Virus record (IMG/VR): IMGVR_UViG_3300045971_000344
Location: 62,001-126,000 of that record
DNA: 64,000 nucleotides
Reading direction: 5' to 3' (one strand)
In this document: positions 1 to 64,000 of the stretch, in pieces
How the letters are laid out: each line of letters opens with the position of its first letter
Position numbering within the stretch: the first letter of the stretch is position 1
Translations under genes and position numbers: made by a program
The notes under the pieces: model-generated
The model's database searches: none
Told to the model about the DNA's origin: nothing
The model's input: the letters and a program-made list of their open reading frames with translations, nothing else

Positions 1-72
1 CAAAGGGTAAGGACTATCTCATGTCATTATTAACCGTACCACTGGTTTAACAAATAAATAAAGGAGAAACCG

Positions 73-354
73 ATGAGCACAGATAAACTTGAACTTTATA
101 TTTGTACAACCTGCAATCAAGGTTTCAACGCTAAACTAGATGCAGAAAGATGTCATAAAGCGATACCAGTAAAAGTTGAAGGTACGCTATACACTGAGTT
201 TAATACCGTTCAGGTAGAAATAGTTTCTGATGTTAAAGACTACTACTATAAAAATTCTCATGGAAACCTTAGGAGCGTACCACCAAGAGCAAAAATAGTA
301 GCAATTTGGGATGCACCAGTAGTTGACGGCGAAACCTTGATGGAGGTATACTAA
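73..354 (+). CDS. hypothetical protein
   Basis: ORF with AAGGAG RBS; first of a tightly packed + strand run. Confidence 0.7.
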   Translation: MSTDKLELYICTTCNQGFNAKLDAERCHKAIPVKVEGTLYTEFNTVQVEIVSDVKDYYYKNSHGNLRSVPPRAKIVAIWDAPVVDGETLMEVY

Positions 355-355
355 A

Positions 356-997
356 ATGAGAGATGAAGAACTCTGTGCTTTCGACCGCAAGTATGGATCA
401 AAGCATCCAGACTTAATTCAGCGCATGGCCTTTCGCAAAGAGCCTAGAAAGACACCGTTTGACTTTGATGATTTGCTGTCAATGGATTACATGGGTTCAT
501 CAGAGTTTGAGTGGGGTGCAATGCCTAAGTCACTAAAGCGTATTGTCAGGACGATAAACTCAAGGTTTATCCACAAGTATCCTGCAGTTGACTTTCGTGG
601 TGACAACCTTTGCTTGCTGGCCCGAACACAAGAAGAAGCGGATAAGTACTATGGCTGGCTCGTCCAACTTTTGTCAGGTAAATCATATCAGGAAGTTGGT
701 TGGAAACCACGAGAGTTTACAAACTTGTGGGAACAACTTCCACATGAAAAACCGTATTTGAATGACCCTGTTATTCACCGACAGAAAATTGAGGTCTACC
801 GCTATGGTAGAGAGTCAACTAATGCTTGGTGGGACTTGGAATTCGATATAGTTTTCTGCTTCGGTCATAAAAAGTTGACAAAAATAAAACACTCTATTAT
901 ACAAATACTGAGGAATAAACAAGCCATTATATTTGAACCTACGACTATGCCGAATGAGCGTATGAAGGCAGAGGAATGGGTTAACGAACCTGAATAA
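356..997 (+). CDS. hypothetical phage protein (MDYMGSSEFEWG motif)
   Basis: 213-aa ORF abutting upstream stop. Confidence 0.75.
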   Translation: MRDEELCAFDRKYGSKHPDLIQRMAFRKEPRKTPFDFDDLLSMDYMGSSEFEWGAMPKSLKRIVRTINSRFIHKYPAVDFRGDNLCLLARTQEEADKYYGWLVQLLSGKSYQEVGWKPREFTNLWEQLPHEKPYLNDPVIHRQKIEVYRYGRESTNAWWDLEFDIVFCFGHKKLTKIKHSIIQILRNKQAIIFEPTTMPNERMKAEEWVNEPE

Positions 998-1007
998 GGA
1001 GTGAACT

Positions 1008-1250
1008 ATGGCACGGATGAAGTACATTGTTATTGACCGAGAGAAAGTTGCGGTGTTCAGCGATTTATTTACCCACTCGGAGTTTAAACCAATGGGTAAT
1101 ATCACCAGTGCAGGATTTGTTGTTATAGGTGAAGACCACGGTAAGTGCGATACCACTTGTACCATTTGGGGCGAGTCAGTTTCCTTGGGAGTTAAGTCAG
1201 ACCAAGAACTTGACGAAAAGTTGATAAACAGAATGTTGACCAGATACTAG
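1008..1250 (+). CDS. hypothetical protein, paralog of 37423..37719
   Basis: AAGGAG RBS; shared SAGF...GES.SL..KS motif. Confidence 0.75.
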   Translation: MARMKYIVIDREKVAVFSDLFTHSEFKPMGNITSAGFVVIGEDHGKCDTTCTIWGESVSLGVKSDQELDEKLINRMLTRY

Positions 1251-1259
1251 GAGGTACTA

Positions 1260-1766
1260 ATGGAAAGAATAAAATGTCCTGTGTGCAATCGAAAAGTTGA
1301 CGTTATAAGGAATCGACTAAAGTCACATCCAGTCTATATTGGGAACAGCACAATGAGTGGCGGAATCTGCCAAGGAAGTATGTTAGATATAACAAGAGAA
1401 AAGGAGAAAGTTATGGGAGCAAAAGGTAAGAAGAAGATATATGTACCGACCAGAGCAGAGGGTATCGTGCTGTCCGTAATGGATATTATGGTGCTGACTA
1501 AAATACTATTAACTCCAGGTTGTTATTTCAGTATGAATGGAATACCTTTCATTGAAAAAGAATCAATTACTTATTTGGAAGAACACCAGTTGATTGATAC
1601 TACTGATGAATGGGTTGCACCGGAAGATTCAGATGAGGATGACGACTGTGATGACTCAGAAGGTGAATTCTACAAGGTAACAGAGAAGGGTGAAATATAT
1701 TTGGATGCACTGACTAAAGTTAAACTTCCAATCCCAACAACTGTGTGGGCTATACCAAAGGAGTGA
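1260..1766 (+). CDS. hypothetical protein (N-terminal CxxC, acidic patch)
   Basis: GGAGG RBS, packed ORF. Confidence 0.7.
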   Translation: MERIKCPVCNRKVDVIRNRLKSHPVYIGNSTMSGGICQGSMLDITREKEKVMGAKGKKKIYVPTRAEGIVLSVMDIMVLTKILLTPGCYFSMNGIPFIEKESITYLEEHQLIDTTDEWVAPEDSDEDDDCDDSEGEFYKVTEKGEIYLDALTKVKLPIPTTVWAIPKE

Positions 1767-1769
1767 ACC

Positions 1770-2066
1770 ATGCAAGGTAAACCAGTGGAAGTAATAAGAC
1801 ACATTGATACCGGAAGACTAGGTTTCTACGGAACTTATACGGGACGGTCAGTTGGAAGAATAATTCACTTCCTCTATGACATTTATAAACTGCATAATGC
1901 AGACCGATATACTATAGGCTCAGGTGAAGTTATGTATGCCAGAGATTTAGTGGCTACTTATAGTTGGCTTGAGGATACAGATGTACCTATATTTGATGAT
2001 AACTCGCTGGGTATACTCCACAAACAAACAGAATTTTTAACCGAGCATGGGCTTATAAAGGAGTAG
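1770..2066 (+). CDS. hypothetical protein
   Basis: packed ORF with RBS. Confidence 0.7.
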   Translation: MQGKPVEVIRHIDTGRLGFYGTYTGRSVGRIIHFLYDIYKLHNADRYTIGSGEVMYARDLVATYSWLEDTDVPIFDDNSLGILHKQTEFLTEHGLIKE

Positions 2067-2069
2067 GTT

Positions 2070-2435
2070 ATGTCAGACCACATGGATGCATACTTAACAC
2101 ATATAAAGCAGATACCAGTCCGAAAACGTATTGACTGTCTTGAGGAGTTTGTTACTGGTTTAAACTTGGACCACATTTATTCGGTACTGGACAAGATGGA
2201 AACAATCGACCGTTCTGGTTACAGAATAATTATTGGACCAAAACCAGTACAGAGAAAGATTCATTTCAAGATAGTAACGGACATAGGTACTCAAGTTAAA
2301 TGCCCTGTAGCCAATGGGATGTCAACAAGAGCACTAAACCGATTGAAACTTACTGAGGATACGAAAAAAGTAACATGCAAAAAATGTTTGGCTATACTTG
2401 ATAGTCAAACTAAAGAGGAGAATCCAAATGAGTAA
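2070..2435 (+). CDS. hypothetical protein
   Basis: packed ORF with RBS. Confidence 0.7.
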   Translation: MSDHMDAYLTHIKQIPVRKRIDCLEEFVTGLNLDHIYSVLDKMETIDRSGYRIIIGPKPVQRKIHFKIVTDIGTQVKCPVANGMSTRALNRLKLTEDTKKVTCKKCLAILDSQTKEENPNE

Positions 2436-2652
2436 TTGTCCAATGTGTGAGCACAATATTCCAGTAACACTTTATGTGTATCTTCCACTTGACCCACAAG
2501 ACTATCCCGGTGGCGGTAACTTAAAGATTACAAAGTCAACTATAGTCAGGTACAATGTTCCTACTGATAGAAAGTTGACCAAACAGGATATTGAAAAGTT
2601 GCAGCGTCAAATTGAAGAGTTTGAACACAGTTTAACGGTAGGTCACTTATGA
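2398..2652 (+). CDS. hypothetical protein (likely start ATG 2428)
   Basis: GAGGAG RBS before MSNCPMC. Confidence 0.6.
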   Translation: MIVKLKRRIQMSNCPMCEHNIPVTLYVYLPLDPQDYPGGGNLKITKSTIVRYNVPTDRKLTKQDIEKLQRQIEEFEHSLTVGHL

Positions 2653-2975
2653 TAAACCTAAATAAGAAAGAAGACCTGTTACGGTTATTGTTAAAGATTG
2701 AGTTTAGTCTTTACTCACCAATAGCAGAAAGAAAAGGAAAAAAGACTTGTCCTTACTGCGCTCAGTTTGAGATCCACGATAAAGAGTGTGAACTTAATAA
2801 TGGGATACTGAATATTATTGGTGATAACTTTACCTTTGAGACAAAGGAAGTAATCCAAGAAACCCTTGAAGAAATTGAGTGGTGTGGATTCAACAAAATT
2901 TGTCCGTGTTGTCAAAATCAAATTGGCGAAGGGCATGCCGAGGATTGTTGGATGAAAGGGGTGACTGACCTATGA
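2649..2975 (+). CDS. hypothetical protein with two CPxC...H...C Zn-binding-like motifs
   Basis: CPYCAQFEIHDKEC and CPCCQNQIGEGHAEDC; ATGA overlap. Confidence 0.7.
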   Translation: MINLNKKEDLLRLLLKIEFSLYSPIAERKGKKTCPYCAQFEIHDKECELNNGILNIIGDNFTFETKEVIQETLEEIEWCGFNKICPCCQNQIGEGHAEDCWMKGVTDL

Positions 2976-3199
2976 GAATAATAGAAGTAGTAGGTTGTAC
3001 TTGTTGTCCGTACTTTAAACAGACGGATGGGTATAATAGAGTTTATGTATGTACGCATCCAAAGTTTACCGGTGGATTCACCATGAGCCATAGATTGAAA
3101 AAGGACGGAACTTATCCATTAGCATTGAGGAAGAAGGTACATAAAAATTGTCCACTACAAATAAAGGAGCCTCGCTATGGTATCTACCCAAAAGGTTGA
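2972..3199 (+). CDS. hypothetical Cys-rich protein
   Basis: ATGA overlap with upstream gene. Confidence 0.65.
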   Translation: MRIIEVVGCTCCPYFKQTDGYNRVYVCTHPKFTGGFTMSHRLKKDGTYPLALRKKVHKNCPLQIKEPRYGIYPKG

Positions 3200-3506
3200 G
3201 AAACAGAAGTTGAAACTAACTAAAACTCAGTTTATCCAATTGAATGTGGACCGACTGCATAAGTATATTTGGGAAAAGACAATAATGGGCCAACGCTTCG
3301 GCTCATCAAGTTCTTATGACCTGGCACAGTTTATAATGAAGGATACACAGTTTATTATGCCTAATCTCTGGTGGGGTAAGTGGTCAGGTTCTTTTAAAGA
3401 AGACGGATTAAAAAAAGCAGCTACTAATCAGTATACAAGGGCTTTGAAAAAGTTTAAAGCGTTATATGACATTATAGGTCATGGTCCTGTTGGTACATTT
3501 CTATAA
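3177..3506 (+). CDS. hypothetical protein
   Basis: AAGGAG RBS. Confidence 0.65.
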   Translation: MVSTQKVEKQKLKLTKTQFIQLNVDRLHKYIWEKTIMGQRFGSSSSYDLAQFIMKDTQFIMPNLWWGKWSGSFKEDGLKKAATNQYTRALKKFKALYDIIGHGPVGTFL

Positions 3507-3530
3507 AACTATCAGAAAAAGGAGAAACTA

Positions 3531-3746
3531 ATGGTAATATTCACTAAATGCCCAGAGTGCGGAGTACCGACTACAGCCAACATCCACCAAGACATTCAAC
3601 TGGTTGAACCAAAAGCAAAATTCGAGCAAAATATTGATTGCTTGAATTGTAAGACAAATTACCAGATAGTTATAAAGTTGAAAGCGCGGACCAAGAAAGA
3701 CAAAAAGGATATTGACGAAAAAATTGCAGAACACTATGGGAGGTAA
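3531..3746 (+). CDS. small Zn-ribbon protein, paralog of 50282..50509
   Basis: AAAGGAG RBS; CPEC...CLNC. Confidence 0.75.
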   Translation: MVIFTKCPECGVPTTANIHQDIQLVEPKAKFEQNIDCLNCKTNYQIVIKLKARTKKDKKDIDEKIAEHYGR

Positions 3747-3748
3747 TC

Positions 3749-4093
3749 ATGGAAACAATTTCACAACCAATAACACTTAAACATCTGAACTATCAGGCTT
3801 GCCCACATTGTGGTTCTCGCTGTAAGAAAATTACGCAGGAATCCCGTCACACTAATGGACAGTGGAATGAGTATCAGTACTTTGAGTGTGGGTTTACCGT
3901 ACACTTTAGTCCTAACTATGGGAAAGAGCAGATTCTTATTGAGTGTGAAAAAACTGATGAGTACAAGGAAAAGAAACGGCTTAAAACTGAGAGCATGAAA
4001 AAAGTTATGAATTATATTTCTAAGCTAAATTGTGATGCTGCTTTTAAGGCCACGCTAAAAGATAAGGTGGAATCAGCAAAATATAGCATATAA
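3749..4093 (+). CDS. hypothetical Zn-ribbon protein
   Basis: GGAGG RBS; CPHCGS. Confidence 0.7.
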   Translation: METISQPITLKHLNYQACPHCGSRCKKITQESRHTNGQWNEYQYFECGFTVHFSPNYGKEQILIECEKTDEYKEKKRLKTESMKKVMNYISKLNCDAAFKATLKDKVESAKYSI

Positions 4094-4104
4094 GGAGATA
4101 CTAG

Positions 4105-4608
4105 ATGGAAAACCAAATAAGGACTAGACTTACCACTTGGAAAGAACAGGCACAACTGTGGCTCGTAACTAAGGCGAAGCCACTGACGGATGAGCAGATG
4201 CCTATTTATATCAAGCTGTCTATGAATGAGGACCAAATGGACAGTGATACAACTTTTAGACGAAAAATACAGAGCGATAGTATGGGCGCACTTGTATTTA
4301 GTCGCTCAAAGGCAATAGGGTTGGACATAAACCATGTAGTCCTGGCGTTCATAGCTGGATGGTTATGTGAAAATCCAGCACAGGCTGTAATGTACCTTTC
4401 TTACTTACGGTTAGTACAGATTGAACGAAAACAAGTAGTTAATATGCTGGAGTTTTCATCTATTTTTGCGGAAGGTTTCTTTGATAACGATACGTTATCG
4501 GATTTGTGGGACTTGCAGAAAGTTCGTGGAGAAGAATATGAATGGTTGAGAAACTCTGGTGCATACCAAACTGATAACTTACTTGACTACTTAGAGTTTT
4601 TCAAATAA
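4105..4608 (+). CDS. hypothetical protein
   Basis: AAGGAG RBS, 167 aa. Confidence 0.75.
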   Translation: MENQIRTRLTTWKEQAQLWLVTKAKPLTDEQMPIYIKLSMNEDQMDSDTTFRRKIQSDSMGALVFSRSKAIGLDINHVVLAFIAGWLCENPAQAVMYLSYLRLVQIERKQVVNMLEFSSIFAEGFFDNDTLSDLWDLQKVRGEEYEWLRNSGAYQTDNLLDYLEFFK

Positions 4609-4626
4609 CTAAAGGTGGATTAAATA

Positions 4627-4899
4627 ATGGATAATAAAAAATTAGTTAAAAGAGAGTATACCGTCTGGCTTTTGGTCGATAAAAATCTTTCAATTTTAGA
4701 CGATGAGAATTTAAGGTACATTGGTAGTAGTATTATCCATACAGTCGAGATAGTTGAAGTGTTGGCACATTTATACAGCGTTCTTCAGGGACATAATACA
4801 ACTATACCTTTTAGTGAACGCAAGGTATATTTAGTAAAGCTAGATAGAGACTTGTGGTTCATGCCGGGTAATGGTAAATTCAAAAAGCTAACAGTATAG
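4627..4899 (+). CDS. hypothetical protein
   Basis: packed ORF. Confidence 0.6.
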   Translation: MDNKKLVKREYTVWLLVDKNLSILDDENLRYIGSSIIHTVEIVEVLAHLYSVLQGHNTTIPFSERKVYLVKLDRDLWFMPGNGKFKKLTV

Positions 4900-4923
4900 T
4901 CTTATATACAAAAGGAGCGTTCT

Positions 4924-5253
4924 ATGAAGACCACCAAAATACCGATAGATGAATTCTTTAAAGCTGATTCTTTACGTCTGCCTACGAACTTCAAATCAAA
5001 AAATTTGAGGTCTCTTGCAAAAGGTAGGACTATAAAGAAAATAGTTATAAATCGACCTAAAAAGGATTCACCTTCTCCAATGCTAGACATACCTGTTCAG
5101 GGAATAAAGGTCTTATTTACTGATGGATCCTGTATGTTCATTGATGCTTGGCTCGGAGAATTTGACCAGCGTCCAGAGGTATCAAAGAATAAAAGATCCG
5201 GTGCATTCTTAACAGGTGCATTCCATGAACCACCAGCTCCTCTTGAAGATTAA
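4924..5253 (+). CDS. hypothetical protein
   Basis: AAGGAG RBS. Confidence 0.7.
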   Translation: MKTTKIPIDEFFKADSLRLPTNFKSKNLRSLAKGRTIKKIVINRPKKDSPSPMLDIPVQGIKVLFTDGSCMFIDAWLGEFDQRPEVSKNKRSGAFLTGAFHEPPAPLED

Positions 5254-5260
5254 GACTAAA

Positions 5261-5270
5261 ACTGTAAATA
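5261..5270 (+). promoter_or_regulatory. candidate phage promoter motif ACTGTAAATA
   Basis: same decamer at 5613 and 35838 and near-copies at 19653, 24320, 26493, 38215, mostly between genes. Confidence 0.4.
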
Positions 5271-5346
5271 TAGATATGGCAGTTAACTTTAATCTGATGA
5301 GGAACAAGCTTCATGAGAAAAATATCTGTAATAGAGTCTGAACACC

Positions 5347-5619
5347 ATGAATAAGATAACAGAGAAGCAAATAAAGAGATATGTGCTAAATCGAAGGTTG
5401 AAAGAGCTCCAAGTTAAAGATAATAATATAGTTCTAACGCTGACTGATAATAGACGGATATTGATAAATAGAAAAAGCGGAAGCATAAGGATCAAATCTG
5501 GGGATGAGTATATGTCGGAACGCGATCTGGAAAGGTTTAACGACCAAGTAGAAGCCGCAGTTAAAAGAGCACAGGCAAACATTCCTGCAGAGTGTAGGAA
5601 TTGTGGGCCTCAACTGTAA
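5347..5619 (+). CDS. hypothetical protein
   Basis: ORF between two ACTGTAAATA motifs. Confidence 0.6.
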   Translation: MNKITEKQIKRYVLNRRLKELQVKDNNIVLTLTDNRRILINRKSGSIRIKSGDEYMSERDLERFNDQVEAAVKRAQANIPAECRNCGPQL

Positions 5620-5657
5620 ATATTTAGAGCTAGAGCTGGAGTTGTAATTTATATACA

Positions 5658-7808
5658 ATGATTGAGATTGAAATTGAGCGGAGGTATCGCGTGGCAAAAA
5701 AAGAAAAAGAAGAGAAGAGTTATACTGAAAAACGAAGAGAAGCAGAAAAACCAGTTAAGATAAAAACAAAGAAAATAAAGGCTTATGATGAAGACAGCTT
5801 TAAATTTCATACACTAGACGTAGACAAAGTTAGAGCTCGTCCCTCCATGTATATGGGTTCGACACCAATCTTCCAATGTGTTAAAGAAGTTGTGGACAAT
5901 TCTATAGATGAGTACAATGAGACAGAGCAGAGTGCAAAACACTGGAATATTTATATTAGTTATACTTGTGATAAAAAATCTGGTAAGCACACCTTTACTG
6001 TAGCAGACAAAGGCAGAGGAATTCCGATAGGAATTAATAAAGATATAAAAGTAAGTACCTTAACAGGTGCCTTTACACAACTTCAAGGTGGAGGTAAATT
6101 TGATGCAAAAGCCTATGAAGCAGGTAAAGGTACAAATGGAACGGGTGTTTGTGCTACCAATGCTTTATCTGAGCAATTAGAAGTATGGACACACAGAGAT
6201 AAGCGCTGGTGGTATCAAAAGTTTGAATTTGGTAAGCCCGTTACGGAAGTAATAAGAAAAAAACCTGAAAAACAATTTATAAAAAATAGCTGTGGGACTG
6301 TTGTTTCGTTTACCGTAGATAATTCTATAGAACAAATCTCTGTGGATACTTTTGATTTATCTGGTTTTAAAACCTGGTTGAACGTTACCTCCATGATTGA
6401 TAGCCCTATCCGTATTCTTTTTGAATATGGATCAAGTAAAAAGGGATTGAAAACAATAGAGTACTTTAAACCCGATGGCGCAGTTGAATATTTAAAGATG
6501 AAACTTGAAGAGTATAAGCTTGAAACTTTTGGTAAAAAGCCGTTTGTGTTTACTCATAAATTTATGTCATGTATTTTTCAATGGGCCTCTACAGAGGAAA
6601 CACACTTTGATGCCTACACTAATGGTATTTACAACATAGACGGAGGTACGCATTTACAGGGTTTTTATTCTTCTCTTGTAAAGGCGTTTAATATAGTCGT
6701 AAATAATAAGAAAAAAGAATTAAAAGAATCTGACTTACGGGCAGGTCTAATTGGATTAGTAAACGTAAGAGTACCCGAGGCACAGTATAAAGATCAGGTT
6801 AAGAATGAGTTAAAATCACCTGTAAAGAAAAAAGTAGAAGAAACATTAATTGAACCCTTAACAGCGTGGTTTAATAGTCATAAATCCTTGGTTAAGGAAA
6901 TTCAAGAGCGAGCCACTGCTTTGAGGGATGCAAAAGAAAAAGCAAAAGAGCTTATGAAGGCCGCCTCTAAAGTTAAGACAAAAGGTCAGAGTTTGCCTTC
7001 TAAGCTGGTTATGTGTGATAGTAAAACACCTGTTGGAGAACGAGAGTTGTTTATTCTTGAAGGGGACTCTGCAGGTGGGCCAGCTAAACGAGCTAGAGAT
7101 CGTAGATACCAAATGGTTTTGCCTTTGAAAGGAAAGCCCATAAATGTCGCCCGCTGTTCAGTCGCAAAGGCATTAGGATCTGTTCCAGTAAAAGAAATAC
7201 TTACCACAATAGGTTTTGACGCCAAGAGTTATGCAAAAATAGGAAAAAGCTTAGTTCCTTTCAATGTAGGGCGTATCGTGTTAACTGCAGATGCCGATGA
7301 AGACGGTCGCCATATTGAGAACCTTATACTTACAGTATTGTATAAATTTGTACCAGATGTCTTTAAGAACAACATGGTATACCTAGTTGATTCACCTTTA
7401 TACATAGTTAGATCAAAAGGTAAAAAGAACTATGCTTATACTTATAAAGAAGCGGTTAAAAAATACGGTGATAAGGCTCAATTAAAACGTATGAAAGGCT
7501 GGGCAGAGGCTAATGATGACGAGCTAGAGTATATCGCTTTTAAAAAAGATACAAGAAAGCTATGGCTTGTCCGTCCAGTTCCTACCGCAGACGGAAAAGC
7601 TTTTCTTAAAATAGTAGGCGAGGATACTGCAGAAAGAAAAAGAATTCTTAAAATAGAATCTTATGCTGACCCTAAAAAGTTAAAAGATTCTTCTCCTAAA
7701 CCTAAGAAAGATAAAAAAGTAAAAGAGATAAAAGAAGAAACTAAGGTTAGTAAGAAACGGGGAACTAAAAATGATTATAGCAAAAAAGAAAGATTCAAAG
7801 AAAACTAA
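5658..7808 (+). CDS. type IIA DNA topoisomerase subunit B (GyrB/ParE-like); likely start GTG 5691
   Basis: RARPSMYMGS, EVVDNSIDE, DKGRGIP, GGKFD, NALS, FILEGDSAGG, LPLKGK, DADEDGRHI motifs. Confidence 0.97.
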   Translation: MIEIEIERRYRVAKKEKEEKSYTEKRREAEKPVKIKTKKIKAYDEDSFKFHTLDVDKVRARPSMYMGSTPIFQCVKEVVDNSIDEYNETEQSAKHWNIYISYTCDKKSGKHTFTVADKGRGIPIGINKDIKVSTLTGAFTQLQGGGKFDAKAYEAGKGTNGTGVCATNALSEQLEVWTHRDKRWWYQKFEFGKPVTEVIRKKPEKQFIKNSCGTVVSFTVDNSIEQISVDTFDLSGFKTWLNVTSMIDSPIRILFEYGSSKKGLKTIEYFKPDGAVEYLKMKLEEYKLETFGKKPFVFTHKFMSCIFQWASTEETHFDAYTNGIYNIDGGTHLQGFYSSLVKAFNIVVNNKKKELKESDLRAGLIGLVNVRVPEAQYKDQVKNELKSPVKKKVEETLIEPLTAWFNSHKSLVKEIQERATALRDAKEKAKELMKAASKVKTKGQSLPSKLVMCDSKTPVGERELFILEGDSAGGPAKRARDRRYQMVLPLKGKPINVARCSVAKALGSVPVKEILTTIGFDAKSYAKIGKSLVPFNVGRIVLTADADEDGRHIENLILTVLYKFVPDVFKNNMVYLVDSPLYIVRSKGKKNYAYTYKEAVKKYGDKAQLKRMKGWAEANDDELEYIAFKKDTRKLWLVRPVPTADGKAFLKIVGEDTAERKRILKIESYADPKKLKDSSPKPKKDKKVKEIKEETKVSKKRGTKNDYSKKERFKEN

Positions 7809-9222
7809 AAAACGTTCAACTCTTGATCTTACTAGTAACATAAAAGAAGATATAAAAGAAAAAGACTTAGTAACCTTGGCTACAGAGAACACCGAACGCT
7901 ATGGTAAAGAAACAATTGAAGAGCGTGCGTTGGCCGCCCAAGACGGCTTTAAACCCGTTCATAGACGGATTTTGTATTCCATGTATACTATGGGTATGAC
8001 ACCTAAATCAAACTTCAAAAAAGCTGCAAGAGTTGCGGGCGATGTAATGGGCAGATTTCACCCACATGCGGATACCGGCATTGTTGGTGCAATGGTAACT
8101 ATGGCAAATTCTCCTGAACCTATTATAGACGGAGAAGGTAACTGGGGTGACCATACAGATGCCGCTGGAGCAATGCGTTATATCGAATGCCGAATAACAA
8201 AGTATGCAGAACAGTATTTGCTGGACCCAGATTATTTACATCCGTCTGTTACGGATATGGTTAAAAATTATGATGGTGAAGAGATGGAACCAGTATTACT
8301 TCCGGCTAAACTACCTAATATACTAATAAACGGTAGTGAAGGTATTGCGATGGGTGTATCCTCTTACATTCCTAGTTTTACCAAAGACAGTGTTGTAAAG
8401 CTCGTTAAAATAGCGTTAATCGGAAAAGAAGCTACATCTAAGCTCTGTAATAAATACCTTGAGTTTAATTTTAAATATGGAGGATTTTACGTAGGTACCG
8501 CTGAGGAATTACTTTCATATTATGAGACGGGTAAGGCTTCACTTAAATTTAGATCTACAACTGAGTATGAGCCAAATAAGCATTTTGTAATAACAGCACT
8601 ACCCCCTAGAATTAGAGTGGAAACTATGCTAGACTCTTATAGGGACTTACCAGAAGTGTCTAAGGCTGAAGAAACTACTGATAAGAACGGTATTAGTTTC
8701 ACCATAAAATTGAAGAAAAATGATAATCCCAAATTGCAAGATAAACTTTTATCCATCGTAACATCTACCTTACCTTTTCAGACCTACCTAACTGAAAGAT
8801 CATTAAATGAGAATAAAGAAGTTCAAGTAAAATTCAAGAAAACAACAGTTCCAGAAATTATAAATGACTGGGTTAAATGGAGAATAGCTTTAGAGCTAAA
8901 GGTAATAAAATACCTTTTGATAAAGACCGAGCGAGAATTAGAACGCTTAACCTTATTACAGCTCGCGGCAAAAAATATGGACGTAATGAAGTCCATGCTT
9001 GACCAAAAAGATCCAATAAAATTCCTTATATCTAAATTAAAATTCAATGGTGCGAAGCTCACAGAAGATCAAGCCAATTATTTGCTCGATATCCGGTTTC
9101 GCCAATTGACGAAGCTAAATATCCAGAAGTTATTGGACGATATAAAGAAAGTAAAACTTACTATTACGGAGCTGAATAAAGACCTAAAGGATCCTAATAC
9201 TAGAATACTTAAGAGTTTGTGA
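7771..9222 (+). CDS. type IIA DNA topoisomerase subunit A (GyrA/ParC-like, no C-terminal beta-pinwheel)
   Basis: DGFKPVHRRILYSM, KKAARVAGDVMGRFHPH, GEGNWG, AMRYIECR catalytic Tyr; only 483 aa. Confidence 0.97.
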   Translation: MIIAKKKDSKKTKKRSTLDLTSNIKEDIKEKDLVTLATENTERYGKETIEERALAAQDGFKPVHRRILYSMYTMGMTPKSNFKKAARVAGDVMGRFHPHADTGIVGAMVTMANSPEPIIDGEGNWGDHTDAAGAMRYIECRITKYAEQYLLDPDYLHPSVTDMVKNYDGEEMEPVLLPAKLPNILINGSEGIAMGVSSYIPSFTKDSVVKLVKIALIGKEATSKLCNKYLEFNFKYGGFYVGTAEELLSYYETGKASLKFRSTTEYEPNKHFVITALPPRIRVETMLDSYRDLPEVSKAEETTDKNGISFTIKLKKNDNPKLQDKLLSIVTSTLPFQTYLTERSLNENKEVQVKFKKTTVPEIINDWVKWRIALELKVIKYLLIKTERELERLTLLQLAAKNMDVMKSMLDQKDPIKFLISKLKFNGAKLTEDQANYLLDIRFRQLTKLNIQKLLDDIKKVKLTITELNKDLKDPNTRILKSL

Positions 9223-9266
9223 GTGACGTGGGTTGAAACTTATCTAACCTGAGGAGAATAATCACA

Positions 9267-10682
9267 ATGCCTACCGAAACTGAAGAAGTAATAAAGCCCA
9301 ACACCGCAGTCCCAGCAAAACCCAAGCCCCTTGGATCATTTACTAAAAAAGAAATTAGGCGACTGGACAACCTTTCTGACGGACGAATGAAATCATCACA
9401 GGGTAAGTATGAGCTTGAATCTGATTACCTAGATGACTACGCAGATCGGATCCGTAAAGAAGATAGGATGCAACACTTCGAGCAAGAGTTTTACGGAGAG
9501 TTGAATAAACAGCTCGATGAATACGCAAGACAAGTCATGCACTTAAAAACAGACGTACCGGGTATTTGTGTTGTTCAAAGAGGGCCCGTTATTCCTATTA
9601 GTCCTAACCTTTCTAAATTGGTGTCTGTCCGAGAAGGAGGTAAAAAAGAAGACCAATCAAAAGCAAAATCGTACTCAGGGTTGAAGATAACACAGTACGC
9701 AGGCATAAAGGTTGCCCACGTTGCTGGTTATTATATCTTTGAGGACCAAATATTACTGGGTGTGAAAATAACAGAGCTTGCTAAGCAAGATGCGGTTGTT
9801 AGCACTTATAGATCTACCTGTAAAATGTATTTGGACAAAATACATGAACTTCAAAACAAGTTACTTCCGTTAGAACTTTTGAGAAAACGCCTGAAAGAGA
9901 TTTATGAAGAAGTAGATGAGTTGTTAAACGCAAAAGAAGATCCTAATAGAGATCAAAGAGTAGATGCAAATGAAGCACGAACACAAAGAAAAGACTTCTT
10001 AATTGAAGAAGGATCTAAATTAACGGCAAAGATAAAAGAAGAAGAAGATGCTAATGTAGGACCCCTTGTAGAGCTCAATAATGTCCATGTAGAATATGAT
10101 AACTATAAGACGATGGAAAAACTAAAATTAAGTACCCAGCTAGAGAAGTCCATTAGTGGTCATAAGAGTTTGTCTGAGGCAATCTTAGAGAAGGCTATCG
10201 CAGGCGTTAGTCAACTAAATGAAAAGCTCGAAGGTGATGATAGCTTGGTCTTCGTAACCTCATTTGGATTTGACCCAACGGCTACCCTTGGAAAAGTACA
10301 AGCAAAAAGTATTGTTGTTAATCCCATTCTTCATGGTAATTTAGCTTATTTCTGGCTCATGAAGATCCGGACGGTAAATATCATAAAACGTTTCTTAGGT
10401 TCAGACGTCCATATAACAGGATATTCTTTCCCTAAGAAAGAGCGGTCTAAGATAATGAAGCGCGTAGATAATGAGGTTAAAGTAACGGGTGGGTTTACCG
10501 ATGAAATACTTAAACTTAGAAAATTCGGAACCTTAAGAGATAACGCCTTTAAGAAAATGCAAGTATTTTTGATAAAACAGCATAAAGAAATGGATGCGTA
10601 CTTTACAGAGTTGTTTGATAAAATCTGGGCAGAGTCAGAAGAGGTCTTAAAAGAAATGAAGAATAAAGGTGGCTCAAAATGA
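9267..10682 (+). CDS. coiled-coil hypothetical protein, paralog of 11050..12681
   Basis: GAGGAG RBS; shared AG..IFE.QI.L and YFWLMK motifs. Confidence 0.85.
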   Translation: MPTETEEVIKPNTAVPAKPKPLGSFTKKEIRRLDNLSDGRMKSSQGKYELESDYLDDYADRIRKEDRMQHFEQEFYGELNKQLDEYARQVMHLKTDVPGICVVQRGPVIPISPNLSKLVSVREGGKKEDQSKAKSYSGLKITQYAGIKVAHVAGYYIFEDQILLGVKITELAKQDAVVSTYRSTCKMYLDKIHELQNKLLPLELLRKRLKEIYEEVDELLNAKEDPNRDQRVDANEARTQRKDFLIEEGSKLTAKIKEEEDANVGPLVELNNVHVEYDNYKTMEKLKLSTQLEKSISGHKSLSEAILEKAIAGVSQLNEKLEGDDSLVFVTSFGFDPTATLGKVQAKSIVVNPILHGNLAYFWLMKIRTVNIIKRFLGSDVHITGYSFPKKERSKIMKRVDNEVKVTGGFTDEILKLRKFGTLRDNAFKKMQVFLIKQHKEMDAYFTELFDKIWAESEEVLKEMKNKGGSK

Positions 10683-10966
10683 CTAAGTTAATAGCTGGTG
10701 AAGAGGTTGTCTTTATAGGAATTATGGATCCAGTCTTAAAAGACTCCAGAGCAGTTGTAGTTGAGAAATTAAATAGGTTTGACTACAAGGTAGCAACTAA
10801 AGATGGATTTATGCTAACTGTTGCTGAAGTATTTCTAAAGAGGGCGACCTTACTAGATAATACCTTAATCCCAATTCCAAAAGAAGAACCTAAAGTAGAA
10901 GTTACACTTAGTGAAGGTACTCCTTATGTCCTTGTTGAAGGGGATGAATGTGAAGGGCGTAATTAA
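10679..10966 (+). CDS. hypothetical protein
   Basis: ATGA overlap. Confidence 0.65.
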   Translation: MTKLIAGEEVVFIGIMDPVLKDSRAVVVEKLNRFDYKVATKDGFMLTVAEVFLKRATLLDNTLIPIPKEEPKVEVTLSEGTPYVLVEGDECEGRN

Positions 10967-10987
10967 TTAAATTTAATATTAATGGCC

Positions 10988-11017
10988 TTGACAATACATA
11001 TAAGAATATGTTATAAT
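10988..11017 (+). promoter_or_regulatory. sigma70-type promoter
   Basis: TTGACA-18 nt-TATAAT with extended TGn -10, in an AT-rich intergenic gap. Confidence 0.8.
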
Positions 11018-11049
11018 CAAATTAAGGAATATCCCGAGATACCTAGATT

Positions 11050-12681
11050 GTGAGCGAGAGGGGAAATACGATGATACTGAGCAAAAATCTTGCTGGAATA
11101 ATTTCCAGCATTCCAGGGCTGTGCCAGAGGTTATCCAGCTTATCAGAGAAATGGAATACAGAAAGAGCAGAAAAGATAAAAGAAGAGATAGATAGCATAA
11201 TTCCGTTGTTAAGAAAAAAGGACTTTGGTCCCATAAAGAAAGGTCTGCAACATTGCAACTCTACTCTAGCTGGATGCATAGCAGGTAAGGTAGAGCAATT
11301 ACTAACTAAGTCTAAGTGTAAGTCATACATAAGAAAACTAGGGTTAACTATAACGCCCATCCTTGAGGCTATTCATGCTCTTGAAATAGATACGATACCA
11401 GAAAAAGAAGAATTACCTACGATTAGCTTTAAGCCCGGCGTTGACCTTTTAGACCAATCCATTCAAGAACGCTTATCCCTTCATACGTTAGACGATAACG
11501 GAAATCCTAGGCAAAGTGCTAATAAAGATCTTTCTACAATGGAACAGATTTGGGAAGAAGCAGAGTATAAAAATATATTACGCCAAGAGTCTTTAAATGC
11601 TTGGGATAAAAAGTTCTATGGACCCTTGGATATGGCTTATGAAAAATATAAATCCCAGATTGATAAAATACCTCGTTTCTTAAATAAACCTGCAGAGTTG
11701 TTTAGGGTGCCTATCGTTCCCTATTCCGCAAAAGAAGTAATTTTTAGAGATAAAGAACTTGCTAAGACAGATGTAGAATTGGTCTTTATAGCGGGCTTTC
11801 CTATATTTGAAAATCAAATTGTTTTGGCAATAAATACAAACAGATTTCAAGATGAGATGCTAGGGATACAGGCATACGAGTTTGAACGATCTAAGCACAG
11901 TTCTACTTTAGCTAATGCAAGAGATAAATATTTACCTATAAGAAAAATGGAACTCCAAATAAAAGAATATCAGGAAGAGCTTTCGTTCTTAACTGAACCT
12001 TTAGTAGAAGGTACCGGTATAAACAAAGAGGATGCACAAGCAGTAAGAACACTGAGATCTTCTTGGATTAACGCTGAGATTGAAAAATTGATTGTAAATA
12101 TAAACGCTAGAAAGGTCAAATATGCTGACCTGTTTAAGGAATTGGAAGTAGGTACAGCTAAGCTACGCGAGATATCAAAAGGTAAACCAAAAGATAGCGG
12201 AGACAGTGTAAAGCGCACGCTGGAAACAGCTGAAGAATACTTGAAGATAATAAATAGTAAGCTATCTTTTGAAGAACAGCTTGGACTTGTTACAAATACA
12301 CCATATCCTTATGGGTATGGAACAACGTATTTTTGGTTAATGAAGGATTCTAATCTAGCAAAGTGGAACGTAAATTTATCTTTCAACAGAGAAAAACTAA
12401 ATATATCTAGTTGGTCATTTGTAAATCCACCTGAAACAAAATCTGCTTTTGAGCACCTTCAAGCGTTTCAAACAGAGTTGCAAAACTTCGTACTGTCCTC
12501 AATTCGGAACGGTTTAACCATTGACCAATGTTGTTTGAAGTTAAAGGTGTATCTAAAGAAACGCCGTAAGACCTATGGCAATGAACATCGTGAGCTCGTA
12601 AAGAAAATTTATTCGGACTTTTCAGATAGTGGGATTAAGCGCGTTGACCTTAAGGCTCCAAAGGTGAGGTTTCTTGTATGA
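11050..12681 (+). CDS. coiled-coil hypothetical protein, paralog of 9267..10682 (likely start ATG 11071)
   Basis: 543-aa ORF downstream of consensus promoter. Confidence 0.85.
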   Translation: MSERGNTMILSKNLAGIISSIPGLCQRLSSLSEKWNTERAEKIKEEIDSIIPLLRKKDFGPIKKGLQHCNSTLAGCIAGKVEQLLTKSKCKSYIRKLGLTITPILEAIHALEIDTIPEKEELPTISFKPGVDLLDQSIQERLSLHTLDDNGNPRQSANKDLSTMEQIWEEAEYKNILRQESLNAWDKKFYGPLDMAYEKYKSQIDKIPRFLNKPAELFRVPIVPYSAKEVIFRDKELAKTDVELVFIAGFPIFENQIVLAINTNRFQDEMLGIQAYEFERSKHSSTLANARDKYLPIRKMELQIKEYQEELSFLTEPLVEGTGINKEDAQAVRTLRSSWINAEIEKLIVNINARKVKYADLFKELEVGTAKLREISKGKPKDSGDSVKRTLETAEEYLKIINSKLSFEEQLGLVTNTPYPYGYGTTYFWLMKDSNLAKWNVNLSFNREKLNISSWSFVNPPETKSAFEHLQAFQTELQNFVLSSIRNGLTIDQCCLKLKVYLKKRRKTYGNEHRELVKKIYSDFSDSGIKRVDLKAPKVRFLV

Positions 12682-13097
12682 TTTGCTACGTTTGTCACTG
12701 CACCCCAGAAGTTCCTCATGAACACCATCCAGAGTTGCAGGCGTACGGTGGGACAGATAAGGGTACAGTAATACTATGTAGTAACTGTCATAATTCTCTC
12801 CATAAAGAAATCTCAAGGTTGCATGCGCTTTATAAAAAAGGGAAAGGAGGTGAAGGCGTAAGGTGGAACACTGCACGACACAGTCAAGAAGTTGAAAACG
12901 CTAAAAATCTTGTTTTATGTGGCTTAAAAAGTATCGTAATGTTTGAAGGACAGAAAAAGACAAAAGTGAATATAAGTGTTGACCAACAAACCCACCAAAC
13001 TATCACGGCGTTAAAGGGAAAATTGGGTGCATCCAACATACAGGACACCATACTCCATTGTATAAAATACACCGCCAAAGTGCACGGTTTGGGATAA
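12678..13097 (+). CDS. HNH-type Zn-binding nuclease domain with C-terminal ribbon-helix-helix-like segment
   Basis: CxxC...HEHH...LCSNCHNSLH; C-terminal KVNISVDQQTHQTITALK. Confidence 0.65.
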   Translation: MICYVCHCTPEVPHEHHPELQAYGGTDKGTVILCSNCHNSLHKEISRLHALYKKGKGGEGVRWNTARHSQEVENAKNLVLCGLKSIVMFEGQKKTKVNISVDQQTHQTITALKGKLGASNIQDTILHCIKYTAKVHGLG

Positions 13098-13146
13098 ACC
13101 CATCCTTTTATAAGGATTAGACATTTACCCTCTTGGGTATTAAATT

Positions 13147-13917
13147 TTGGGAGGCACGACCTTAATGGCAAAACCCGGCATACCGAAACTTGTTAAATTC
13201 TGCGGAACCTGTCGTCATTATTGTTGGATAGTTGGACCAAATAGAAAAACAACCTGTAACAACTTAGGGTCAATAGATACAACCCCTGGGTGTCTTGATT
13301 ATGCAATTAATCCCTTTGTCTTAAAGGATTATATCTCGGTCCTAAAGCCCTTATCTGAAGTATTGAGAGTTATGCCTCTAACTGTCTTACCTATGTTTTA
13401 TGAAATCATAGCGCAAGAAAAGGTTTTACGCAGACGTGGTTTCTATTTCATGGAAAAAGTAGCAATTAAGTATTATGGTTCAGCTGCAGACAAGTATATA
13501 AGCAACTACGTAGTTGCTCATGTCTTTAGCTCGACTGATGAAGGTGTACTCGTAATAAGTAAAAGCGGTATAAGAATGTTTGTTCTAAAGGAAAACGTAA
13601 TTAAGTTTGCACTTTTTCTGGAGATGCGTAGGGACCTAAAAGAGGCAGGAAAGAATGTCGATCCTACAATAAAGATGCGTTCTGTAAAACAGAAGCTCGC
13701 ATTGACCGAAACCTTGGATGATATTTTAGACCGAGGTCTTTTAGACGATGAGGATCTTGACAAATCCTTGAAGTCAAAATTCAGTACGAGTAAAATAAAC
13801 AGGCGGATTACTGATCCAGAAGAAGGGTTGGGTATAAAAGAAAAGAAGAAAACTATGAAGTTTTCAGAGATGGAAATTTCTACTAGGTCTCCTATTAAGA
13901 AAGGAGGGTCCAAGTAG
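13147..13917 (+). CDS. hypothetical protein (N-terminal CxxC..C..C)
   Basis: 256-aa ORF, GGAGG RBS before ATG 13165. Confidence 0.8.
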   Translation: MGGTTLMAKPGIPKLVKFCGTCRHYCWIVGPNRKTTCNNLGSIDTTPGCLDYAINPFVLKDYISVLKPLSEVLRVMPLTVLPMFYEIIAQEKVLRRRGFYFMEKVAIKYYGSAADKYISNYVVAHVFSSTDEGVLVISKSGIRMFVLKENVIKFALFLEMRRDLKEAGKNVDPTIKMRSVKQKLALTETLDDILDRGLLDDEDLDKSLKSKFSTSKINRRITDPEEGLGIKEKKKTMKFSEMEISTRSPIKKGGSK

Positions 13918-15045
13918 ATGAATAGATCTCTAGCTAAATACATACGCGAATATTTTGGTTTTATGTACGGTACAAAAGAGTTTATGGACATTTATTTGTA
14001 TAGCCTACAGTATATAACTAAGTCAATGTCGGCATCAAGATTCCATAAACTAGTTAAATGTATCTCCTCTAGGTCTATTAAAGATTTCAGACTTGGACTA
14101 ACCAATATCGGTTATTATATTCTAAATCTAAAAATGTATGTTCTGCATAGCATAGCGAAGACCGTAGATAAAACTTTATCAGATACAATCCGTAAGAAAG
14201 ATAAGCAATATGCAGTGTTCTTTTTTAAAGATAAAATGCTTAAGACTACAGTAAAAATGTTAAAAGCACAGTTCAAAGTTTTACCTTCATTGAACGAAAT
14301 AAAGGTTTTACTTGTCAAGGTGTCTGCAATGGCAGATGTAAAGCTCAAGCCCTTAATAAACAACATTGTATGGCGTCGCCTTAAATTTTTATCTTATAGT
14401 AATTCAATTGATTTAGAATCTATTAGAGCAGAGTTGAAGGCAAAACTTGTACAGTCATTCTATTGGCTAATGCCGTATAAAAAAGAAACGGTCTATCATT
14501 GGGTAATGACCATGATAAAGCCCCTAAAGAATCACGCTATAAACTTGGTTAATTTTTACACGACCAAAAAGAGAGTCCGGATGTATGAGGACCACGAAGG
14601 AAAGTATAAGGTTAAGGAAATAAGTATTGATGCAATTCTTTCAGATGAAAATAGAGAAGGTATGCAGTTAAGCGATGGAAACGAGTATAAAGTAAATGTA
14701 GAGAACAAGGTAGCATTAAAACAAGTATATGATAGGTTCGCAATAACTAGTAAGCGTATTTTAGCATTCAAACTATTGAGTGGAACCTTTGATGGTGAAT
14801 TTACACAGTGGTTAAGGGCGAATAAGTATATTAGTGGTCTATCCAATATGGATAATACGGATTATCAAGATAAAGAAGACCCAATGCTATTCTTGCGGCT
14901 CGTAGCGGCCTTTGTAGGAATACGATGGGACCATTTTTATCGCATGATAACCCGAATCCGTAGTTCCTTAGTTGAGCCTACATCTACAAAGGGGGTGTCG
15001 GATAATTATGTGCTCAATTCCGCTTACGCCTCATCAAGCCCCTGA
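13918..15045 (+). CDS. putative divergent RNA polymerase sigma factor
   Basis: region-2-like LINNIVWRRL...DLESIRAELKAKL...LKNHAINLVNFYTTKKR followed by region-3-like ISIDAIL. Confidence 0.5.
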   Translation: MNRSLAKYIREYFGFMYGTKEFMDIYLYSLQYITKSMSASRFHKLVKCISSRSIKDFRLGLTNIGYYILNLKMYVLHSIAKTVDKTLSDTIRKKDKQYAVFFFKDKMLKTTVKMLKAQFKVLPSLNEIKVLLVKVSAMADVKLKPLINNIVWRRLKFLSYSNSIDLESIRAELKAKLVQSFYWLMPYKKETVYHWVMTMIKPLKNHAINLVNFYTTKKRVRMYEDHEGKYKVKEISIDAILSDENREGMQLSDGNEYKVNVENKVALKQVYDRFAITSKRILAFKLLSGTFDGEFTQWLRANKYISGLSNMDNTDYQDKEDPMLFLRLVAAFVGIRWDHFYRMITRIRSSLVEPTSTKGVSDNYVLNSAYASSSP

Positions 15046-15421
15046 GACTAATATCTCAAGGTTGTTTGAATTAAACTTTGATCCAATCTTGTATAAAGAT
15101 AACCAAGAGTATCAGTCTTCTTATAGAGAGAAAGCGTGTTATTATTGCCTATCAGCAATTGGTTTAAATAAAGGCATTACGATAAATCAGCTTTCCTCAT
15201 TACTAAGAAATGTCTTAAATGTTCCTCTTGAACTGACTCAGTCAACAGTTGTCCTATTAGAGAACGCGGATCTAATAACCAGATATAAGTATAAAAAAGA
15301 TACAGATACTACAATAGTACATCTATCAATAAAACCCAGTGCAGAAGTCTTAATGGAACAGTTATGCACTAAGTATGTAGAGTTGCGTGAGTGGTGCGTG
15401 CCTAATTATAGGCATAAATAA
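14972..15421 (+). CDS. putative winged-helix DNA-binding protein (start probably ATG 15008)
   Basis: GITINQLSSLL...TVVLLENADLITRYK pattern. Confidence 0.5.
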   Translation: MSLHLQRGCRIIMCSIPLTPHQAPETNISRLFELNFDPILYKDNQEYQSSYREKACYYCLSAIGLNKGITINQLSSLLRNVLNVPLELTQSTVVLLENADLITRYKYKKDTDTTIVHLSIKPSAEVLMEQLCTKYVELREWCVPNYRHK

Positions 15422-15540
15422 TCTTGGTTTCACTAGCCAATAGGAGGTGAAGAGGTTCATAGTGAACTACGGAATTTCGGCACAATCTAGAGTAGTGTAA
15501 CTAAATACAAGTAATTCATAGCTACACTAAATTTTCCTAT

Positions 15541-16227
15541 GTGCTGGAGTGTTCTGTACAGGAGGAAATTGTGGAAAAGATATTACGACTGTATGAGGTT
15601 GTGGACTTTGGAATAACTAAAAAGCGTGTATTAGTTGAAATGTTTTTAACCGTGTGGGCGGTAGTAAAGTTATTAGTGATTTTGTCCTCTTGTTACTTGG
15701 TTGTACTAGGGGCAAGGACTTATCACAGCAGTTTACCCGTCCCTATGAAGTTAATTCAAAAGCCTACGATCTCTACAACAGTAGTAAAACCAATTGAGGT
15801 TCAAAAGCTTGAGATTGCTCTTAAGTATTTGAATTGTCCAAAGGAAAAGTGGAGTACACTTTCTGATGCGATCCTCAAAGCAGCGCAGGCCATTAGAGTG
15901 CAACCGGAGTTTGTTGCCGTCCTGATATTTACGGAATCTCGCTTCAATATGCGAGCCGTGAGCTCAAAAGGGTATAAGGGATTGTTACAAACTCCTATGG
16001 CGTCTAAAACCTATGCAGATGTAGACGTTCTTTATGGCTGTAGGATTCTGGAAGAAAAAATGAAAGATCCTAGAGCCAAAAGAAATGGACAGGTTGATAT
16101 GAGGACAGTATTGGCTCTGTATAAAGGTGGATATAACAAAATGGCCTTTAAGCAAGCAGACGAGGTATTAACAGTCTATAAACGACTACAACAAAAAATA
16201 AAGGAGAACATAGAAAATGCAGGATAA
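15541..16227 (+). CDS. SLT-family lytic transglycosylase with N-terminal membrane anchor
   Basis: AVLIFTESRFNMRAVSSKGYKGLLQ (catalytic Glu and G-L-x-Q motifs), ALYKGG. Confidence 0.85.
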   Translation: MLECSVQEEIVEKILRLYEVVDFGITKKRVLVEMFLTVWAVVKLLVILSSCYLVVLGARTYHSSLPVPMKLIQKPTISTTVVKPIEVQKLEIALKYLNCPKEKWSTLSDAILKAAQAIRVQPEFVAVLIFTESRFNMRAVSSKGYKGLLQTPMASKTYADVDVLYGCRILEEKMKDPRAKRNGQVDMRTVLALYKGGYNKMAFKQADEVLTVYKRLQQKIKENIENAG

Positions 16228-16516
16228 TAACAATAAAATACTGTCGGCGCTGGACACGGTTATTACCAAGGAACAGCAATTTTTGTTATTACGCCACAAA
16301 CTCCAGATCTTTGCATTTTGGGCAGTAATATTAATGGCAATAGGAGCCTTTTGTGGACTTCAATACTCTTCCCGAGAAAATAAAAAGTTTTTTAAGGTTG
16401 CTACGGTATCCGGCAGCTTCTACTATGTAGACGAAAAGGGGAAGGAAAGAGTATATGACATCACTGAGAGGATTATTAGCGCTCCTGCAGCACAGTCTAC
16501 AACACCCATTAAGTGA
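16217..16516 (+). CDS. single-pass membrane protein
   Basis: IFAFWAVILMAIGAFCG hydrophobic helix; AAGGAG RBS. Confidence 0.7.
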   Translation: MQDNNNKILSALDTVITKEQQFLLLRHKLQIFAFWAVILMAIGAFCGLQYSSRENKKFFKVATVSGSFYYVDEKGKERVYDITERIISAPAAQSTTPIK

Positions 16517-16644
16517 GCTAACAGAGGACCAAGTTAATATTGTTTTACCTTATATCTGTAGAGCCTTTGCGGTAGGATCTTTAGTAGGGCTTGCCGTAGG
16601 CTTACTCTATGCATCTAAATATTTAGGTTAAGTAGGCTTTAAAT

Positions 16645-16684
16645 AGACGCACACTTCTTAATCGGAGTTGTGCGTCTTTTTTTT
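16645..16684 (+). terminator. rho-independent terminator
   Basis: AGACGCACA/TGTGCGTCT stem followed by T run. Confidence 0.85.
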
Positions 16685-16729
16685 GTAATTTAAGGGTATA
16701 TATTCGATAACAAAGGAGGAATAGCATAT

Positions 16730-18709
16730 ATGAAGTTTTCAGATGTAGTAGCTGATCTAAAGAAAAGCGGATTATCCGAGGCTAAGGCTCTTGAAGTCGT
16801 AAAGACCAGACTTGCCGCAAAGGGGCACGAGCTCACCCCTGTAAAGATGCAACTGTTCCATAATACTTGGGAGACTACAGAAGCCCCGGTGGTTAATAAG
16901 CCCCAAAAGACTAAGAAAGAAAGGGCGGTTAAACCGTCAGGGCCTGTAGTAATTAATCCCTTGGTCGCCCCAAGCATAGATAACGCGGACGAACTTTTTA
17001 AAGCTCTTGCTACTTTTGGACTCGCAGTAATAGCCTGGACAAATGGGGTGAAGTTAGACCCAATTAGACAGCTCTTGTCAACTAATAAGCCCACCTTAGA
17101 TAGCTTCTTCAAAAACTCTAAGATGAATACAACCGCGTATAATGTAATATGCGGGTTAATTTTAGAGAAAAAAGCGTACAGCGCAGACAAAAGAAAGGCC
17201 GATGTTACCGCCTTTGGAAATGATTTAAAAGGAATACCTGATATTTTGTCTTCAAGGCAATATAAGTTATTACCAGCCAAAGTAACCTATCTAAAGAACA
17301 TAGCAGGATATTTGAAATCTAGTGCACCCACTGATAATGCTTATAAAAATATCGTAAATAAGGCCTCCTCTATTAGGGTCCCTCAAGCATCCGCCTTATT
17401 TACGTCCCACGTTGCCGAAAAGGTTAATCTTCCAGCTAACATAGGCGAAATGGTAACCAACTATAAAAAATTAAATAAAAAATTCGGTGGGAATGAAGGT
17501 TACACTATTCCAACAGACACTTTGAAAAAATATAGAGATACTCCTACAAAGGAATACACTAATTATTGTGCAATTGAAAAGGATTTGAATGCTCAACTTA
17601 AGTTGTTGACCCGGGTTGTAGTAGATAGTAGTGGGCAACAGACGATGGATGTGGAAGACTTTAAGAAACAGATAAAAGCAAAAGGTTTTGACTTTAATAA
17701 AGTTCCCGTTGGATTCATTGGTCGTATTGATGCTCAAGGAAAGTTCTATACAAAAGAAGGGTACTTGCTAAAGGACCAGCCTTCTGGTGTAATAAAAACA
17801 ATGAGTACAAAAGCGTATAATTCTAAAGATGGAACTGGTGCATACTGTGTGTACTTAAAAGCTGGTGGAAAGGCCCAACGTTGTTACACCATGATGCACC
17901 ATAGCGGTAAGCGAGAAGATAAGAAACAAGATATCGTAGACGATTTTATTAAGAATATGGTCGCCTATAGAAAACACTGGATGAAGGACTTAAAGGCTGG
18001 GTCCAAGATCTTAACAGACAAAGCAATAGCTGCATTGGTTATTGAAATAATGTTCCAGCTCTGTCCGAGACCGGGCTACGAAGAACATGGAAACAATAAG
18101 AAATTTGAAAATACAAAAGGGTTTATTTATCTTACCCGAGGAGAAGTTAAGCTCGAAGGTAACGATATTCACTTTAAATACACAGATAAGAACGGACCTC
18201 AGCATTTAATTTACACTAAGGGAGAAATGTACGGATCAGTTAGTGATGATACCCTTGTAGTTAACTGCTTAAAGAAATTAATGGAGAATAAAGATAAAGA
18301 TGAGTATTTATGGAAATACAGTGGAGATAACGTTGACTACGACCAGATTAAGAATTATGCAAGATCTGTAATACCCGGGTTTAACTTACATAAGTTTAGG
18401 AATTCTAAAGCGTCAATGATGGCAAAAGACATGCTAGGTGCGTGTAAACTCCCTAAAGGTTCTACCCCTAAAGAAGTATCAGATTACTACATGGATGTAA
18501 TGACAAAGGTAGGAGAAGAACTAGGTCATAGATCGGGTGAAGAAGCGAGTCCCTCAATGGCAATTTCTTCATATGTCTTAAAAAGCATCTCCAATGAGTT
18601 CTTTGATAGGTATGATGTTAGTCCTACTCAAAAAATAGCTGCTCAGATAAATACTGCAGAAGCTTCATCTTCGGGGTTGACGGTCCACATAGGCCGAAGA
18701 AAGTCATGA
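16730..18709 (+). CDS. type IB DNA topoisomerase-like protein with long N-terminal extension
   Basis: pentad R (CPRPG), K (FKYTDKNG), R (HKFRN), H (LGHR), Y (SSYV) in poxvirus TopIB order and spacing. Confidence 0.8.
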   Translation: MKFSDVVADLKKSGLSEAKALEVVKTRLAAKGHELTPVKMQLFHNTWETTEAPVVNKPQKTKKERAVKPSGPVVINPLVAPSIDNADELFKALATFGLAVIAWTNGVKLDPIRQLLSTNKPTLDSFFKNSKMNTTAYNVICGLILEKKAYSADKRKADVTAFGNDLKGIPDILSSRQYKLLPAKVTYLKNIAGYLKSSAPTDNAYKNIVNKASSIRVPQASALFTSHVAEKVNLPANIGEMVTNYKKLNKKFGGNEGYTIPTDTLKKYRDTPTKEYTNYCAIEKDLNAQLKLLTRVVVDSSGQQTMDVEDFKKQIKAKGFDFNKVPVGFIGRIDAQGKFYTKEGYLLKDQPSGVIKTMSTKAYNSKDGTGAYCVYLKAGGKAQRCYTMMHHSGKREDKKQDIVDDFIKNMVAYRKHWMKDLKAGSKILTDKAIAALVIEIMFQLCPRPGYEEHGNNKKFENTKGFIYLTRGEVKLEGNDIHFKYTDKNGPQHLIYTKGEMYGSVSDDTLVVNCLKKLMENKDKDEYLWKYSGDNVDYDQIKNYARSVIPGFNLHKFRNSKASMMAKDMLGACKLPKGSTPKEVSDYYMDVMTKVGEELGHRSGEEASPSMAISSYVLKSISNEFFDRYDVSPTQKIAAQINTAEASSSGLTVHIGRRKS

Positions 18710-19650
18710 TTACTAAATTATTACTCATAGGTCTACTACAGATTTTTCTTATAACATGCTTTGGTTGCAGTACAACTCATAAAGTTACTACTCCTACTTC
18801 TCTTGTAGTTAGTTCTACCTCAATAGAAAAAGTATTCTCCAATACTAGTAGCGTCACCGAGGATAAAGAATCTGTAACAATGCCTTTAATTGCTGTTAAG
18901 GCCTCCTCACCTGAGCCTTTGGAAGTAATACGACCAAAAGAGCTACTAATAAAAGATTCTTACTCGGTAAGAACATACTTTACATCTTTAGAGGATAACA
19001 CAACTACAACTAATGCTATTAAAGAAAGTAAAACTGTAAATAGCAATAAAGTAAAAGTAGCTTCCCCGTCAACCTATGTTAAAGAACTGGAGCAGCAGAA
19101 ACTAGAGTATGAATGGGGAACAATTGTTTATGAGGTCCCACTCCTCATGAAGGTAGGAAAGAAATTTGAGTTAACTGTATCTATAGATAAGGGTGTGAAG
19201 TTAATAACTGCCCAACAACAGCCTAATAAGGACAAAATAAAAGTGTATGCCTTAATGGCAGTCCATTTGTTTGCCACAGATGGAGAGTTTGATGTTATTC
19301 CTTTATCAGATGAACAGCAAGTTATTGATGGATCAGCTCAATGGAAGTTTGCAGTTATCCCTCGTAAACTTGGCTTAAAAAGATTGCATTTCAAAGTATG
19401 CGCCCGTTTGAAGCTCAATGATAAAGACTTGGAGACAATAAACTTTCCTATCGTAGATAAAGATATAACCGTTAGGATCTCTATTTGGTATTATGTCCTA
19501 AAGGTGTTAAGCTATTGGCAAACCTGGTTAGGTATAATAACAGGTAGTGGAATATTCAGTATACTTGTAAAGAAATTTTTTGATAGTACAACAACGCCGC
19601 CGCCGCCGCCAGCTCCTCTCGTCACTACTCCAGACCAAAAAGCAGAATGA
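18706..19650 (+). CDS. putative lipoprotein with beta-sandwich domain and C-terminal TM/Pro tail
   Basis: signal peptide with lipobox-like CFGC, S/T-rich linker, C-terminal hydrophobic helix, PPPPP. Confidence 0.65.
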   Translation: MITKLLLIGLLQIFLITCFGCSTTHKVTTPTSLVVSSTSIEKVFSNTSSVTEDKESVTMPLIAVKASSPEPLEVIRPKELLIKDSYSVRTYFTSLEDNTTTTNAIKESKTVNSNKVKVASPSTYVKELEQQKLEYEWGTIVYEVPLLMKVGKKFELTVSIDKGVKLITAQQQPNKDKIKVYALMAVHLFATDGEFDVIPLSDEQQVIDGSAQWKFAVIPRKLGLKRLHFKVCARLKLNDKDLETINFPIVDKDITVRISIWYYVLKVLSYWQTWLGIITGSGIFSILVKKFFDSTTTPPPPPAPLVTTPDQKAE

Positions 19651-19680
19651 TAACTGTTAATATAAAAGGAGAAACGATTT

Positions 19681-19827
19681 ATGTTAGTAGAAGTCGAAAT
19701 TGCTAAGTTGTCCGCTAAGGTAGATCATCAGGAAAGAAAAATAGAAAAATTGGAAAATGAAATTCTTTCTCTAAAAGAAAGACTAATGATTCTTGATACA
19801 CATGTCTTTGACTTGCAGAAATCATAA
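19681..19827 (+). CDS. small leucine-zipper-like protein (48 aa, not in ORF track)
   Basis: AAAGGAG RBS; MLVEVEIAKLSAKVDHQERKIEKLENEILSLKERL. Confidence 0.6.
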   Translation: MLVEVEIAKLSAKVDHQERKIEKLENEILSLKERLMILDTHVFDLQKS

Positions 19828-19849
19828 TTTATATTTGAGTGGTGTATTA

Positions 19850-19986
19850 CGGTGCATCACTAGCGACACCTGCCCAATGTTAGATACAGTTGTACCCTTA
19901 GTGTCTTGCACATCCAATAGGGAACTTCTCCAAACAAAGACATTTGGATACAAGTGGTGCGACAACCCGGAGAGACGGGTTAACTA
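19850..19986 (+). ncRNA. unnamed structured element, copy 1
   Basis: shares GCGACACCTGC, CCCTTAGTG, AAGTGGTGYGACA and GGAGAGAC hairpin with 21408..21548. Confidence 0.55.
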
Positions 19987-19991
19987 AATGA

Positions 19992-21386
19992 GTGAGAGTG
20001 GGATGGGGTATGCCAAAGATATTTGACTGTTTTACGTTCTTCAATGAGTTTGAACTTCTGGAAATTCGTTTGAACGAGTTAAAAGATGTTGTAGACACTT
20101 TTGTTATCTGCGAATCCAGTTATACCTTTACGGGCAAACCTAAGCAGTTGTTATTGGCAAATAACTTGGGCGCCCTTAAAGGGTTTAACGTAAAATTACT
20201 GGCGTACAGCCCACACACTCCAGCTGAAAATGCTTGGGATAATGAACGGGGGCAAAGGGCATATCTAAAGGTAGGTCTGGACGAACTGGCTATTGAAGAC
20301 AATGACTTGGTTATGCTTACAGACGTGGATGAGATACCATCTGCCGAGATCATAAGAAAGATTAATCCAATTCAGATAATTGATTTAGAAATGGAGACAT
20401 CTTATTACTATGTGAACAATAGGACTAGCGAAGTTTGTTACGCGCCTAAGCTATTTAAATCACACTGGTTAAAAAGCTTTAGCATTGACCAAATACGGAA
20501 CATGAATCCTGGGTATTTCGTAGCAAATTCAGGAAATCATTTTTCTTACTTAGGTGGGATTGAGCGTATTAAAGATAAAATTGAGTCGTTCTCCCACCAA
20601 GAGTTTAATAATGAGGCATTTAATACGACTGAGAAATTAGAGCAGAAATTGAGCTCTAACGTAGATCTGTTTAATCGTAAATTGGATTATCGGACAATAC
20701 CTTTGTCTGCAGTAAGGAACTGTCCACAGTATTTATTGGATAATCAAGAACGCTTTTCACACATGATAAAGGTTACCCTACCTCAGTTGGATCTACCTCA
20801 GGTTACGCTAATTGCTATTGATTGTGTTGACCCAGTTAGAGCAGAACGAGTCTTGGAGATTTGTAAGGGTCATTGTAACTTCGGGTCAATAAAGCTCTTA
20901 ACCTCTGGTTATACCTCTAGTGAGTACGCAGTAAAGATTTCTAATATAGGATCTCTTAAGGAGTATACTGAGTTTATACTAACGGAACTGTATAAGCACA
21001 TAGACACCGAATACGTTATGCTTGTCCAGCACGATGGGTACATCTTGGATTCGTCTAAGTGGGACCCGGAATTCTTAAAATATGACTATATTGGGGCACC
21101 TTGGGATTCAAGGTTATTAGACCAGAAGGTTTCAAATAACTACTTGGTCGGTAATGGGGGCTTTAGCTTAAGGTCCAAAAAGTTATGCAAGCTCACGGCT
21201 AAAATGAGTCATAGATTGTTGAGACATGAATTTGAAGATGTTTCGATATGTCAGCTCAATAGGTCATATCTAGAAACCTTCGGTATTAAGTACGCGCCCG
21301 TAGAGCTCGCAAGACAGTTTAGCTGGGAAACTGAGAGTAGACCACCTGGTGGTACTTTTGGGTTTCACGGTAAGGACAAACTTTAA
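19992..21386 (+). CDS. glycosyltransferase family 17-like domain fused to DUF5672-like domain (start probably ATG 20010)
   Basis: FDCFTFFNEFELLEIRLNEL..VDTFVICES; QHDGYI...WDPEFLKYDYIGAPW...VGNGGFSLRSKK. Confidence 0.85.
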   Translation: MRVGWGMPKIFDCFTFFNEFELLEIRLNELKDVVDTFVICESSYTFTGKPKQLLLANNLGALKGFNVKLLAYSPHTPAENAWDNERGQRAYLKVGLDELAIEDNDLVMLTDVDEIPSAEIIRKINPIQIIDLEMETSYYYVNNRTSEVCYAPKLFKSHWLKSFSIDQIRNMNPGYFVANSGNHFSYLGGIERIKDKIESFSHQEFNNEAFNTTEKLEQKLSSNVDLFNRKLDYRTIPLSAVRNCPQYLLDNQERFSHMIKVTLPQLDLPQVTLIAIDCVDPVRAERVLEICKGHCNFGSIKLLTSGYTSSEYAVKISNIGSLKEYTEFILTELYKHIDTEYVMLVQHDGYILDSSKWDPEFLKYDYIGAPWDSRLLDQKVSNNYLVGNGGFSLRSKKLCKLTAKMSHRLLRHEFEDVSICQLNRSYLETFGIKYAPVELARQFSWETESRPPGGTFGFHGKDKL

Positions 21387-21407
21387 GTACGTGCTGCATA
21401 AACCGCG

Positions 21408-21548
21408 GAGTTGCGTACTGCGACACCTGCCTGACACTAACGTAGTATAATGTTTTCCCTTAGTGCTCGTAGCACGTGCAGGGGCATTTATCCACCAATG
21501 AAAGTGTTTAGATAAAAGTGGTGTGACACGCTGGAGAGACAGCGATAA
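21408..21548 (+). ncRNA. unnamed structured element, copy 2
   Basis: diverged copy of 19850..19986 with compensatory stem changes. Confidence 0.55.
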
Positions 21549-21569
21549 GCATTTAGGCTATAATTATAC

Positions 21570-21644
21570 CACGGGTTACCTCAGTGGTAGAGGACATTCC
21601 TCATAGGGATAGAAGTCGCAGGTTCGATTCCTGCACCCGTATCA
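21570..21644 (+). tRNA. tRNA with CAT anticodon (Met or Ile2), atypical
   Basis: cloverleaf: ACGGGT/ACCCGT acceptor, CCTC/GAGG D arm, CTCATAG loop, GCAGG-TTCGATT-CCTGC T arm; no intact CCA. Confidence 0.85.
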
Positions 21645-21648
21645 AGAT

Positions 21649-21803
21649 TTCCAAGTCACGGTTAAGTATGAGAACTATCAGACTTCACGCTAAGCGTTTT
21701 CTCTTGTTAGCTTGCACTGACTACTTTTTAAACGTATTCCTTACAAAAAACCGAGCCACTGTGGGTGGGAAGAATTATTCAGGGGAAGTTACGTGACTTG
21801 GAA
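21649..21803 (+). ncRNA. candidate ~155-nt structured RNA between two tRNAs
   Basis: perfect 12-bp terminal inverted repeat TTCCAAGTCACG/CGTGACTTGGAA. Confidence 0.4.
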
Positions 21804-21814
21804 CAAAATTTTAT

Positions 21815-21889
21815 AGGGGATTCGCCAAGCGGTAAGGCAACTGGTTTTGATCCAGTCATTCACTCGTTCGATCCGAGTATCCTCTGCCA
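21815..21889 (+). tRNA. tRNA-Gln(TTG)
   Basis: AGGGGAT/ATCCTCT acceptor, ACTGG-TTTTGAT-CCAGT anticodon arm, TTCGATC T loop, encoded CCA. Confidence 0.95.
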
Positions 21890-21897
21890 ATTACGAC

Positions 21898-21981
21898 TTG
21901 TGCTATATTCCAGGCGCATCAGGAGAAATCTTGACCTATGGAAGCGGCTAATAAACGTGCAGAAATAACCGTATAGCACAA
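21898..21981 (+). ncRNA. candidate ~84-nt structured RNA
   Basis: 10-bp terminal stem TTGTGCTATA/TATAGCACAA; inner TTCCA/TGGAA and TCAGGA-GAAA-TCTTGA hairpin. Confidence 0.35.
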
Positions 21982-21999
21982 AAGATTTGGAGCGCGTAG

Positions 22000-22854
22000 A
22001 TGAAATTAAAAGTATGCATAGAGGAATCTCTAGCTATAGATAAATATTGTTTCAACTTCCCTAAGGATGACCAAAAAGCTCAGTATGCAAAGGACTTCGC
22101 AAAACAGCTAAAAAGATATTTACTTGAAGGTTTTACTGAGCCAAACACTATAAACAAAATTGGATATTTAGCCCCTAAAGAACTTATTGAAAGTAAACCT
22201 TTAGTAGTATATAGAATATGGAAATTCACCCCAACAAGAGCTTTGAGACTAGCATGCGAAGATTCTTTTAAGATAAAACTCAAGGGTAGGCCCGCATATT
22301 CAGCTACGCTTGATAATATTCTTAAAATGAAGTCTCTAAAAGAGAACATTTTAGAGACTATCTTAGATTGTATTCACGATGGAACTATTGTAATAGTCTC
22401 TAAGGTTAAAACGCATAAGTATATAAACTTAGTTAAATCCGTAGAGTGGTTAATTTCTAACTATGGAGGAGATAAACCTGAAGTAGTACCCGTAAGTAAC
22501 GCACGAAAAACAAAAAAAGTAAACAGTACTCCAGACACTGTTTCTTTAGATGAAAGTGCAGTTAAAATACTGGAAAAAGAAAAAGAAGTTATAGTTCTAG
22601 ATAAAGTTGAATGGATGAAAAACTCTGTAGTAGCTATTGGCTGTTATAACTGTGACAACCAAAGCGCTAATCTTTTACCACCTAATTTAAACTCAGTAAA
22701 AATAAGTTTTGACTTAGCTGAAGACATAGATAAAAATATGATAAAGTCTGAACGAGAGTTTAGAAATAAAAATAACCCAGTTAAACTAATAAAAAGCTTA
22801 ACTCTAAGAGAGAAAAAAGAATTAGAGGAAATGCAAAGGCAAAGGGACTTCTAA
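22000..22854 (+). CDS. hypothetical protein (MKLKVCIEES N-terminus)
   Basis: 284-aa ORF. Confidence 0.8.
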   Translation: MKLKVCIEESLAIDKYCFNFPKDDQKAQYAKDFAKQLKRYLLEGFTEPNTINKIGYLAPKELIESKPLVVYRIWKFTPTRALRLACEDSFKIKLKGRPAYSATLDNILKMKSLKENILETILDCIHDGTIVIVSKVKTHKYINLVKSVEWLISNYGGDKPEVVPVSNARKTKKVNSTPDTVSLDESAVKILEKEKEVIVLDKVEWMKNSVVAIGCYNCDNQSANLLPPNLNSVKISFDLAEDIDKNMIKSEREFRNKNNPVKLIKSLTLREKKELEEMQRQRDF

Positions 22855-22877
22855 AAATTCTTAGATACCCTTAGAGT

Positions 22878-23387
22878 TTGATTTTAGTGAGTAAAGTCTG
22901 CACGATGGTAGTTATGTATCCTAGGGGAACATCGTGGTGAGTGAGGCCCTCTTATAAGTCCCACAAGGGCATAGAGGCGCAGGGGATTGCCGAAGTGGAG
23001 AAGCCCAGGAGCAGGCAAGGATGTATGCGTGAAGTAGTATAAGTACTTGAGACGTGGCTACAAAATGAGAAGCCGGAGTACTGAGAAAGCGTGTGCGAGG
23101 GTATCCAACTAGACAGGACTAACCGTAAAGTAAGGCCTAACGATAAGGCAGCGGCGAACAGTAACTATGCACAAAACCTGTACTCTATTTGTTTATGGGG
23201 AGCATAGCGAAGATAACGGGTACTTGAGAGTGTGCCGAAACTCTCCTTGATTCGGATGGGTGCATTATTAGCGTTTACAACTTCTAGCGAATTTAAGTCC
23301 TAGGATGGGACGTATATTCAAGTGCGTGTGCTTGCGCTCTGATGCACTGCTTGTGGTGGTTTGAGTCCACCAACTCACTAAAATCAA
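22878..23387 (+). ncRNA. large structured ncRNA, GOLLD/ROOL-like
   Basis: ~510-nt gap without a long ORF, closed by a perfect 15-bp stem, with T-loop-like GGTGG-TTTGAGT-CCACC at the 3' end, near tRNAs and tmRNA. Confidence 0.6.
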
Positions 23388-23418
23388 GATCAAAAATAAC
23401 CTAAAAGGGAGAAACAAA

Positions 23419-23685
23419 ATGCCAGGTATTCCAACTTTAATCAAAGGTTCCGTAAAGAACGCAGCAGGTGTAGGTATTGATAGTGCGGCAGTTAAAGGTG
23501 TACTAGGTACTGGATCCTTTACTACTACAACAGCCGCAGATGGATCGTATTTTGCATCGTGGGTAGGAACAGGTACGATTATTATTACAGCTACAAAAAC
23601 GGGGTATCAAACTACATCGGTTAGCTGTCCTATAACTAAACAAGGTGGAACTGTTACTGCACCTACTATTGTAATGCCTGTATGA
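23419..23685 (+). CDS. small Ig/prealbumin-like fold protein (carboxypeptidase-regulatory-like); possible virion decoration protein
   Basis: IKGSVKNAAGVGI..A.V...TTTAADGSY...ITATKTGYQT. Confidence 0.6.
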   Translation: MPGIPTLIKGSVKNAAGVGIDSAAVKGVLGTGSFTTTTAADGSYFASWVGTGTIIITATKTGYQTTSVSCPITKQGGTVTAPTIVMPV

Positions 23686-23840
23686 TAGAAGAACCTAAAG
23701 AAGAGATTAGTCAAGAAGAAATTGAGAAAAAGATGTGCCAGTGGAAAAAGTTTGAAATAGCTATGATTATTTTTATAGGTACGCTGTTTACTGGAGGTAT
23801 CTGGTTTCTAAGCCGGTTACACCATATAATAGCAAAATGA
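23682..23840 (+). CDS. small membrane protein (52 aa, not in ORF track)
   Basis: ATGA overlap; IAMIIFIGTLFTGGIWF helix. Confidence 0.5.
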   Translation: MIEEPKEEISQEEIEKKMCQWKKFEIAMIIFIGTLFTGGIWFLSRLHHIIAK

Positions 23841-23844
23841 TTTA

Positions 23845-24257
23845 GGGGGCGTAAAGGTTTCGACTGGCGGTAATAGATATTAGTTGCGCTCGGAGGATGA
23901 TGGTTGGCCTCTTGAATAACCCATCACTTATTAATTGCCAACTTTGCAAATGCAGTAGCAGACAACTATGGTTTTGAGGCTCGCCTCGCTGCCTGAGTTG
24001 TAACAATCCCTACAGAAAATCGTAGGTACGGTAAGTAGTAGATAACATTTGTAGCTACTCGCCGCGTAACAGAAGATGTGGATGGTTAGCCGCCCACTGA
24101 CTAATGAACTCCAGGTGTTGGTCTGGCTAAACACCGACTAGGTGGGAAAGATTTGTCTATTTTGTTAATAGCCACCGAAATACTAAATAGACTATGAGCG
24201 TAGGGACTATATTGAAAAGCTGTTAGGACGTGGGTTCAACTCCCACCGCTTCCACCA
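23845..24257 (+). ncRNA. ssrA: tmRNA
   Basis: 5' GGGGGCGTAAAGGTTTCGAC, 3' GTGGG-TTCAACT-CCCAC CGCTTCC ACCA, internal tag ORF 23937..23996 ANFANAVADNYGFEARLAA*. Confidence 0.95.
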
Positions 24258-24432
24258 ATTTGCTGACCTAGTAGTAACCCGCTGTGTACCTTAATGGGTC
24301 AAAAGTGACCTGGGAGTAGTCTGTAAATAAACCAGATGAAAACACCTATTTACATCTAGGCGATATAGGGCAGAATGAATGGTCGAACGGTCAGTAACAC
24401 TGTTTAACAATCCGTATACCAGGTAGCTAAGT

Positions 24433-24897
24433 ATGGGCAACCTAAAGTGTTGCGCCGCAAAAGGTATACGGAGATATCCTATGGTATCGCTACCATGCCG
24501 GACGGAGCCAAAAAAAATTATGAGTAATGACCTTGTTATTATAGAAGAAGGCATAATGCGAGCCTACCCAAAGTTTGATTTGGCTCGCAATAGAGTGACT
24601 ATCTTCAAGGGTAAAGAGTTTGACATAAATGATTTTACTTGCCTTCAAATGCTGACTAATCATGACCCAGGCGCTGTGGCTATGGTAACTATTGATGGTC
24701 AAGACCTTTGGATCTATTATGATAATGGTGCTCCAAAACGAGTAGTTGGCATCGAAGAACGAAAAGTCTTGTGGGAGAAATATACTGAGTTTATGATAGC
24801 AGTTCGTAGGAAGATGTTACCTGTAACTAATCCAGAACATCCAGATTATGTTGAGCCAAAGCTAATAAAAGAGAGCAAGGTAATCGTTATTAGTTAG
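24433..24897 (+). CDS. hypothetical protein (true start probably ATG 24520)
   Basis: upstream part overlaps hairpin-rich sequence. Confidence 0.65.
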   Translation: MGNLKCCAAKGIRRYPMVSLPCRTEPKKIMSNDLVIIEEGIMRAYPKFDLARNRVTIFKGKEFDINDFTCLQMLTNHDPGAVAMVTIDGQDLWIYYDNGAPKRVVGIEERKVLWEKYTEFMIAVRRKMLPVTNPEHPDYVEPKLIKESKVIVIS

Positions 24898-25056
24898 TAG
24901 GGAAGTTAGCACTCTGAACATCTGCTGCCACGGCTAACGGCTTGTAATGTGGGGTAATGCAAAATAATTAGGGAGTGTTTTTGTCGGCGCCACCCTAGGC
25001 GAGTACATCTCGGGCTTGAGCTCTGTACTCGCCACCCTAAATAACTAGGAGGTCAA

Positions 25057-25224
25057 ATGAATAGTGCAGATACGTATAAGATTATTCGGGCCTTTGATAT
25101 TGATGAACTAGCTGAGAAGGTAAATGAAGCACTTTTATTAGGTTATAAAGCAATAGGCGGAATGGTAATAGAAAGTCACGCAAAGATGGGTAAGATATAC
25201 TATCAAAGTTTAGTTACTATCTAA
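25057..25224 (+). CDS. DUF1737-like small protein (55 aa, not in ORF track)
   Basis: AGGAGG RBS; YKII...ELAEKVNEALLLGYKAIGG...YYQSL. Confidence 0.65.
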   Translation: MNSADTYKIIRAFDIDELAEKVNEALLLGYKAIGGMVIESHAKMGKIYYQSLVTI

Positions 25225-25363
25225 ACAGGAGGATTTATCCAAATGAAAAGCAAAAGAGTGTTGGGTGAGATCTGTGGGAAATGTAAATCTGTTGTTTACC
25301 TCAAAAACGGACATTTACAATGCGGGTGTGCTAAAATCCTATAAATAATAGGAAACGTTTAGT

Positions 25364-25879
25364 ATGAAGATAAAAACTGTGGTTATAGAAACGTCCTCAA
25401 AGGATCTTCTTACTGCTGAAGAGCGCTTAGCCTTGTGGGATAAGAAAATGCGGACCTCGGGAAAGCCTTATGGTTCCGTCCGTGTAAAGCACACTCTTAA
25501 GAGGGTAGGACTTGATCCTAAAATGTTTAAGATCAGATCCTCAATGAGCCAAAGAAAAGGGTCTTCGACTAAGGTAAATTTTCTTGGGTATACAACAGAA
25601 CACAGACAGGATCTTAAAGAGAAAATACCAGCTCTTATAGAGAACGGAATGGACGTAACCATTATGGTTATGGATAATATCATTACGGCGATAATAGTTG
25701 ATTCCAATAACCCGTCTGCGGATCCTGAGCTCGAAGTACATGGAGTGTCGCCTGGAGAGTTTGCGTATTGGACTAGTGATGAAAAGAATAAATATGGAAG
25801 AGATTTATATCTTAAGTTTAATGGGTCTCAGGCGATTGAGAAGGCTAAGGAGTATTGCGCTAAGTTTAAAGTGAGGTAA
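25364..25879 (+). CDS. hypothetical protein (MKIKTVVIETSS N-terminus)
   Basis: 171-aa ORF preceded by TATAAATA. Confidence 0.8.
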   Translation: MKIKTVVIETSSKDLLTAEERLALWDKKMRTSGKPYGSVRVKHTLKRVGLDPKMFKIRSSMSQRKGSSTKVNFLGYTTEHRQDLKEKIPALIENGMDVTIMVMDNIITAIIVDSNNPSADPELEVHGVSPGEFAYWTSDEKNKYGRDLYLKFNGSQAIEKAKEYCAKFKVR

Positions 25880-25924
25880 ATTGTGCGCTCGTGGGTAGTA
25901 TAATCCTTCTTAAGATGTAAAGGG

Positions 25925-26167
25925 TTGGAGCCTATGGTGTCATATTTTGTATCAAAGTTTAAATTGTATAGTTTGGTCTATACAGAATACCTAAAGACCT
26001 CAACTATAGTTGAGGCAGGAAACAGAACAGACAATACCTTATCTTCTATACCCAGCGAACGCTGGGTTGAATTGACCAATGAGCTATTAGCTAGTCCTGA
26101 CCATAAAATGGAACATATCATAGAAAAGTACGTACCTAAGAGTACGGAGACTACTGAGTATCAGTAG
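25925..26167 (+). CDS. hypothetical protein
   Basis: ORF with GGAG before internal ATG. Confidence 0.55.
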
Positions 26168-26216
26168 TAATAAAAGGCAATACCAAAGGGTTATTGCAAC
26201 AAAGGAGAGTAGTACA

Positions 26217-26417
26217 ATGGCAAAGGGAACGGTGAAATGGTTTAATCCAGAAAAAGGCTTTGGCTTTATCGCACAAGATGGAGGAGAAGACGTATTCGTA
26301 CATTTTTCTGCTATTCAGAGCGAGGGATTCAAGACCTTGAATGAAGGCGATTCTGTTAAGTTTGACGTAGTTAGCGGTCAAAAAGGAATGCAAGCGTCTA
26401 ACGTAGTAGTAGCCTAA
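26217..26417 (+). CDS. cspA: cold-shock protein
   Basis: [15 protein letters not shown] (RNP1), DVFVHFSAI (RNP2), 66 aa. Confidence 0.98.
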
Positions 26418-26440
26418 AAAGAATTAGTAGAATGAAACAG

Positions 26441-26482
26441 TGGCCTTGAGCATTTGATTGTGCTCAAGGCCATTCTCTTTTT
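26441..26482 (+). terminator. rho-independent terminator after csp
   Basis: 12-bp stem TGGCCTTGAGCA/TGCTCAAGGCCA followed by T-rich tract. Confidence 0.85.
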
Positions 26483-26520
26483 CAGAACGAAAACTGTTAA
26501 TAACATAAAAATGAGGACAG

Positions 26521-26790
26521 GTGCTTATGTTTCCTATTAAAGAAATTTGCTCAGCATTAGCGAATGGAACAATAATGGTGGCGACGTACTATCAAGTTAA
26601 AGGAAAATGGCACATTGCCTTTCCTCTTTACTTAGTAAGCTCTGTCCTATTTTTAATATATGGAATAATCCAGAACGATTATAGTTTTATTATTCTAAAT
26701 GCAGTATATTTTATTCCAATGAACATTATTGGAGTCCTGAAATGGAGGCGAAATGCTAGACTTTACGACAATCTTAACGAAGAACCTTAA
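26521..26790 (+). CDS. small multi-pass membrane protein (PnuC/YgjV-like half module)
   Basis: three hydrophobic segments, Y..MNIIG..KW. Confidence 0.55.
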   Translation: MLMFPIKEICSALANGTIMVATYYQVKGKWHIAFPLYLVSSVLFLIYGIIQNDYSFIILNAVYFIPMNIIGVLKWRRNARLYDNLNEEP

Positions 26791-27001
26791 AGGTGATCCT
26801 TATGCAGAATATTATAGAGGTATAAAAGATGAAGTAGGTGGTTCGACTAAAAAGATCGAGTGTAAAAGTACTCGCTTATCTAATTGTCCTCATTGCTCTA
26901 CCGTAGGTCGCCATTTAGTTATAGAGAAAAAGAGTAGAGACTCAATTATAGAATGTTTGTTCTGTTATAAGACATTCGGTTCAGTTGGTAACTGTAGATA
27001 G
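26753..27001 (+). CDS. hypothetical Zn-ribbon protein
   Basis: CPHC...CLFC. Confidence 0.65.
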   Translation: MLDFTTILTKNLKGDPYAEYYRGIKDEVGGSTKKIECKSTRLSNCPHCSTVGRHLVIEKKSRDSIIECLFCYKTFGSVGNCR

Positions 27002-27019
27002 AGATAAAGAGGGAACCTT

Positions 27020-27325
27020 ATGGAGATTACACTTTTAAAGAAGATAATTAAAAAGAGAACTACGGCTAATCCTAATGAAGTATTTCATGTAGACCATAGC
27101 ATACCGCGTAACCATGAGCGAGGTCTAAGTATAAATTGTGAAGGATGTCCTCATGTAAGATCAGGTCTATGTATATATGTAGAGACCCCAAAGAAGAAAA
27201 GGTTCCCTTGTTTCTTCAAAGTCTACGTTGAGCCCGGGGGCTTTGATGGTCAATATACTGCTACTATTCCCCGAATAAGTCATAAAGGGAGTACCGCCAT
27301 AAAAGTAGATGGAGCAACAGAGTAA
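27020..27325 (+). CDS. hypothetical protein
   Basis: GAGGG RBS. Confidence 0.65.
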   Translation: MEITLLKKIIKKRTTANPNEVFHVDHSIPRNHERGLSINCEGCPHVRSGLCIYVETPKKKRFPCFFKVYVEPGGFDGQYTATIPRISHKGSTAIKVDGATE

Positions 27326-27353
27326 TAAAATTATAGATAGGAGGAACTAGCAC

Positions 27354-28442
27354 ATGACAATGATAGCAACCTCAGCCTGGACCGGCAGTATGAGCAACAA
27401 TCAGTACATAATTTACACGAGTCCTGCGGGGACGGAATTGACCTCACAGTACCAGACGCAACAGGAAGTTCCACAGGAGATACCGGAACTGGTGGGACCT
27501 CTGCCAAAAGAAGAGGCAGACAGAAGAAAGAACCGCCAGAAACAGATTCAACAGATAGCGAAGTTAAAGAAGAAGGGTAAAGTAACAGCGGGGTCTAATA
27601 TACCACCTAAGGTATTCTTTAAATTTGTGAAGTCCAAACTGGACTCGATTGACCAAGACCAGTTACAGAGAAATCTTGATAAGCTGGTTAAGTTAGTGGT
27701 TGTCACTGAGGAAATCGGACAGCAGGCTTTGTTTGAAGAATTCTCTACCCAGCTTGCCATAGCAGTCAGGGAACAAGAAGCATCAGCAGCAGGTTACAAC
27801 AAGCGAATTGAACTCCGTCATATCCAGCGTTTTATCAAATCCGTAACAGATAGACTGGTTAAGTTCAAACCGCTGGAGGAATTCCCTAGGGTAATACCTT
27901 CCAATATCATGAAGGAAATTAAACATTGTCAGGATCTTTGTATCTTCGATGAGTTTCATGTACTGTTCATCGACCATGTAGAGTCGTCTAAGGAAAATGA
28001 AGAGTTGAAGACCAATAAGCAGAAGGTAAAAGAAAAAGACCCTATCTTATTCGGGGCCTTCAAATTTCAACCAGACGTGCTGTACTATATAGTGGATTGG
28101 ATAGATGAATACTGCGATTTGTCTTTTAGAGAACTTTTGAAGGCCCTTACTCTTGATGACCCTACATTTGAGCTTAGTCTTGTACAAACTGTAAATAAAG
28201 AGTATGTGGATTCGATTGTAAAGGAAGTCCATGATAGAGTTGAACGGTTGAAGAAAACACGACCATCTAATTTTAAAGATCTAATGGCACAAGAAGAGCA
28301 GGTAAAAGAACAGAGAAAGAAACAAAGAGCAACAACAAGCTCTAATACTCCTACTAAGAAAGAAGATCAGTCATTAGGCGATAAGATAGTTGATGCACTA
28401 AAAATCCCCTTTGGACGAAAGAAAGGAAAAGCTAATGTTTAA
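27354..28442 (+). CDS. hypothetical protein
   Basis: 362 aa, AGGAGG RBS. Confidence 0.85.
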   Translation: MTMIATSAWTGSMSNNQYIIYTSPAGTELTSQYQTQQEVPQEIPELVGPLPKEEADRRKNRQKQIQQIAKLKKKGKVTAGSNIPPKVFFKFVKSKLDSIDQDQLQRNLDKLVKLVVVTEEIGQQALFEEFSTQLAIAVREQEASAAGYNKRIELRHIQRFIKSVTDRLVKFKPLEEFPRVIPSNIMKEIKHCQDLCIFDEFHVLFIDHVESSKENEELKTNKQKVKEKDPILFGAFKFQPDVLYYIVDWIDEYCDLSFRELLKALTLDDPTFELSLVQTVNKEYVDSIVKEVHDRVERLKKTRPSNFKDLMAQEEQVKEQRKKQRATTSSNTPTKKEDQSLGDKIVDALKIPFGRKKGKANV

Positions 28443-28641
28443 GAAAAATGACAGAGTGAGTCACATTAAATTTGGACCAGCTATAGTAGTTGGGCGATAC
28501 AAGAGTAGTTGGGCTGAAATTCCAGATGAAACTATCTTGATAAAACCAGATGTACAAAGAGAAAACCACGCGGCAGTTCTTATGGTTGATGAGTGTGCTT
28601 GTAAATTAATAGAAAAAGAAGGAGTAACAGCGAATGATTGA
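28411..28641 (+). CDS. hypothetical protein (start probably ATG 28435)
   Basis: packed ORF. Confidence 0.6.
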   Translation: MDERKEKLMFKKNDRVSHIKFGPAIVVGRYKSSWAEIPDETILIKPDVQRENHAAVLMVDECACKLIEKEGVTAND

Positions 28642-29113
28642 AAACCTTATTTATGATTATGCTCGTACAACCCGGGGCTTGCAGGTAGTGGCAACCAAAG
28701 AGTATTCCTTCGAGTTTAAGTCGCTAGTTGCAGAATACAGAGGTCTTTATGGAGGTCAAAGAGCCCACCCTAAGAATACCTTTGAGTTCATTATCAGAGA
28801 GACCAAAGGTGCTCCACTAGTTACATTCTGCGCGGGTGTAGACAAAGAGACTCGAATGTTCTACATTGGGTACTCTGCGTGTAAAACAACAGAGGATACC
28901 TTCAATAAAGAAGAGGGTAGGGCAGGAGCAGAACTTAGAATGATGATTGATGACGGGGTAGAATTACAGGCCCTTTTTAGTACTTTCCCTGTGAGTCAAA
29001 AGACGGCATTACAGAATTTTTTGGTACGCTGTGAAAAATATTACCAAGGGTGTACCGTAGGGTACCCATATCTCAATTGGATAGAAAAAGGAGAGTCTGA
29101 AAATGAGCATTGA
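28634..29113 (+). CDS. hypothetical protein with GYSAC...D.FNKEEGR..A motif
   Basis: AAGGAG RBS. Confidence 0.75.
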   Translation: MIENLIYDYARTTRGLQVVATKEYSFEFKSLVAEYRGLYGGQRAHPKNTFEFIIRETKGAPLVTFCAGVDKETRMFYIGYSACKTTEDTFNKEEGRAGAELRMMIDDGVELQALFSTFPVSQKTALQNFLVRCEKYYQGCTVGYPYLNWIEKGESENEH

Positions 29114-29933
29114 AATCGTTAAGGCAAATGTAGTACCTATTGTTACGCCTTCAACCTTTAAGAACATGAGAGTTTCGGGAATCGCCGCAAAGACCTGTAC
29201 CAGTGCAGATAGTTTTGCCGAGATATTAGATGCAGATACTGACTATTTGGATGTCCTTAAAAGAGTAATAAATTATGGGCATTTATCTGTAACTGAATTT
29301 GACACTTGGGTTTTTGGTGTTGAAAACGTGAGTCGGACAATGACACACCAACTGGTTAGGAAGCGCATCGGGGTGGCTTACGGGCAAGAGTCTATGCGAT
29401 ATGCTTCACAGGCCGGAGTGTATAAGATTATTGTTCCTGATACTCTGAAAGATAAAAGGTATGATATTGACTTACCAAATCTAGGTGGGAAAATAAATCT
29501 ATCTCTTGAGGACTTAGCAACAATTTCGCATAACTGGTATGAAGCCGCTCAGGTAGAAGGCGTGCCCAACGAAGATGCACGCTTCGGACTTCTTGAGGCC
29601 TCAAAAACAAAGATACTGGTCGGTATGAATACTCATGCTCTTCTTGATTTCTTTAAAGAACGAACCTGTAATACCGCACAATGGGAGATCCGAGATGTAG
29701 CTAAAAAGATGCTTATGATCTGTAAAGAATATGACCCTGAAGTATTTGAAGGCGCAGGTCCAAAATGTAACTATACCAACGTATGCAATGAACCAAAAGT
29801 AAAATGGAAAACCTGCCAAAGGGTTCCACATAAGTCAAATTCCGCGCTTATAGGTGATGTAGCGAGCTTTATTGAGCAGCTTAACCTTACCGAAGCACAA
29901 ATAGAGACCGCGCTTAAGATCCTAAAAGGGTGA
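29103..29933 (+). CDS. thyX: FAD-dependent thymidylate synthase
   Basis: GHLSVTEF, SRTMTHQLVRKR, QESMRY, EDARF, ERTCNTAQWEIR. Confidence 0.95.
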   Translation: MSIEIVKANVVPIVTPSTFKNMRVSGIAAKTCTSADSFAEILDADTDYLDVLKRVINYGHLSVTEFDTWVFGVENVSRTMTHQLVRKRIGVAYGQESMRYASQAGVYKIIVPDTLKDKRYDIDLPNLGGKINLSLEDLATISHNWYEAAQVEGVPNEDARFGLLEASKTKILVGMNTHALLDFFKERTCNTAQWEIRDVAKKMLMICKEYDPEVFEGAGPKCNYTNVCNEPKVKWKTCQRVPHKSNSALIGDVASFIEQLNLTEAQIETALKILKG

Positions 29934-29942
29934 GTGTAAGGT

Positions 29943-30149
29943 ATGTCAGCTCAAAGAACAACTCTCAACTATCTTGAAGGTTCCGTCCTCATAGCTCCTG
30001 TTAGGTCTATGCCTGGATTAAAAGAGGCTAGTCCTAGTAGTTTTATTGATGCTGAAATAGATCCTGAGTGTACGGTATTAGTAATTATTGCCAGCTGGAG
30101 AAATAAACTTATAAAAACGTCTATATCACTGAAAGGATTATTCATATGA
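29943..30149 (+). CDS. hypothetical protein
   Basis: packed ORF. Confidence 0.5.
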   Translation: MSAQRTTLNYLEGSVLIAPVRSMPGLKEASPSSFIDAEIDPECTVLVIIASWRNKLIKTSISLKGLFI

Positions 30150-30472
30150 TGAATATAGCTCCAAATACGCCTGTATTGGCAAAACTTGTAGATGGAACCT
30201 TTGTTATTGGGACAAAAGGAGAGGACTCAATAACGGATTGCTATACACTTATGCTGCGCCAAGGGCCTGATGGAAACGTAGGCGTTGCTATAACGGACTT
30301 TCACGCACCTTTTATTCAGGATGGTAAGGGCATAGCTATTTCCTACAAAGATATTCTTGGCCCTTTATCGGTAATGCCTGAGAGTTTGCAATCAGAGTAT
30401 TTGAGTAGAAAGACCGGCATTGTCTTGGCCACGTCTATGCCTACTAATAATCCTATGGGTAGACGAGGTTGA
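30146..30472 (+). CDS. Sm-like fold phage protein (tentative)
   Basis: LAKLVDGTFVIG...APF...EYLSRKTGIVL pattern. Confidence 0.5.
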   Translation: MMNIAPNTPVLAKLVDGTFVIGTKGEDSITDCYTLMLRQGPDGNVGVAITDFHAPFIQDGKGIAISYKDILGPLSVMPESLQSEYLSRKTGIVLATSMPTNNPMGRRG

Positions 30473-30475
30473 TCC

Positions 30476-31003
30476 ATGACAAATAAAGTCCTTTTAGATG
30501 AAGATAACATAGCCCGTCTAGTTAGATCATTAAGCGTTAGTGTAGATACCTTTGTTACAGACAAATATGACCCTAAAGACGTTGTCTTAATAGGTATAAT
30601 GGACGGTGCCTTATTCTTTTTATCCGACTTCTTAAGGTCGAGCATTTATGATTACTCGTACACTATAGTTTCATCTAGTTCCTACATAGGAAATATTTCT
30701 ACTAAAATAGTGTCTATGGATAATCTAAATGATCTTCAAAAGAGAGTTAAGGATAAAGTTGTGTTTTTGCTAGATGAAATCTGCGATACTGGACATACCT
30801 TGATTGCTACTAAAAAACGAATGTTGGATTTTGGGGCAAAAGGGGTCTATACTGTTTGTCTATTGAATAAGAAAGAGAAAAGAGAGGTAAGCATAACACC
30901 AGATTTTATTGGACTCGAGATCGAAGACCATTTTGTAATTGGCTATGGTCTTGACTTAGACGGGTCTCATAGAACAACTTCATTCATTTACTATAAAGAG
31001 TAG
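30476..31003 (+). CDS. hpt: hypoxanthine-guanine phosphoribosyltransferase
   Basis: IGIMDGALFFLSD, VFLLDEICDTGHTL PRPP motif, FVIGYGLD. Confidence 0.93.
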   Translation: MTNKVLLDEDNIARLVRSLSVSVDTFVTDKYDPKDVVLIGIMDGALFFLSDFLRSSIYDYSYTIVSSSSYIGNISTKIVSMDNLNDLQKRVKDKVVFLLDEICDTGHTLIATKKRMLDFGAKGVYTVCLLNKKEKREVSITPDFIGLEIEDHFVIGYGLDLDGSHRTTSFIYYKE

Positions 31004-31017
31004 TAGGTATATACTAA

Positions 31018-31365
31018 ATGATAGTCACTCTACCTAAATTGGACAATATAAAAAATGCTACAGGCGGATCAGCCAATGAGGTCTATATTGGTCGGGCAGG
31101 TCACGGTTATGATGGGTATTTCGGCAACCCTGTAAGAAAAAATGAGAAGTGTATGGTGTGCAACAAAGTTCACACTAGGACCAAAGAAGTTATTAAATGC
31201 TTTGAGGTCTATGCAAGACGAAGGATTAACACTGACCCTGTGTTCAAAAGTAAAGTAAAAGAACTAACTGGTAAGACCTTGTTGTGCTTTTGCTGGCCAA
31301 AGCATTGTCATGGAGAAGTTTTGATAACTCTCTGTAAGGAATTAAATTCAAATACACTATTCTAA
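31018..31365 (+). CDS. DUF4326-like protein
   Basis: VYIGR...YFGNP...LTGKTLLCFCWPKHCHGEVL. Confidence 0.8.
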   Translation: MIVTLPKLDNIKNATGGSANEVYIGRAGHGYDGYFGNPVRKNEKCMVCNKVHTRTKEVIKCFEVYARRRINTDPVFKSKVKELTGKTLLCFCWPKHCHGEVLITLCKELNSNTLF

Positions 31366-31384
31366 ACTAAAGGAGAAACAACAA

Positions 31385-32143
31385 ATGAAGACAAAATCTC
31401 TGAACAACTCCGATGCAAATGGAGCGCGTAAGAATGTTAAAGACATAAAGTTTTATGGTGATGGTGATACCTTTAGATTGATCTGTAAAGCTTCTTCTGA
31501 GGCTGAGAGTTGGATGAAAAGTACAAAGGCAATGGATATTCCTGGTGCGGGTTGCGTGGTCCAGATAACTACACAGCAACGAAACCCGGATAATTCTTAT
31601 GCGATTGCCGAAGCAGTTACTTTTGTTCCCAATGTCCGAATTTCAGAAATTACTGTTCCTTCAGAGACAGGTGAGATTCAAGTAATCAGAAAATTGGTTG
31701 CTATCGAGCACGCGTTTATCGGTGCGGTTCTTGAAGAACAGAAACATGAGGGTGAGAATATTCGGATCGAAAACTTGATTATAAATATGAAGGACGTGTT
31801 TAAAGAAGAACCTGAATGTGAATATGAAGACGATTCTGAAGGTGGCTGTGGAGGTGACTGTTACTGTGAAGATGAAGATGGATATGAAGATGAAGATGAG
31901 GATGAAGACCTGCAATTAGCTAGCGATTGCATACGCCAAGTTCCGTTAAGAGAAGTCCGCTTCTTTGACAATGCAGATGGTGTACGTGGTCATTACTGTA
32001 TTGGATTTGTGGATAACAACGTATCCTGGTTTTGGAATGAACGCAACGAGGATTGGGCATCAGCAGGGACTCTTTATGTGGGCGTAATTGCCCTTCTAAA
32101 GGCAATGGAAACCTTGAAAAGAATGGACATTATTTACGAATAA
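31385..32143 (+). CDS. hypothetical protein with internal acidic/Cys linker
   Basis: AAAGGAG RBS; 252 aa. Confidence 0.75.
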   Translation: MKTKSLNNSDANGARKNVKDIKFYGDGDTFRLICKASSEAESWMKSTKAMDIPGAGCVVQITTQQRNPDNSYAIAEAVTFVPNVRISEITVPSETGEIQVIRKLVAIEHAFIGAVLEEQKHEGENIRIENLIINMKDVFKEEPECEYEDDSEGGCGGDCYCEDEDGYEDEDEDEDLQLASDCIRQVPLREVRFFDNADGVRGHYCIGFVDNNVSWFWNERNEDWASAGTLYVGVIALLKAMETLKRMDIIYE

Positions 32144-32505
32144 AAAAGGAAGGTCAAGGTATGATAAAAAAGTATATATCTAAGTCAGGGCTAAATAGGT
32201 ATAGCTCTTATCATACCTATAGAGAGTGTCCAAAGTTAAATTCACCCAGGTCTAATCAAGACAGTATTATTGAACTCACACCAGACGAATCTTTCGTAGA
32301 CCTAAAGAAATGCAGTTGGTGTAAGCAACGTTCAGAAAAGACATCACCAGAGGTTGTTTTAAATACCTTGAGTGCACTAAACAGATACAAACTAGGGGTG
32401 GTTCAGTCCACCCCTAGTGGTTTCACTATATCCGTAAAGTCACAACCCACGCTCCATATAAGTCATGAGGGCTCATGGAGGTTTGAATCAAATGACCCAG
32501 ATTGA
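32053..32505 (+). CDS. hypothetical protein (start probably ATG 32161)
   Basis: YHTYRECPKL...CSWC. Confidence 0.6.
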   Translation: MGISRDSLCGRNCPSKGNGNLEKNGHYLRIKKEGQGMIKKYISKSGLNRYSSYHTYRECPKLNSPRSNQDSIIELTPDESFVDLKKCSWCKQRSEKTSPEVVLNTLSALNRYKLGVVQSTPSGFTISVKSQPTLHISHEGSWRFESNDPD

Positions 32506-32782
32506 AGAGTTTGAGAAATTAGTAGATGAAACTAAAGGTGCAACAATAACAATACAAAGAAATAAGAAAAGAAAAATATGGATATTGAGATTTGCAGCGG
32601 TAATGGTAGGTACAAAACAACAATCTATTGAAGATAACTCACTTGATGCACTTATTGTTAAGGGTACTAAGTGGTTGAAGGATAATACAGTTGACGGTGT
32701 AGTAAAAGTGGCAAGATGCAAAGGTGGAGCCTGGACTTCTGGTCCCCAGAGGAAAAAGAAATCTAGAATTGAGGAGTACTAG
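32465..32782 (+). CDS. hypothetical protein
   Basis: packed ORF. Confidence 0.6.
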   Translation: MRAHGGLNQMTQIEEFEKLVDETKGATITIQRNKKRKIWILRFAAVMVGTKQQSIEDNSLDALIVKGTKWLKDNTVDGVVKVARCKGGAWTSGPQRKKKSRIEEY

Positions 32783-33256
32783 ATGAAACTTAGAATATAT
32801 AGAACGTGGACTTGGGAATTAGATTGTAGTCCACTAGACGTAGTATTAGGTGGAAGAAATACAATGAAATTGGTTAGTCATGATAAACTCCAGTATCTGG
32901 ATTCTAACATACCGTATTCTAAACATATAGAAACACCAGAGGGTACTTGGGTAGACGTACCTATAGTTGAGGAACCAAAACCTGAACACCCAAGGGATAA
33001 AGAAGAAAGAGAAAAGTACGAACGTATGCACGCCGATATGAAACCTTTTATTGAAAAAATAAAGTCATCGAATGTTTTTACAAATCTCGGGGAATCAATT
33101 TCTGAGCTAAAGATGAACCGTGAAGATAAATCAGTTTGTCCTTTTAACTGTTTGGATGGAAAGCATGAGTATGAAACTATAAGGAACAGCGATTCCGAAG
33201 GAGCTTTAATAGCAAAAATATATAAGTGTAAACACTGTGGAAAGGAGAAATTATGA
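32783..33256 (+). CDS. hypothetical protein
   Basis: GAGGAG RBS. Confidence 0.65.
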   Translation: MKLRIYRTWTWELDCSPLDVVLGGRNTMKLVSHDKLQYLDSNIPYSKHIETPEGTWVDVPIVEEPKPEHPRDKEEREKYERMHADMKPFIEKIKSSNVFTNLGESISELKMNREDKSVCPFNCLDGKHEYETIRNSDSEGALIAKIYKCKHCGKEKL

Positions 33257-34230
33257 CGGACATTACAGGTTACTTTCATCGGATTGACTATGACGGAAAG
33301 AACAGCGCGTATTGGATTAAGAAATGGGCAGACCTTAACAGTTTAAGCGTTAAGTTAATTGGTATTAACTACGGGGAAACCTTCGACCCAGAAGATGTTA
33401 AGAATAAGACAGTAATAATATCGGACTTTACATTCTTGCCAGGAGAAATGTTTAATATTCTAGCACTAGCAAAAGAAGTAATTTGGCTCGACCATCACAA
33501 GACCTCTATAAATGATATGACTGTCTATATGAAAGAGCACAATATAGATAATCCATTTAGAGGAATCCAGAAACTTGGATTTGGAGGGTGCGCTCTGACT
33601 TGGTTATATTTCTTCGGGTGTAACCATATCGAACGAAAGCCTGCAGGAAGTGACTACTGTGAACTTGCGAGTATTTCAATGGAGTTTATTACGCATGAGT
33701 CCGAAGAATACTTAGATCGCGCGCCTATGCTTGTTCAGTTACTGTCTACCTATGATACCTGGGACCTAAGATCAAATCTTTGGGCTGATGCACTTGATCT
33801 TCAATATGCGTTAAAACAATTTGACCTACAGCCAGATAGTTCTCGTTGGAACGTTATTGTAGAGGACGCACTTTATCTTCGACAGTTAGTAGAAGAAGGA
33901 CCAAAATTTAGAGAATATACCAATCAACAGCAACTCTGGTATATGGATGAGTATGGATACCAAGCAATTTTCAGCAAAGGACCTTTTGCACATCTTAAAG
34001 TCTATGCTATGAATACCGGTTTCAAAGGCTCAAATAACTTTGTAGACCGCATGGAAAAATATGATGTTCTCTTAGCGTATGTTCACAAGGCAGACGGGAC
34101 TTTTACCTGTTCGGTGTACTCCGCAACTGGAACTGATGTATCGGTAATTGCAAAGTTCTTCGGAGGTGGTGGACACCCAGGTGCTGCTGGGTTTACTGTA
34201 AGCGAGTTGCCGGTACGGAGGTCCCAATGA
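33253..34230 (+). CDS. DHH/DHHA1-family phosphoesterase
   Basis: FHRIDYDG, ISDFT, WLDHHKT, FGGGGHPGAAGF. Confidence 0.9.
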   Translation: MTDITGYFHRIDYDGKNSAYWIKKWADLNSLSVKLIGINYGETFDPEDVKNKTVIISDFTFLPGEMFNILALAKEVIWLDHHKTSINDMTVYMKEHNIDNPFRGIQKLGFGGCALTWLYFFGCNHIERKPAGSDYCELASISMEFITHESEEYLDRAPMLVQLLSTYDTWDLRSNLWADALDLQYALKQFDLQPDSSRWNVIVEDALYLRQLVEEGPKFREYTNQQQLWYMDEYGYQAIFSKGPFAHLKVYAMNTGFKGSNNFVDRMEKYDVLLAYVHKADGTFTCSVYSATGTDVSVIAKFFGGGGHPGAAGFTVSELPVRRSQ

Positions 34231-34454
34231 AAACAATAGAACTTGTTAGCGAAAAGTTATCTCACTATGATTCAGATAATGATCCAAATACTCGCCGAAT
34301 ACTAAAACCATCAGATAAGTTAAAAGATGGGCAAGCCTTTGGGCACATTTCCGGTAGTTCCTATTTACATGATACCCTAAGTAATAGACATTTATTGGAA
34401 ACTCTAGGAAGGATGCACCAAATTGAGTTTATGATAAAGAGGAGTAACAACTAA
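34227..34454 (+). CDS. hypothetical protein
   Basis: ATGA overlap. Confidence 0.55.
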
Positions 34455-35098
34455 TGGAACCCGTAAAAGTTACACAAGCATTTGACCTTACGCTAATGAT
34501 GCAGAATCAGATTTCTGTAATTCAGGAAATGCAGGATAAACACCTAAGCACTATAAGTACAATAGTAGATATTATGGTCACAGCGTTTAAATCCGAGAAT
34601 AAAGTTTTGATTTGTGGCAACGGAGGGTCAGCAGGGGACGCCCAGCACTTCGCGGCGGAACTAGTAGCAAGGTTCAAACTTAACCGACCGGCATTACCTG
34701 CATTGGCACTTACCACAGATACTTCCTTGATTACCGCTATAAGTAATGACTTTGGATTTGACCGAGTATTTGACCGCCAAGTCTGGGCATTCGGGAAACC
34801 TGGAGATGTACTAATAGGGATATCTACAAGTGGTAACTCAGAAAACGTATATCTAGCAATGGATGCGGCTAAAGATATTGGACTGTGTACTATAGGACTC
34901 TTAGGAAAAGATGGTGGAACTATAAAAGGTCTGTGTGATGTTGATCTTACAATCGGTGAAGAAACTGCTAGAACTCAAGAGGCGCATATACTTGTAATCC
35001 ATTGTATCTGTGAATTAGTAGAACGGATAATGGCAAACTGGTATGGGTCAAAAGAAATGGTTGAAAATCTTGTGGCACTAGGAGTATTAGATGAGTAA
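34454..35098 (+). CDS. gmhA: phosphoheptose isomerase (SIS domain)
   Basis: [49 protein letters not shown]-like TQEAH. Confidence 0.95.
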
Positions 35099-35783
35099 AG
35101 GATTATTTATTACTCTTGAGGGCGGAGAAGGCAGTGGTAAGACCACTCAAATAAAGCTCTTACGATCCGCATTAGAAGCAATTGGTAAGACCGTTGTGGT
35201 AACCCGTGAGCCCGGAGGTTCGCCTTTGGCAGAAAAAATACGACAGTTATTACTGAATCCGGATTTTTCAGAGATTAATTACAAGACTGAATTTCTTTTA
35301 TTTTTGGCGGCCCGAGCACAGCACATAAAGGATACAATTGCGCCGGCCCTTAAAGAAGGGTCCACTGTAATTTGTGACCGTTATCTAGATAGTTCTTTTG
35401 TATACCAGCATTACGCTAGAGGTATTGTATCAAATAAAGAATTTGTAGAAATGAATACTTGGACAATAACTCATGAGCATAAAGAGTATTATCCAGATAT
35501 TACACTTATGTTGGATATAGACGTAGAGGTTGGACATCAAAGAGCGCTTAATAGAAACAACCACTTAAAAGATCAGTCTGAAGCACGCTTTGATAACGAA
35601 GAACGAGCGTTCCATGAAAAGGTAAACCAAGGCTATAGAGAACGCGCGGCAATAAATCCAATAAGAATTAGGGTTGTTAACGCCAATCAAGACCTAAGGA
35701 TGGTCCACGAAGATATTTGTAAGACAATAAATGAAGTAGTTAGATCGTGGAAGATTCATCCTTTGGATGGGCATGAAATTTAG
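35091..35783 (+). CDS. tmk: thymidylate kinase
   Basis: [47 protein letters not shown]. Confidence 0.96.
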
Positions 35784-35792
35784 AACAGGACT

Positions 35793-35835
35793 ATGGGTGT
35801 GGTGGATATTCTCTGTCACACCCATTATTTTTATT
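35793..35835 (+). terminator. probable terminator after tmk
   Basis: ATGGGTGTG/CACACCCAT stem followed by T-rich tract. Confidence 0.6.
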
Positions 35836-36128
35836 ATACTGTAAATATTTATCAGTACGTAAATCTAGAGTGAGTGAGTTAGGGAACAAATCATGGAAAG
35901 TATTCAGAGTAATATCCAAAGAGGAGCCGTAAGAGTATCTGACACATTAATCATTGGTGGTCATGCTGAAACCTGCAACCTATGCAACTCTTATGTGTCT
36001 TCAGAGGGTGTACAAATTTTAATTGTTTGGAATTCCGAGGAGAACCTATACTTCAGATGATCTTGCGGGCCCGTAATAATCTAAATCTTAGCTTAACCTC
36101 TAAAGATCTGGCATAAAGGAGAAATAAA

Positions 36129-36641
36129 ATGAAGAATAATACTGAAGTGCAAGTAATAATCACAATGGATAACGTTGACCACGCAGATGCCTTAATTAAG
36201 GCATTGAACTCATTCTTTTCAATCTCGGATGCAGGCGGTGACTCTTATTTAGTTCATTCAGAAGATTGGAACTGTGCTATTCCTAATACCGATATATCTA
36301 GTTGTGGATTTATTGGGCATGACGTAAGAAAACCAAAGAGTATCAGATTAATGCCAGCAGATGAACCGATTGAAATGCAAGTAGGTAAGGTAGAAATTGA
36401 GTACCAGTCCTACTACGTCTGGAGAAAACAAGGTGGAACTTTTAGCACTCCGCATACAAGTTTAGAATCGGCTAAGACCGAGGCAACTAGGTTGGCAATC
36501 AAGCACAATGATGAGGTCTTTATTTTGGCAACCATTGGTTCCGTGGCCCCAGTAACACCACAGGTAGCATTTAAGAGTCTGGAGAAAGGTTTTGTAGAAA
36601 AGTTATTTGAAGAGTGTAAGAGGAGTTCTTATGACGACTAA
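36129..36641 (+). CDS. hypothetical protein
   Basis: AAGGAG RBS. Confidence 0.75.
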   Translation: MKNNTEVQVIITMDNVDHADALIKALNSFFSISDAGGDSYLVHSEDWNCAIPNTDISSCGFIGHDVRKPKSIRLMPADEPIEMQVGKVEIEYQSYYVWRKQGGTFSTPHTSLESAKTEATRLAIKHNDEVFILATIGSVAPVTPQVAFKSLEKGFVEKLFEECKRSSYDD

Positions 36642-36906
36642 TACTCCAACTTGTATACTTTGCCTAATGCCTATGACTCCAAAGTATCAGGACCATATGA
36701 TAGTCGGTGATAAAAAACCACATAAAATATTAATGGGATATGAATGTCCACCCTGTAGAGAGATATTAGAAAACAGGCTTGAGGAAACAAATTGGCATAG
36801 TTGCGAGGATATAGCTAGAAATGAGTACAGATTGAAAATCCTTATTCGTTATAAGGAATTATCAGATGGCAATGAAAAATTACCAGAAGGATATAGTTAT
36901 CCATAG
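36607..36906 (+). CDS. hypothetical protein (start probably 36631)
   Basis: AGGAG RBS; CxxC motifs. Confidence 0.6.
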   Translation: MKSVRGVLMTTNTPTCILCLMPMTPKYQDHMIVGDKKPHKILMGYECPPCREILENRLEETNWHSCEDIARNEYRLKILIRYKELSDGNEKLPEGYSYP

Positions 36907-36914
36907 GAGAGATT

Positions 36915-37220
36915 ATGAAGTACAAAGCTAATACTACCTATACAAAAGAAGATGCAAAGTCAGCAATACTTGAAATGCTTGATACCCATGAGTGTATTAG
37001 AGGAGATGTTATTGTCCGTTGGATGAACCTACAGTTGCAACTAGCTCTAGTCCCTACCCACCTTCATGCCAATTATGACATTAAACAATGCCTAGATGAA
37101 TTATCCAATGAAGGCAAGGTTATTGAAATGATTTATAGAAAAAATAATGCCATTGAGTTTAAATCTGTTTATTTCCGAAAAGACTTAACTGTTATACCAC
37201 TTTTTAAAAATAAACCTTAG
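36915..37220 (+). CDS. hypothetical protein
   Basis: AGGAG RBS. Confidence 0.7.
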   Translation: MKYKANTTYTKEDAKSAILEMLDTHECIRGDVIVRWMNLQLQLALVPTHLHANYDIKQCLDELSNEGKVIEMIYRKNNAIEFKSVYFRKDLTVIPLFKNKP

Positions 37221-37228
37221 GAGTTGAA

Positions 37229-37426
37229 ATGAATCCTGAGCATCCTTATTTAAAATATCAGGCGGATAGACCTGATAAGAATGGAGTGTACTGGGTGGAT
37301 ATGTCAAAAGTACCATGGTGGCGGAAAGACGGATTAGGTTGGCCTATTGAGACCGTTAAAGGAAAACCTATTTCAAACTTTATACGTTTGGTGGTTCAAA
37401 ACATAAGGAAATGGTGCGGTAAATGA
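37229..37426 (+). CDS. hypothetical protein
   Basis: AGGAG RBS. Confidence 0.6.
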   Translation: MNPEHPYLKYQADRPDKNGVYWVDMSKVPWWRKDGLGWPIETVKGKPISNFIRLVVQNIRKWCGK

Positions 37427-37719
37427 AATACGTTATGTTTAGAAACAAGGTATCATATATTCCAATTATCTTTCCGGACACAGTTCCACATATTTGCGTT
37501 GCCGAGGCTTTCAAGGAACATCCTGACTTATGCAAGTTAGAGTTGATAAGCGCAGGATTTATAGAATTAGAGTGTGGTACAACCTATGGAGAATCAGAAA
37601 CTTTGCAGATAAAAAGTAGAGAATTGGATGCAAAGATTATCGACCTGTATTCTATTACTCATGGTATAATCGGACTTCATCCAGACGACCCGGAGGAGAT
37701 TAAAGATGGAAGCACCTAA
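37423..37719 (+). CDS. hypothetical protein, paralog of 1008..1250
   Basis: SAGF...YGESETLQIKS. Confidence 0.75.
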   Translation: MKYVMFRNKVSYIPIIFPDTVPHICVAEAFKEHPDLCKLELISAGFIELECGTTYGESETLQIKSRELDAKIIDLYSITHGIIGLHPDDPEEIKDGST

Positions 37720-37888
37720 GCTTGCGGAATTAGAATCAAGACCCTGTAGTTTGGAAGAACTACAAGCAGCATTAGTTCAGTTAATTAAGTTGCATAACGG
37801 GATGCACGAAGATATAAATAATATGATTAGACAGGGACGTATCCGCTCTAGTGCAGAAGCAAACATGGATAGGCCGTATACTATTTAA
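37706..37888 (+). CDS. hypothetical protein
   Basis: GGAGG RBS. Confidence 0.55.
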   Translation: MEAPKLAELESRPCSLEELQAALVQLIKLHNGMHEDINNMIRQGRIRSSAEANMDRPYTI

Positions 37889-38210
37889 AGGAAAGCCTAT
37901 GAAAAAGATATTTGAAGTAGAATACCCAGACTATTGTTCATATAACGCTTCGGATATTCAGGAAGCTTTACAGGATGCAACTGGTTGGGCAGTCGCTTTT
38001 ATCGTTAAAGAGATAATAGTTGAGGTGGGAAAATCTGAGTATAAGGAGAATTTGATGAACGCACAGGAATTTAAAGACTGGTCGGATTCATACAGAAAGA
38101 AAAGTTCGTACCACATGATGTGCAAAGTAGATAAAAGAATGATAGACCTACTTATGTCTCAAAGACAAAAGGAACTAAATGAAGAAGAAAAGAGTTTTGA
38201 CAGAAATTAA
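37851..38210 (+). CDS. hypothetical protein (start probably 37899)
   Basis: AAGGAA RBS. Confidence 0.6.
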   Translation: MQKQTWIGRILFKGKPMKKIFEVEYPDYCSYNASDIQEALQDATGWAVAFIVKEIIVEVGKSEYKENLMNAQEFKDWSDSYRKKSSYHMMCKVDKRMIDLLMSQRQKELNEEEKSFDRN

Positions 38211-38267
38211 CTAAACTGTAAATGATATGTAAATAATAGAGTTGTGGACTGTTTACTCCCAAGGACA

Positions 38268-38436
38268 CAGATTGCCAGACGCAGGATTAGATACCCTTCG
38301 ACTAGAGCGGTGTTGGCATAAGAGTAGGCAGTCTGCAAATAGTTGGGTAATTATGGGCGGTCGCCCCGTTCGGTACAGTTAGGAAATAATGAGGAGGGCG
38401 TACTCTGAGAATGTTCAACCCTGTACTAATTACCCA
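38268..38436 (+). ncRNA. candidate structured RNA
   Basis: CAGATTGCC/GGCAGTCTG and TGGGTAATTA/TAATTACCCA stems in a gap without ORFs. Confidence 0.4.
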
Positions 38437-38440
38437 TTAG

Positions 38441-38662
38441 TTGGTGGTTAGTCTAAGTCAAGGACACTAAGAGAACAAGACCAGCGGGGTATAATGGTAC
38501 GTGGGTTAATAACCTGTGGTGCAGTAGTACTCTATGCGGATAGTGTAGAGAAGCGCATAATCTATCCTGACGTATGAATTAGGGGCGCAATGTTCTTATC
38601 AGGTCTTTCCTGCAACACTTACCTTCTCCGAAGATGTTGGTATAACTTAGGCTAACCACCAA
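38441..38662 (+). ncRNA. candidate ~220-nt structured RNA
   Basis: 18-bp closing stem TTGGTGGTTAGTCTAAGT/ACTTAGGCTAACCACCAA (one G-U). Confidence 0.5.
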
Positions 38663-38675
38663 ACAAAGGAAATTT

Positions 38676-38990
38676 ATGTTTTTCCATGATATGAACTACA
38701 CAATACCTCAAGAATTTAGACTTCCATGGTTGTTATTTCTTTTGATGTATATTCCATTTCTTTACTGGTTTATTATTCGCGATGGATACAGGAAGTTTAA
38801 ATGGTTGAGGGAAATTCATGAGGTAGGATTTTATAATTGGGTATGGTTTGTACTATATCTAAAACGCAATGAATTTCATCCATCACTGGATAGGATAAAA
38901 ATAGTTGATGGTAGGTATTTATTGGAGGAACGACAGGGCAGAAGACAACTCGCGCATAAAATAGCTTTAAAGTTTGAGGAGCTAAAATGA
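38676..38990 (+). CDS. hypothetical membrane protein
   Basis: AAGGAA RBS; hydrophobic segment. Confidence 0.65.
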   Translation: MFFHDMNYTIPQEFRLPWLLFLLMYIPFLYWFIIRDGYRKFKWLREIHEVGFYNWVWFVLYLKRNEFHPSLDRIKIVDGRYLLEERQGRRQLAHKIALKFEELK

Positions 38991-38997
38991 GGACTAT

Positions 38998-39216
38998 ATG
39001 GGGTGTATAAGAATAGAACATGGCTACATCTGTGGACCTGATGCATTTGTTAATCTTGAACAATTCGGTGCAAATGTATGGGTCTCATGGCATAACTATA
39101 TGGGACCTACTTTCTATAGGAGTAAGAACATGATAAAACCAATAGAAGTTCCAAGTAAAAAGACTTGGGACGCTTTCACTAAATGGAGGACTTATGAATC
39201 TACAAGCAACAAATGA
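38998..39216 (+). CDS. hypothetical protein
   Basis: GAGG RBS. Confidence 0.65.
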   Translation: MGCIRIEHGYICGPDAFVNLEQFGANVWVSWHNYMGPTFYRSKNMIKPIEVPSKKTWDAFTKWRTYESTSNK

Positions 39217-39889
39217 AATTAAACCTCATCACTACTCAGCAGAAATTATTTTTCACTTCACTTGCCAAACCTGTAGGAAATGGTGGTCAATAGCAGACTG
39301 GACCCCAGTTGAAACTTTAACCTGCCCACATTGTTCTACTACCTCAAGCGTAGAAGAGTCTCCAAATTTAATAGAGGAGCAGGAAAATATGGTATCAATA
39401 ATTTCTGGTACTGTAGCTGTAGCGGATGTTCCTAATGCAAATGGAGTAGTGTACCCAAAAGAGGTACTAGAAGACCTTGTGAAAAACAACAAAAATTTTA
39501 GTATGGAAGAGGACAATCTCACGGTTAAGATTGAAACCGCTTACTCAGAACTAAAGGAACTTCATAATAAATATGATATAATAGGTTTTGATATGGAAAA
39601 GGTAGAGTCACTTAAAAGTGAGTTAGAACAGGAAATTGATATTTCACCTATTAGCAGCGAGACAATAGAACAACTAACACGAGAAGGTTATTTGGGAAAG
39701 CTAGTTAATATGGACATACCGGAATTTACTGAACAGGAAAAACAAGATGAAGCGTATTTGTTAAAAGGTCCGTGCAATACCTGTGGTTGTAGGGATACCA
39801 CATCAACTACTGCATCAGGTTATATCTGTCTTTCAGGTTCGCCAATGCCTAGAGAGAAATTTTGTAAAGACTGGAGGAGAAAAGGCTAA
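39194..39889 (+). CDS. mosaic hypothetical protein (Zn ribbon plus prohead-protease-like fragment)
   Basis: CQTC...CPHC; DVPNANGVVYPKEVL. Confidence 0.7.
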   Translation: MNLQATNEIKPHHYSAEIIFHFTCQTCRKWWSIADWTPVETLTCPHCSTTSSVEESPNLIEEQENMVSIISGTVAVADVPNANGVVYPKEVLEDLVKNNKNFSMEEDNLTVKIETAYSELKELHNKYDIIGFDMEKVESLKSELEQEIDISPISSETIEQLTREGYLGKLVNMDIPEFTEQEKQDEAYLLKGPCNTCGCRDTTSTTASGYICLSGSPMPREKFCKDWRRKG

Positions 39890-40254
39890 TGGATATCCTT
39901 ATTTCATTGCTAGGAACATTTTTCAAAACAATAGGGTTGGTTTTATTTACTATTCTAACTTATTTTATACTCCAGCATTGGTTTATCTGTCGCAGAAACA
40001 GACTTGCACTTGATAAATACTTGGAGTTGAAGGCCTGGGCAGAGAACTATGGGTATATTATAGAAACTGGAAGTACAGAGTTGAGTAAGAAATGGCTGGC
40101 CTTAAAAGGCGATATTTATTTCTTCACTTCCGAATACAATCGAGCCTTACGCTGTACTAGGTTGCAGGATGCAGAGAGCGTTGCCCGTTATTGTGAACTA
40201 TGTAGTTATAAAATAGAGAAGTACTCTAATTCACCGGAAGACCACTATGTTTAG
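39889..40254 (+). CDS. hypothetical membrane protein
   Basis: N-terminal TM helix. Confidence 0.65.
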   Translation: MDILISLLGTFFKTIGLVLFTILTYFILQHWFICRRNRLALDKYLELKAWAENYGYIIETGSTELSKKWLALKGDIYFFTSEYNRALRCTRLQDAESVARYCELCSYKIEKYSNSPEDHYV

Positions 40255-40447
40255 TAAACGTGAAGTAGGACCTTGGCATGTTAGGGCCTGCCACAAGTCA
40301 CGGGCATTCTATGCACCGAAAAATTGGCGACAGAAATTGTGGTTGCTGATAATGGGTTGGAGACCTTATCATGGTGGACTAAAAGGATGGTGGAGTAAAT
40401 CCTCGGATGACTTACGAACAAAATGGAAAAACAAGGGGAAGCGATGA
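40247..40447 (+). CDS. hypothetical protein
   Basis: packed ORF. Confidence 0.5.
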   Translation: MFSKREVGPWHVRACHKSRAFYAPKNWRQKLWLLIMGWRPYHGGLKGWWSKSSDDLRTKWKNKGKR

Positions 40448-40683
40448 AAAGTGAAAAAATGACAGAACAGTTTAACAAGTTAGAGCGGGATATAAATGAA
40501 GCACTGGATAAACCAAATGCAAGGCTCTTTACAAGGGAATTTACCCTAACAGACGGAACTAGAGTTCGAGATGAGTTCAATATCCAAACAGGTGCTCTTG
40601 ACCGGTATGTTATGCCAGTGATTCCAATAGAAATGATTAGGGTTAAGGTAACAATAGACAAGGAAGGAGCAAAAATCGAATGA
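40423..40683 (+). CDS. hypothetical protein
   Basis: packed ORF. Confidence 0.55.
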   Translation: MEKQGEAMKSEKMTEQFNKLERDINEALDKPNARLFTREFTLTDGTRVRDEFNIQTGALDRYVMPVIPIEMIRVKVTIDKEGAKIE

Positions 40684-41000
40684 TGATAAGACGAATTAGG
40701 GTTCATATAAATGGTCAATATGATGATGATAAATATATTGACCAGGCAGTAAATGAGAAACTTAAAGAAAACGAAATAAGAGTTGAAGAAGTAATAAGTA
40801 TAAACTGCCTTGAAAGGGCAAAACTGTACGAGATATTCTACAGAGGTGTGTAATGAGTGAGAACCGTAATTGGGATGTAATATATAAAATTACTGGTCAT
40901 GTAATAGGTCATCTTATGCGACCTGTTTGGATGAAAAGATTTTGGAATCTAACCAATTTCAAGAATACAGATTTTACACTAAAGTATAAAGGGAGGTCCA

Positions 41001-41357
41001 ATGGATGTATGGGTTAAGATTACTGTACCACAGTACGCACAGTTACCTGAGCAAGCTATTCAGGAGGCATTAGACAGATATTTCCAAGGCATAGAAATCA
41101 GAGTCCAAGAAATTGATGACCCGTCAGAGATACTGAGAAAATACCGGAATAGACACATAGTACAGAAGGTTTCAACTATGGATGATTTTAATAACAGAGG
41201 ACTACAGTATGAACTGATACATAAACATGGGTCAGGTAATGATAATGATGCGTTGCTTTGCCAGAGTCCAGACTTGGGTGCCATAATGACTCAGATTAAA
41301 CTTAGCGCAGAGTGTGGATTCAATAATCAACTTTATGAGTTCAACACGAAGAGGTAA
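41001..41357 (+). CDS. hypothetical protein
   Basis: GGAGG RBS. Confidence 0.7.
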   Translation: MDVWVKITVPQYAQLPEQAIQEALDRYFQGIEIRVQEIDDPSEILRKYRNRHIVQKVSTMDDFNNRGLQYELIHKHGSGNDNDALLCQSPDLGAIMTQIKLSAECGFNNQLYEFNTKR

Positions 41358-41360
41358 CCT

Positions 41361-41609
41361 ATGATAGTAAAATTTCTGGACTTCAAAACAAAAGAATTCG
41401 TTTTTGAGATGAATTGCGTAGTAGTACCTAGACGTGGTGAGAACATTCAATATCACTATTTTTCTGAGGAACAGAATAAGGTAGTGTTCTCAGAGCATAG
41501 AGTGTTAAATGTAAACCACGTACTTATGGGTGTAAATCATACTATTGTCTGTCTAGTAACTGACCCACAAAGCTGGTTAGACTATGAGTATGGACCAAAA
41601 AAGGAGTGA
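41361..41609 (+). CDS. hypothetical protein
   Basis: GAGG RBS. Confidence 0.65.
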   Translation: MIVKFLDFKTKEFVFEMNCVVVPRRGENIQYHYFSEEQNKVVFSEHRVLNVNHVLMGVNHTIVCLVTDPQSWLDYEYGPKKE

Positions 41610-41612
41610 CTA

Positions 41613-41921
41613 ATGTATATCTTAACACCACTAATGTCAAGGGGAGAAATTCATATCGCTTCTTGTAAGGTATTCTCATCCATTCTCGAAATTCAAGACT
41701 TTCTGGATTCTGTGGCAAACACATGGGATAAATTTTCTGTATGCCCGGAAGTTATTAAGATAGCCCCAGGAGTAGGGTTAGTAAAAGAGAGTGAGGAGTT
41801 TCATAAAGAATATATCTGGTCGCATAGTTATAACTCAAGAAAGAATAAAAAGCTGGAAGAGCTTAAACAGTACGGTGAGTTTAAACCTCAGGTATTAAAT
41901 ACTTTTGTAGCAAAGGAGTGA
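41613..41921 (+). CDS. hypothetical protein
   Basis: AAGGAG RBS. Confidence 0.65.
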   Translation: MYILTPLMSRGEIHIASCKVFSSILEIQDFLDSVANTWDKFSVCPEVIKIAPGVGLVKESEEFHKEYIWSHSYNSRKNKKLEELKQYGEFKPQVLNTFVAKE

Positions 41922-42430
41922 GTATGCCAAGTAAAATAAAAAGAAGACTGGCCTTGAAGGAAGCAATACTTCTATACAACCCCGAAATAGAAGCTACTTT
42001 GGACTCAGAAGAAAGAATAATTGTAGAGGCTACTTCAATTCTTCATCTTTTGAAAAAGAGTAGTCAGCATAATGTAGTAACCTGTGTTTACTGTGGGCAT
42101 GAATATCGAGAAGGTACACCAGCGTGTAAAGCCCAAGAGTTGACGGCTCATATAAAAATCTGTACTGAACATCCAATGAGAGCCTTAGAAGAAGAGAATG
42201 AAAGGTTGAGAGAGGTAATTGATAAGCAGATAATTCTTCCACCTTGTGATTTCTGTGACCGTAAGGACCTGATGCCAAATGACCAAGAAGAAGTAAAACT
42301 TAATTCACATAAAATGATAGCATGTCCTACATGCTACTCCAAGATATGCGATATAATAACCAACCTGGAACTTGAACGTAACATTGAAGGTTATGATTTT
42401 GTTAAACGCGACAGTAAGGCAGGTAAATAG
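41918..42430 (+). CDS. hypothetical Zn-finger protein
   Basis: CVYCG...HIKICTEHP; CDFC; CPTC. Confidence 0.7.
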   Translation: MSMPSKIKRRLALKEAILLYNPEIEATLDSEERIIVEATSILHLLKKSSQHNVVTCVYCGHEYREGTPACKAQELTAHIKICTEHPMRALEEENERLREVIDKQIILPPCDFCDRKDLMPNDQEEVKLNSHKMIACPTCYSKICDIITNLELERNIEGYDFVKRDSKAGK

Positions 42431-42432
42431 CT

Positions 42433-42693
42433 ATGAGCAAAGTTACTGTTAAGTGTGATGACTGTGGTCTAGTTTTAAATGCAGAAAATGCGTTCTTTGA
42501 TAGTAGTGAAGGCTTGGACTTATGTGAATTCCATCATATAGAGAGGAGATTAACTAAGGCCCTTAGAGAAAGGGATGAAAAGCAAAAATGGTTAGAAGAT
42601 ACGCACTTGAGAGATATTAAAACTATGAATGAAAAGATATCTGAACTTCGGACAAGATACGCAGAATTGTCACCTGAAAAGGAGAAGGTATGA
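42433..42693 (+). CDS. hypothetical protein
   Basis: CDDC...CEFH. Confidence 0.65.
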   Translation: MSKVTVKCDDCGLVLNAENAFFDSSEGLDLCEFHHIERRLTKALRERDEKQKWLEDTHLRDIKTMNEKISELRTRYAELSPEKEKV

Positions 42694-42947
42694 TTGATGG
42701 AAATATAAGTAGAGCCTCTGAGATAACTGACCAGACAGAAGAACAAATGGCAGAACTAGGAGATATTTTTAAGTCAACAAAAGGGCCAATTTTCTGTTGG
42801 GAATGTGGGCGTAAATTACGCTGGCCTCACTACGTAGAAATTGAGATTGATGGGCACATGAGAAGGATACACAAAGAGTGCAAGAATCCAAAAATGGCTG
42901 AATTGAAAACCAAGTATCCACTTGGAGGTAATTTTGAAATGGAGTGA
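42690..42947 (+). CDS. hypothetical protein
   Basis: ATGA overlap; CWECG...HKEC. Confidence 0.65.
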   Translation: MIDGNISRASEITDQTEEQMAELGDIFKSTKGPIFCWECGRKLRWPHYVEIEIDGHMRRIHKECKNPKMAELKTKYPLGGNFEME

Positions 42948-43176
42948 TGTAAAACAAGATACTAATAAAGATATACAAAAGCCATACGATGGAAGCATAA
43001 GGTATCGGTGTAAATTTCTTATCCTACCAAAGAAAATAGGGCATGTAACTCGTTGGCTTGAATATGCAACATGGTCAGAAGAGTATAGGTGGTTTCGCAA
43101 GGAATGGCTACCCGAAATGAAAATATGGACTAATATACGGGTGTTCAAATGGGAACCTATCCAGTGGGAAGATTAA
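42922..43176 (+). CDS. hypothetical protein
   Basis: packed ORF. Confidence 0.5.
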   Translation: MEVILKWSDVKQDTNKDIQKPYDGSIRYRCKFLILPKKIGHVTRWLEYATWSEEYRWFRKEWLPEMKIWTNIRVFKWEPIQWED

Positions 43177-43206
43177 TAATTACTATAAACAAAAGGAATA
43201 GATATT

Positions 43207-43881
43207 ATGTCTGATGAAATAAGTTCAAGTACAGTTGTAAGTATTTCGGAACATCGAATACTCAAGGATATTGCAGAACAAACAGGGTTGACAAAAGACA
43301 ATAGCAATATAGTACAGGCATTACAGGATGCCAAAGAACGGGCAGATGCCTATGAGCAGCTTGACTTACAGAAGGCACGTAAGTTGGCAGAAGCTGGACT
43401 GGAACCTTGTCCATGCTTTAACATAGTTTGTAAGCATTATCATCAAGATTCTATAGAAACTAATCGTATGAATTGGTGTGATAGAGAAATCGCTTGCCAT
43501 TCATGTTTGTTTCAGATGCTTGAAGAACCGCCTAATAGTCTTAATTATGATGAACCTATGCCTAGCCATAAAGCGGCCTTGACCAAATTGGAAGAACTTG
43601 GCCAGTTGAAAGGGCAGTTTCTGGAACACCAAACAGAAAACTCCAGGTATGAGAGGGTTACTAGAACAGAAAGAAATGAACACATGATAAGTGGTATAAC
43701 TATGGACTGTTTGTCAATTGTCATTGAGACAGCAATTCAGGATTTAATTGATAATCCTTACGTACCGGATGAAGAAAAAATTGGACTCGACCAAAACAAA
43801 CAGGTTATTGCAAGGAACGCAACAGTAGAAGTAGAAAAGGCCATGGGGATATTTCCAAATCTGAGGAGAGTAAAACTGTGA
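43207..43881 (+). CDS. hypothetical protein
   Basis: 224 aa, AAGGAA RBS. Confidence 0.75.
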   Translation: MSDEISSSTVVSISEHRILKDIAEQTGLTKDNSNIVQALQDAKERADAYEQLDLQKARKLAEAGLEPCPCFNIVCKHYHQDSIETNRMNWCDREIACHSCLFQMLEEPPNSLNYDEPMPSHKAALTKLEELGQLKGQFLEHQTENSRYERVTRTERNEHMISGITMDCLSIVIETAIQDLIDNPYVPDEEKIGLDQNKQVIARNATVEVEKAMGIFPNLRRVKL

Positions 43882-44038
43882 ATATACTATATAAAGTAGC
43901 AGAAGAAGATAAAGAAGACTTTGGGTGTGAAGTGTGTGACTGTCCAAACAGAGCAGATTTATACGTAGAAGACTTTGACGGGGATTCAGGTTACATCTGC
44001 CAAAAGTGTTACGATGAGGATTTAGCGGAGAGTCAAAA

Positions 44039-44296
44039 ATGAAAATCAAATATATAAATGCAATTAATGGGCATGAAGTAACTTCTAGTATACCTGATTT
44101 AGTTGAGGCAATCGTATCTGACACCTCATACTACGCAGGTGAAATTGAGTCTCTACAAGAAAAGATAAGCAATTTGACCAAGCTAACTGGAAATATACTT
44201 GATGCTCTTGTAACTAAGGGTACGCTAAAGGATAATGCCGTCCGTGAGATTCTTAATTCATACCAAGTTGAAAAGTTGTCAATAATAGAGGAGTGA
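44039..44296 (+). CDS. hypothetical protein
   Basis: GGAG RBS. Confidence 0.65.
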   Translation: MKIKYINAINGHEVTSSIPDLVEAIVSDTSYYAGEIESLQEKISNLTKLTGNILDALVTKGTLKDNAVREILNSYQVEKLSIIEE

Positions 44297-44583
44297 ATAT
44301 GACCGGGGATAAGATAGAAAAATTTGAAGACTGCGCCATGAACTATCTGTCCGATTTAGAGATGGCATTTAAGGTCCGTATGCTTATGAGGAATGATTTA
44401 GACCATGAGGCGGTATGTACTGCTGCTAGGGATAGAATTATGTGGCTATCCCAACAGCTTGAAGAACAACGGACAAAGATAATTGAGGACTGTGCTACAA
44501 TCGCTGAACGCCTGACCGACCGTTATGATAGACAACCGGATATCGCAGGTTCAATCAGAGAACAAATGGGTATAGCCTCATGA
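44293..44583 (+). CDS. hypothetical protein
   Basis: packed ORF. Confidence 0.65.
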   Translation: MNMTGDKIEKFEDCAMNYLSDLEMAFKVRMLMRNDLDHEAVCTAARDRIMWLSQQLEEQRTKIIEDCATIAERLTDRYDRQPDIAGSIREQMGIAS

Positions 44584-44849
44584 ACAATACAAAAGAAATT
44601 GAAAAATTAAATCTTGAGATTATAGACTTAAACAGAATCATTGGAATGTTAAGAAACCAGCGAGGTCTTGAGCAGTTACGGTTAGATAACTTAAATACGG
44701 AATTACAGCTAGAAAAGAAAAAGTACTCAGACCTTGAGGATGATTATGACCTCCAGTGTCAATGTCGTGATGGGTACCGTTCTGAGGTTATGGCATTGAA
44801 GAAACAAATGCAGAAAAAAGAAGATTACTTAAATTCTATTTTGACGTGA
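44580..44849 (+). CDS. hypothetical coiled-coil protein
   Basis: ATGA overlap. Confidence 0.65.
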   Translation: MNNTKEIEKLNLEIIDLNRIIGMLRNQRGLEQLRLDNLNTELQLEKKKYSDLEDDYDLQCQCRDGYRSEVMALKKQMQKKEDYLNSILT

Positions 44850-44856
44850 GGTATTT

Positions 44857-45234
44857 ATGGAATGTCCATACTGTAAAGGTACTGACTTTTATGAAGGTCC
44901 AACTGGTGGAATGATGATGAACGTAATCTGTGCTGATGAAGAGTGCAGACACAAGTTTAATCTTAATACTTTGACCGGAGAGCTTGAGGACCTTAAGTCA
45001 GTACAGCCCAAAGAAAAGACTATTCAGGAACGTGAGGCAGAGCGAGCAAAAGAAGTGTCAGATGCAAAGACTGCTGCATATTTAGAGGGTGTGGAGCTAT
45101 TTAAAACCAAAGGTTCTGCTGTTGACTGTATTCAGCAATCTGGAGTTGGCTGGCACTATTTTTGTGGCGCAGATTTATTTAGACTAGCTGGATACATGGA
45201 CCAATTTCACGGACGAGTTAAGGAAAGTCTATGA
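44857..45234 (+). CDS. hypothetical Zn-ribbon protein
   Basis: CPYC...C....C. Confidence 0.7.
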   Translation: MECPYCKGTDFYEGPTGGMMMNVICADEECRHKFNLNTLTGELEDLKSVQPKEKTIQEREAERAKEVSDAKTAAYLEGVELFKTKGSAVDCIQQSGVGWHYFCGADLFRLAGYMDQFHGRVKESL

Positions 45235-45494
45235 AAATGTCGGAGTCAATAGAAACAACTAGAAAAAGTCACCCATATTATGGAATGACCGAATCTAATT
45301 TTCCAGAGGACTTTACAGAATATAAAATACTCGAGGTTATAAAACATGAGGATTCAAAGACATTCGGTAATAGGGCTTACACTCATTCCTCTTATATGTT
45401 TTGTAAGGCCTGTAAAAGAATTGTTTTTACTCATAGTTATTATGGAAATAAAAATAAAGGATGCGATATTTGTACTCCAATGGAGGTAATATGA
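45231..45494 (+). CDS. hypothetical protein
   Basis: ATGA overlap. Confidence 0.6.
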   Translation: MKMSESIETTRKSHPYYGMTESNFPEDFTEYKILEVIKHEDSKTFGNRAYTHSSYMFCKACKRIVFTHSYYGNKNKGCDICTPMEVI

Positions 45495-45679
45495 AAATCA
45501 AGATAACTAGAAGGTTATTTGACTCTGACACTGACTTAGTTTTAGTTCCAAAGGATACAGAGATAGAAGCAGTTCCAGTAGACCCAAAGATTATTGATGT
45601 TGTGGATAATGCGGTAGTAATAAAGTACAACGGTCAAGACGTTTTGGTTTTTGAAGATGAATACGAGGAGATAATATGA
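45461..45679 (+). CDS. hypothetical protein (start probably 45491)
   Basis: GGAGG RBS. Confidence 0.6.
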   Translation: MRYLYSNGGNMKIKITRRLFDSDTDLVLVPKDTEIEAVPVDPKIIDVVDNAVVIKYNGQDVLVFEDEYEEII

Positions 45680-45885
45680 TAGTATGGAAATCATTGAAGG
45701 AGTCTATTCCACCAAGGCATAGGCATGTACTAACGGTAAATGCTAATATCGAGGCCCCAACCATTTTCCACAATATACACTTGGAGGAAGGTAGGTTTAT
45801 ACTAACAGCTCAAGAGAATAATCAAGATGGACGAATGGTTCATTTTCCAACGCACTGGGCATTTATGAATTTCCCGAAAGGATAA
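45676..45885 (+). CDS. DUF551-like small protein
   Basis: W.S..E..P...PTHWAF pattern. Confidence 0.5.
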   Translation: MIVWKSLKESIPPRHRHVLTVNANIEAPTIFHNIHLEEGRFILTAQENNQDGRMVHFPTHWAFMNFPKG

Positions 45886-45889
45886 ACTG

Positions 45890-46180
45890 ATGAATAAAAC
45901 AGAACACTTGTTCCAATGTTTGGCAGAGGAATCCGGAGAAGTAATACAGGCGGCAATGAAGTGCACAAGATTTGCAGTTGAAGGTCACTATCCTGACGGA
46001 ACTCCAAATATGGTTAAGCTAATAATGGAGTTGAATGATTTGACTGCCGTTGTGGAACTAATGGTTGAGCACGGAATTCCTATACTGGTAGGTTTAGGTG
46101 ATAGAGAACAGATAAATACAAAGAAAATTAAGGTCATTCAAATGATGGAAGTTGCTAAAGAGCGAGGAGCACTACAATGA
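45890..46180 (+). CDS. MazG-like all-alpha NTP pyrophosphohydrolase
   Basis: LAEESGEVIQAAMK...ELNDL. Confidence 0.7.
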   Translation: MNKTEHLFQCLAEESGEVIQAAMKCTRFAVEGHYPDGTPNMVKLIMELNDLTAVVELMVEHGIPILVGLGDREQINTKKIKVIQMMEVAKERGALQ

Positions 46181-46653
46181 TACTGAGCGATAAAGCTATT
46201 CAGGAGATACTTGATAAAGCTGTACCTGCTAGTGAGTATGGTGTGTACCCAAGTTACTTTGAAGTTGAGACTATAAATCCAGAAATTATTGCTTGGTTCG
46301 AGGCCATGCACCGAGAACTACACGAAAAGGTAAAAAACTTTTCGGTTCTGAAGAACAATTTTGGTGGCTTAATGGGTATTATTCCTGTTGACTACAATTT
46401 AGTAAAAGATGTAGTAGTGTTTAGCGCAGATTACTGGTTAGAAAATTCAATGGGTTCTAGTTGGACCTTTAAACGAATGGATGTAAGTTTTATCCAAGAA
46501 CAGGTAGATCTAGAAGTTGCAAAGGGCAATGTACCACTATTCATACCCACTGCTTTCCTACCTGCAAGACTTAAAGAAACGATAAAAATACCAGGATTAA
46601 GAAAAATGTATTTTATCAAAAAGGATTTGAATGATGCGAATAACTGTAAATAA
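46177..46653 (+). CDS. hypothetical protein
   Basis: ATGA overlap. Confidence 0.7.
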   Translation: MILSDKAIQEILDKAVPASEYGVYPSYFEVETINPEIIAWFEAMHRELHEKVKNFSVLKNNFGGLMGIIPVDYNLVKDVVVFSADYWLENSMGSSWTFKRMDVSFIQEQVDLEVAKGNVPLFIPTAFLPARLKETIKIPGLRKMYFIKKDLNDANNCK

Positions 46654-47017
46654 GTTGTATGATGAACAATATTTAAAAGAGAACTATAAAAGATTAGACC
46701 TAGACCAGTTTAAGGCGATGTGCAAAAGAAGGATCGGGCGTTCTACTGGAATTGCCCTGCAGTTAGTAGGAAAGGCTATGGTTAATCCAGATAAGAAAAT
46801 TTGGTTATTTGACCATTATGAGGAACCAACTGCCTCAGTGCAGGGCAGAAACATTGCAGAAATAGTTACTAACATAATAGATGAATTAAATATTAGGTTT
46901 ATCAGTTTAAACTATGATGAACACCCAGAAGGAAAAATACCTACATACTATATAATATACGAGCCCTTCACTGATATGGAGTTTTCAGATGAATCAGAAG
47001 CAAACTCAGGACCATAA
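46631..47017 (+). CDS. hypothetical protein with degenerate P-loop-like RRIGRSTG
   Basis: packed ORF. Confidence 0.6.
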   Translation: MMRITVNKLYDEQYLKENYKRLDLDQFKAMCKRRIGRSTGIALQLVGKAMVNPDKKIWLFDHYEEPTASVQGRNIAEIVTNIIDELNIRFISLNYDEHPEGKIPTYYIIYEPFTDMEFSDESEANSGP

Positions 47018-47321
47018 ATTTCAGGTACTAACAGAAGCCATTGGTAAATGTTACCATGACTGGCACGTTCCACCAACTAATTCCTTGAGTCCATACCAAT
47101 GCACTAAATGTGGATTGAAGGTTCCAAATATAAGAGATACCGAAATTGACTTCAATGACTGGACTGGATTCGGCTTATTACTAGCTTGGTGTAGGTCTCA
47201 ATATAAGTTTCACGGGTTACTTAACGATATAACCTTATTGGAACTAAGTACAAAAGAGTTTTCAGACCGAGTATATAGAATAGTATTGGAGGAACGTATT
47301 TATGCGAGTAATAGAGAGTGA
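46989..47321 (+). CDS. hypothetical protein
   Basis: CYHDW...CTKCG. Confidence 0.6.
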   Translation: MNQKQTQDHKFQVLTEAIGKCYHDWHVPPTNSLSPYQCTKCGLKVPNIRDTEIDFNDWTGFGLLLAWCRSQYKFHGLLNDITLLELSTKEFSDRVYRIVLEERIYASNRE

Positions 47322-47601
47322 ACGGACAGTCCATATAGAAGATGGTGGGCAATATTCTGACAGTTATCGACAGACCCTGACCACTGTGCTACTCCAGCTT
47401 TTGAGTTTAAAACGGTACACCAAGGTTCAGCTTGCGGAACTCATGAAGTACGACCCAAAGGTAGTTGATAACTTGGTAGAGGAAGGATTCCGTGGCTTTA
47501 GTTCGCCACAGATTGTTCGAGTCCTCCACATTCTTGGATATGAAGTACAGGTCAAGATAACTGCGATAGAAAAGGAGTCAAAAAATGAAAGTAAATCTTG
47601 A
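47302..47601 (+). CDS. XRE-like HTH protein
   Basis: YTKVQLAELM...FSSPQIVRVLHILGYEVQVKI. Confidence 0.6.
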   Translation: MRVIESERTVHIEDGGQYSDSYRQTLTTVLLQLLSLKRYTKVQLAELMKYDPKVVDNLVEEGFRGFSSPQIVRVLHILGYEVQVKITAIEKESKNESKS

Positions 47602-48145
47602 CAACTACGTTGAACTAGCAACAGCCACAGAGGCACCAGTTACCGAGGAAATGAAAGAACGATTTGTTGGCTCTCTATCAATATTGGAGTCCTTACTCTA
47701 TGACCAAATTACCTTGAGTACAAAACTGGATGTGCTGAAAAAACATTTGTTTTATGGAGCACCGAGACCAGAAGTAGAAGAACATGCAGTAGAATATCTC
47801 CAAGCCGCAAATAGGATTCAGGACGAGCAAGTAATAAGGTTGCTCCATTGTGCAATAGGTCTTGCCACAGAAACAGGTGAGCTTATGGAAGCACTCTATG
47901 AGCATATCTATGGTGGACAGCCATTGGATACAACTAATTGCGGTGAAGAACTTGGTGATGCAGGTTGGTACATAGGGATTGGCTGTTCAGCTTTGAGACT
48001 TCCTCTGATCCAGATGTTACAGACCAACCATGATAAACTAGCACTGAGATTTCCTCAGAGATTCACACAATTTCACGCTGAGGAAGTAAACAGAAATCGG
48101 GAGGCAGAGCGTAAGCTTTTGGAGGACTCGAATGTTACTCCATAA
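47585..48145 (+). CDS. MazG-like NTP pyrophosphohydrolase
   Basis: GLATETGELME...EELGDAGWY...NHDKLALRFP. Confidence 0.85.
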   Translation: MKVNLDNYVELATATEAPVTEEMKERFVGSLSILESLLYDQITLSTKLDVLKKHLFYGAPRPEVEEHAVEYLQAANRIQDEQVIRLLHCAIGLATETGELMEALYEHIYGGQPLDTTNCGEELGDAGWYIGIGCSALRLPLIQMLQTNHDKLALRFPQRFTQFHAEEVNRNREAERKLLEDSNVTP

Positions 48146-48401
48146 TTTGATAATACCATCCCTAGTTTGCTTATCCTTGTTAATAGGATTTTGTTGCGCC
48201 TTAATCATCTTTGCTGAAAAGAGAGTGACTGTAGGTATCCTCCTAGTTTCAGTTCTTGGCTTTTTATTTACTGTGCCTATGTTAATTGCTACCTTGCTAT
48301 CACTAGCTGTGGTCCAGGTATACTACATGATAAAGGAAAGGCAGCCTCCAGGTATATGTAGAATCTTGAGTAGGGAAATATTTTCTTGGAGACATTTATG
48401 A
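48132..48401 (+). CDS. hypothetical membrane protein
   Basis: two hydrophobic helices. Confidence 0.6.
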   Translation: MLLHNLIIPSLVCLSLLIGFCCALIIFAEKRVTVGILLVSVLGFLFTVPMLIATLLSLAVVQVYYMIKERQPPGICRILSREIFSWRHL

Positions 48402-49120
48402 ATCTTATAAACCTTCATGCTCATTCAAAGTTTTCGGATGGACATTCTACAGTCAAGGAAATGGCAGAGACTTGTAGGTCACTCAAACATTCTGCCTGTG
48501 TCTTGACCGACCACTTGTATTCCAAACGAGAACCAAAGGTATACACAAACGCAGGAACAAGTCCAGATTTTTCACTTAACCTCCAAACATGGGCCGCACA
48601 AAAGTTTGAAGCCGCAGATGTTGAGCAAGAACTAGGATATCCAGTTATTTGTGGAGTAGAAGTAGCAGTAGCAGAAACTGGAGAAGAGGTGGTAGTAATC
48701 GGGACTTCTGCTATAGATATGCTGTTTAAAATCAGAGAGCGAAAATTTAGAATTGACATAGAGAACTTAAAGGGTTTGAGAAAAAACTTTGAGTGTGTTA
48801 TCAACTTGTGTCATCCAGGTGACGGCGAAAAGTTCAGGACCGAGGGTGGGGTCTCTATACTTTCGGCTTATGAGTTTATACACACGGGTAGCCCAATGTT
48901 TACTCACCGTGAAGACCCCTACGAAAGCTCTGGACTTGTTCAACTCTGCAACAGTGATGCCCACCATGCTCGACTCCTATATCGCTGTGCCAATCGAACA
49001 GAGATCCCACTTACTACAGAGACCGATATTATTCGGTATATAAAGGCTAAACTTCCTATAGGTTTTCATATTGAACCACATCGACCAACAAAAGAAATAT
49101 TTGCAAACGAGGTGTTCTAA
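48386..49120 (+). CDS. PHP-family phosphoesterase
   Basis: LHAHSKFSDG, LTDH, GVE, HP, NSDAH. Confidence 0.88.
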   Translation: METFMNLINLHAHSKFSDGHSTVKEMAETCRSLKHSACVLTDHLYSKREPKVYTNAGTSPDFSLNLQTWAAQKFEAADVEQELGYPVICGVEVAVAETGEEVVVIGTSAIDMLFKIRERKFRIDIENLKGLRKNFECVINLCHPGDGEKFRTEGGVSILSAYEFIHTGSPMFTHREDPYESSGLVQLCNSDAHHARLLYRCANRTEIPLTTETDIIRYIKAKLPIGFHIEPHRPTKEIFANEVF

Positions 49121-49308
49121 TGGCTAACGAAACTACTCACGAATTTAGGATATACCAGGGCCAGACGCAGGTAACGGTCAAGCTAGATAACAAAAGAACC
49201 TGGGTATTCAGACATAATAGAGGTAAGGTAAGACGTAAAATGGTACGGAAGTTTTTTAAATCTGTACAAGGACATTTTGAGGAGTTTGTCAATGGAACTA
49301 ACGGATGA
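49120..49308 (+). CDS. hypothetical protein
   Basis: TAATG overlap. Confidence 0.55.
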   Translation: MANETTHEFRIYQGQTQVTVKLDNKRTWVFRHNRGKVRRKMVRKFFKSVQGHFEEFVNGTNG

Positions 49309-49422
49309 CCAAAGAGGTATATTGGATAAAATAAAATTTTGTGCTGGAGAAACGTCAACAAACGAGGTATTGATTTTAAACTGGTACTTGGTACTACCTT
49401 TTGGAGAATTTAGGAGGATCCA

Positions 49423-49821
49423 ATGATTAGAGCAACCTGTACTTGGGGCGAAGGCACGGATGTACTATTGGTCATAGAAGACCATATAGTAGTAGCGCAT
49501 GAGGAACAAATTTTAAGAGATAAGTTTACTCACGGTGCTATTAAGCGTGGGTCAGCTGATTTAACAGTAGACCAAGCAGAGTCCTTGGGCCATCAGTTAT
49601 TAAACGCAGTTCAAGCATGTAGGGAACTTGATAAATCCGCCGAAGAGTATTTTAAAATGAATCAGGGTCAAGACCCTCAACAGATTGAACTCATAGAAGT
49701 ACCGAGTAATCCAGAGGTAAAAGAACTTAATGAGGCTGTAAGTTACTTCGAGACCAAAGTAAAAGAAGCATTTGAACTACCTAAACCAAGACCAAAGAAT
49801 AGCTGGGAGCCACTCCAATGA
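49423..49821 (+). CDS. hypothetical protein
   Basis: AGGAGG RBS. Confidence 0.7.
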   Translation: MIRATCTWGEGTDVLLVIEDHIVVAHEEQILRDKFTHGAIKRGSADLTVDQAESLGHQLLNAVQACRELDKSAEEYFKMNQGQDPQQIELIEVPSNPEVKELNEAVSYFETKVKEAFELPKPRPKNSWEPLQ

Positions 49822-50270
49822 CATGGTCCGAGGGTGATATAAATCCAAAGCACTTTGAGTTCATTATCCGAATACTTTTAACGGTTTTGATTATAGTAAT
49901 ATCGGCAGGGCTTCTTGCAGGTATAGTTTATACTGCATACGATTTGAGATTAATCTGGACAAAAAATTTCTATGTAGGTTTTAAAACGGTCATGGTAAAT
50001 GTCCTGACTCTTTTGGGGGTATTAGAAGCATTAAGAACTGTCTTGGCATATTATTCAGAAGGGCGGGTCCGAATAACTTTATTAGTAGATGCAGTACTTG
50101 TAACTATTCTTTCGGAACTACTTGCGTTCTGGTACAAGGAAATGGATTGGGAACGAATACTGATGATGATATGTTTGGCCTTAACACTTTCGGTAATAAG
50201 AGTACTAGCAGTTAGATTTAGTCCTCGACCAGTAGACCATAAACATCCCCATCCACATAACGGAAATTAA
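49818..50270 (+). CDS. PsiE-like (phosphate-starvation-inducible) membrane protein
   Basis: four TM helices; LEALRTVLAYY..GRVRITLLVDAVLV. Confidence 0.7.
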   Translation: MTWSEGDINPKHFEFIIRILLTVLIIVISAGLLAGIVYTAYDLRLIWTKNFYVGFKTVMVNVLTLLGVLEALRTVLAYYSEGRVRITLLVDAVLVTILSELLAFWYKEMDWERILMMICLALTLSVIRVLAVRFSPRPVDHKHPHPHNGN

Positions 50271-50281
50271 AGGAGGAACAA

Positions 50282-50509
50282 ATGGTAATATTTAGTGAGT
50301 GTCCACAATGTAAGGGAAGTCACACCGTAAAAATTAACAAGGATATCTCCCTAGTAGAGAGAAAGACAAAGTTCAAGCGTGAAGTGGTTTGTAATACAGA
50401 AGGTTGCGGTGCTATGTATTTAATATCGGTCAGAATAAAGGCGAGGTTGATTATTCCAGATTCAGAAGCAGTAGAAGAAACTGGGGATGACAATGGGAAT
50501 GACGCATAG
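50282..50509 (+). CDS. small Zn-ribbon protein, paralog of 3531..3746
   Basis: MVIFSECPQC...KAR. Confidence 0.75.
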   Translation: MVIFSECPQCKGSHTVKINKDISLVERKTKFKREVVCNTEGCGAMYLISVRIKARLIIPDSEAVEETGDDNGNDA

Positions 50510-50669
50510 TGATATAGCACTGGCTTTAAGTATTTCAATAGATCAAGTGTATAGACTTGAGGAACGGGCCTTGAGAAAACTCAAGGCCAGTGGTGACTAT
50601 AAGAAATTACAGGAATTTTTGGTCCGTGAGAAATCAGAAGATAACGTTGACCCATCAATTTACGACTAA
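50487..50669 (+). CDS. stand-alone sigma70 region-4 HTH protein
   Basis: MTHSDIALALSISIDQVYRLEERALRKLK. Confidence 0.75.
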   Translation: MTMGMTHSDIALALSISIDQVYRLEERALRKLKASGDYKKLQEFLVREKSEDNVDPSIYD

Positions 50670-50860
50670 CAGGAGCTACAGATGAAGACCGGAATAATAA
50701 CGATAGAACTTGAGCTATATGGATCTGATGAAGAACTAGGTCCAACGGAAATAGATGCCAAGTTAAAGGAACTTCTTAATAAGTTTGAAGACCAATGTAG
50801 GCAGCAATCTTGGGTTAAAGATATTTACGACAGCTCTTACGAAACACAGGAGGACTGACC

Positions 50861-51151
50861 GTGAAAGAAATAACTATGGTAATGGTAAAGCAACCTAAGC
50901 TACTAAAAACCTTTTGTGATCTTTGTGGCACAGAGCAAATTGGAGGTACTTGGACTAATGATGGAATAGTTAAGGCTAACCTTGAACGAGAGGTCAAAAT
51001 AAAATATAAGGAACTAATTTCTGACCCAGATGGCGGCGGTGAATCTCATACTTATGAACTTGATATTTGCCCCACTTGTTTCTTGACCAAGGTCAAGCCA
51101 ATGCTAGAACAATTAGGTGCAAAGGTTGAAGTAAAGACCGTAATATTTTAG
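50861..51151 (+). CDS. hypothetical protein
   Basis: GGAGG RBS; CDLC...CPTC. Confidence 0.65.
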   Translation: MKEITMVMVKQPKLLKTFCDLCGTEQIGGTWTNDGIVKANLEREVKIKYKELISDPDGGGESHTYELDICPTCFLTKVKPMLEQLGAKVEVKTVIF

Positions 51152-51334
51152 ATGGAGACCGTGATGCCAAAAACTGATTTGTCCGATAGTGAAATCGCTA
51201 CCTTAATCCTGATCCGGCTTGAAGCTATACGGGATAAGAAATATGCGTCTAACCGAATGGCAGCCCAGGCATTACTTGACGCAATCAAAGACTGTAAAAT
51301 AATAAAGAACAGAGACCGAGGACAAAATGAGTGA
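51152..51334 (+). CDS. hypothetical protein
   Basis: packed ORF. Confidence 0.5.
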   Translation: METVMPKTDLSDSEIATLILIRLEAIRDKKYASNRMAAQALLDAIKDCKIIKNRDRGQNE

Positions 51335-51499
51335 TAGTCAAAATCCGTTTCACGACCATTTAGATATATGCGAACAGTGTAGAAACCATCCATTTGGTCT
51401 ATGTAAGGTAGGTATGAATATAATACAGAATATGGTGCTCAGTAAAGGGGCATCAGCTACTATCAACCTTGACCCTAATAAAATTCCAAGGAGTTTCAA

Positions 51500-52039
51500 A
51501 TGAGTAATTTAAGTTTAATAGGCATGGCACAGTTGATGGAAGTAATCAGACTTGCTAGGACAACACCAGTAGAGGGTATAATTGTAGAAGTAGGAGTTTA
51601 TAAAGGTGGATCAGCAATAGAGTTGTTAAAGGTTGCAAAAGAACGCGGTCAAGAGCTCTGGCTATTCGATACTTTTAGTGGTATGCCAGAATCAACAGCA
51701 GGTTTAGACCACCACAGGATAGGGGAGTTCTCTGACTGTAGTGTAGAAGCAGTAAGGGCATTAGTACCAGAAGCCAGAATTTTTAAAGGATTCTTTCCTG
51801 ATACTTGGAACTCCGAGGTAACAGAACTACCTAAAATTAGTTTTGCCCACATTGACTGTGACCAGTATGTTTCTATTTCAAACTGCATAAAGATTTTTAA
51901 ACCGCTTATGCTTAAGGGAGGAATAATGTGGTTTGATGATTACGGTCAACCTTGGTTGCCAGGGGCTACTAAAGCAGTAGAAGAACAGTTACCTGAAAGA
52001 ATTGTCCACCCTATGGGCAGAGCGTATTATATTTTCTGA
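51500..52039 (+). CDS. TylF/MycF-like O-methyltransferase
   Basis: VEVGVYKGGS, LFDTFSGMP, KGFFPDT, AHIDCDQY, FDDYG. Confidence 0.88.
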   Translation: MSNLSLIGMAQLMEVIRLARTTPVEGIIVEVGVYKGGSAIELLKVAKERGQELWLFDTFSGMPESTAGLDHHRIGEFSDCSVEAVRALVPEARIFKGFFPDTWNSEVTELPKISFAHIDCDQYVSISNCIKIFKPLMLKGGIMWFDDYGQPWLPGATKAVEEQLPERIVHPMGRAYYIF

Positions 52040-52167
52040 GGAGTTTCAAATGAGTATGGTCCAAATATTGTATGCTCTTGGAATAACTATCGGGCTTGTA
52101 TTAGGATTTGCAGCAATAATAGCATTGATTCTTACATATGTGCTAAGTAATAAAAAGGAGGATTAGG

Positions 52168-52380
52168 ATGAAAATATATTACGATGGACATACAGATGAT
52201 GAGGTAGTAGCATATCTTAAATCAATGGGAATCCCGCCAAATATAGTGGTCGAAGTTAATGAACAGCAGTTGTATGAGATAATTGAAAAGTCAAAAGTCA
52301 TCTTGACCTTCGGCTATGAGTATGGACGTAGTAGTGAACTAAAAGATGTAGTAGTTATTGGGCACCCTTATGACTTTTAG
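52168..52380 (+). CDS. hypothetical protein
   Basis: GGAGG RBS. Confidence 0.6.
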   Translation: MKIYYDGHTDDEVVAYLKSMGIPPNIVVEVNEQQLYEIIEKSKVILTFGYEYGRSSELKDVVVIGHPYDF

Positions 52381-52404
52381 TCCTGATCCTGACAAGGAGA
52401 AATT

Positions 52405-52614
52405 ATGAGTAGGAAAACCGGGACCAAATGGAAGACCAGTGAGTGTGGACGTTGCGGAGAACCGCATGAAGGTTATAGTGGTAAACTAAATGCGGAGAAC
52501 GTAGAATACGTTGTCTGTGGTATAACTGGTAAGCCGATGGTAGTCAATACTGAGTTAGCCTATGGAAATAGTTTTGCATTTCCAACCTACTGGACAAAAG
52601 AAGAACCAGAATGA
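52405..52614 (+). CDS. hypothetical Zn-binding protein
   Basis: AAGGAG RBS; CGRCG..H. Confidence 0.65.
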   Translation: MSRKTGTKWKTSECGRCGEPHEGYSGKLNAENVEYVVCGITGKPMVVNTELAYGNSFAFPTYWTKEEPE

Positions 52615-52788
52615 ATACCCTCTTGTACTTCATAACGCTTTGTGTATGGACCATATTTTGTCTAGTTCTATGGGCCACCATAAAAGATTTAATATATCAG
52701 GAGTTTGAGGAAAATGCAAGGTCACATATAACGGCAATCATTATTTGCTGTCTGTGGCTTATAAGCTATTACTACTGAGGAGAATCCG

Positions 52789-53310
52789 ATGAAAATAAAA
52801 GTAAGTATAGAGACCTCAGCAGGAGGTAAAAAAGGAATTAAATTTTTATTATCAAACGGTGGTAAACAGGTACAATTCAAGAAATTACCTACCAATCATA
52901 AACTAGCTATTTTGGTCTATATGATAGAGTCCGATATGGAAGTTCCAACTGGATTTAAATATGGATCTTCAATAAAAACCTATCTAAATTCCTGTAAAGC
53001 TAATATGGAATTTTTTGACTCTACTTACGGTTATAAAAAGTTTATTATCGCTGATGTTCCTATAAAGGTAATAGAAAAGGTTTTGCTTCCAACTATTGAT
53101 GACCGTCTTAATTCAATTGAAGACTACTATAAATTTTATACTGGAGGTAAAAAATTAGGATCTGAGTATAAAGAACTTGACTGGCCTTGCATAATAAGTG
53201 GGTTTTTCCCTGAAGAAGTTTTTGAAGATGGATGGCATAGGTTTAGCTATTATTTGAGTAAGAAACTTCAAAAAATTCCTTGCATAGATTTTGTAGAACC
53301 GTTTTTATGA
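52789..53310 (+). CDS. hypothetical protein (MKIKVSIETSA N-terminus)
   Basis: GAGGAG RBS. Confidence 0.75.
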   Translation: MKIKVSIETSAGGKKGIKFLLSNGGKQVQFKKLPTNHKLAILVYMIESDMEVPTGFKYGSSIKTYLNSCKANMEFFDSTYGYKKFIIADVPIKVIEKVLLPTIDDRLNSIEDYYKFYTGGKKLGSEYKELDWPCIISGFFPEEVFEDGWHRFSYYLSKKLQKIPCIDFVEPFL

Positions 53311-53334
53311 TCTAAACTAAAACTGGAGAACCCA

Positions 53335-54123
53335 ATGATATACTATTGTGAAAGCTGTCAGACTGTAAGCAAGGTCAAATTGCTGACCCAACATAAACTT
53401 ACTTGCACTGATAATACGGTAATTGAATTCCAGGATATTCATGATTATACCTCGTACTGGATTGAAGAAGAACAGAAACTAAGATATGAAATTAGTATGC
53501 ACTCGACCATGAGAAAACAGGCAGAGCTTCAATTAGAACGTGCGATTAAGAAAATCCGAAAGACAATGAAGAGTCAAGCACTCAATCTGGAGCAATATTT
53601 ATCAAGGGTCGTAATAAAAGATGAGATTAAGGTCCAATTCGACCAAGAGGATGAAGATATAGAATACAGTCTAGGAGTTAAACCCATAAACTGTCAGGAC
53701 CAAGGTGGTATTCCTATTTATGAGGAGGCTAGTATTGGAGTACCAACATACCTTCCTCCTACCGGACACTGGACGAAGGATATCCAAAACCGAAGCCAAT
53801 ATGAAGGACAAACAGTAGACTCTCGCTGGGTAGAACCTAGACTTCCGGACTTTGATACCATTATGAAAATCGGTAGATCGTGCGGTTACTCAATTGCAAT
53901 ACACGGGTCACTTAAGCGTGATGTAGACCTTATTGCAGTTCCTTGGGTTGATGAAGCAAAAGGTGCTTTGAGTCTTATTCATGCTTTATGTGAAGGCCTA
54001 AATGCTAAACAAATAGGAACTGTTGAAGAAAAGCCGTGGGGACGCATGGCTGTAGTCATACAAATAGATGGTTATTATAAACCTATTGACTTGTCTATTA
54101 TACGAAAAGGAGTACCAGGATGA
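53335..54123 (+). CDS. mosaic protein with C-terminal nucleotidyltransferase-like HGS..RDVD motif
   Basis: GYSIAIHGSLKRDVDLIAVPW. Confidence 0.6.
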   Translation: MIYYCESCQTVSKVKLLTQHKLTCTDNTVIEFQDIHDYTSYWIEEEQKLRYEISMHSTMRKQAELQLERAIKKIRKTMKSQALNLEQYLSRVVIKDEIKVQFDQEDEDIEYSLGVKPINCQDQGGIPIYEEASIGVPTYLPPTGHWTKDIQNRSQYEGQTVDSRWVEPRLPDFDTIMKIGRSCGYSIAIHGSLKRDVDLIAVPWVDEAKGALSLIHALCEGLNAKQIGTVEEKPWGRMAVVIQIDGYYKPIDLSIIRKGVPG

Positions 54124-54320
54124 AAGCATTAAGCAATATTCTTATTTATGGCGGATTGCTCTTAGGGTTTTCCTCGATTATTGCCCTAATAAGTTTTTAT
54201 GTAAAAGACATACGGTGTATCGTAGGTTTGCACTTATGGACATTGAGAGGAGACTTTTGGCTAATAGACTCACCTCCACCATCTGCAAAATGTAAGCGAT
54301 GCGGAGTTACCCATGGATAG
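54120..54320 (+). CDS. small membrane protein
   Basis: TM helix; C..G.H.W...C.RCG. Confidence 0.6.
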   Translation: MKALSNILIYGGLLLGFSSIIALISFYVKDIRCIVGLHLWTLRGDFWLIDSPPPSAKCKRCGVTHG

Positions 54321-54335
54321 ATCTAGGAAGTTACG

Positions 54336-54572
54336 GTGCTCAAGATATTGCGTCTTGACTGTGATATGGATGGTAATAAAACGAAAGGAAATTTTATGAA
54401 TACGAGCAACGCTCTGGATAGATTTAATCCTCTACTTGGCACAGACGAAGAACCGATCTTATGCCTCAGATGTAAAGCATTTTTGAAAAAATGCACCTGT
54501 CTAACACCTGAACTTCGATGTGATCCATTAAAACATAAACTAAATTGCGCGTGTAAGTCACTAATAAATTAA
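54336..54572 (+). CDS. hypothetical Cys-rich protein (start probably 54397)
   Basis: AAAGGA RBS. Confidence 0.5.
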   Translation: MLKILRLDCDMDGNKTKGNFMNTSNALDRFNPLLGTDEEPILCLRCKAFLKKCTCLTPELRCDPLKHKLNCACKSLIN

Positions 54573-54597
54573 AAGGAGAATAAATTGGAGGTGTATA

Positions 54598-55050
54598 ATG
54601 AGTACTAATTTCAATGCGGAACGCTTATTCGCTGAACCTTGTGCTAACTGTGGTCATCCTGCTGATGCACACTCAGGAACTTGCAGGTATCCAATGTGGG
54701 ATACTGAACCAGGGCCAAGAGAAACTGAAATCAGTATCGATGGGACAGATAGGGAATGTGGCTGCCCTGAGTTCAAGGGTATCGGGTATGGTATCCCAGA
54801 CCTTTACGTTCTTAACGCAGAAGTAGTGCCGTTTGACCCAACACAAGACCAGTCAGTGGTACTTACCCAAAATGGTCCTGATATACAAGAGCAGTCAGTA
54901 ATATTTACGTTCGAGGGTTCAGGTGAAATGCTGAAAATCACACCCAATGGTTTTTATGTCAGAGGCTCTAAAGTACTACTTGATGAGAATGAAGCCCTAA
55001 CAGTGTATACCGCGTTCAAGGAGTGGATGGACAGAGTGAGGACTTTATGA
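54598..55050 (+). CDS. hypothetical protein
   Basis: GGAGG RBS. Confidence 0.7.
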   Translation: MSTNFNAERLFAEPCANCGHPADAHSGTCRYPMWDTEPGPRETEISIDGTDRECGCPEFKGIGYGIPDLYVLNAEVVPFDPTQDQSVVLTQNGPDIQEQSVIFTFEGSGEMLKITPNGFYVRGSKVLLDENEALTVYTAFKEWMDRVRTL

Positions 55051-55289
55051 AGTCTGAGGATACAATTTCGGGATTTACAAGTCCTACAGATTACCAGTTT
55101 ACACTCTCAGGTTTACTTGGACGAATAGAAACTCATAGGTTACTGCAGGACATACGTGTAGAACCTTTTGAAGACCCTGACCCGAAGAAGGAAGCAAAGT
55201 CGAAAAAGATTTCAGTTCCTAAATTGATTAAGACCAAGATTCCAACTAGAGAAGGATATAAAGCGCGTAAAGAATACTGGAGGTCTTAG
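55023..55289 (+). CDS. hypothetical protein
   Basis: packed ORF. Confidence 0.55.
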   Translation: MDGQSEDFMKSEDTISGFTSPTDYQFTLSGLLGRIETHRLLQDIRVEPFEDPDPKKEAKSKKISVPKLIKTKIPTREGYKARKEYWRS

Positions 55290-55458
55290 TGGTTAGTTAT
55301 ACAATTTCTGGCCCACAAGTAAAGTTAGTAGAGGATTCTGTAAATAGAATACGAAAGGCCCTTGGTAATAGGCCACAGTCCAAGACCGAGGTTTCAGAAA
55401 TTCATTCTATGTGTAATATGATAATGAGTCAGTTGTTGGTGGTCAAGGGAGAACACGA

Positions 55459-55677
55459 ATGAAATTTAAGACCGCAGTAAAGACGTGGCCTAGTTTTATT
55501 ACCAAGACCGGACGAATACATTTTGTTCGTTCATTTTATCGAACACTTGATAATAAGGTAAAGGGGAGCGGTATTTGCGGAACCCAGGTATACGGGTCCT
55601 TCAATCTAGAAAACAAACTGACTGGTATAAGTGCATATTGCCCACACTGTTTGGAAACAATGGAGGCAACTAAATGA
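55459..55677 (+). CDS. hypothetical protein
   Basis: GGGAG RBS. Confidence 0.6.
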   Translation: MKFKTAVKTWPSFITKTGRIHFVRSFYRTLDNKVKGSGICGTQVYGSFNLENKLTGISAYCPHCLETMEATK

Positions 55678-56183
55678 ATGATAACTTCATAAATGTTAAT
55701 AGTCCCACTGAGAGTAGATATTGTGATATCTGTGGGCACACTGGATGGGTCAACACGCCATTTTACAAGGAAGGTATTATGAACCGGCAGCGATGTGAGT
55801 GTAACCCTATTATGCAGGTCACTAAACAGCAACTGGATAAGGTTAGGGAGGAGTCAGAAGTAGACCTAGAGCCCGAGTGTAATCCATGTACCTGTGATGC
55901 TGGTCTTTCTCGTTGTGTATGCACCACTACATTTGACGAGGATCTAGATTTACTCCGGAATAAGGTCCGACTTGAGTATTCAAAGATCTGTGAGGAACAA
56001 ATAACACCAGACTGGTATTCAGTTCTCTGCGTAAAAGCCGATGTGATTCAGAAAATGGGACTCTCTGAGTTCAAGCAGTTAATAGAAGACTGGGAATTAG
56101 GACAAGCAGTAAGGACCCATTTTAAACAGGGTTCGACACAAATGTTGTTACGGTCTGATGTAGACCGATATTTAAGAGAATAG
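55674..56183 (+). CDS. hypothetical Cys-rich protein
   Basis: ATGA overlap. Confidence 0.65.
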   Translation: MNDNFINVNSPTESRYCDICGHTGWVNTPFYKEGIMNRQRCECNPIMQVTKQQLDKVREESEVDLEPECNPCTCDAGLSRCVCTTTFDEDLDLLRNKVRLEYSKICEEQITPDWYSVLCVKADVIQKMGLSEFKQLIEDWELGQAVRTHFKQGSTQMLLRSDVDRYLRE

Positions 56184-56204
56184 GGAAAGGGAGGTCAGAC
56201 CAGT

Positions 56205-56444
56205 ATGAGAACAAAGGATATAGATAAAATTAGGCAGACCATAGATTACGTTAGACAAGTATGCGCCCAAGAGTTGCCGACCATGAAAACATTAAAAAGG
56301 GATGGACATATTATTGCTATAAAAACAGCGATGAATGACATAGAATCCATCGTATCTCAGTTAAAACGCAGGGAACCCAGAGAACTTAAAATAGGGACTC
56401 GATCCTATGATATAAATTCTGAGTCAGAAGAGGAATACGAATGA
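56205..56444 (+). CDS. hypothetical protein
   Basis: GGAGG RBS. Confidence 0.6.
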   Translation: MRTKDIDKIRQTIDYVRQVCAQELPTMKTLKRDGHIIAIKTAMNDIESIVSQLKRREPRELKIGTRSYDINSESEEEYE

Positions 56445-56770
56445 ATCCTATTTTAGCGCATTTCGTAGGCGATTATCTACTTCAGAATGATTGGATGGCA
56501 CAAAATAAGAAACTAAACTCCTGGGTATGTTTGATCCATGTGTTGGCTTATTTAGCTCCTTTTTGGTTTTGCAATCTAAGCTATTGGCAGATAGTCTTAA
56601 TAGGGATCCAGCATTTTCTACAGGATAGAACAAATTTTATACTGTGGCTCATGAAGATTAAAGGAAGTGAAGTCTTTGCAACAGGTCCGTGTAGTCCATG
56701 GTCAATAATTGTAACCGATAATATTGTCCATATTATCTTTATAGCCATTATAACACAAATAAAAATATAA
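56441..56770 (+). CDS. DUF3307-like membrane protein
   Basis: AHFVGDYLLQNDWMA..K...HVLAY...QHFLQD. Confidence 0.8.
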   Translation: MNPILAHFVGDYLLQNDWMAQNKKLNSWVCLIHVLAYLAPFWFCNLSYWQIVLIGIQHFLQDRTNFILWLMKIKGSEVFATGPCSPWSIIVTDNIVHIIFIAIITQIKI

Positions 56771-56782
56771 AAGGGGAAGCGC

Positions 56783-57142
56783 ATGACAAGTAAAAATGAG
56801 AAAAACAAAGTTAAATCTATTTTGGAAGGTCGTAAGAAAAAGTCTAACAAAAGATTTGAAAGAGGCATACTAGTAGAGGCGGACCATATAGTAAACACAG
56901 ATCGACCAGATAGGTATGGGGATGTAGGAGAATCTTTTGATAGGGCTGCTAAGATTGCTACCTTAATGATGACACCCAAGCAACTTGAAGGTGGAGAAAT
57001 TACGCCCCAAATGGTATGTATAATCGTTAGAGCCCTTAAGGCGACCCGTGATGTCTATAGCCCAGAAAATCCTGACCACATGAGAGACCAATGTGGATAC
57101 GCAGAGTTGCAGGACCAACTACGCCAATTGGGGTACGAATAA
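56783..57142 (+). CDS. DUF6378-like all-alpha protein
   Basis: ADHIVNTDR..RYGD..ESF...K..R...DH..D.CGY. Confidence 0.75.
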   Translation: MTSKNEKNKVKSILEGRKKKSNKRFERGILVEADHIVNTDRPDRYGDVGESFDRAAKIATLMMTPKQLEGGEITPQMVCIIVRALKATRDVYSPENPDHMRDQCGYAELQDQLRQLGYE

Positions 57143-57570
57143 TGAGTACAATACCTTATCCATACTTTTACTTAGGCTTAGAAATTAATATAGAACAAAT
57201 CTCACAAGAAACCTTAACCGATCCAACTGTATGGAGAACATTTACTAAAGAAGAAATAACTGTTCCGTGTGATCCCAATATGCTTAGAATTGTTCAGGCA
57301 ATAGGAGGGACGCCAATTCCAGATAAACCTTCGGTTGAGTACACGCATATAGGTCTTAAAGAATTTATTAGCACAGGCGGAGTAATTCCAGAAGAGTGCG
57401 ACTTAACAGATATACAAAATATAAGGATTTATTTTAATGGTAAGCCTGCTGAGGAAGGAGAGGACTACGAATTGGTCCATAAAGAACATAAAATAAAGAT
57501 CCTTTGGGATAAAATAGAAGACACTGATATATTTTCTTTTAGTCTCCCTTTAAAGGTTGACTTATGGTAA
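57091..57570 (+). CDS. hypothetical protein (start probably 57142)
   Basis: TAATG overlap. Confidence 0.65.
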   Translation: MWIRRVAGPTTPIGVRIMSTIPYPYFYLGLEINIEQISQETLTDPTVWRTFTKEEITVPCDPNMLRIVQAIGGTPIPDKPSVEYTHIGLKEFISTGGVIPEECDLTDIQNIRIYFNGKPAEEGEDYELVHKEHKIKILWDKIEDTDIFSFSLPLKVDLW

Positions 57571-57767
57571 TAAAGAAATATGAAGTTAGAACCTTTAAAG
57601 AAGTATACGAATGTACGGATTGTAGAATAGGAGAATCTAATTTTGACTCTACAGTTATAAGCGAAGGAAAAGTCTTTTATGAGCATCGCTGCTCACATTG
57701 TGGATCAATGGTAGTACTGGATAAAAAATTTCCTAATCTAATCTACATACCTATGAAGAACATTTAA
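57564..57767 (+). CDS. small Zn-ribbon protein
   Basis: CTDC...H.CSHCG. Confidence 0.65.
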   Translation: MVIKKYEVRTFKEVYECTDCRIGESNFDSTVISEGKVFYEHRCSHCGSMVVLDKKFPNLIYIPMKNI

Positions 57768-57790
57768 TGTTTTGTTCATAATTTATATGT

Positions 57791-58156
57791 ATGAAGGCAT
57801 TAATAACGACTAGGAAAGGTAGACCAAAAATGCTTAAAAAGAATCGACCAAAAGTTGTTTCCTCAGTAACGTACCAAAACCGCTGTGGTTGCGGTGATAT
57901 CTTTGTAACTTGTTCAGACCACCAAGGTTCACTCTTTGAGGTATTTGCTGTTTTGGGTAAGGCTGGAGGATGTGGGCAGGCAAACAAAACGTCTGTAGGC
58001 AAGCTAATTTCAGTTGCATTGAGATCAGGCACAGAGCCAAAGTCAATAATAAAGGCAATTGAAGGCGTGAGCTGTCATAAGGCTTCTACAACAACTCCGT
58101 CTTGTATTGATGCAATCGCCCTTGCTATAAAAGAACACGTAGGTAAAGCGAGTTAA
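57791..58156 (+). CDS. stand-alone TSCPD domain (class II ribonucleotide reductase C-terminal domain)
   Basis: GCGDIFVT...EVF..GKAGGC...GKLISVALRSG...I...EGVSC...SCIDAIA. Confidence 0.85.
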   Translation: MKALITTRKGRPKMLKKNRPKVVSSVTYQNRCGCGDIFVTCSDHQGSLFEVFAVLGKAGGCGQANKTSVGKLISVALRSGTEPKSIIKAIEGVSCHKASTTTPSCIDAIALAIKEHVGKAS

Positions 58157-58158
58157 AC

Positions 58159-58536
58159 ATGAAACCCATCTACCTAATCCAGGAACATCATGCAACTAAA
58201 TTGCACTATGATCTCCGTCTTCAAGTTAATTCTGTACTGTTTAGCTGGGCAGTACCTAAAAATATTTCAGATGAAGTAGGGGTTAAAAGACTTGCGATCC
58301 GTACGGATGACCACGCACTTAGCTGGGCAACATTTGAAGGACGAATAACCGAAGGGTACGGAAAAGGTACTGTAAAGATCTGGGATAAAGGCCATTATAT
58401 ACCTCTTGAGATAAAAAGCGGTAAAATGGTCTTTAAGATCAAAGGGAAGAAGAGGAAGGGTATTTGGAGCCTAAGTAAGATGAAGGGTGAAGAATCAAAA
58501 TGGATTCTGGAAAAGATAGGGGGATTAAGTGATTGA
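58159..58536 (+). CDS. stand-alone LigD 3'-phosphoesterase domain
   Basis: IQEHHATKLHYDLRL...SWAVPK...KRLAI..DDH...FEG.I..GYGKGTV.IWDKG. Confidence 0.92.
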   Translation: MKPIYLIQEHHATKLHYDLRLQVNSVLFSWAVPKNISDEVGVKRLAIRTDDHALSWATFEGRITEGYGKGTVKIWDKGHYIPLEIKSGKMVFKIKGKKRKGIWSLSKMKGEESKWILEKIGGLSD

Positions 58537-59023
58537 TAAATATGGATTATCCAAGGTAGGTGAAGGTCTTTCAGACGAAGCTAAAGAACTGGTAAGTATC
58601 GCCCTTAAAAACGCAGAGAACAAAATAACGATTACTACAGTGGGTTCACATTGGAAAGAAATTGCTATCTTTATCCTTATTATTCTTGCATCCCTTTTTT
58701 ACTATCAGGGTCTTAAGGCTAAAAATGAATTGAAGACAAAGCAAGAAACCTTCAATAGGCTTGAAAAAATAGAGAACATTGACAAGACATTGAAGACCGT
58801 AGAAGAAAACCAGAAAATTTTGTACCCTAAAATAGACTCAGATTTAGCTGAGATCGCGCGCACCCGAGCGTCCTTAGAGGAGTTATCAAAGAAGATAAAG
58901 ATACTACCCAAAGAGTCTTTTAGAAAAGAAGTAGCTAAATTACCTATTGAGACCATTTCAGAAGAACTGAATAAACTAGGGTACTCTAATACTATTGTAA
59001 CCGAAGAGGGAACTCAAAAATGA
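58529..59023 (+). CDS. membrane-anchored coiled-coil protein (i-spanin-like, tentative)
   Basis: one TM helix followed by coiled coil. Confidence 0.6.
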   Translation: MIDKYGLSKVGEGLSDEAKELVSIALKNAENKITITTVGSHWKEIAIFILIILASLFYYQGLKAKNELKTKQETFNRLEKIENIDKTLKTVEENQKILYPKIDSDLAEIARTRASLEELSKKIKILPKESFRKEVAKLPIETISEELNKLGYSNTIVTEEGTQK

Positions 59024-59448
59024 AGATCAAGATCTTGTCTTATATAACCATACTTTCTATGCTTTTTAACTTAATACCAAGCTCAGCACTTGCAGTCGAA
59101 GATGTAGTAAAGATCAGAATAGACAAAGAGAATTCTGCAAAGCTTTTGGGAGATATAAAGTATTATAAAGACACTATAACCAAGATGCAAGAGATGGTTA
59201 CAGTTAGAGATAATACAATTACCGTATCAGATAAAGAAATTGCACTTTTGAAACAGAAAACAGACCTACAGAAGACTGATATTGATTTACTCATAAAAGC
59301 AAAAGACGATTATAAGGATTTGTATACTAAAGAGAATATTGCACGATTAAAAGCCGAAGAAGAAAAACCTAGTCGGACCCTGTGGTTTACAGGTGGGGTT
59401 CTTACGGCGGTCGTTATTGGGGTATTAGGAATACTTGTTACTAAATAG
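59020..59448 (+). CDS. secreted coiled-coil protein with C-terminal TM
   Basis: signal peptide ending ALA; LWFTGGVLTAVVIGVLGILV. Confidence 0.65.
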   Translation: MKIKILSYITILSMLFNLIPSSALAVEDVVKIRIDKENSAKLLGDIKYYKDTITKMQEMVTVRDNTITVSDKEIALLKQKTDLQKTDIDLLIKAKDDYKDLYTKENIARLKAEEEKPSRTLWFTGGVLTAVVIGVLGILVTK

Positions 59449-59459
59449 TAAGCTAGTAT

Positions 59460-59494
59460 AGTGGGCCTGTAGAGTTGCTATCTACAGGCCCACT
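59460..59494. terminator. bidirectional terminator at strand switch
   Basis: 14-bp perfect stem AGTGGGCCTGTAGA/TCTACAGGCCCACT between convergent genes. Confidence 0.85.
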
Positions 59495-59500
59495 CTTACT

Positions 59501-62335
59501 TTAAATGTCAATTAGATCTAAATTACTATTTGCGGACTCTACTTTCTTCTTTGCTTTTGCCGCAAGCTTAGGATACTTTTTCTCAAAATAGGATGCGAGC
59601 TTTACTGGATCTTGCTTTAAATAGTATGAAACTAATTCTTCAACAACCGCCGTTATATATTCCTCTTTATTCTTATCATCATCTTCGGATTTTTCCTCAG
59701 GTGCATCTGCGTCTTCATCGCTATTAACCCCTTCACTCTTATCCTCACCTTTATCCTCTTCAGTCTGATCTTCCTTTTTAGTATCAGCAGGAACTTTATC
59801 GTCTTTTAAGTCCTTAGTGGTTTTTTCTACTTCATCAAAATCAATCTTATTTTCTTCATCAATATCTTCATCCGCTTCTTTCACGGTTGGAACTTTATCA
59901 TCCTTTAAATCCTTCGTAACTTTTGTAACCGCGTCAAAATCAATCTTACCTGTTTCTTCGGGTTCATCTTCAACTTCAGCCTCAACTTCGCTTTCCTTTA
60001 CTTCCAAATCATTGTTTACTTTAGTATCCTCGTCCTTACGGTCCAATTCAGGAACAGAAACTTGTTTGACCTCTCCTGATTGTTTCTCTTGTTTATCTTC
60101 TTCCTCTAATTCCTCAGGTTTAGGGTCAGGTGCTTCCTTATGGACTTCTTTTAACTTTTGTTGGACATGATGAGGCAATACCTTTAAGGTATTTTCATTT
60201 AGAATATTCCTTATTTCAGCCGCAGATTGCGCGATAAATAATACTGAAGATGTAACCTCGTTCTTTTTGCCACCATTACTACCACTACTTGGAATTATGT
60301 GAGTATTTTTCTCTATTTTCTTCTTAAGAGCCTGGATTATGGTCTCTCTAGAATCGTAAACCTTATCCTCTAATTCTTCATAATCATCATAGGGTCCAAA
60401 TTTCTTTTTCCCTATTTCAACTTCATACTCACCCGACTTACTTCCATTTTCTTTGGCCTTTCTAAGACGCTTTTTTATATATTCATCAGGTTGCAACTCC
60501 GAAATATCTTTATCATTCAGCATAGGATATTTTTTCTTTATCTTAACTGTATCCATAGTTGTCAAATCAATATCTACCTGATCTTCTGTATGGCCCAGCT
60601 TTTCAAATTTCCTTTTCTTTTTAGAGCCCTTACCTTTATAGCTAAAGTCTTCTTCATCGTACTCATAGTCCTGTCCCTCAGATCGATCCTTCAAGACCTT
60701 TAGTTGTTCTTTCAACTCATCTTGATTACCCTTAAATACTACGTCACCATAGAGAGGAACTTCATACATTCCATTTTTATCCGGAACAGCCGAGGTTAAG
60801 GTTCTGATCTGTTCATCATAATCTTTGTAATCAAAAAACAGTTTGTCGATTTCTTCATCCATCTTATCTAAAGTATCCGCTTCTACCTCTGGGTATTTAG
60901 ACAGATACTGTTTTTGTGAAATCGCGTTTTTATCTACGTTTGTAAAGCGAAGATCATCGAAACGATCTTTATCTACAAATGGGTATTTCTTTAAGAAATC
61001 TTCGCGCTCAAATTTTTCGTCTTCATTACCTATAGTGTTGAAATCCTCTATAAATTTATTGTACTCGTCTTCAGTATAACCAGATGGTACTAGAGATTTT
61101 AGTTTCTGACAATCATTGGCCGCACCGTCATTTATTTTCTTTAGATTTTGGATAATTTCATGTTTTCGGTCCTCACTAACCTTACCCTTTAAATGCTTTT
61201 CCAGTATAGGATAATGAAAGACGAACCTATATTTATCTAAGTATTCATCTTTGGGCAATACACAAAAATCACGCTTTATTTCCATACGCTGAGCATACGT
61301 CAAGTTTTTAGGTAAATGAGATTCTAAGTATTTACCTTGTGCTGTGAGGTTAGTCTCTTCACGCTTTTGTTTATTTTTCTCGTCCAAATCCTTTAACTTG
61401 TCATCTATGTCTGCTACGAGCTGTACCCCTTCATGGGCGATTACAAGTGCAAAAGGTCCTAAAATAATGAAGGCGGCACTATACAATGCGAGCTTTGCAT
61501 AGATAGACTCACCTAAAATCTTTGCGGCCTTCGAGACAACTGTCCTACCATTTACTTCTACTGTAGTTACACCCTTTTTAACTAATTCATATAACTCAGT
61601 TGCACCTATTTTAGTCAACGCTGTTGTAACCACGTCTTTAGAGATTGGACCTGTATCACGCTTTGCTATTTCATTGGTTACATTATCTTGTGAATCAGGC
61701 CCTTTCTTTTTAGGGTCATTTTGCTTTTTCATCTCTACATAAAGATTTCTATTATCTTCATTATCTTCTAACCCGTATTTCTTAAAGAGCTCTGACCTAG
61801 TCATTTTAAACAAGTCATTTTTTATCTGTTCTAATTCATCCTCGCTTGTAACATCAGAGTCTGAGTCTTCATTCTCTCCTTTGTTATCTGTAGAATCTCC
61901 GGAACCGTTATTTTTGTCTTTCCATTCCTTTACATAAGTATATTCTTCATAGTCATCTAAGCCCTGTTTCTTACGTTCAGCATTGTCTTCAGATAAGAGT
62001 TTGTCGTACTCAGCTACGTACTGTTTTCTTTGATCCTCATCAGCCTTATCCCAATCTGACTTGTTAAACAGGGTCTGACTATTTTTCTTAGTAGTAGTAC
62101 CAGAATCTGAAGGGGAAGTAGATGGCTTAGACGCAGGTGTATCTGGCTTTTTAGGCGCTTCTGCAGGTTTAGTCGCCTCAGGTTTTTTAGGGGCCTCCGC
62201 GGTCTTAGCAGTGGGCTTAATATTTTTCTTATGTTTAGGTGATTGTCCACCAGTCTTTTTGGATTGTCGTTTATTCGACAATTCGGTATTAAGGACATTT
62301 CCTTTTATCTTAACAGCAGATAGATTCAATTTCAT
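59501..62335 (-). CDS. large acidic low-complexity protein with central hydrophobic segment
   Basis: 944-aa ORF; D/E/K-rich; internal repeats. Confidence 0.88.
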   Translation of the reverse strand: MKLNLSAVKIKGNVLNTELSNKRQSKKTGGQSPKHKKNIKPTAKTAEAPKKPEATKPAEAPKKPDTPASKPSTSPSDSGTTTKKNSQTLFNKSDWDKADEDQRKQYVAEYDKLLSEDNAERKKQGLDDYEEYTYVKEWKDKNNGSGDSTDNKGENEDSDSDVTSEDELEQIKNDLFKMTRSELFKKYGLEDNEDNRNLYVEMKKQNDPKKKGPDSQDNVTNEIAKRDTGPISKDVVTTALTKIGATELYELVKKGVTTVEVNGRTVVSKAAKILGESIYAKLALYSAAFIILGPFALVIAHEGVQLVADIDDKLKDLDEKNKQKREETNLTAQGKYLESHLPKNLTYAQRMEIKRDFCVLPKDEYLDKYRFVFHYPILEKHLKGKVSEDRKHEIIQNLKKINDGAANDCQKLKSLVPSGYTEDEYNKFIEDFNTIGNEDEKFEREDFLKKYPFVDKDRFDDLRFTNVDKNAISQKQYLSKYPEVEADTLDKMDEEIDKLFFDYKDYDEQIRTLTSAVPDKNGMYEVPLYGDVVFKGNQDELKEQLKVLKDRSEGQDYEYDEEDFSYKGKGSKKKRKFEKLGHTEDQVDIDLTTMDTVKIKKKYPMLNDKDISELQPDEYIKKRLRKAKENGSKSGEYEVEIGKKKFGPYDDYEELEDKVYDSRETIIQALKKKIEKNTHIIPSSGSNGGKKNEVTSSVLFIAQSAAEIRNILNENTLKVLPHHVQQKLKEVHKEAPDPKPEELEEEDKQEKQSGEVKQVSVPELDRKDEDTKVNNDLEVKESEVEAEVEDEPEETGKIDFDAVTKVTKDLKDDKVPTVKEADEDIDEENKIDFDEVEKTTKDLKDDKVPADTKKEDQTEEDKGEDKSEGVNSDEDADAPEEKSEDDDKNKEEYITAVVEELVSYYLKQDPVKLASYFEKKYPKLAAKAKKKVESANSNLDLIDI
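59788..59947 (-). repeat. two-copy coding repeat KIDFD.V.K.TKDLKDDKVP (33-aa period)
   Basis: seen in translation and DNA. Confidence 0.85.
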
Positions 62336-62338
62336 AGA

Positions 62339-63265
62339 CTAATCCTTTAGCGACTCATATTTTTCTTTTAGAAATTCTAACACTGTAGAAGCGTCTCGTA
62401 ACTTATGTCGGCGCATATTAGCGATAAAGTCATCCACAATCATTTTTTCTGCCTTAGACCCAGAACGAGAATTGTGTATATTGTTCTCTATAGAGATTTG
62501 AATATCTCTTCTATCAGATCCGTAGTATAATCTTGACCTCAAATCATCTGCGTCTTCTGAAAGAACATCTCCACAGTTTTTCTTAAAAAGCTCATTTATT
62601 AGGTCCACGTATCCTCTAGATGAAGTAAATCCTTTTGTTGCCTTGTTTTTGTTCTGCACCATATAAGCGTTGTAATCCTTATAGAAATAAATAGGGATAC
62701 CATAGGCGGTTCCATATTCACCTATCTTTCTATACATCTTAGCAAAGTCATAATACTTATCGAATTCTTTGCTTGTCAATTCTCTCTTTTTGTCAATACT
62801 TATAACTGCGTACTCACAAAGGTTTATGTGGACCTCAGTTATATACTTATTTAGGGGCTTTATAGTTGGTTCTGTAGAGTAAATGCGATCCTCATTCTCT
62901 TGATACCTAAGTGGTGCCTCATCATCTGAAGATCCATTTCGGAATTCTCTACCCCAGTAATCTACGGATTCACCTGAGTATTTCTCTGCGAGCTTATGTC
63001 CGTTAATTACCAAGCAACAAGCCCAATCCGGACTTGCCTGTCGTGCGTATCCTCCAAACTTAACCCTAGACATAGACAAAAAGTAAGGTTTAAACTTCTT
63101 GGACTTATTTGTTCTATCTGAAGATGTACCTAGGTTATTGGTCAAGTGTATGTTATTGTCTTCCATTATATTTACAAGTTTATCCACAGTAGTATTATGG
63201 TACACGATAGGAGATATACCTGCCAGTTCTGTATTAGTGTTAACATGTACTTTATTTATCTTCAT
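62339..63265 (-). CDS. putative ADP-ribosyltransferase-fold protein
   Basis: VYHNT...FLSMSR...QENEDRIY in ART strand order. Confidence 0.45.
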   Translation of the reverse strand: MKINKVHVNTNTELAGISPIVYHNTTVDKLVNIMEDNNIHLTNNLGTSSDRTNKSKKFKPYFLSMSRVKFGGYARQASPDWACCLVINGHKLAEKYSGESVDYWGREFRNGSSDDEAPLRYQENEDRIYSTEPTIKPLNKYITEVHINLCEYAVISIDKKRELTSKEFDKYYDFAKMYRKIGEYGTAYGIPIYFYKDYNAYMVQNKNKATKGFTSSRGYVDLINELFKKNCGDVLSEDADDLRSRLYYGSDRRDIQISIENNIHNSRSGSKAEKMIVDDFIANMRRHKLRDASTVLEFLKEKYESLKD

Positions 63266-63540
63266 AAGTTATCCCTAAATTCCCTATCATTTTTGACCCA
63301 CCTGTCTACTTCCTCTTTAGTTACATCTGCAGGTTTGTGTTTACTACATCTAAAACAGAGTAGTTTCTTCCCTGCCTTTGCTTCAGCTTTTTTAACTTCC
63401 TCGTAGTGGTAACACTCTAAAACAACTATATAGAGCGTACCTTTTGGTACTAATTTACTTACTACGTGTATTATTTTTCTTTTTGGAGTGACTGTAGGTT
63501 TCTCATCTACAGCGATAACTGTCTTTCTCATCTTAATCAC
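63262..63540 (-). CDS. hypothetical Zn-binding protein
   Basis: LECYH...CFRC; ATGA overlap with next gene. Confidence 0.65.
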   Translation of the reverse strand: MIKMRKTVIAVDEKPTVTPKRKIIHVVSKLVPKGTLYIVVLECYHYEEVKKAEAKAGKKLLCFRCSKHKPADVTKEEVDRWVKNDREFRDNL

Positions 63541-63666
63541 CTTTATTTTTGTATCGGTCCAAACCCCAAGCTATAACTGCACAAATTGCTAGGGCTACAA
63601 GGACCACCCCTATCATTCCATTTTCTGAGAGTGTCATAGTTGTTCTCCCTTATATAAATTATTGGC

Positions 63667-63978
63667 TTAGTCTAGATGTAATGGAGAGATGTCCTTTGCA
63701 TTTTTAAGGTCCTCTTCAGTAAGGTGCTTACGTTTTAGTCCGATTAAGAACTTGCCTAAACTTTGTTTAACCGGAGGAAGTATACCCACTATTTGGTCAG
63801 GGCTAACAGTACCTTCTTTCATGAGCCATCGACCTAAGCCGTTAGAAGACTCATGGTGTTTGTCTTGAACGTACTGACTTTTATCGTCTTTGAACTTAAT
63901 TATGGACAATACTGTATAGTCCTTTTCTTGATTTATGGCCCAACACGCCTTCATTACCCACGCTACCGCGTCTACCAA
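63667..63978 (-). CDS. hypothetical protein, probably the 3' part of a gene entering from beyond the window
   Basis: open frame at window edge. Confidence 0.55.
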   Translation of the reverse strand: MVDAVAWVMKACWAINQEKDYTVLSIIKFKDDKSQYVQDKHHESSNGLGRWLMKEGTVSPDQIVGILPPVKQSLGKFLIGLKRKHLTEEDLKNAKDISPLHLD

Positions 63979-64000
63979 GTCTTCAAAGGCATAGACATAC

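What the first reader, a model, noticed from the sequence alone, without database searches (positions are those of the whole stretch)
9267..12681. Tandem paralogous split-domain coiled-coil proteins next to topoisomerase II
The 471-aa and 543-aa unknowns share motifs in the same order: HVAGYYIFEDQILLGVK / FIAGFPIFENQIVLAIN, a long heptad-rich insert, LAYFWLMK / TTYFWLMK, then VHITGYSF / LNISSWSF. This suggests a globular domain interrupted by an antiparallel coiled coil, topologically like SMC/Rad50 arms but with no Walker motifs. Their position directly after topo IIA and near topo IB suggests a heterodimeric DNA-organising or replication-compartment factor (inference). The second copy has its own consensus sigma70 promoter (10988..11017), so the two may be expressed at different times.
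Basis: partly seen in the sequence, partly recalled or inferred. Interest (0 to 1): 0.65.

Follow-up and report, generated by a model that had tools for sequence, protein, structure and literature searches.

The report
Paired coiled-coil proteins beside phage topoisomerase
Two old gene copies in a giant pond phage encode a protein with no recognisable relative of known function: a compact head split by a long helical hairpin, which always sits in front of a small HNH nuclease-like gene and usually just after the phage's topoisomerase II, so it probably acts on DNA, though its function is unproven.

Summary
AlphaFold places a helical hairpin of about 125 residues between two head segments. There is no Walker A motif. 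The exact TTGACA-18-TATAAT promoter before B is real, and a near-consensus one recurs before B in every independent related locus.

The family is rare: 21 representatives among 1.84 billion proteins. It splits into A-type and B-type clades (support 1.00), so the duplication predates these phages. Remote single-copy relatives occur in cultured jumbo phages (NCTB, Erwinia Y3, Dickeya AD1, PaBG, Motura, phiRSL1, Vibrio GR11A), all uncharacterised.

The tightest linkage is downstream, not to topoisomerase II. The module is coiled-coil protein, HNH-like zinc-finger protein (start overlaps B's stop), a Cys-rich phrog_17701 protein and the helical phrog_19229 protein. In PaBG this module lies 23 kb from topo II.

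Pfam, PHROGs, NCBIfam, PADLOC, PDB sequences, Foldseek and VIA-align gave no characterised relative.

Best reading (confidence about 0.35): non-enzymatic scaffold subunits of an early-expressed DNA-processing module. The heterodimer and replication-compartment ideas remain untested.

The parts
5658..7808 (+). Topoisomerase II large subunit (GHKL ATPase, transducer and Toprim; GyrB-like)
   Evidence: Pfam DNA_gyraseB 1.1e-26, Toprim 3.4e-9 and HATPase_c 2.7e-7. phrog_543, 4.3e-119.
7771..9222 (+). Topoisomerase II DNA-breakage subunit (GyrA/ParC-like N-terminal part, no C-terminal pinwheel); overlaps the previous gene by 38 nt
   Evidence: Pfam DNA_topoisoIV 1.9e-83, covering positions 2-421 of 432. 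phrog_551, 3.7e-89.
9267..10682 (+). Paralog A (471 aa, P0001), the short A-type: head, helical hairpin (residues 169-292), head, then a basic three-helix C-terminus
   Evidence: GAGGAG lies 9 nt before the ATG.
10679..10966 (+). 95-aa ORF whose start overlaps A's stop (ATGA); it matches no family and is absent between A and B in related loci
10988..11017 (+). Consensus sigma-70-type promoter, TTGACA-18-TATAAT with an extended -10 TG, in front of paralog B
   Evidence: It is the only exact match in the window and one of four in the 295-kb genome, all on the + strand at 36-73 kb and all ending in the same ATGTTATAAT. A near-consensus promoter sits at the same place in L004/L006, L010, L009 and L007.
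11071..12681 (+). Paralog B (536 aa, P0006; the alternative GTG start at 11050 gives 543 aa), the long B-type with a conserved N-terminal extension of about 150 aa
12678..13097 (+). HNH-like zinc-finger protein (139 aa); its start overlaps B's stop (ATGA)
   Evidence: The C-x2-C, H-x-H-H, GG and C-x2-C-H-x3-H motifs are visible in the sequence. C3, C6, H16, H17, C37, H38 and H42 are invariant in 7 homologs. The PaBG and GR11A homologs hit HNH PHROGs at 8e-5 to 1e-3. The window protein itself gives only a weak hit, 0.0068.
13147..13917 (+). phrog_17701 protein (256 aa; the label 'DNA topoisomerase' is unverified); its N-terminus is Cys-rich
   Evidence: phrog_17701, 3.8e-15; sequence. hhalign against the phage's GyrA-like family shows no similarity.
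13918..15045 (+). phrog_19229 protein (375 aa, function unknown), the last gene of the conserved module
   Evidence: phrog_19229, 1e-24. tblastn finds it in 48 jumbo-phage records. It has no Pfam or PDB relative.
16730..18709 (+). Phage topoisomerase IB (659 aa), syntenic in the related loci
   Evidence: Pfam Topoisom_I 2e-10 and phrog_23460 3.2e-55. Homologs occur in PaBG, Lu11, NCTB, phiRSL1 and Motura.

Best explanation
A and B are ancient paralogs of an uncharacterised protein family found only in jumbo phages. I read them as non-enzymatic scaffold subunits of a conserved, early-expressed DNA-processing module. Each protein has a compact alpha/beta head built from two sequence segments, a rigid antiparallel helical hairpin of about 125 residues projecting from it, and a basic three-helix C-terminus. 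The module continues with an HNH-like nuclease, a Cys-rich phrog_17701 protein and the helical phrog_19229 protein. It sits among replication, recombination and topology genes. Shown here: the paralogy, the architecture (as a prediction), the absence of NTPase motifs, the synteny, the overlap of B's stop with the HNH-like start, and the conserved host-type promoter. Inferred: the proteins dimerise, A with B in this clade and a homodimer where there is one copy. Also inferred: they hold or position the HNH-like nuclease and its partners on DNA, as Rad50/SbcC does for Mre11/SbcD but without ATP, on the same DNA that the phage topoisomerases act on.
For: Paralogy is supported. The family has separate A and B clades with support 1.00, and one copy of each occurs in the window and in L004. 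The architecture comes from the AlphaFold2 models. There is no Walker A motif, and no Asp, Glu, His, Cys or Ser is invariant in the family; the invariant residues are P107, Q161, Y181, N318, W363 and M365. Gene order GyrB-like, GyrA-like, A, promoter, B, a 140-aa gene, a 240-340-aa gene, a 375-aa gene, then topo IB is kept in loci whose A proteins are only 25-35% identical. Remote single-copy relatives keep the same neighbours. These relatives were detected by Foldseek BFVD at probability 1.0 and E 1e-7 to 5e-4, by hhalign at 81-86% probability and by a profile search at E 5e-5 and 2.9e-4. In them the HNH-like, phrog_17701 and phrog_19229 genes follow directly. The stop of the coiled-coil gene overlaps the HNH-like start in the window, in AD1 and in PaBG. 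Flanking genes are topo II, RecA/SSB or DnaB. A near-consensus sigma-70 promoter precedes B in every independent locus that holds the region upstream of B. The C-terminal helices are basic, with pI 9.6 and 9.9.
Against: There is no direct evidence of DNA binding, dimerisation or contact with the HNH-like protein. The only complex prediction, A with B, gave no answer. No fold or sequence relative of known function was found, so the scaffold role rests on architecture and gene neighbourhood alone. The window's HNH-like protein scores only weakly against HNH models, so nuclease activity is unproven. Paralog A is coupled to a non-conserved 95-aa ORF, not to the nuclease gene. The genome's metallophosphatase gene (not tested for Mre11 kinship) lies 47 kb away, so there is no Rad50/Mre11-style pairing with it. 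Early expression is inferred from promoter sequence only, because no RNA run holds this phage.
Confidence: 0.35

Rival explanations
1. A and B are accessory or regulatory subunits of the phage topoisomerase II. They would dock on the GyrA-like subunit, which lacks a C-terminal DNA-wrapping domain, and supply DNA capture or partner recruitment.
For: The family gene lies immediately downstream of the GyrA-like gene in the window's clade, NCTB, Y3, AD1 and GR11A. A appears to be co-transcribed with the topo II genes, since no promoter or terminator separates them. The GyrA-like subunit ends with the breakage-reunion core.
Against: In PaBG the family gene follows RecA, and the GyrA-like gene is 23 kb away. 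B has its own conserved promoter and is coupled to the downstream HNH-like gene. hhalign finds no similarity to the GyrA-like family. No interaction test with topo II was run.
Confidence: 0.15
2. The module is an early host-takeover device. A strong host-type promoter drives a nuclease complex that attacks or reorganises the host nucleoid, and the coiled-coil proteins target or restrain it.
For: A consensus sigma-70 promoter precedes B in all related loci, and the other exact consensus promoters of the genome lie in the same + strand block at 36-73 kb. An HNH-like protein is translationally coupled to B. Genes nearby hint at DNA or nucleotide modification, namely ThyX and glycosyltransferases.
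Against: The flanking genes are replication, recombination and topology genes, not typical host-shutoff genes. There are no expression data. Timing is inferred from sequence only.
Confidence: 0.15
3. A and B form an SMC/Rad50-like heterodimer that bridges or compacts phage DNA or builds a replication compartment.
For: The topology is head, antiparallel coiled coil, head. The two paralogs are kept side by side in every phage of the clade. The genome has no AAA_23 or SMC_N match.
Confidence: 0.07
4. They are structural or injected proteins (virion, internal head or ejection proteins) that merely lie in this gene block.
For: Long helical hairpins are common in phage structural and ejection proteins. 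One family member gave a weak hit to phiKZ internal head proteins, E 0.0098.
Against: The genes lie among DNA-metabolism genes and behind a host-type promoter. The PaBG virion proteome paper does not mention gp115 among its identified proteins, though only 14 abundant proteins were detected (PMC7412058).
Confidence: 0.08

Closest known systems
Uncharacterised proteins of cultured jumbo phages: NCTB BN7874_087 (460 aa), Erwinia phage Y3 gp330 (phrog_34809) and Dickeya AD1_326, PaBG gp115, plus Foldseek matches in Motura, phiRSL1 and pEa_SNUABM_5
   Same: The predicted fold matches (Foldseek probability 1.0, E 1e-7 to 5e-4). They share the FE[DN]Q-type and W-x-M...W-x-[FL]-P motifs. They are followed by the same HNH-like, phrog_17701 and phrog_19229 genes, and mostly preceded by topo II.
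   Different: There is one copy per genome instead of two. Sequence similarity is near the detection limit: plain tblastn finds nothing. Y3 gp330 and NCTB 087 end right after the W-x-P motif and lack the C-terminal three-helix part. None has a known function.
Rad50/SbcC-Mre11/SbcD and SMC-type proteins
   Same: A globular head is made from the N- and C-terminal segments with an antiparallel coiled coil between them. The gene is paired with a nuclease gene. The setting is DNA metabolism.
   Different: There are no Walker A/B or signature motifs. The hairpin is much shorter and has no zinc hook or hinge. The partner is an HNH-like protein, not a metallophosphatase. There is no sequence or fold match.
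Other proteins with a helical hairpin inserted in or attached to a small domain: periplasmic adaptor EmrA, CT398/HP0958 zinc-ribbon proteins, and the coiled-coil motif of large serine integrases
   Same: A long antiparallel hairpin projects from a small domain. These appear among the weak structural matches.

Membership tests
SMC / Rad50 / SbcC / RecN ABC-type ATPases | Walker A P-loop in the N-terminal head segment | tested here: not met
   The pattern [AG]x4GK[ST] is absent from A and B. There is no conserved Gly/Lys motif in the family alignment.
SMC / Rad50 / SbcC / RecN ABC-type ATPases | Sequence or profile match to SMC_N or AAA_23, with Walker B and signature motif in the C-terminal head | tested here: not met
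   Pfam scans of all 15 family members gave no such hit. PF13476 and PF02463 find nothing in the whole genome, although they match in all 14 control genomes. No acidic residue is invariant.
SMC / Rad50 / SbcC / RecN ABC-type ATPases | Conserved dimerisation element at the coiled-coil tip (zinc hook CxxC or hinge) | tested here: not met
   The tip region has no Cys and carries lineage-specific insertions of up to about 30 residues.
SMC / Rad50 / SbcC / RecN ABC-type ATPases | Head fold similar to ABC ATPase heads | tested here: inconclusive
Type IIA topoisomerase subunit (GyrA/ParC-like) | Profile similarity to the breakage-reunion domain | tested here: not met
   hhalign of the family (A2) against the phage GyrA-like alignment (A6) gives probability 0.3%. 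There is no Pfam DNA_topoisoIV hit.
Jumbo-phage uncharacterised family (Y3 gp330 / phrog_34809, NCTB 087, PaBG gp115) | Shared predicted fold and motifs | tested here: met
   Foldseek BFVD gives probability 1.0 for six such proteins. hhalign gives 81-86% for Y3 gp330 and PaBG gp115. A profile search of their genomes gives E 5e-5 and 2.9e-4. The direct PHROG scan of A and B found no family, so this is superfamily-level kinship only.
Jumbo-phage uncharacterised family (Y3 gp330 / phrog_34809, NCTB 087, PaBG gp115) | Conserved neighbourhood: followed by the HNH-like, phrog_17701 and phrog_19229 genes | tested here: met
   Seen in the window, L004/L006 and the 129-kb ENA contig, NCTB, AD1 and Y3, PaBG and GR11A.

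The most novel reading that the evidence does not exclude
The coiled-coil proteins, the HNH-like nuclease, the phrog_17701 protein and the phrog_19229 protein form a previously unknown, ATP-independent DNA-processing machine of jumbo phages. The head-hairpin-head proteins, with a fold that has no solved relative, would tether or gate the nuclease on DNA and work with phage topoisomerases II and IB during replication or recombination of very large genomes. In this clade the scaffold would have become an obligate A/B heterodimer with separately regulated subunits.
Probability: 0.15. Interest if true: 0.75.

Novelty: categorically new. Interest (0 to 1): 0.5.

Why it matters
Jumbo phages of the PaBG, Lu11, NCTB, phiRSL1 and Y3 kind carry their own topoisomerases II and IB, and about 70% of their genes have no known function. 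This work defines a four-gene module kept across very divergent members of that group. It lies in the replication and recombination region and opens with a protein whose fold matches nothing solved. If the module proves to be a DNA-processing complex, it would add a new component to the replication or recombination apparatus of large phages, and a new ATP-independent use of the head-coiled-coil-head design. It also gives testable handles in cultured phages: Y3 gp330, AD1_326, PaBG gp115 and NCTB 087. If the module is only a lineage-specific accessory, the finding is still a clean family definition with a dated duplication and a conserved early promoter. The rating 'categorically new' reflects the lack of any characterised relative, not a demonstrated new mechanism.

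Tried and rejected
- **Phage database searches with the window sequence:** megablast of the region and tblastn of A and of B against 50,697 phage records found no match.
- **Word-index protein search:** with A and with the family alignment it returned only the window's own proteins, because coiled-coil words saturate the candidate list.
- **IMG/VR scans:** these found only the L004 contig again.
- **Family libraries:** Pfam and PHROGs on A and B, Pfam on all 15 members, NCBIfam and PADLOC gave nothing above noise.
- **PDB sequence profile search:** only coiled-coil noise, E at least 0.011.
- **ESM Atlas feature searches:** scores of 0.79-0.88 are in the range of shuffled controls.
- **Complex prediction of A (25-471) with B (1-536):** score 0.00, returned as 'no answer'. 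It is neither support nor evidence against binding.
- **The 'DNA topoisomerase' label of phrog_17701:** hhalign against the phage GyrA-like family shows no similarity, so the label is unverified.
- **phrog_19229 protein:** the PDB profile search and Pfam scan gave nothing.
- **Which paralog the single-copy relatives resemble:** hhalign against the A-only and B-only profiles was inconclusive.
- **Expression data:** only two pond-metagenome DNA runs hold the region, possibly the source samples, and no RNA run does. I therefore did not use read laying.
- **Failed script:** one tree script got no answer from the script machine. I replaced it with FastTree.
- **Rejected idea, composition artefact:** the head segments align significantly on their own, so the similarity is not coiled-coil composition.
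- **Rejected idea, homing HNH endonuclease:** the HNH-like gene keeps the same position in all lineages.
Full report
**Setting**

The window is bases 62001-126000 of a 294,944-bp IMG/VR virus record judged complete, that is, a jumbo phage. The only public runs that hold the region are two pond-metagenome DNA runs, which may be the source samples. No RNA run holds it. Genes in the first 59 kb are almost all on the + strand. I used table 11 throughout. I saw nothing resembling human sequence and did not use read laying.

**Observation**

- BLASTP of A against B gives 21% identity over 439 residues, E 9e-14.
- Cut into pieces, the N-terminal head segments give E 1.2e-8, the C-terminal parts 1.3e-4 and the hairpins 1e-3. 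Cross-pairings give nothing. The similarity is therefore not a coiled-coil composition effect.
- Neither protein has a Walker A motif.
- Upstream lie a GyrB-like gene (5658-7808) and a GyrA-like gene (7771-9222). Topo IB lies at 16730-18709.

Two corrections apply. A 95-aa ORF (10679-10966) lies between the copies, with its ATG overlapping A's stop. B most likely starts at ATG 11071, which has a GAGAGGGG ribosome-binding site and matches the 536-aa gene call on record (P0006), rather than at GTG 11050.

**Promoter**

TTGACA-18-TATAAT at 10988-11017 is the only exact match in the window, where 0.12 are expected by chance.
- The whole genome has four exact matches. All are on the + strand between 36 and 73 kb, and all end in the same ATGTTATAAT.
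- The A-B intergenic gap of every related locus that holds it carries a near-consensus promoter at the same place. L004/L006 and L010 have TTGACA-17-TATAAT, L009 has TTGACA-18-TACAAT and L007 has TTGACA-17-TATACT.
- The A proteins of these loci are only 25-35% identical to the window's, so the promoter is a conserved feature.
- No terminator-like site separates A from the promoter. B is thus probably read from both upstream transcripts and its own promoter. Different timing of A and B is plausible but not shown.

**Family**

An exhaustive HMMER search of 1.84 billion representative proteins, using the A/B profile, found 21 proteins at E up to 0.001 and 14 below 1e-30.
- The alignment (A2) separates short A-type proteins (411-490 aa) from long B-type proteins (516-583 aa). 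The B-type carries a conserved N-terminal extension of about 150 residues.
- In a FastTree tree the B-type clade has support 1.00. The window and L004 each contribute one A and one B. The duplication is therefore older than these phages.
- Invariant residues are P107, Q161, Y181, N318, W363 and M365, in A numbering. No Asp, Glu, His, Cys or Ser is invariant, which argues against an enzyme.
- The hairpin tip carries lineage-specific insertions.
- Many A-type proteins, though not the window's, end in a short conserved tail of the form K-x-A-S-S-L-L after a variable linker. This looks like a docking peptide. That reading is inference.

**Structure**

The AlphaFold2 model of A, from a 15-sequence alignment, has mean pLDDT 75. 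In order along the chain it has:
- a long helix at 52-91;
- strands at 101-111 and 148-167;
- four helices at 169-292 forming an antiparallel hairpin with a mid-arm kink;
- helix 302-320;
- strands between 327 and 387;
- three helices at 395-467.

I could not inspect coordinates, however, so the packing of the two head halves is inferred. The C-terminal helices are basic (pI 9.6 in A, 9.9 in B), while the hairpin is acidic in A (pI 5.2) and near neutral in B (pI 6.8).

Searches with the full model matched only generic hairpins:
- Foldseek PDB, best E 0.055;
- ESM Atlas, TM at most 0.23 by query.

**Relatives in cultured phages**

Foldseek against predicted viral structures gave six matches at probability 1.0, E 1e-7 to 5e-4. 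All are uncharacterised:
- a 460-aa protein matching NCTB BN7874_087 in length and position;
- proteins of Erwinia phage pEa_SNUABM_5, Achromobacter phage Motura, phiRSL1 and PaBG;
- one unnamed protein.

Profile comparisons agree. Y3 gp330 scores 81-86% by hhalign, with a clear FENQ-type motif and the W...W-x-P motif. PaBG gp115 scores 81%. A profile search of the genomes gives E 5e-5 for PaBG and 2.9e-4 for Vibrio phage GR11A. These phages carry one copy each.

**Neighbourhood**

In the window's clade the gene order is kept: GyrB-like, GyrA-like, sometimes a small ORF, A, promoter, B, a 140-aa gene, a 240-340-aa gene, a 375-aa gene, a few small genes, topo IB, then a PIF1-type helicase.

The three genes after B are as follows.
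- **HNH-like zinc-finger protein (12678-13097).** The C-x2-C, H-x-H-H, GG and C-x2-C-H-x3-H pattern is invariant in seven homologs. The PaBG and GR11A homologs hit HNH PHROGs.
- **phrog_17701 (13147-13917).** It has a Cys-rich N-terminus. Its 'DNA topoisomerase' label is not backed by similarity to the phage GyrA-like family.
- **phrog_19229 (13918-15045).** No other relative was found.

The same four-gene order follows topo II in NCTB, in Y3 and AD1 and in GR11A. In PaBG the module follows RecA and SSB and precedes DnaB, while the GyrA-like gene is 23 kb away. In NCTB DnaB also lies just downstream. phiRSL1 has the phrog_19229 homolog (E 1.9e-25), and a 188-aa ORF, equal in length to the Foldseek match, lies about 3 kb upstream of it.

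The stop of the coiled-coil gene overlaps the start of the HNH-like gene in the window (ATGA), in AD1 (8 nt) and in PaBG (8 nt).

**Interpretation**

The invariant partnership is with the HNH-like, phrog_17701 and phrog_19229 genes. Topo II is a frequent but not obligatory neighbour. The setting is replication, recombination and topology genes, with a strong host-type promoter.

The protein looks non-enzymatic: a head, a rigid hairpin and a basic C-terminus. I therefore favour, at confidence about 0.35, a scaffold or DNA-tethering subunit of a DNA-processing module built around the HNH-like protein. After the duplication, A would be co-transcribed with topo II, and B would head the module's own transcription unit.

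The analogy to Rad50-Mre11 is one of design only, because all tested defining features of SMC/Rad50 fail. The genome has a metallophosphatase gene, not tested here for Mre11 kinship, but it lies 47 kb away.

The rivals are a topo II accessory subunit (0.15), an early host-takeover nuclease complex (0.15), an SMC-like DNA organiser (0.07) and a structural protein (0.08). The A/B heterodimer is a reasonable inference from retained adjacent paralogs. The single complex prediction returned no answer and counts neither way.

**Novelty and limits**

No characterised relative was found by any sequence or structure method available. Cultured-phage homologs are annotated only as hypothetical. By distance from known systems the family is new, but its function is not established.

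The full model's head could not be searched without the hairpin. A known fold could therefore still be hidden there.

Noticed in passing
genome 36020, 42661, 54296 and 72988 (the last is window 10988-11017): The four exact TTGACA-17/18-TATAAT promoters of the 295-kb genome all lie on the + strand between 36 and 73 kb, and all share the same extended -10 (ATGTTATAAT). Several one-mismatch sites lie in the same block. This looks like the phage's early, host-RNA-polymerase-dependent region.
   Followed up: partly
window 12678-15045: A conserved trio follows paralog B: an HNH-like zinc-finger protein, a Cys-rich phrog_17701 protein whose 'DNA topoisomerase' label I could not verify, and the helical phrog_19229 protein. 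The trio is kept from this metagenomic clade to NCTB, Y3/AD1, PaBG and GR11A, and at least phrog_19229 is also in phiRSL1. None has a known function.
   Followed up: partly
window 10679-10966: A 95-aa ORF is translationally coupled to paralog A through an ATGA overlap. It has no family match and no counterpart between A and B in the related loci. L010 instead has a 366-nt gap at that position that may hold a different small ORF.
   Followed up: partly
A-type homologs P0011, P0012, P0014, P0015 and P0017-P0019, and L007:3-908 (C-termini): Many A-type proteins end in a short conserved tail of the form K-x-A-S-S-L-L after a variable linker, like a docking peptide for a hub protein. The window's own A lacks it.
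   Followed up: no
window 16730-18709: The phage topoisomerase IB is 659 aa, but the Pfam catalytic-core match covers only residues 393-606. The N-terminal half of about 390 residues is unassigned. Relatives occur in PaBG, Lu11, NCTB, HRDY3, Motura, phiRSL1 and Xanthomonas phages.
   Followed up: partly
window 19992-21386 and 29103-29933: A two-domain glycosyltransferase (GT17 plus DUF5672) and a ThyX-type thymidylate synthase lie downstream. These may hint at modified nucleotides or glycosylation in this phage.
   Followed up: no
window 59501-63265: Gene orientation and GC/AT skew flip at about 59.5 kb. A 944-aa ORF and a 308-aa ORF on the - strand have no Pfam or PHROG match.
   Followed up: no
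the 129-kb ENA contig 2GtbX_33 (no DNA held; listed): In this relative the GyrB-like gene is shorter (552 aa). A 415-aa gene on the opposite strand (DUF7487 with a weak TnsA-like endonuclease N-terminal match) and a 243-aa gene lie between it and the GyrA-like gene. This may be a mobile-element insertion that splits the topo II large subunit.
   Followed up: no
L022 (phiRSL1) 353-1097: ORF002 (353-889) and ORF003 (531-1097) overlap by about 360 nt in the record. ORF003 is 188 aa, the length of the Foldseek match B2ZXM2. The true gene here may be longer than annotated.
   Followed up: no

What the first reader, a model, noticed from the sequence alone, without database searches (positions are those of the whole stretch)
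19850..25050. An RNA island: at least six unnamed structured elements interleaved with tRNAs, tmRNA and single cargo genes
Within ~5 kb nearly every intergenic stretch is structured. Several are closed by long near-perfect terminal stems (10, 12 and 15 bp; 18 bp at 38441), and csp, an RNA chaperone, follows at 26217. My best candidate for an undescribed system is a phage-encoded suite of small and large RNAs released from one polycistronic precursor, which could act as decoys for host RNA-targeting defences or for RNAP or ribosome control. Terminal inverted repeats also recall retron a1/a2 arms, but no RT is present in the window. The function is entirely inference.
Basis: partly seen in the sequence, partly recalled or inferred. 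Interest (0 to 1): 0.72.

Follow-up and report, generated by a model that had tools for sequence, protein, structure and literature searches.

The report
Phage RNA island, new pseudoknot motif
A 295-kb pond phage packs two tRNAs, a tmRNA and seven long GC-rich spacers into 5 kb, and two of those spacers are copies of a widespread pseudoknotted RNA that matches no Rfam family and recurs in well over a hundred other phages, often beside tRNA or capsid genes.

Summary
Window 19.8-25.1 kb holds tRNA-Met, tRNA-Gln, a tmRNA and seven spacers of 110-564 nt with 45-50% GC, against 37% for this genome's intergenic DNA.

- **Two spacers (19857-19983, 21414-21547):** these are paralogous copies of one RNA motif. 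It has a short stem P1 closing an invariant loop GACACCU, a variable insert, a box GUGGUGYGAC whose GGUG pairs with the loop CACC (a pseudoknot), and a 5-bp hairpin P2 with an invariant GAGAGA loop.
- **Distribution:** the motif is in at least 119 IMG/VR contigs, about 50 bacterial genomes or MAGs, and cultured phages such as Phaeobacter phage MD18, where it lies between two tRNA-Leu genes.
- **Support:** covariation is strong in P1, P2 and the pseudoknot. No Rfam 15 family matches it.
- **Three further spacers:** these are bracketed by perfect 10-, 12- and 15-bp stems. They are the only long-range bracketing stems among 76 long spacers in the genome. They have no homologues.
- **Last two spacers:** only raised GC supports them.
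- **Exclusions:** the genome has no reverse transcriptase, RNase III or SmpB, so a retron is excluded.

Function is inferred, not shown. I read the spacers as modules of one processed polycistronic RNA.

The parts
19838..19861 (+). 10-bp hairpin directly 5' of motif copy A
   Evidence: MFE and centroid fold. An analogous 6-bp hairpin precedes copy B.
19857..19983 (+). Pseudoknot motif copy A: P1 GC/GC 19863-64 / 19872-73; loop GACACCU 19865-19871; ~80-nt insert with two hairpins; box GUGGUGCGACA 19954-19964; P2 19965-19969 / 19976-19980 with loop GAGAGA 19970-19975
   Evidence: Model R2 49.6 bits, E 2e-9. R1 42.5 bits. Pattern match.
21387..21418 (+). Hairpin 5' of motif copy B
   Evidence: Read from the sequence and the fold.
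21414..21547 (+). Pseudoknot motif copy B: loop GACACCU 21422-21428; box GUGGUGUGACA 21518-21528; P2 21529-21533 / 21540-21544. Ends 22 nt before tRNA-Met.
   Evidence: Model R2 55.3 bits, E 1e-10. The P2 stem differs from copy A by compensatory changes, ACCCG/CGGGU against CGCUG/CAGCG.
21570..21643 (+). tRNA-Met (CAU), with a C1-A72 mismatch
   Evidence: ARAGORN and Rfam, 47.3 bits.
21649..21803 (+). Spacer RNA candidate bracketed by a perfect 12-bp stem, filling the gap between the two tRNAs
   Evidence: Fold z = -2.44. Bracket-stem test 0/200 shuffles. No homologue found.
21815..21889 (+). tRNA-Gln (UUG)
21898..21981 (+). Spacer RNA candidate bracketed by a stem of 10 WC + 1 GU bp
   Evidence: No homologue found.
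22877..23388 (+). ~510-nt RNA candidate closed by a 15-16-bp stem. Its 3' end carries a tRNA-like module: a D-arm-like hairpin 23297-23311, and a T-arm-like hairpin 23354-23372 stacked on the closing stem.
   Evidence: No Rfam match even at E <= 10. No homologue found.
23845..24257 (+). tmRNA, tag ADNYGFEARLAA (19 residues if read as in the related bacterial tmRNA)
   Evidence: ARAGORN; Rfam 121 bits. Tag region nearly identical to a Pseudomonadota smpB-ssrA locus.
24258..24432 (+). Spacer after the tmRNA; structure unsupported
   Evidence: z = +0.74.
24898..25056 (+). GC-rich spacer (0.497) with a 10-bp hairpin flanked by a direct repeat CCACCCUA; unsupported by comparison
   Evidence: z = -0.76; GC.
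26439..26474 (+). Strong intrinsic terminator after csp; likely end of the transcription unit
   Evidence: 15-bp stem followed by a U run.

Best explanation
The 5-kb stretch is the tRNA/tmRNA gene cluster of an uncultured 295-kb phage whose host is probably a member of the Pseudomonadota. It reads as one co-directional transcription unit that ends at the terminator after csp.

**Shown**
1. Two spacers are members of a widespread RNA family that matches nothing in Rfam 15. It is a compact H-type pseudoknot (P1 with loop GACACCU, pairing to GGUG) followed by a 5-bp hairpin with an invariant GAGAGA loop. A variable domain of 2 to about 130 nt sits between the two halves.
2. Three further spacers are bracketed by long perfect stems.

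**Inferred**
1. The spacers are autonomous RNA modules. Host enzymes that mature the neighbouring tRNAs and tmRNA (RNase P, RNase E/Z, possibly RNase III on the long stems) cut them out of the precursor, or leave them as protected ends.
2. The pseudoknot motif acts as an intercistronic boundary module. It folds on its own wherever it is placed in a heavily transcribed polycistronic RNA (after capsid genes, between tRNAs). Its most likely role is to define and protect processed RNA ends.
3. Its roughly 25 invariant nucleotides across very different hosts imply contact with a universal host component or an intrinsic activity.

The tmRNA works with host SmpB, since the phage has none.
For: **The motif is real**
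- The 22-nt pattern has 2 matches in the window against 0.17 expected.
- The covariance model finds 149 matches, 133 distinct, in 98 loci.
- P2 is 96.6% paired, and all 5 of its pairs show double changes. P1 is 83.8% paired. The covariation score is 0.603 against 0.167 in shuffles (0/500) and 0.04-0.12 for slid controls.
- The pseudoknot's middle pair covaries: 154 instances have U with ACACC, 22 have C with ACGC, and only 5 are discordant (Fisher p = 3e-23, not corrected for phylogeny).
- The genome holds three copies, all on the coding strand.

**The motif matches nothing searched:** no Rfam 15 match at the gathering threshold or at E <= 10, and no paper holds its sequence strings.

**Context**
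- It usually starts 8-13 nt after a same-strand stop codon and ends shortly before the next same-strand ORF start.
- Tandem arrays of 3-5 copies lie after major head genes.
- 15 of 155 instances lie within 300 nt of a tRNA, all on the same strand and mostly tRNA-Met.
- In Phaeobacter phage MD18 it fills the 80-nt gap between two tRNA-Leu genes.
- No protein gene is shared in common between the jumbo phage and three small motif-bearing phages. Only four scattered pairwise hits appeared.

**Bracket stems and GC:**

**One unit:** a strong + strand terminator is found only after csp.

**No phage SmpB, RNase III or RT:**
Against: - There are no RNA data for this phage.
- Metatranscriptome contigs of relatives of a small motif-bearing phage cover the capsid gene but do not resolve the motif array.
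- The three bracketed spacers and the two remaining spacers have no homologue anywhere searched, so there is no covariation for them.
- Their folding z-scores are modest.
- A passive end-protecting role does not by itself explain some 25 invariant nucleotides.
- Half of the last-in-array copies sit 7-14 nt before an AUG that lacks a Shine-Dalgarno sequence, which points toward translation instead.
Confidence: 0.45

Rival explanations
1. The pseudoknot motif is a trans-acting decoy or sponge. Phages make it in high dosage, through tandem arrays and placement in the most transcribed units, to occupy a conserved host factor or an RNA-targeting defence.
For: - Arrays of 3-5 divergent copies.
- Placement after capsid genes and inside tRNA clusters.
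- Invariant loops across hosts from cyanobacteria to Pseudomonadota.
- No shared phage protein partner.
Against: No target has been identified. Solitary copies between ordinary genes are common. The motif also occurs in bacterial chromosomes and MAGs, though perhaps inside mobile elements.
Confidence: 0.2
2. The motif is a new small self-cleaving ribozyme that cuts polycistronic phage RNAs at gene borders.
For: - Its size (about 45 nt minimal), pseudoknot and many invariant unpaired nucleotides are typical of small ribozymes.
- It is phage-associated, multi-copy and adjacent to tRNAs. By my own knowledge, HDV-like theta ribozymes also sit beside phage tRNAs.
Against: No Rfam ribozyme family matches it. 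The pistol-like closing helix was tested and is absent: 3.61 against 3.67 in permutations. There is no biochemical evidence.
Confidence: 0.15
3. The motif is a translation-initiation element. It presents GGAG in the P2 loop and docks on the 30S subunit to start translation of the next gene where that gene has no Shine-Dalgarno sequence.
For: - About half of 90 last-in-array copies have ATG 7-14 nt after P2, with an ACAYUUUU spacer and no other SD. Copies that are followed by a normal SD sit farther away.
- GGAG is invariant.
- The loop CACCU resembles the 16S rRNA 3' tail (my own reading of the sequence).
Against: Internal array copies, and copies directly before or between tRNA genes, have no start codon to serve (window copy B). 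The linear distance from GGAG to AUG is about 16 nt.
Confidence: 0.15
4. Spacers 3 to 7 are not functional RNAs. They are decayed tRNA genes or recombination scars in a fast-changing tRNA cluster, and their stems are relics or plain processing or terminator hairpins.
For: - They have no homologue anywhere, and their neighbouring genes are ORFans.
- The 3' end of the 564-nt spacer scores as a degenerate class-II tRNA only at relaxed thresholds.
- Folding z-scores are weak.
Against: Three consecutive spacers carry the only long-range bracketing stems in the genome. Their GC is 8-13 points above that of other spacers. No paralogues or target-site duplications suggest mobile elements.
Confidence: 0.25
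5. The inverted repeats are retron a1/a2 arms or templates of another reverse transcriptase (for example UG27-type ncRNA arrays).
For: Terminal inverted repeats; phage ncRNA arrays that template cDNA exist (bioRxiv 10.64898/2026.09.22.753630).
Against: There is no RVT_1 match in the whole phage genome, nor in four near-complete array-bearing phages and one fragment.
Confidence: 0.01

Closest known systems
Phage T4 tRNA gene cluster with stable RNAs C and D (own knowledge)
   Same: Small stable RNAs of unknown function are interleaved with tRNA genes, co-transcribed with them, and released by host processing enzymes.
   Different: No sequence or Rfam relation. This island also holds a tmRNA, protein genes, a ~510-nt element and a motif that is shared across many unrelated phages.
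Mu-gpT-DE and similar orphan phage RNA motifs in Rfam (own knowledge of the family; Rfam searched here)
   Same: A conserved structured RNA lying just downstream of major head protein genes, with function unknown.
   Different: No match to any Rfam 15 family. The architecture differs (pseudoknot plus GAGAGA hairpin). It forms tandem arrays and is linked to tRNAs.
tmRNAs and tRNA arrays of huge phages (own knowledge)
   Same: A jumbo phage carries a one-piece tmRNA and tRNAs but no SmpB. The tag matches that of a bacterial lineage.
   Different: Nothing unusual in the tmRNA itself.
ROOL / GOLLD large ornate RNAs next to phage tRNAs (own knowledge)
   Same: A ~510-nt GC-rich non-coding element beside tRNA and tmRNA genes in a phage.
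   Different: No match to ROOL, GOLLD, OLE, raiA, RNase P or group I intron models at E <= 10. No homologues, so no covariation.
UG27 reverse-transcriptase ncRNA arrays in phages (bioRxiv 10.64898/2026.09.22.753630)
   Same: Tandem arrays of sequence-diverse, pseudoknotted RNA units in phage intergenic regions.
   Different: UG27 units are about 150 nt and always accompany an RT and two accessory genes. No RT is present here.
Type III toxin-antitoxin RNA arrays such as ToxI (own knowledge)
   Same: Tandem pseudoknot-forming RNA units; phages can carry mimics of them.
   Different: ToxI repeats are near-identical direct repeats next to a toxin gene. Here the copies diverge in every stem and no toxin gene is adjacent.

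Membership tests
tRNA | Cloverleaf and score above the Rfam/ARAGORN threshold | tested here: met
   21570-21643 and 21815-21889. The tRNA-like module at 23286-23380 passes only at relaxed thresholds, so I do not file it as a tRNA.
tmRNA | tRNA-like domain, tag reading frame and pseudoknots; Rfam RF00023 above gathering score | tested here: met
   121.2 bits against a threshold of 47.
Retron ncRNA | Adjacent reverse transcriptase | tested here: not met
   No PF00078 match in the whole genome.
Any Rfam 15 family (pseudoknot motif) | Covariance-model match at the gathering score or at E <= 10 | tested here: not met
   Window copies; eight short-form loci; a tandem array at E <= 10.
Any Rfam 15 family (564-nt spacer: ROOL, GOLLD, RNase P, introns, tmRNA variants) | Covariance-model match at E <= 10 with lax filters | tested here: not met
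   One search returned only chance-level hits to unrelated families.
Pistol ribozyme | A helix pairing the strand 5' of the pseudoknot's 3' half with the strand 3' of the hairpin | tested here: not met
   Best helix 3.61 nt against 3.67 in permutations. No Rfam match.
UG27 ncRNA array | Co-located UG27 RT and accessory genes | tested here: not met
New pseudoknot motif family (defined here) | P1 closing the loop GACACCU (or GAACGCC); downstream GGUG/GGCG pairing to the loop; GAC; 5-bp P2 with GAGAGA loop | tested here: met
   Window copies score 49.6 and 55.3 bits, full length, with model R2.
Self-cleaving ribozyme (generic) | Site-specific self-scission | not testable with these tools
   Needs in vitro transcription and a cleavage assay.
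Discrete stable RNAs processed from a precursor | Defined 5' and 3' ends in infected cells | not testable with these tools
   Only DNA runs hold this phage. Metatranscriptome contigs for a relative of another carrier were uninformative.

The most novel reading that the evidence does not exclude
The GACACCU/GAGAGA pseudoknot is a new functional RNA class. It would be either a small self-cleaving ribozyme or a high-dosage decoy for a universal host component (the ribosome's 3' tail, tRNA 3' ends, or a conserved RNase or defence nuclease). Phages of many lineages would insert it into their most transcribed units. The bracketed ~510-nt RNA with a tRNA-like end would be a second new large phage RNA.
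Probability: 0.35. Interest if true: 0.85.

Novelty: new variant of a known kind. Interest (0 to 1): 0.68.

Why it matters
Phage tRNA clusters are usually annotated as tRNAs plus junk spacers. Here, two spacers belong to a pseudoknotted RNA family that matches nothing in Rfam 15 or the searched literature and has unusually strong sequence conservation. It spans phages of cyanobacteria, alpha- and gamma-proteobacteria and many uncultured lineages. It forms tandem arrays after capsid genes and also sits between tRNAs.

The family has cultured carriers, including Phaeobacter phage MD18, the Planktothrix/Synechococcus phages Pag-Yong1 and MinM2, and more weakly Pseudomonas phage Medea1. Its function can therefore be tested directly. 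Whatever that function proves to be (processing signal, ribozyme, ribosome element or decoy), it would explain a recurrent feature of phage late operons and tRNA islands.

Tried and rejected
1. **Known RNA families.** Rfam at gathering and at E <= 10 on the island, on the 564-nt spacer alone, and on motif loci gave nothing beyond the tRNAs and tmRNA.
2. **Retron or RT-templated arrays.** No RT was found.
3. **Phage RNase III, SmpB and T7-type RNAP.** All absent. The RNAP control rang nowhere, so that particular negative is weak.
4. **Synteny-based covariation for spacers 3-7.**
   - The neighbouring 284-aa ORF and the TopoIB-like protein match only themselves among 5.8 billion proteins.
   - GenBank phages share only the tRNA-Gln gene.
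   - Glycosyltransferase relatives in IMG/VR carry no motif or tRNAs.
   - A pattern specific to the window's long-insert subtype found nothing real in IMG/VR or JGI metagenomes.
5. **Paralogues of the other spacers in the genome.** None.
6. **Pistol-like closing helix.** Absent.
7. **A phage protein shared by all motif carriers.** None convincing.
8. **T-arm pattern search for relatives of the 564-nt spacer.** It returned only true tRNAs, coding hits and an unrelated minihelix group.
9. **Expression.** Only DNA runs hold this phage. Metatranscriptome contigs for another carrier end inside the capsid gene and do not resolve the array.
10. **Sigma-70 promoter and terminator scans.** Counts are no higher than in shuffles.
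11. **Literature.** Searches by sequence string and by keyword found no description of the motif.
12. **MAFFT alignment for formal pseudoknot counts.** It mis-registered the variant class, so the pseudoknot table was computed by script instead.

Full report
**What the window is.**
The window is bases 62001-126000 of a single 294,944-bp virus contig that CheckV estimates at 100% complete. Only two pond-metagenome DNA runs hold it.
- Its proteins are very distant from known phages. A TopoIB-like protein is about 25% identical to those of the jumbo phages PaBG, Lu11 and phiRSL1.
- That protein and the 284-aa ORF inside the island have no homologue except themselves among 5.8 billion proteins, at the E-value limits used.
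- Synteny-based comparison of the island is therefore not possible.

**Checking the observation.**
ARAGORN and Rfam confirm tRNA-Met (21570-21643), tRNA-Gln (21815-21889) and a one-piece tmRNA (23845-24257). csp is real. Between the genes lie seven spacers of 110-564 nt. Their GC content is 0.42-0.50, against a mean of 0.368 for this genome's intergenic regions, and they form its densest cluster of long GC-rich spacers.

Folding energies alone are unimpressive. The z-scores are -2.1, -0.2, -2.4, -0.2, -1.6, +0.7 and -0.8. Inverted repeats seeded by 10 nt occur at roughly the chance rate.

The specific claim of terminal stems holds.
- I measured, in each of the 76 intergenic regions of at least 100 nt, the longest perfect helix between the first and last 60 nt.
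- Only five reach 10 bp, and three of those are the consecutive island spacers (12, 10 and 15 bp; 0 of 200 dinucleotide shuffles each).
- The other two are short local hairpins, one of them the csp terminator.
- The 18-bp stem near 38441 is also real and brackets about 190 nt in front of an ORF.

**The main result: a repeated motif.**
The first two spacers align to each other. They share GCGACACCUGCC, CCCUUAGUG and AAGUGGUGYGACA, followed by a 5-bp hairpin whose stem differs by fully compensatory changes under an identical GAGAGA loop.
- A 22-nt pattern from the 3' part occurs twice in the window against 0.17 expected.
- Nearly all of those contigs also carry the GACACCU box 2 to about 130 nt upstream.
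- A covariance model built from 27 short-insert copies (R1) finds 149 matches, 133 distinct, in 98 loci.
- It also finds a third copy in this genome at 51261-51310, outside the window.
- A second model (R2) scores the two window copies full length at 49.6 and 55.3 bits.

**Structure of the motif.**
- *P2:* 96.6% paired, and every pair shows double substitutions.
- *P1:* the 2-6-bp stem that closes the 7-nt loop is 83.8% paired, again with double substitutions.
- *Overall:* the covariation score is 0.603, against 0.167 in column shuffles (0/500) and 0.04-0.12 when the partners are slid.
- *Pseudoknot:* the loop ACACC pairs with GGUGU downstream. A variant class has ACGCC, or ACGC(A)CAC, in the loop and GGCGU in the box. 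The counts are 154 U/ACACC, 22 C/ACGC and 5 discordant (Fisher p = 3e-23, not phylogeny-corrected).
- *Rejected helix:* a further closing helix, which would have made the fold pistol-like, is not supported.
- *Insert:* the domain between P1 and the box ranges from nothing to two hairpins. The two window copies have about 80-nt inserts with two hairpins and an extra 5' hairpin each.

**Is the motif known?**
No Rfam 15 family matches it. This holds in the window, in eight loci with short forms and in a tandem array at E <= 10. Full-text searches for its sequence strings and for descriptive keywords found nothing relevant. The recently described UG27 arrays are RT-dependent units of about 150 nt. 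Neither this phage nor four near-complete array-bearing phages and one fragment have an RT.

**Where the motif sits.**
- It usually begins 8-13 nt after a same-strand stop codon and ends close to the next same-strand ORF start. By a crude gene call, flanking genes are co-oriented in 144 of 184 cases.
- In phages of about 40 kb with terminal repeats it forms arrays of 3-5 diverged copies directly after the major head gene. Solitary copies lie elsewhere in those genomes.
- Downstream genes vary: small unknown proteins, large terminase, tail protein.
- About half of the last-in-array copies are followed after 7-14 nt by ATG, with a U-rich spacer and no Shine-Dalgarno sequence.
- Fifteen of 155 distinct instances lie within 300 nt of a tRNA, all on the same strand and mostly tRNA-Met. 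That is several-fold above the tRNA density of those loci.
- In the cultured Phaeobacter phage MD18, one canonical copy (53.5 bits) fills the 80-nt gap between two tRNA-Leu genes in its tRNA cluster. This is the same situation as window copy B, which ends 22 nt before tRNA-Met.
- Weaker or variant copies occur in Planktothrix phage Pag-Yong1, Pseudomonas phage Medea1 and Cronobacter phage CS01. BLAST alone also hits Synechococcus phage MinM2 and Microcystis phage Mwe-JY26.
- In the one-genome-per-species collection the raw pattern count (96) is near chance. Even so, about 50 loci are true full-length matches. They come from cyanobacteria, Pseudomonadales MAGs, Planctomycetota, Gemmatimonadota, Microbulbifer, Bradyrhizobium and Defluviicoccus. 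Where readable, they lie in mobile-element-like contexts.
- The jumbo phage and three small carriers share no convincing common protein. Any partner must therefore be host-universal, or the RNA acts on its own.

**The other spacers.**
- *Spacer 3* lies between the two tRNAs and *spacer 4* lies after tRNA-Gln. Their bracketing stems start within 5-8 nt of the tRNA ends.
- *Spacer 5* is the 564-nt spacer. It folds into a 15-16-bp closing stem with many helices of probability 0.7-0.97.
- Its 3' end carries a T-arm-like hairpin (a 5-bp stem with a 7-nt UUUGAGU loop) stacked on the closing stem, and a D-arm-like hairpin. ARAGORN calls this a class-II tRNA only at relaxed thresholds.
- The same T-arm sequence occurs in genuine phage tRNAs. 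The module may therefore be a decayed tRNA or a tRNA-like domain.
- None of these spacers has a paralogue or a homologue anywhere I could search. Their status rests on stem statistics and GC content alone.
- *Spacers 6 and 7* have no positive evidence beyond GC.

**Transcription and processing.**
Everything from about 19.6 to 26.4 kb lies on the + strand. The only strong + strand terminator follows csp at 26439-26474; the one other + strand hit is a weak 5-bp hairpin inside the glycosyltransferase gene. Promoter-like hits are no more frequent than in shuffles. One long precursor is thus plausible but unproven. The phage encodes no RNase III, SmpB or RT, so processing and tmRNA function would depend on the host.

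A metagenomic contig with glnD, corA, smpB and ssrA (Pseudomonadota by its GlnD) carries a tmRNA related to the phage's. The last 12 tag residues and about 55 nt of coding sequence are nearly identical. The rest is much more diverged. This points to the host lineage and to capture or mimicry of the host tmRNA.

**How it most likely works.**
Shown: the anatomy and conservation of the pseudoknot motif, its sense-strand intergenic placement, and the non-random bracketing stems.

Inferred: the spacers are autonomous RNA modules of a polycistronic precursor, and the pseudoknot motif marks and protects processed boundaries in highly transcribed RNAs. I give this about 0.3 for the motif's function specifically, and 0.45 for the overall picture.

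The rivals are listed with their tests: a trans-acting decoy (0.2), a self-cleaving ribozyme (0.15), a ribosome-docking or translation element (0.15), and non-functional relics for spacers 3-7 (0.25). The roughly 25 invariant nucleotides across hosts from cyanobacteria to proteobacteria are the strongest hint that more than passive structure is involved.

**Verdict.**
The retron idea is refuted. The tRNAs and tmRNA are ordinary. The value of the finding lies in the pseudoknot motif, a widespread family that matches nothing in Rfam 15 or the searched literature and now has culturable carriers. A lesser point of interest is the three bracketed orphan spacers, including a ~510-nt RNA candidate with a tRNA-like end.

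Noticed in passing
G000:C1:51261-51310 (10.7 kb upstream of the window start): Third copy of the pseudoknot motif, in short form, after a lysine-rich ORF. Its loop is GACCCCU and its box is GUGGAGUGAC, which gives a C-A mismatch at the pseudoknot's middle pair.
   Followed up: partly
window 38427-38676: An 18-bp stem (one G-U) brackets ~190 nt of a 293-nt GC-rich spacer just upstream of the ORF at 38676. The architecture matches the bracketed island spacers. No Rfam match; z = -1.17.
   Followed up: partly
window 23845-24257 and L257:9642-10035: The phage tmRNA shares its first 20 nt and a nearly identical tag-coding stretch with the ssrA of a Pseudomonadota contig (glnD-corA-smpB-ssrA-integrase). 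Read as in that relative, the phage tag would have 19 residues rather than ARAGORN's 12.
   Followed up: partly
window 21570-21643: The tRNA-Met has a C1-A72 mismatch, an initiator-like trait, but lacks the three G-C pairs in the anticodon stem. tRNA-Met is also the tRNA most often found beside the motif in other phages.
   Followed up: no
window 16730-18709 and 20010-21386: A eukaryotic-type topoisomerase IB-like gene, and a fusion of glycosyltransferase family 17 with DUF5672, flank the first motif copy.
   Followed up: partly
window 27354-28442: A 362-aa ORF matches a PHROG annotated as transposase (E = 1e-21) but no Pfam or NCBIfam model. A 191-nt spacer follows it. I did not test for a TnpB-type guide RNA.
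   Followed up: partly
G000:C1:1-83 and 294732-294814: An 83-nt exact direct repeat joins the two contig ends, consistent with a circularly permuted or terminally redundant complete genome.
   Followed up: no
G000:C1:220749-223016: A second cluster of long spacers (211-534 nt, GC 0.40-0.46) lies outside the window. It has no motif copies.
   Followed up: no
L232, L233, L237, L243, L248, L250, L254 (IMG/VR): A group of marine phage contigs carries a tRNA-like minihelix: a 9-bp stem enclosing AUAG plus a T-arm with the same sequence as in the 564-nt spacer. It is otherwise unrelated.
   Followed up: no
L260:1972-2170 (Planktothrix phage Pag-Yong1): Two motif-like copies lie just upstream of a small gene annotated as Cas9/Csn1 family.
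   Followed up: no

What the first reader, a model, noticed from the sequence alone, without database searches (positions are those of the whole stretch)
19850..21548. Unnamed ~140-nt structured RNA in two covarying copies that precisely bracket a glycosyltransferase gene
Copy 1 (19850..19986) ends just before the gene and copy 2 (21408..21548) starts just after it. Conserved blocks, in order: GCGACACCTGC, CCCTTAGTG, AGGG, TCCA, GATA.AAGTGGTGYGACA and a terminal hairpin with a GAGAGA loop. Stems covary: CCG/CGG versus GCTG/CAGC around GAGAGA; GTG/CAC versus GTGCT/AGCAC inside CCCT/AGGG; 5' GGTGCATCACT or GTTGCGTACT pairing with AGTGGTGYGAC. I cannot match it to any riboswitch or ribozyme I know. 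It could be a new ribozyme or processing element that cuts this transcript next to the tRNA cluster, or a recombination substrate through which the GT cassette was inserted (inference).
Basis: partly seen in the sequence, partly recalled or inferred. Interest (0 to 1): 0.75.

Follow-up and report, generated by a model that had tools for sequence, protein, structure and literature searches.

The report
New widespread phage RNA domain
The two elements flanking the glycosyltransferase gene are real copies of a small folded RNA domain that no catalogue lists, found in hundreds of phages, mobile elements and some bacterial small RNAs, always at the boundary between two RNA units; its function is still unknown.

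Summary
Both copies are real (19863-19980 and 21420-21544, + strand). A third, minimal 44-nt copy lies about 30 kb upstream in the same 295-kb phage. They belong to a large family that Rfam 15 does not hold.

A model built only from unrelated phages finds both window copies at E about 1e-10. It also finds 117 copies in 78 viral loci, 64 in 57 bacterial loci, and copies in 43 of 101 Marinobacter species genomes.

The conserved core is about 45 nt:
- helix P1 (ACACC/GGUGU plus two conserved non-Watson-Crick tiers);
- an apical loop that tolerates inserts of 0 to about 90 nt;
- an invariant GUGAC;
- hairpin P2 with an invariant G-GAGAGA-C loop and strong covariation in its stem.

Copies sit on the transcribed strand at RNA-unit boundaries: right after capsid-gene stop codons, inside tRNA arrays, before terminase genes, between ORFs, and as the 3' domain of GacA-box-driven sRNAs in Marinobacter.

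Function is not established. My best guess (0.35) is a transcript end-cap or punctuation domain that forms and protects RNA ends. Ribozyme, decoy and aptamer readings remain open. The recombination-cassette idea has no support.

The parts
19808..19835 (+). sigma-70-like promoter (TTGACT, 16 nt, TATATT). It would start transcription about 15-20 nt before copy 1.
   Evidence: 10 of 12 consensus matches. The total number of such sites in the region is no more than chance, so this is a lead only.
19863..19980 (+). Copy 1 of the RNA domain: conserved core plus an insert of about 80 nt seen only in this phage.
   Evidence: R1 35.2 bits, E 2e-10. R2 48.4 bits. Sequence read.
19866..19870 (+). Copy 1, P1 5' strand (ACACC).
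   Evidence: Pairs with 19956-19960 (GGUGC; the outermost pair is A-C in this copy). Model alignment; family pair counts.
19956..19963 (+). Copy 1, P1 3' strand plus the GAC triplet that is invariant across the family (GGUGCGAC here; most copies read GGUGUGAC).
19965..19980 (+). Copy 1, hairpin P2. The stem is ACCCG/CGGGU and the loop GAGAGA is at 19970-19975.
20010..21386 (+). Glycosyltransferase gene (GT17 domain fused to DUF5672). It lies between the two copies and is not part of the RNA family.
   Evidence: Pfam Glyco_transf_17 at 1e-28 and DUF5672 at 7.5e-21.
21420..21544 (+). Copy 2 of the RNA domain: conserved core plus an insert of about 90 nt.
   Evidence: R1 36.6 bits, E 7e-11. R2 48.6 bits. 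The unconstrained minimum-free-energy fold already contains P1 and P2.
21423..21427 (+). Copy 2, P1 5' strand (ACACC).
   Evidence: Pairs with 21520-21524 (GGUGU).
21520..21527 (+). Copy 2, P1 3' strand plus invariant GAC (GGUGUGAC).
21529..21544 (+). Copy 2, hairpin P2. The stem is CGCUG/CAGCG and the loop GAGAGA is at 21534-21539.
21570..21643 (+). tRNA-Met (CAU), 26 nt after copy 2. This is the typical neighbour of the family.
   Evidence: A same-strand tRNA follows or precedes the motif within 1-115 nt in 13 of 87 viral loci.

Best explanation
What it is (confidence about 0.95): both elements are transcribed-strand copies of a large, uncatalogued family of small self-folding RNA domains carried by phages, prophages and P4-like elements, and co-opted into some gammaproteobacterial sRNAs.

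The core is about 45 nt:
- Helix P1: a G-C pair, two conserved non-Watson-Crick tiers (C/U/G opposite A, and G/A opposite G), then ACACC/GGUGU.
- An apical loop U-G-C...A-G-U that accepts 0 to about 90 nt of extra hairpins.
- A 1-5-nt linker.
- Hairpin P2 with a covarying stem and an invariant G-GAGAGA-C loop.

The window's copies are the core plus two of the longest inserts known.

How it most likely works (confidence 0.35, inferred): it is a transcript end-cap or punctuation domain. It folds on its own at the junction between two RNA units. P2, often followed by a U-tract, forms or marks a 3' end. The compact P1-P2 fold shields the neighbouring RNA from decay or read-through. In this phage it would insulate the GT mRNA at both ends, from the upstream operon and from the tRNA/tmRNA cluster.

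Shown here: the family, the fold, the covariation, the strand and the positions. Inferred: termination and protection.
For: Family and fold:
- 117 hits in 78 viral loci, 64 hits in 57 bacterial loci, and 3 copies in the phage's own genome, all on the + strand.
- 97.6% of cells pair, against 80% in shuffles. Three P2 pairs show 4-6 pair types. P1 shows A-U to G-C changes in 7 sequences and C-G to A-U in 2.

Boundary position:
- 24 of 79 viral clusters begin 4-12 nt after the stop codon of a roughly 352-aa major head protein.
- tRNAs lie 1-16 nt from either end, always on the same strand.
- Other copies lie upstream of terS/TerL, including Pseudomonas phage Itty13 and Morganella phage IME1369_02.
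- Two copies bracket an unrelated ORF in an Acidobacteriota genome.

3'-end role:
- A U-run starts 0-6 nt after P2 in 51 of 163 last or solo copies. The background rate is 9.7%, and it occurs in only 2 of 17 internal copies of arrays.
- P2 stems are slightly longer where a U-run follows (p 0.017).
- In Marinobacter the domain is the 3' end of a roughly 110-nt unit. A GacA-box-like palindrome precedes it in 14 of 24 loci (about 0.05 expected per locus), and a U/C-rich tract follows it.

Other:
- The 40-kb carrier phages have no T7-type RNA polymerase gene, so the host polymerase reads these sites.
- In the window, a promoter-like site sits just before copy 1.
Against: - The window's own copies have no U-tract after P2. 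Two thirds of all copies lack one.
- About 20 nucleotides are invariant across phyla. That is more than a terminator or a passive decay block should need. It is the signature of a catalytic or ligand pocket, or of a site for an ultra-conserved partner.
- Copies between tightly packed tRNAs need no end protection.
- Arrays of up to five copies would also fit a dosage (decoy) role.
- No transcript ends were observed. The metatranscriptome contigs were uninformative.
Confidence: 0.35

Rival explanations
1. Trans-acting stable small RNA or decoy. The domain is released from abundant late transcripts or tRNA precursors and titrates a highly conserved host factor. That factor could be a global RNA-binding protein such as CsrA/RsmA, a ribonuclease, or the ribosome.
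For: - Arrays of 2-5 copies occur.
- The domain is embedded in tRNA arrays, where tRNA processing would release it.
- It sits in the 3' UTR of the capsid message.
- The P2 loop always carries GGA.
- In Marinobacter and one Pseudomonadales genome it belongs to GacA-box-driven units that also carry ANGGA hairpins, the hallmark of RsmA sponges (PMC2375449).
Against: - CsrA was found in only 4 of 10 non-gammaproteobacterial genomes that carry the motif, though these are incomplete MAGs.
- GGA is not enriched in the inserts: 75 observed against 70 expected, and fewer than expected in predicted loops.
- Known CsrA specificity explains neither the invariant P1 tiers nor the rest of the loop.
- The complex prediction was not folded, so it is no evidence either way.
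Confidence: 0.22
2. New class of small self-cleaving ribozyme that cuts polycistronic phage transcripts at gene-gene, gene-tRNA and tRNA-tRNA junctions.
For: - The core is 45 nt with about 20 near-invariant nucleotides in loops and junctions across phyla.
- It has no consistent gene partner, a phage and mobile-element habitat, tandem copies, and positions exactly at unit boundaries. Known small ribozyme classes share this profile (my own knowledge).
Against: - It matches no ribozyme model in Rfam.
- In Marinobacter the P2 loop region has drifted towards a canonical RsmA-type CAGGGA site. This implies the domain is kept in the mature sRNA.
- Cleavage could not be tested here.
Confidence: 0.15
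3. Riboswitch-like aptamer, either cis-regulatory or a metabolite sponge. The conserved internal loop and the docked GAGAGA loop would bind a small molecule and control the P2 terminator or the start codon that follows.
For: - The conservation pattern and the optional variable hairpin fit an aptamer.
- In tandem arrays only the last copy carries a U-run.
- About 25 copies have an ATG 11-17 nt after the loop with no other Shine-Dalgarno sequence.
Against: - No downstream gene class is consistent.
- Copies lie between tRNAs.
- There is no family-wide alternative pairing between the P1 3' strand and either flank: 3% of copies reach p of 0.05 or less, which is chance level.
Confidence: 0.1
4. RNA polymerase-binding processive antiterminator, working like the HK022 put RNAs.
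For: - It has two stem-loops.
- It lies in leaders of long late operons (before terS) and ahead of long untranslated tRNA and ncRNA regions that host RNA polymerase reads.
- One carrier belongs to the Hendrixvirinae, the subfamily of HK022.
Against: - HK022 itself has no match to the model.
- P2 often looks like a terminator.
- Tandem arrays, and a position at the 3' end of sRNAs, are not expected for an antiterminator.
Confidence: 0.06
5. DNA-level element: a recombination, integration or packaging site through which the GT gene was inserted.
For: Two paralogous copies flank one gene. Some family members lie near terminase genes, where cos or pac sites occur.
Against: - Stems keep pairing through G-U pairs, which do not pair on the other strand.
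- All nearby tRNAs are on the same strand as the motif.
- Most flanking ORFs are co-oriented: 75-78% in viral loci.
- There is no link to glycosyltransferases anywhere else in the family.
- The two copies are only 74% identical.
Confidence: 0.02

Closest known systems
HK022 putL/putR antiterminator RNAs
   Same: Small phage RNA of two stem-loops. It acts on the transcript of the operon that encodes it and occurs in more than one copy per genome (PMC9378689).
   Different: No sequence or structure match: the model finds nothing significant in HK022. The put RNAs lie just downstream of early promoters. This family sits mostly after capsid genes, in tRNA arrays and at sRNA 3' ends, often with a U-tract.
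Phage T4 stable RNAs C and D (rnaC, rnaD) in the tRNA cluster
   Same: Small stable RNAs annotated only as species 1 and species 2 RNA, with no stated function. They are encoded on the same strand as phage tRNAs and directly beside them.
   Different: No similarity to the model. The T4 RNAs are 119-139 nt. As far as I know they are restricted to T4-like phages.
Rsm/Csr sponge sRNAs (RsmX/Y/Z, CsrB/C)
   Same: In Marinobacter the domain is part of a GacA-box-preceded unit of about 110 nt with ANGGA hairpins. The P2 loop itself carries GGA (PMC2375449).
   Different: No Rfam Rsm or Csr model matches. Phage copies carry one GGA each and no GacA box. Several carrier genomes show no CsrA. The P1 domain has no counterpart in known Rsm RNAs.
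Intrinsic terminators and intercistronic stabiliser hairpins (for example REP elements)
   Same: Intergenic, on the same strand as the genes, directly after highly expressed genes. A GC-rich hairpin is followed by a U-run in about 31% of copies.
   Different: About 20 nucleotides and a second helix are conserved across phyla. Two thirds of copies, including both window copies, have no U-tract.
Small self-cleaving ribozyme classes of phage and mobile-element contexts (hammerhead, twister, twister-sister, pistol, hatchet)
   Same: Similar size, conservation confined to loops and junctions, scattered gene context, and tandem occurrence.
   Different: No match to any of their Rfam models. Catalysis is untested.
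Exoribonuclease-resistant RNAs (xrRNAs) of flaviviruses; a functional analogy only
   Same: Compact, sequence-constrained folds placed in tandem in a 3' UTR to stop exonucleases (my own knowledge).
   Different: Different kingdom, different enzyme direction and different fold. No experiment supports nuclease resistance here.

Membership tests
Any Rfam 15 family (4227 models) | Covariance-model score at or near the family threshold. | tested here: not met
   No hit on the copies at gathering thresholds. No hit at E up to 10 on the window copies, on three minimal copies in L004, or on the Marinobacter unit.
HK022 put RNA | Sequence and structure homology to putL/putR. | tested here: not met
   Model R1 on the whole HK022 genome gives only a 7.4-bit, E 0.45 hit, antisense inside the portal gene.
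HK022 put RNA | Binds the RNA polymerase beta' zinc-binding domain and suppresses termination. | not testable with these tools
   Needs transcription assays.
Intrinsic (Rho-independent) terminator | GC-rich hairpin immediately followed by a U-tract. | tested here: not met
   Not met for the two window copies: no U-run follows P2. Met in 51 of 163 last or solo family copies, against a 9.7% background.
Rsm/Csr sponge sRNA | Several ANGGA motifs in unpaired loops, and a GacA (UvrY) box upstream. | tested here: not met
   The window copies have one GGA each and no convincing box. GGA is not enriched in family inserts. The features are met only in the Marinobacter units.
Rsm/Csr sponge sRNA | The host encodes CsrA/RsmA. 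| tested here: inconclusive
   PF02599 was found in 4 of 10 non-gammaproteobacterial carrier genomes, but these are incomplete MAGs. The host of the window's phage is unknown.
Known self-cleaving ribozyme classes | Match to the class consensus. | tested here: not met
   No Rfam hit.
Self-cleaving ribozyme (new class) | Site-specific self-scission in vitro. | not testable with these tools
   No biochemical tool was available. The RNA contigs gave no end information.
Riboswitch | An expression platform whose pairing competes with the aptamer. | tested here: not met
   Complementarity between the flanks and the P1 3' strand is at chance level: 3-4% of copies at p of 0.05 or less.
Riboswitch | A consistent class of downstream genes. 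| tested here: not met
   Downstream genes include head-tail proteins, terminase, ParB/DpdA-like proteins, primase, OLD nuclease, transposases, a 2OG-Fe(II) oxygenase and tRNAs.
tRNA or tmRNA | Recognised by ARAGORN or by the Rfam tRNA and tmRNA models. | tested here: not met
   Only tRNA-Met, tRNA-Gln and the tmRNA were called in the window.
The new family itself (ACACC/GGUGUGAC plus GAGAGA-loop domain) | P1 helix, invariant GUGAC, and a P2 hairpin with a G-GAGAGA-C loop, scored by a model built without the window. | tested here: met
   35.2 and 36.6 bits with R1. 48.4 and 48.6 bits with R2, filters off, and nothing else in the window.

The most novel reading that the evidence does not exclude
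The domain is a new functional RNA class in its own right. It could be a new small self-cleaving ribozyme, a bacterial counterpart of exonuclease-resistant RNAs, or an aptamer for a universal metabolite or second messenger. Phages and mobile elements would deploy it in arrays, and Gac/Rsm-controlled sRNAs would have recruited it.
Probability: 0.3. Interest if true: 0.9.

Novelty: new member of a known kind. Interest (0 to 1): 0.68.

Why it matters
A 45-nt RNA fold has about 20 nucleotides held constant across very different carriers: a 295-kb pond phage, 40-kb podovirus- or siphovirus-like phages, lambdoid Morganella and Providencia phages, a Pseudomonas phage, P4-like islands, and the chromosomes of nearly half of the sampled Marinobacter species. 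Rfam has no entry for it, and I found no paper describing it.

Conservation of this kind has in the past marked ribozymes, riboswitches or binding sites for core machinery. The family offers:
- a well-defined new target for RNA biochemistry;
- an explanation for the unannotated intergenic islands after phage capsid genes and inside phage tRNA clusters;
- an unrecognised Gac-controlled sRNA type in Marinobacter.

Cultured systems exist for direct tests: Marinobacter, Pseudomonas phage Itty13 and Morganella phage IME1369_02.

Tried and rejected
Identity searches that found nothing:
- Rfam at gathering and permissive thresholds on four different regions: nothing.
- blastn of the region against 50,697 phage records: no match. 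A lambdoid-phage copy against 5,426 E. coli genomes: no match.
- HK022 put RNAs and T4 rnaC/rnaD: no match to the model.
- Literature searches by sequence words and by topic: nothing relevant.

- The first pattern scan could have been chance, with roughly 20 hits expected. Six of its 14 hits were. The rest proved real on inspection and by model.
- A search for relatives of the window-specific insert returned 11 hits, all chance matches in coding DNA.
- Synteny test of the GT-cassette idea: the neighbouring 314-aa protein has no relatives. GT relatives carry only single domains and no motif.
- Base composition of the GT gene does not stand out from its surroundings.

Tests of function:
- T7-type RNA polymerase promoter or terminator idea: spacing within the motif varies, and the carrier phages have no such polymerase gene.
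- General CsrA-sponge idea: weakened by the missing CsrA and by the lack of GGA enrichment.
- Complex prediction of CsrA with the RNA: not folded, no verdict, and no evidence either way.
- Public RNA runs: the window's phage was found only in two DNA pond metagenomes. Metatranscriptome contigs laid on a relative's capsid-motif region broke at strain differences and say nothing about RNA ends.
- Resemblances to 5S rRNA helix III/loop C, to the Shine-Dalgarno helix and to the 16S A-site were considered from memory. I dropped them because they rest on 4-8-nt words and the Rfam 5S model gave no hit.
Full report
**Observation.** The window is part of a 294,944-bp IMG/VR virus record.
- The two elements align at 74% column identity.
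- They flank an ORF that is a GT17 glycosyltransferase fused to DUF5672. Its probable start is 20010 and its stop is 21386.
- tRNA-Met follows copy 2 by 26 nt. tRNA-Gln and a tmRNA gene lie further on.
- Rfam 15 finds nothing on either copy, even at E up to 10.

**A large family.** A pattern scan of IMG/VR gave 14 loci. Eight carried the same three blocks plus a hairpin with a GAGAGA loop, often in tandem. I built a covariance model (R1) from eight copies in five of those contigs, without the window.
- R1 scores the window copies at 35.2 and 36.6 bits, E about 1e-10.
- It finds a third, minimal 44-nt copy at G000:51261-51310.
- A second pattern hit more than 120 viral contigs. R1 confirmed 117 copies in 78 of them.
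About 150 chance hits were expected, yet R1 confirmed 64 copies in 57 of 80 loci. These were mostly Gammaproteobacteria, with Acidobacteriota, Gemmatimonadota, Planctomycetota and Bdellovibrionota as well.
- A second model (R2), with filters off, finds only the two known copies in the window.
- Cultured carriers include Morganella phage IME1369_02 and Providencia phage PSTRCR_117lys (both Hendrixvirinae), Pseudomonas phage Itty13 and Mannheimia phage 587AP2.

**Anatomy.** The core is about 45 nt.
- A 5' GCG precedes P1 (ACACC/GGUGU).
- The apical loop reads U-G-C...A-G-U.
- An invariant GAC follows P1, then a 1-5-nt linker.
- P2 has an invariant G-C closing pair and a GAGAGA loop.
- Variants such as GGAACGCC with GGCGUGAC suggest that the GCG and GAC flanks extend P1 through two non-canonical tiers to a closing G-C pair. 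I read this from the sequences; it is not tested.
- Pairing is 97.6% against 80% in shuffles. Three P2 pairs show 4-6 pair types. One P1 pair switches A-U to G-C in seven sequences.
- Inserts in the P1 apex range from 0 to about 90 nt.
- The window copies carry about 80-90 nt that no other sequence in IMG/VR shares.

**Context.**
- 24 of 79 distinct viral clusters begin 4-12 nt after the stop codon of a roughly 352-aa major head protein. In complete 40-kb genomes of this lineage, which lack a T7-type RNA polymerase gene, the copies cluster at that one site.
- Others precede terS/TerL.
- tRNAs lie within 115 nt in 13 of 87 viral loci, always on the same strand and as close as 1-16 nt.
- In bacteria the neighbours are mobile-element genes: a P4-type primase, an OLD nuclease and transposases.
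- In an Acidobacteriota genome, two copies bracket an unrelated ORF, exactly as in the window.
- A U-run follows P2 in 31% of last or solo copies, against a 9.7% background.
- About 25 copies have a start codon 11-17 nt after the loop without another Shine-Dalgarno sequence.

**Marinobacter.** 43 of 101 species genomes carry one or two copies. There the domain is the 3' part of a conserved unit of about 110 nt.
- A GacA-box-like palindrome lies 100-125 nt upstream in 14 of 24 loci, against about 0.05 expected per locus.
- Two hairpins with ANGGA loops come next, then the domain.
- Its P2 reads CAGGGAGAG and is followed by a U/C-rich tract.
- These are the marks of Rsm-type sRNAs (PMC2375449), yet no Rfam Rsm or Csr model matches.
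- One Pseudomonadales genome has a perfect box 69 nt before a copy.

**Function.** The domain is clearly an RNA, transcribed with its neighbours and placed at the junction of RNA units.
- I favour an end-cap or punctuation role (3'-end formation and protection; 0.35). My reasons are the capsid-stop position, the U-tract enrichment restricted to last copies, and its use as the 3' domain of sRNAs.
- The cross-phylum invariance is more than such a role needs. A decoy or protein-binding role (0.22), self-cleavage (0.15) and ligand binding (0.10) therefore stay open.
- A general CsrA link is weakened by the absence of CsrA in 6 of 10 carrier genomes and by the lack of GGA enrichment in the inserts.
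- A put-like role (0.06) lacks homology.
- The DNA-cassette idea (0.02) has nothing in its favour beyond the flanking itself.

**Limits.**
- No transcript ends could be read.
- No relative of this jumbo phage was found.
- The complex prediction returned no verdict.
- I cannot exclude that the motif has been described in a paper outside the searchable library.

Noticed in passing
G000:C1:51261-51310 (= L016:4261-4310), outside the window: Third, minimal 44-nt copy of the domain in the same phage. It fills the 100-nt gap between a lysine-rich 228-aa ORF and the next gene. Its P1 carries a C-A tier (ACCCC/GGAGU).
   Followed up: yes
window 23845-24257: Phage-encoded tmRNA gene (Rfam 121 bits; tag peptide ADNYGFEARLAA), downstream of tRNA-Met and tRNA-Gln.
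   Followed up: no
window 21536-21564: A promoter-like site uses GAGACA from the P2 loop and stem of copy 2 as its -35 element, with TATAAT ending 6 nt before tRNA-Met. The tRNA might therefore be transcribed without a leader. The total number of such sites in the region is at chance level.
   Followed up: partly
window 16730-18709: A 659-aa ORF with a eukaryotic-type topoisomerase IB catalytic core (Pfam 2e-10; phrog_23460), in a jumbo phage.
   Followed up: no
L004:1999-2028(-), L018:8614-8641, L021:2535-2562(-), L033:914-941(-), L060:7053-7080(-) and 7 more loci: A second conserved RNA-like module: an outer stem encloses AAGGCUAG, a small hairpin and CCUCAAACC. It ends about 15-25 nt upstream of a copy of the domain in each locus inspected (L004, L021, L033, L060), and its pattern occurs in 12 motif-bearing loci. 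It has no Rfam match.
   Followed up: partly
L199:6461-6640(-), L276, L278, L280, L283-L286, L292 and others: An apparent uncatalogued Gac/Rsm-type sRNA of Marinobacter: a GacA-box-like palindrome, two ANGGA hairpins, then the domain as 3' end. There are one or two per genome, as with RsmY and RsmZ.
   Followed up: partly
L135:3540-4460 (Pseudomonas phage Itty13, MW460249): A non-coding island of about 900 nt upstream of terS. It holds two copies of the domain, repeated CCGAU...GCAUCGGA hairpins and a tRNA-like sequence that ARAGORN did not call. One copy overlaps an annotated opposite-strand hypothetical ORF (QRE00608.1), which may be a miscall.
   Followed up: partly
L188:3764-4487(-) (Acidobacteriota MAG): Two near-identical minimal copies bracket a 191-aa ORF, the same arrangement as around the GT gene in the window.
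   Followed up: partly
L004, L057, L085 (between copies of the domain): A conserved long hairpin module (UUGUGCAAGCG...GGGCACAA) recurs inside the post-capsid RNA islands. A short hairpin plus U-run sits just before the next gene's ATG.
   Followed up: no
L016:385-1956 (G000:47385-48956): Transposase-like ORF (phrog_10081, 1e-29) in the jumbo phage, 2.3 kb upstream of the third copy.
   Followed up: no
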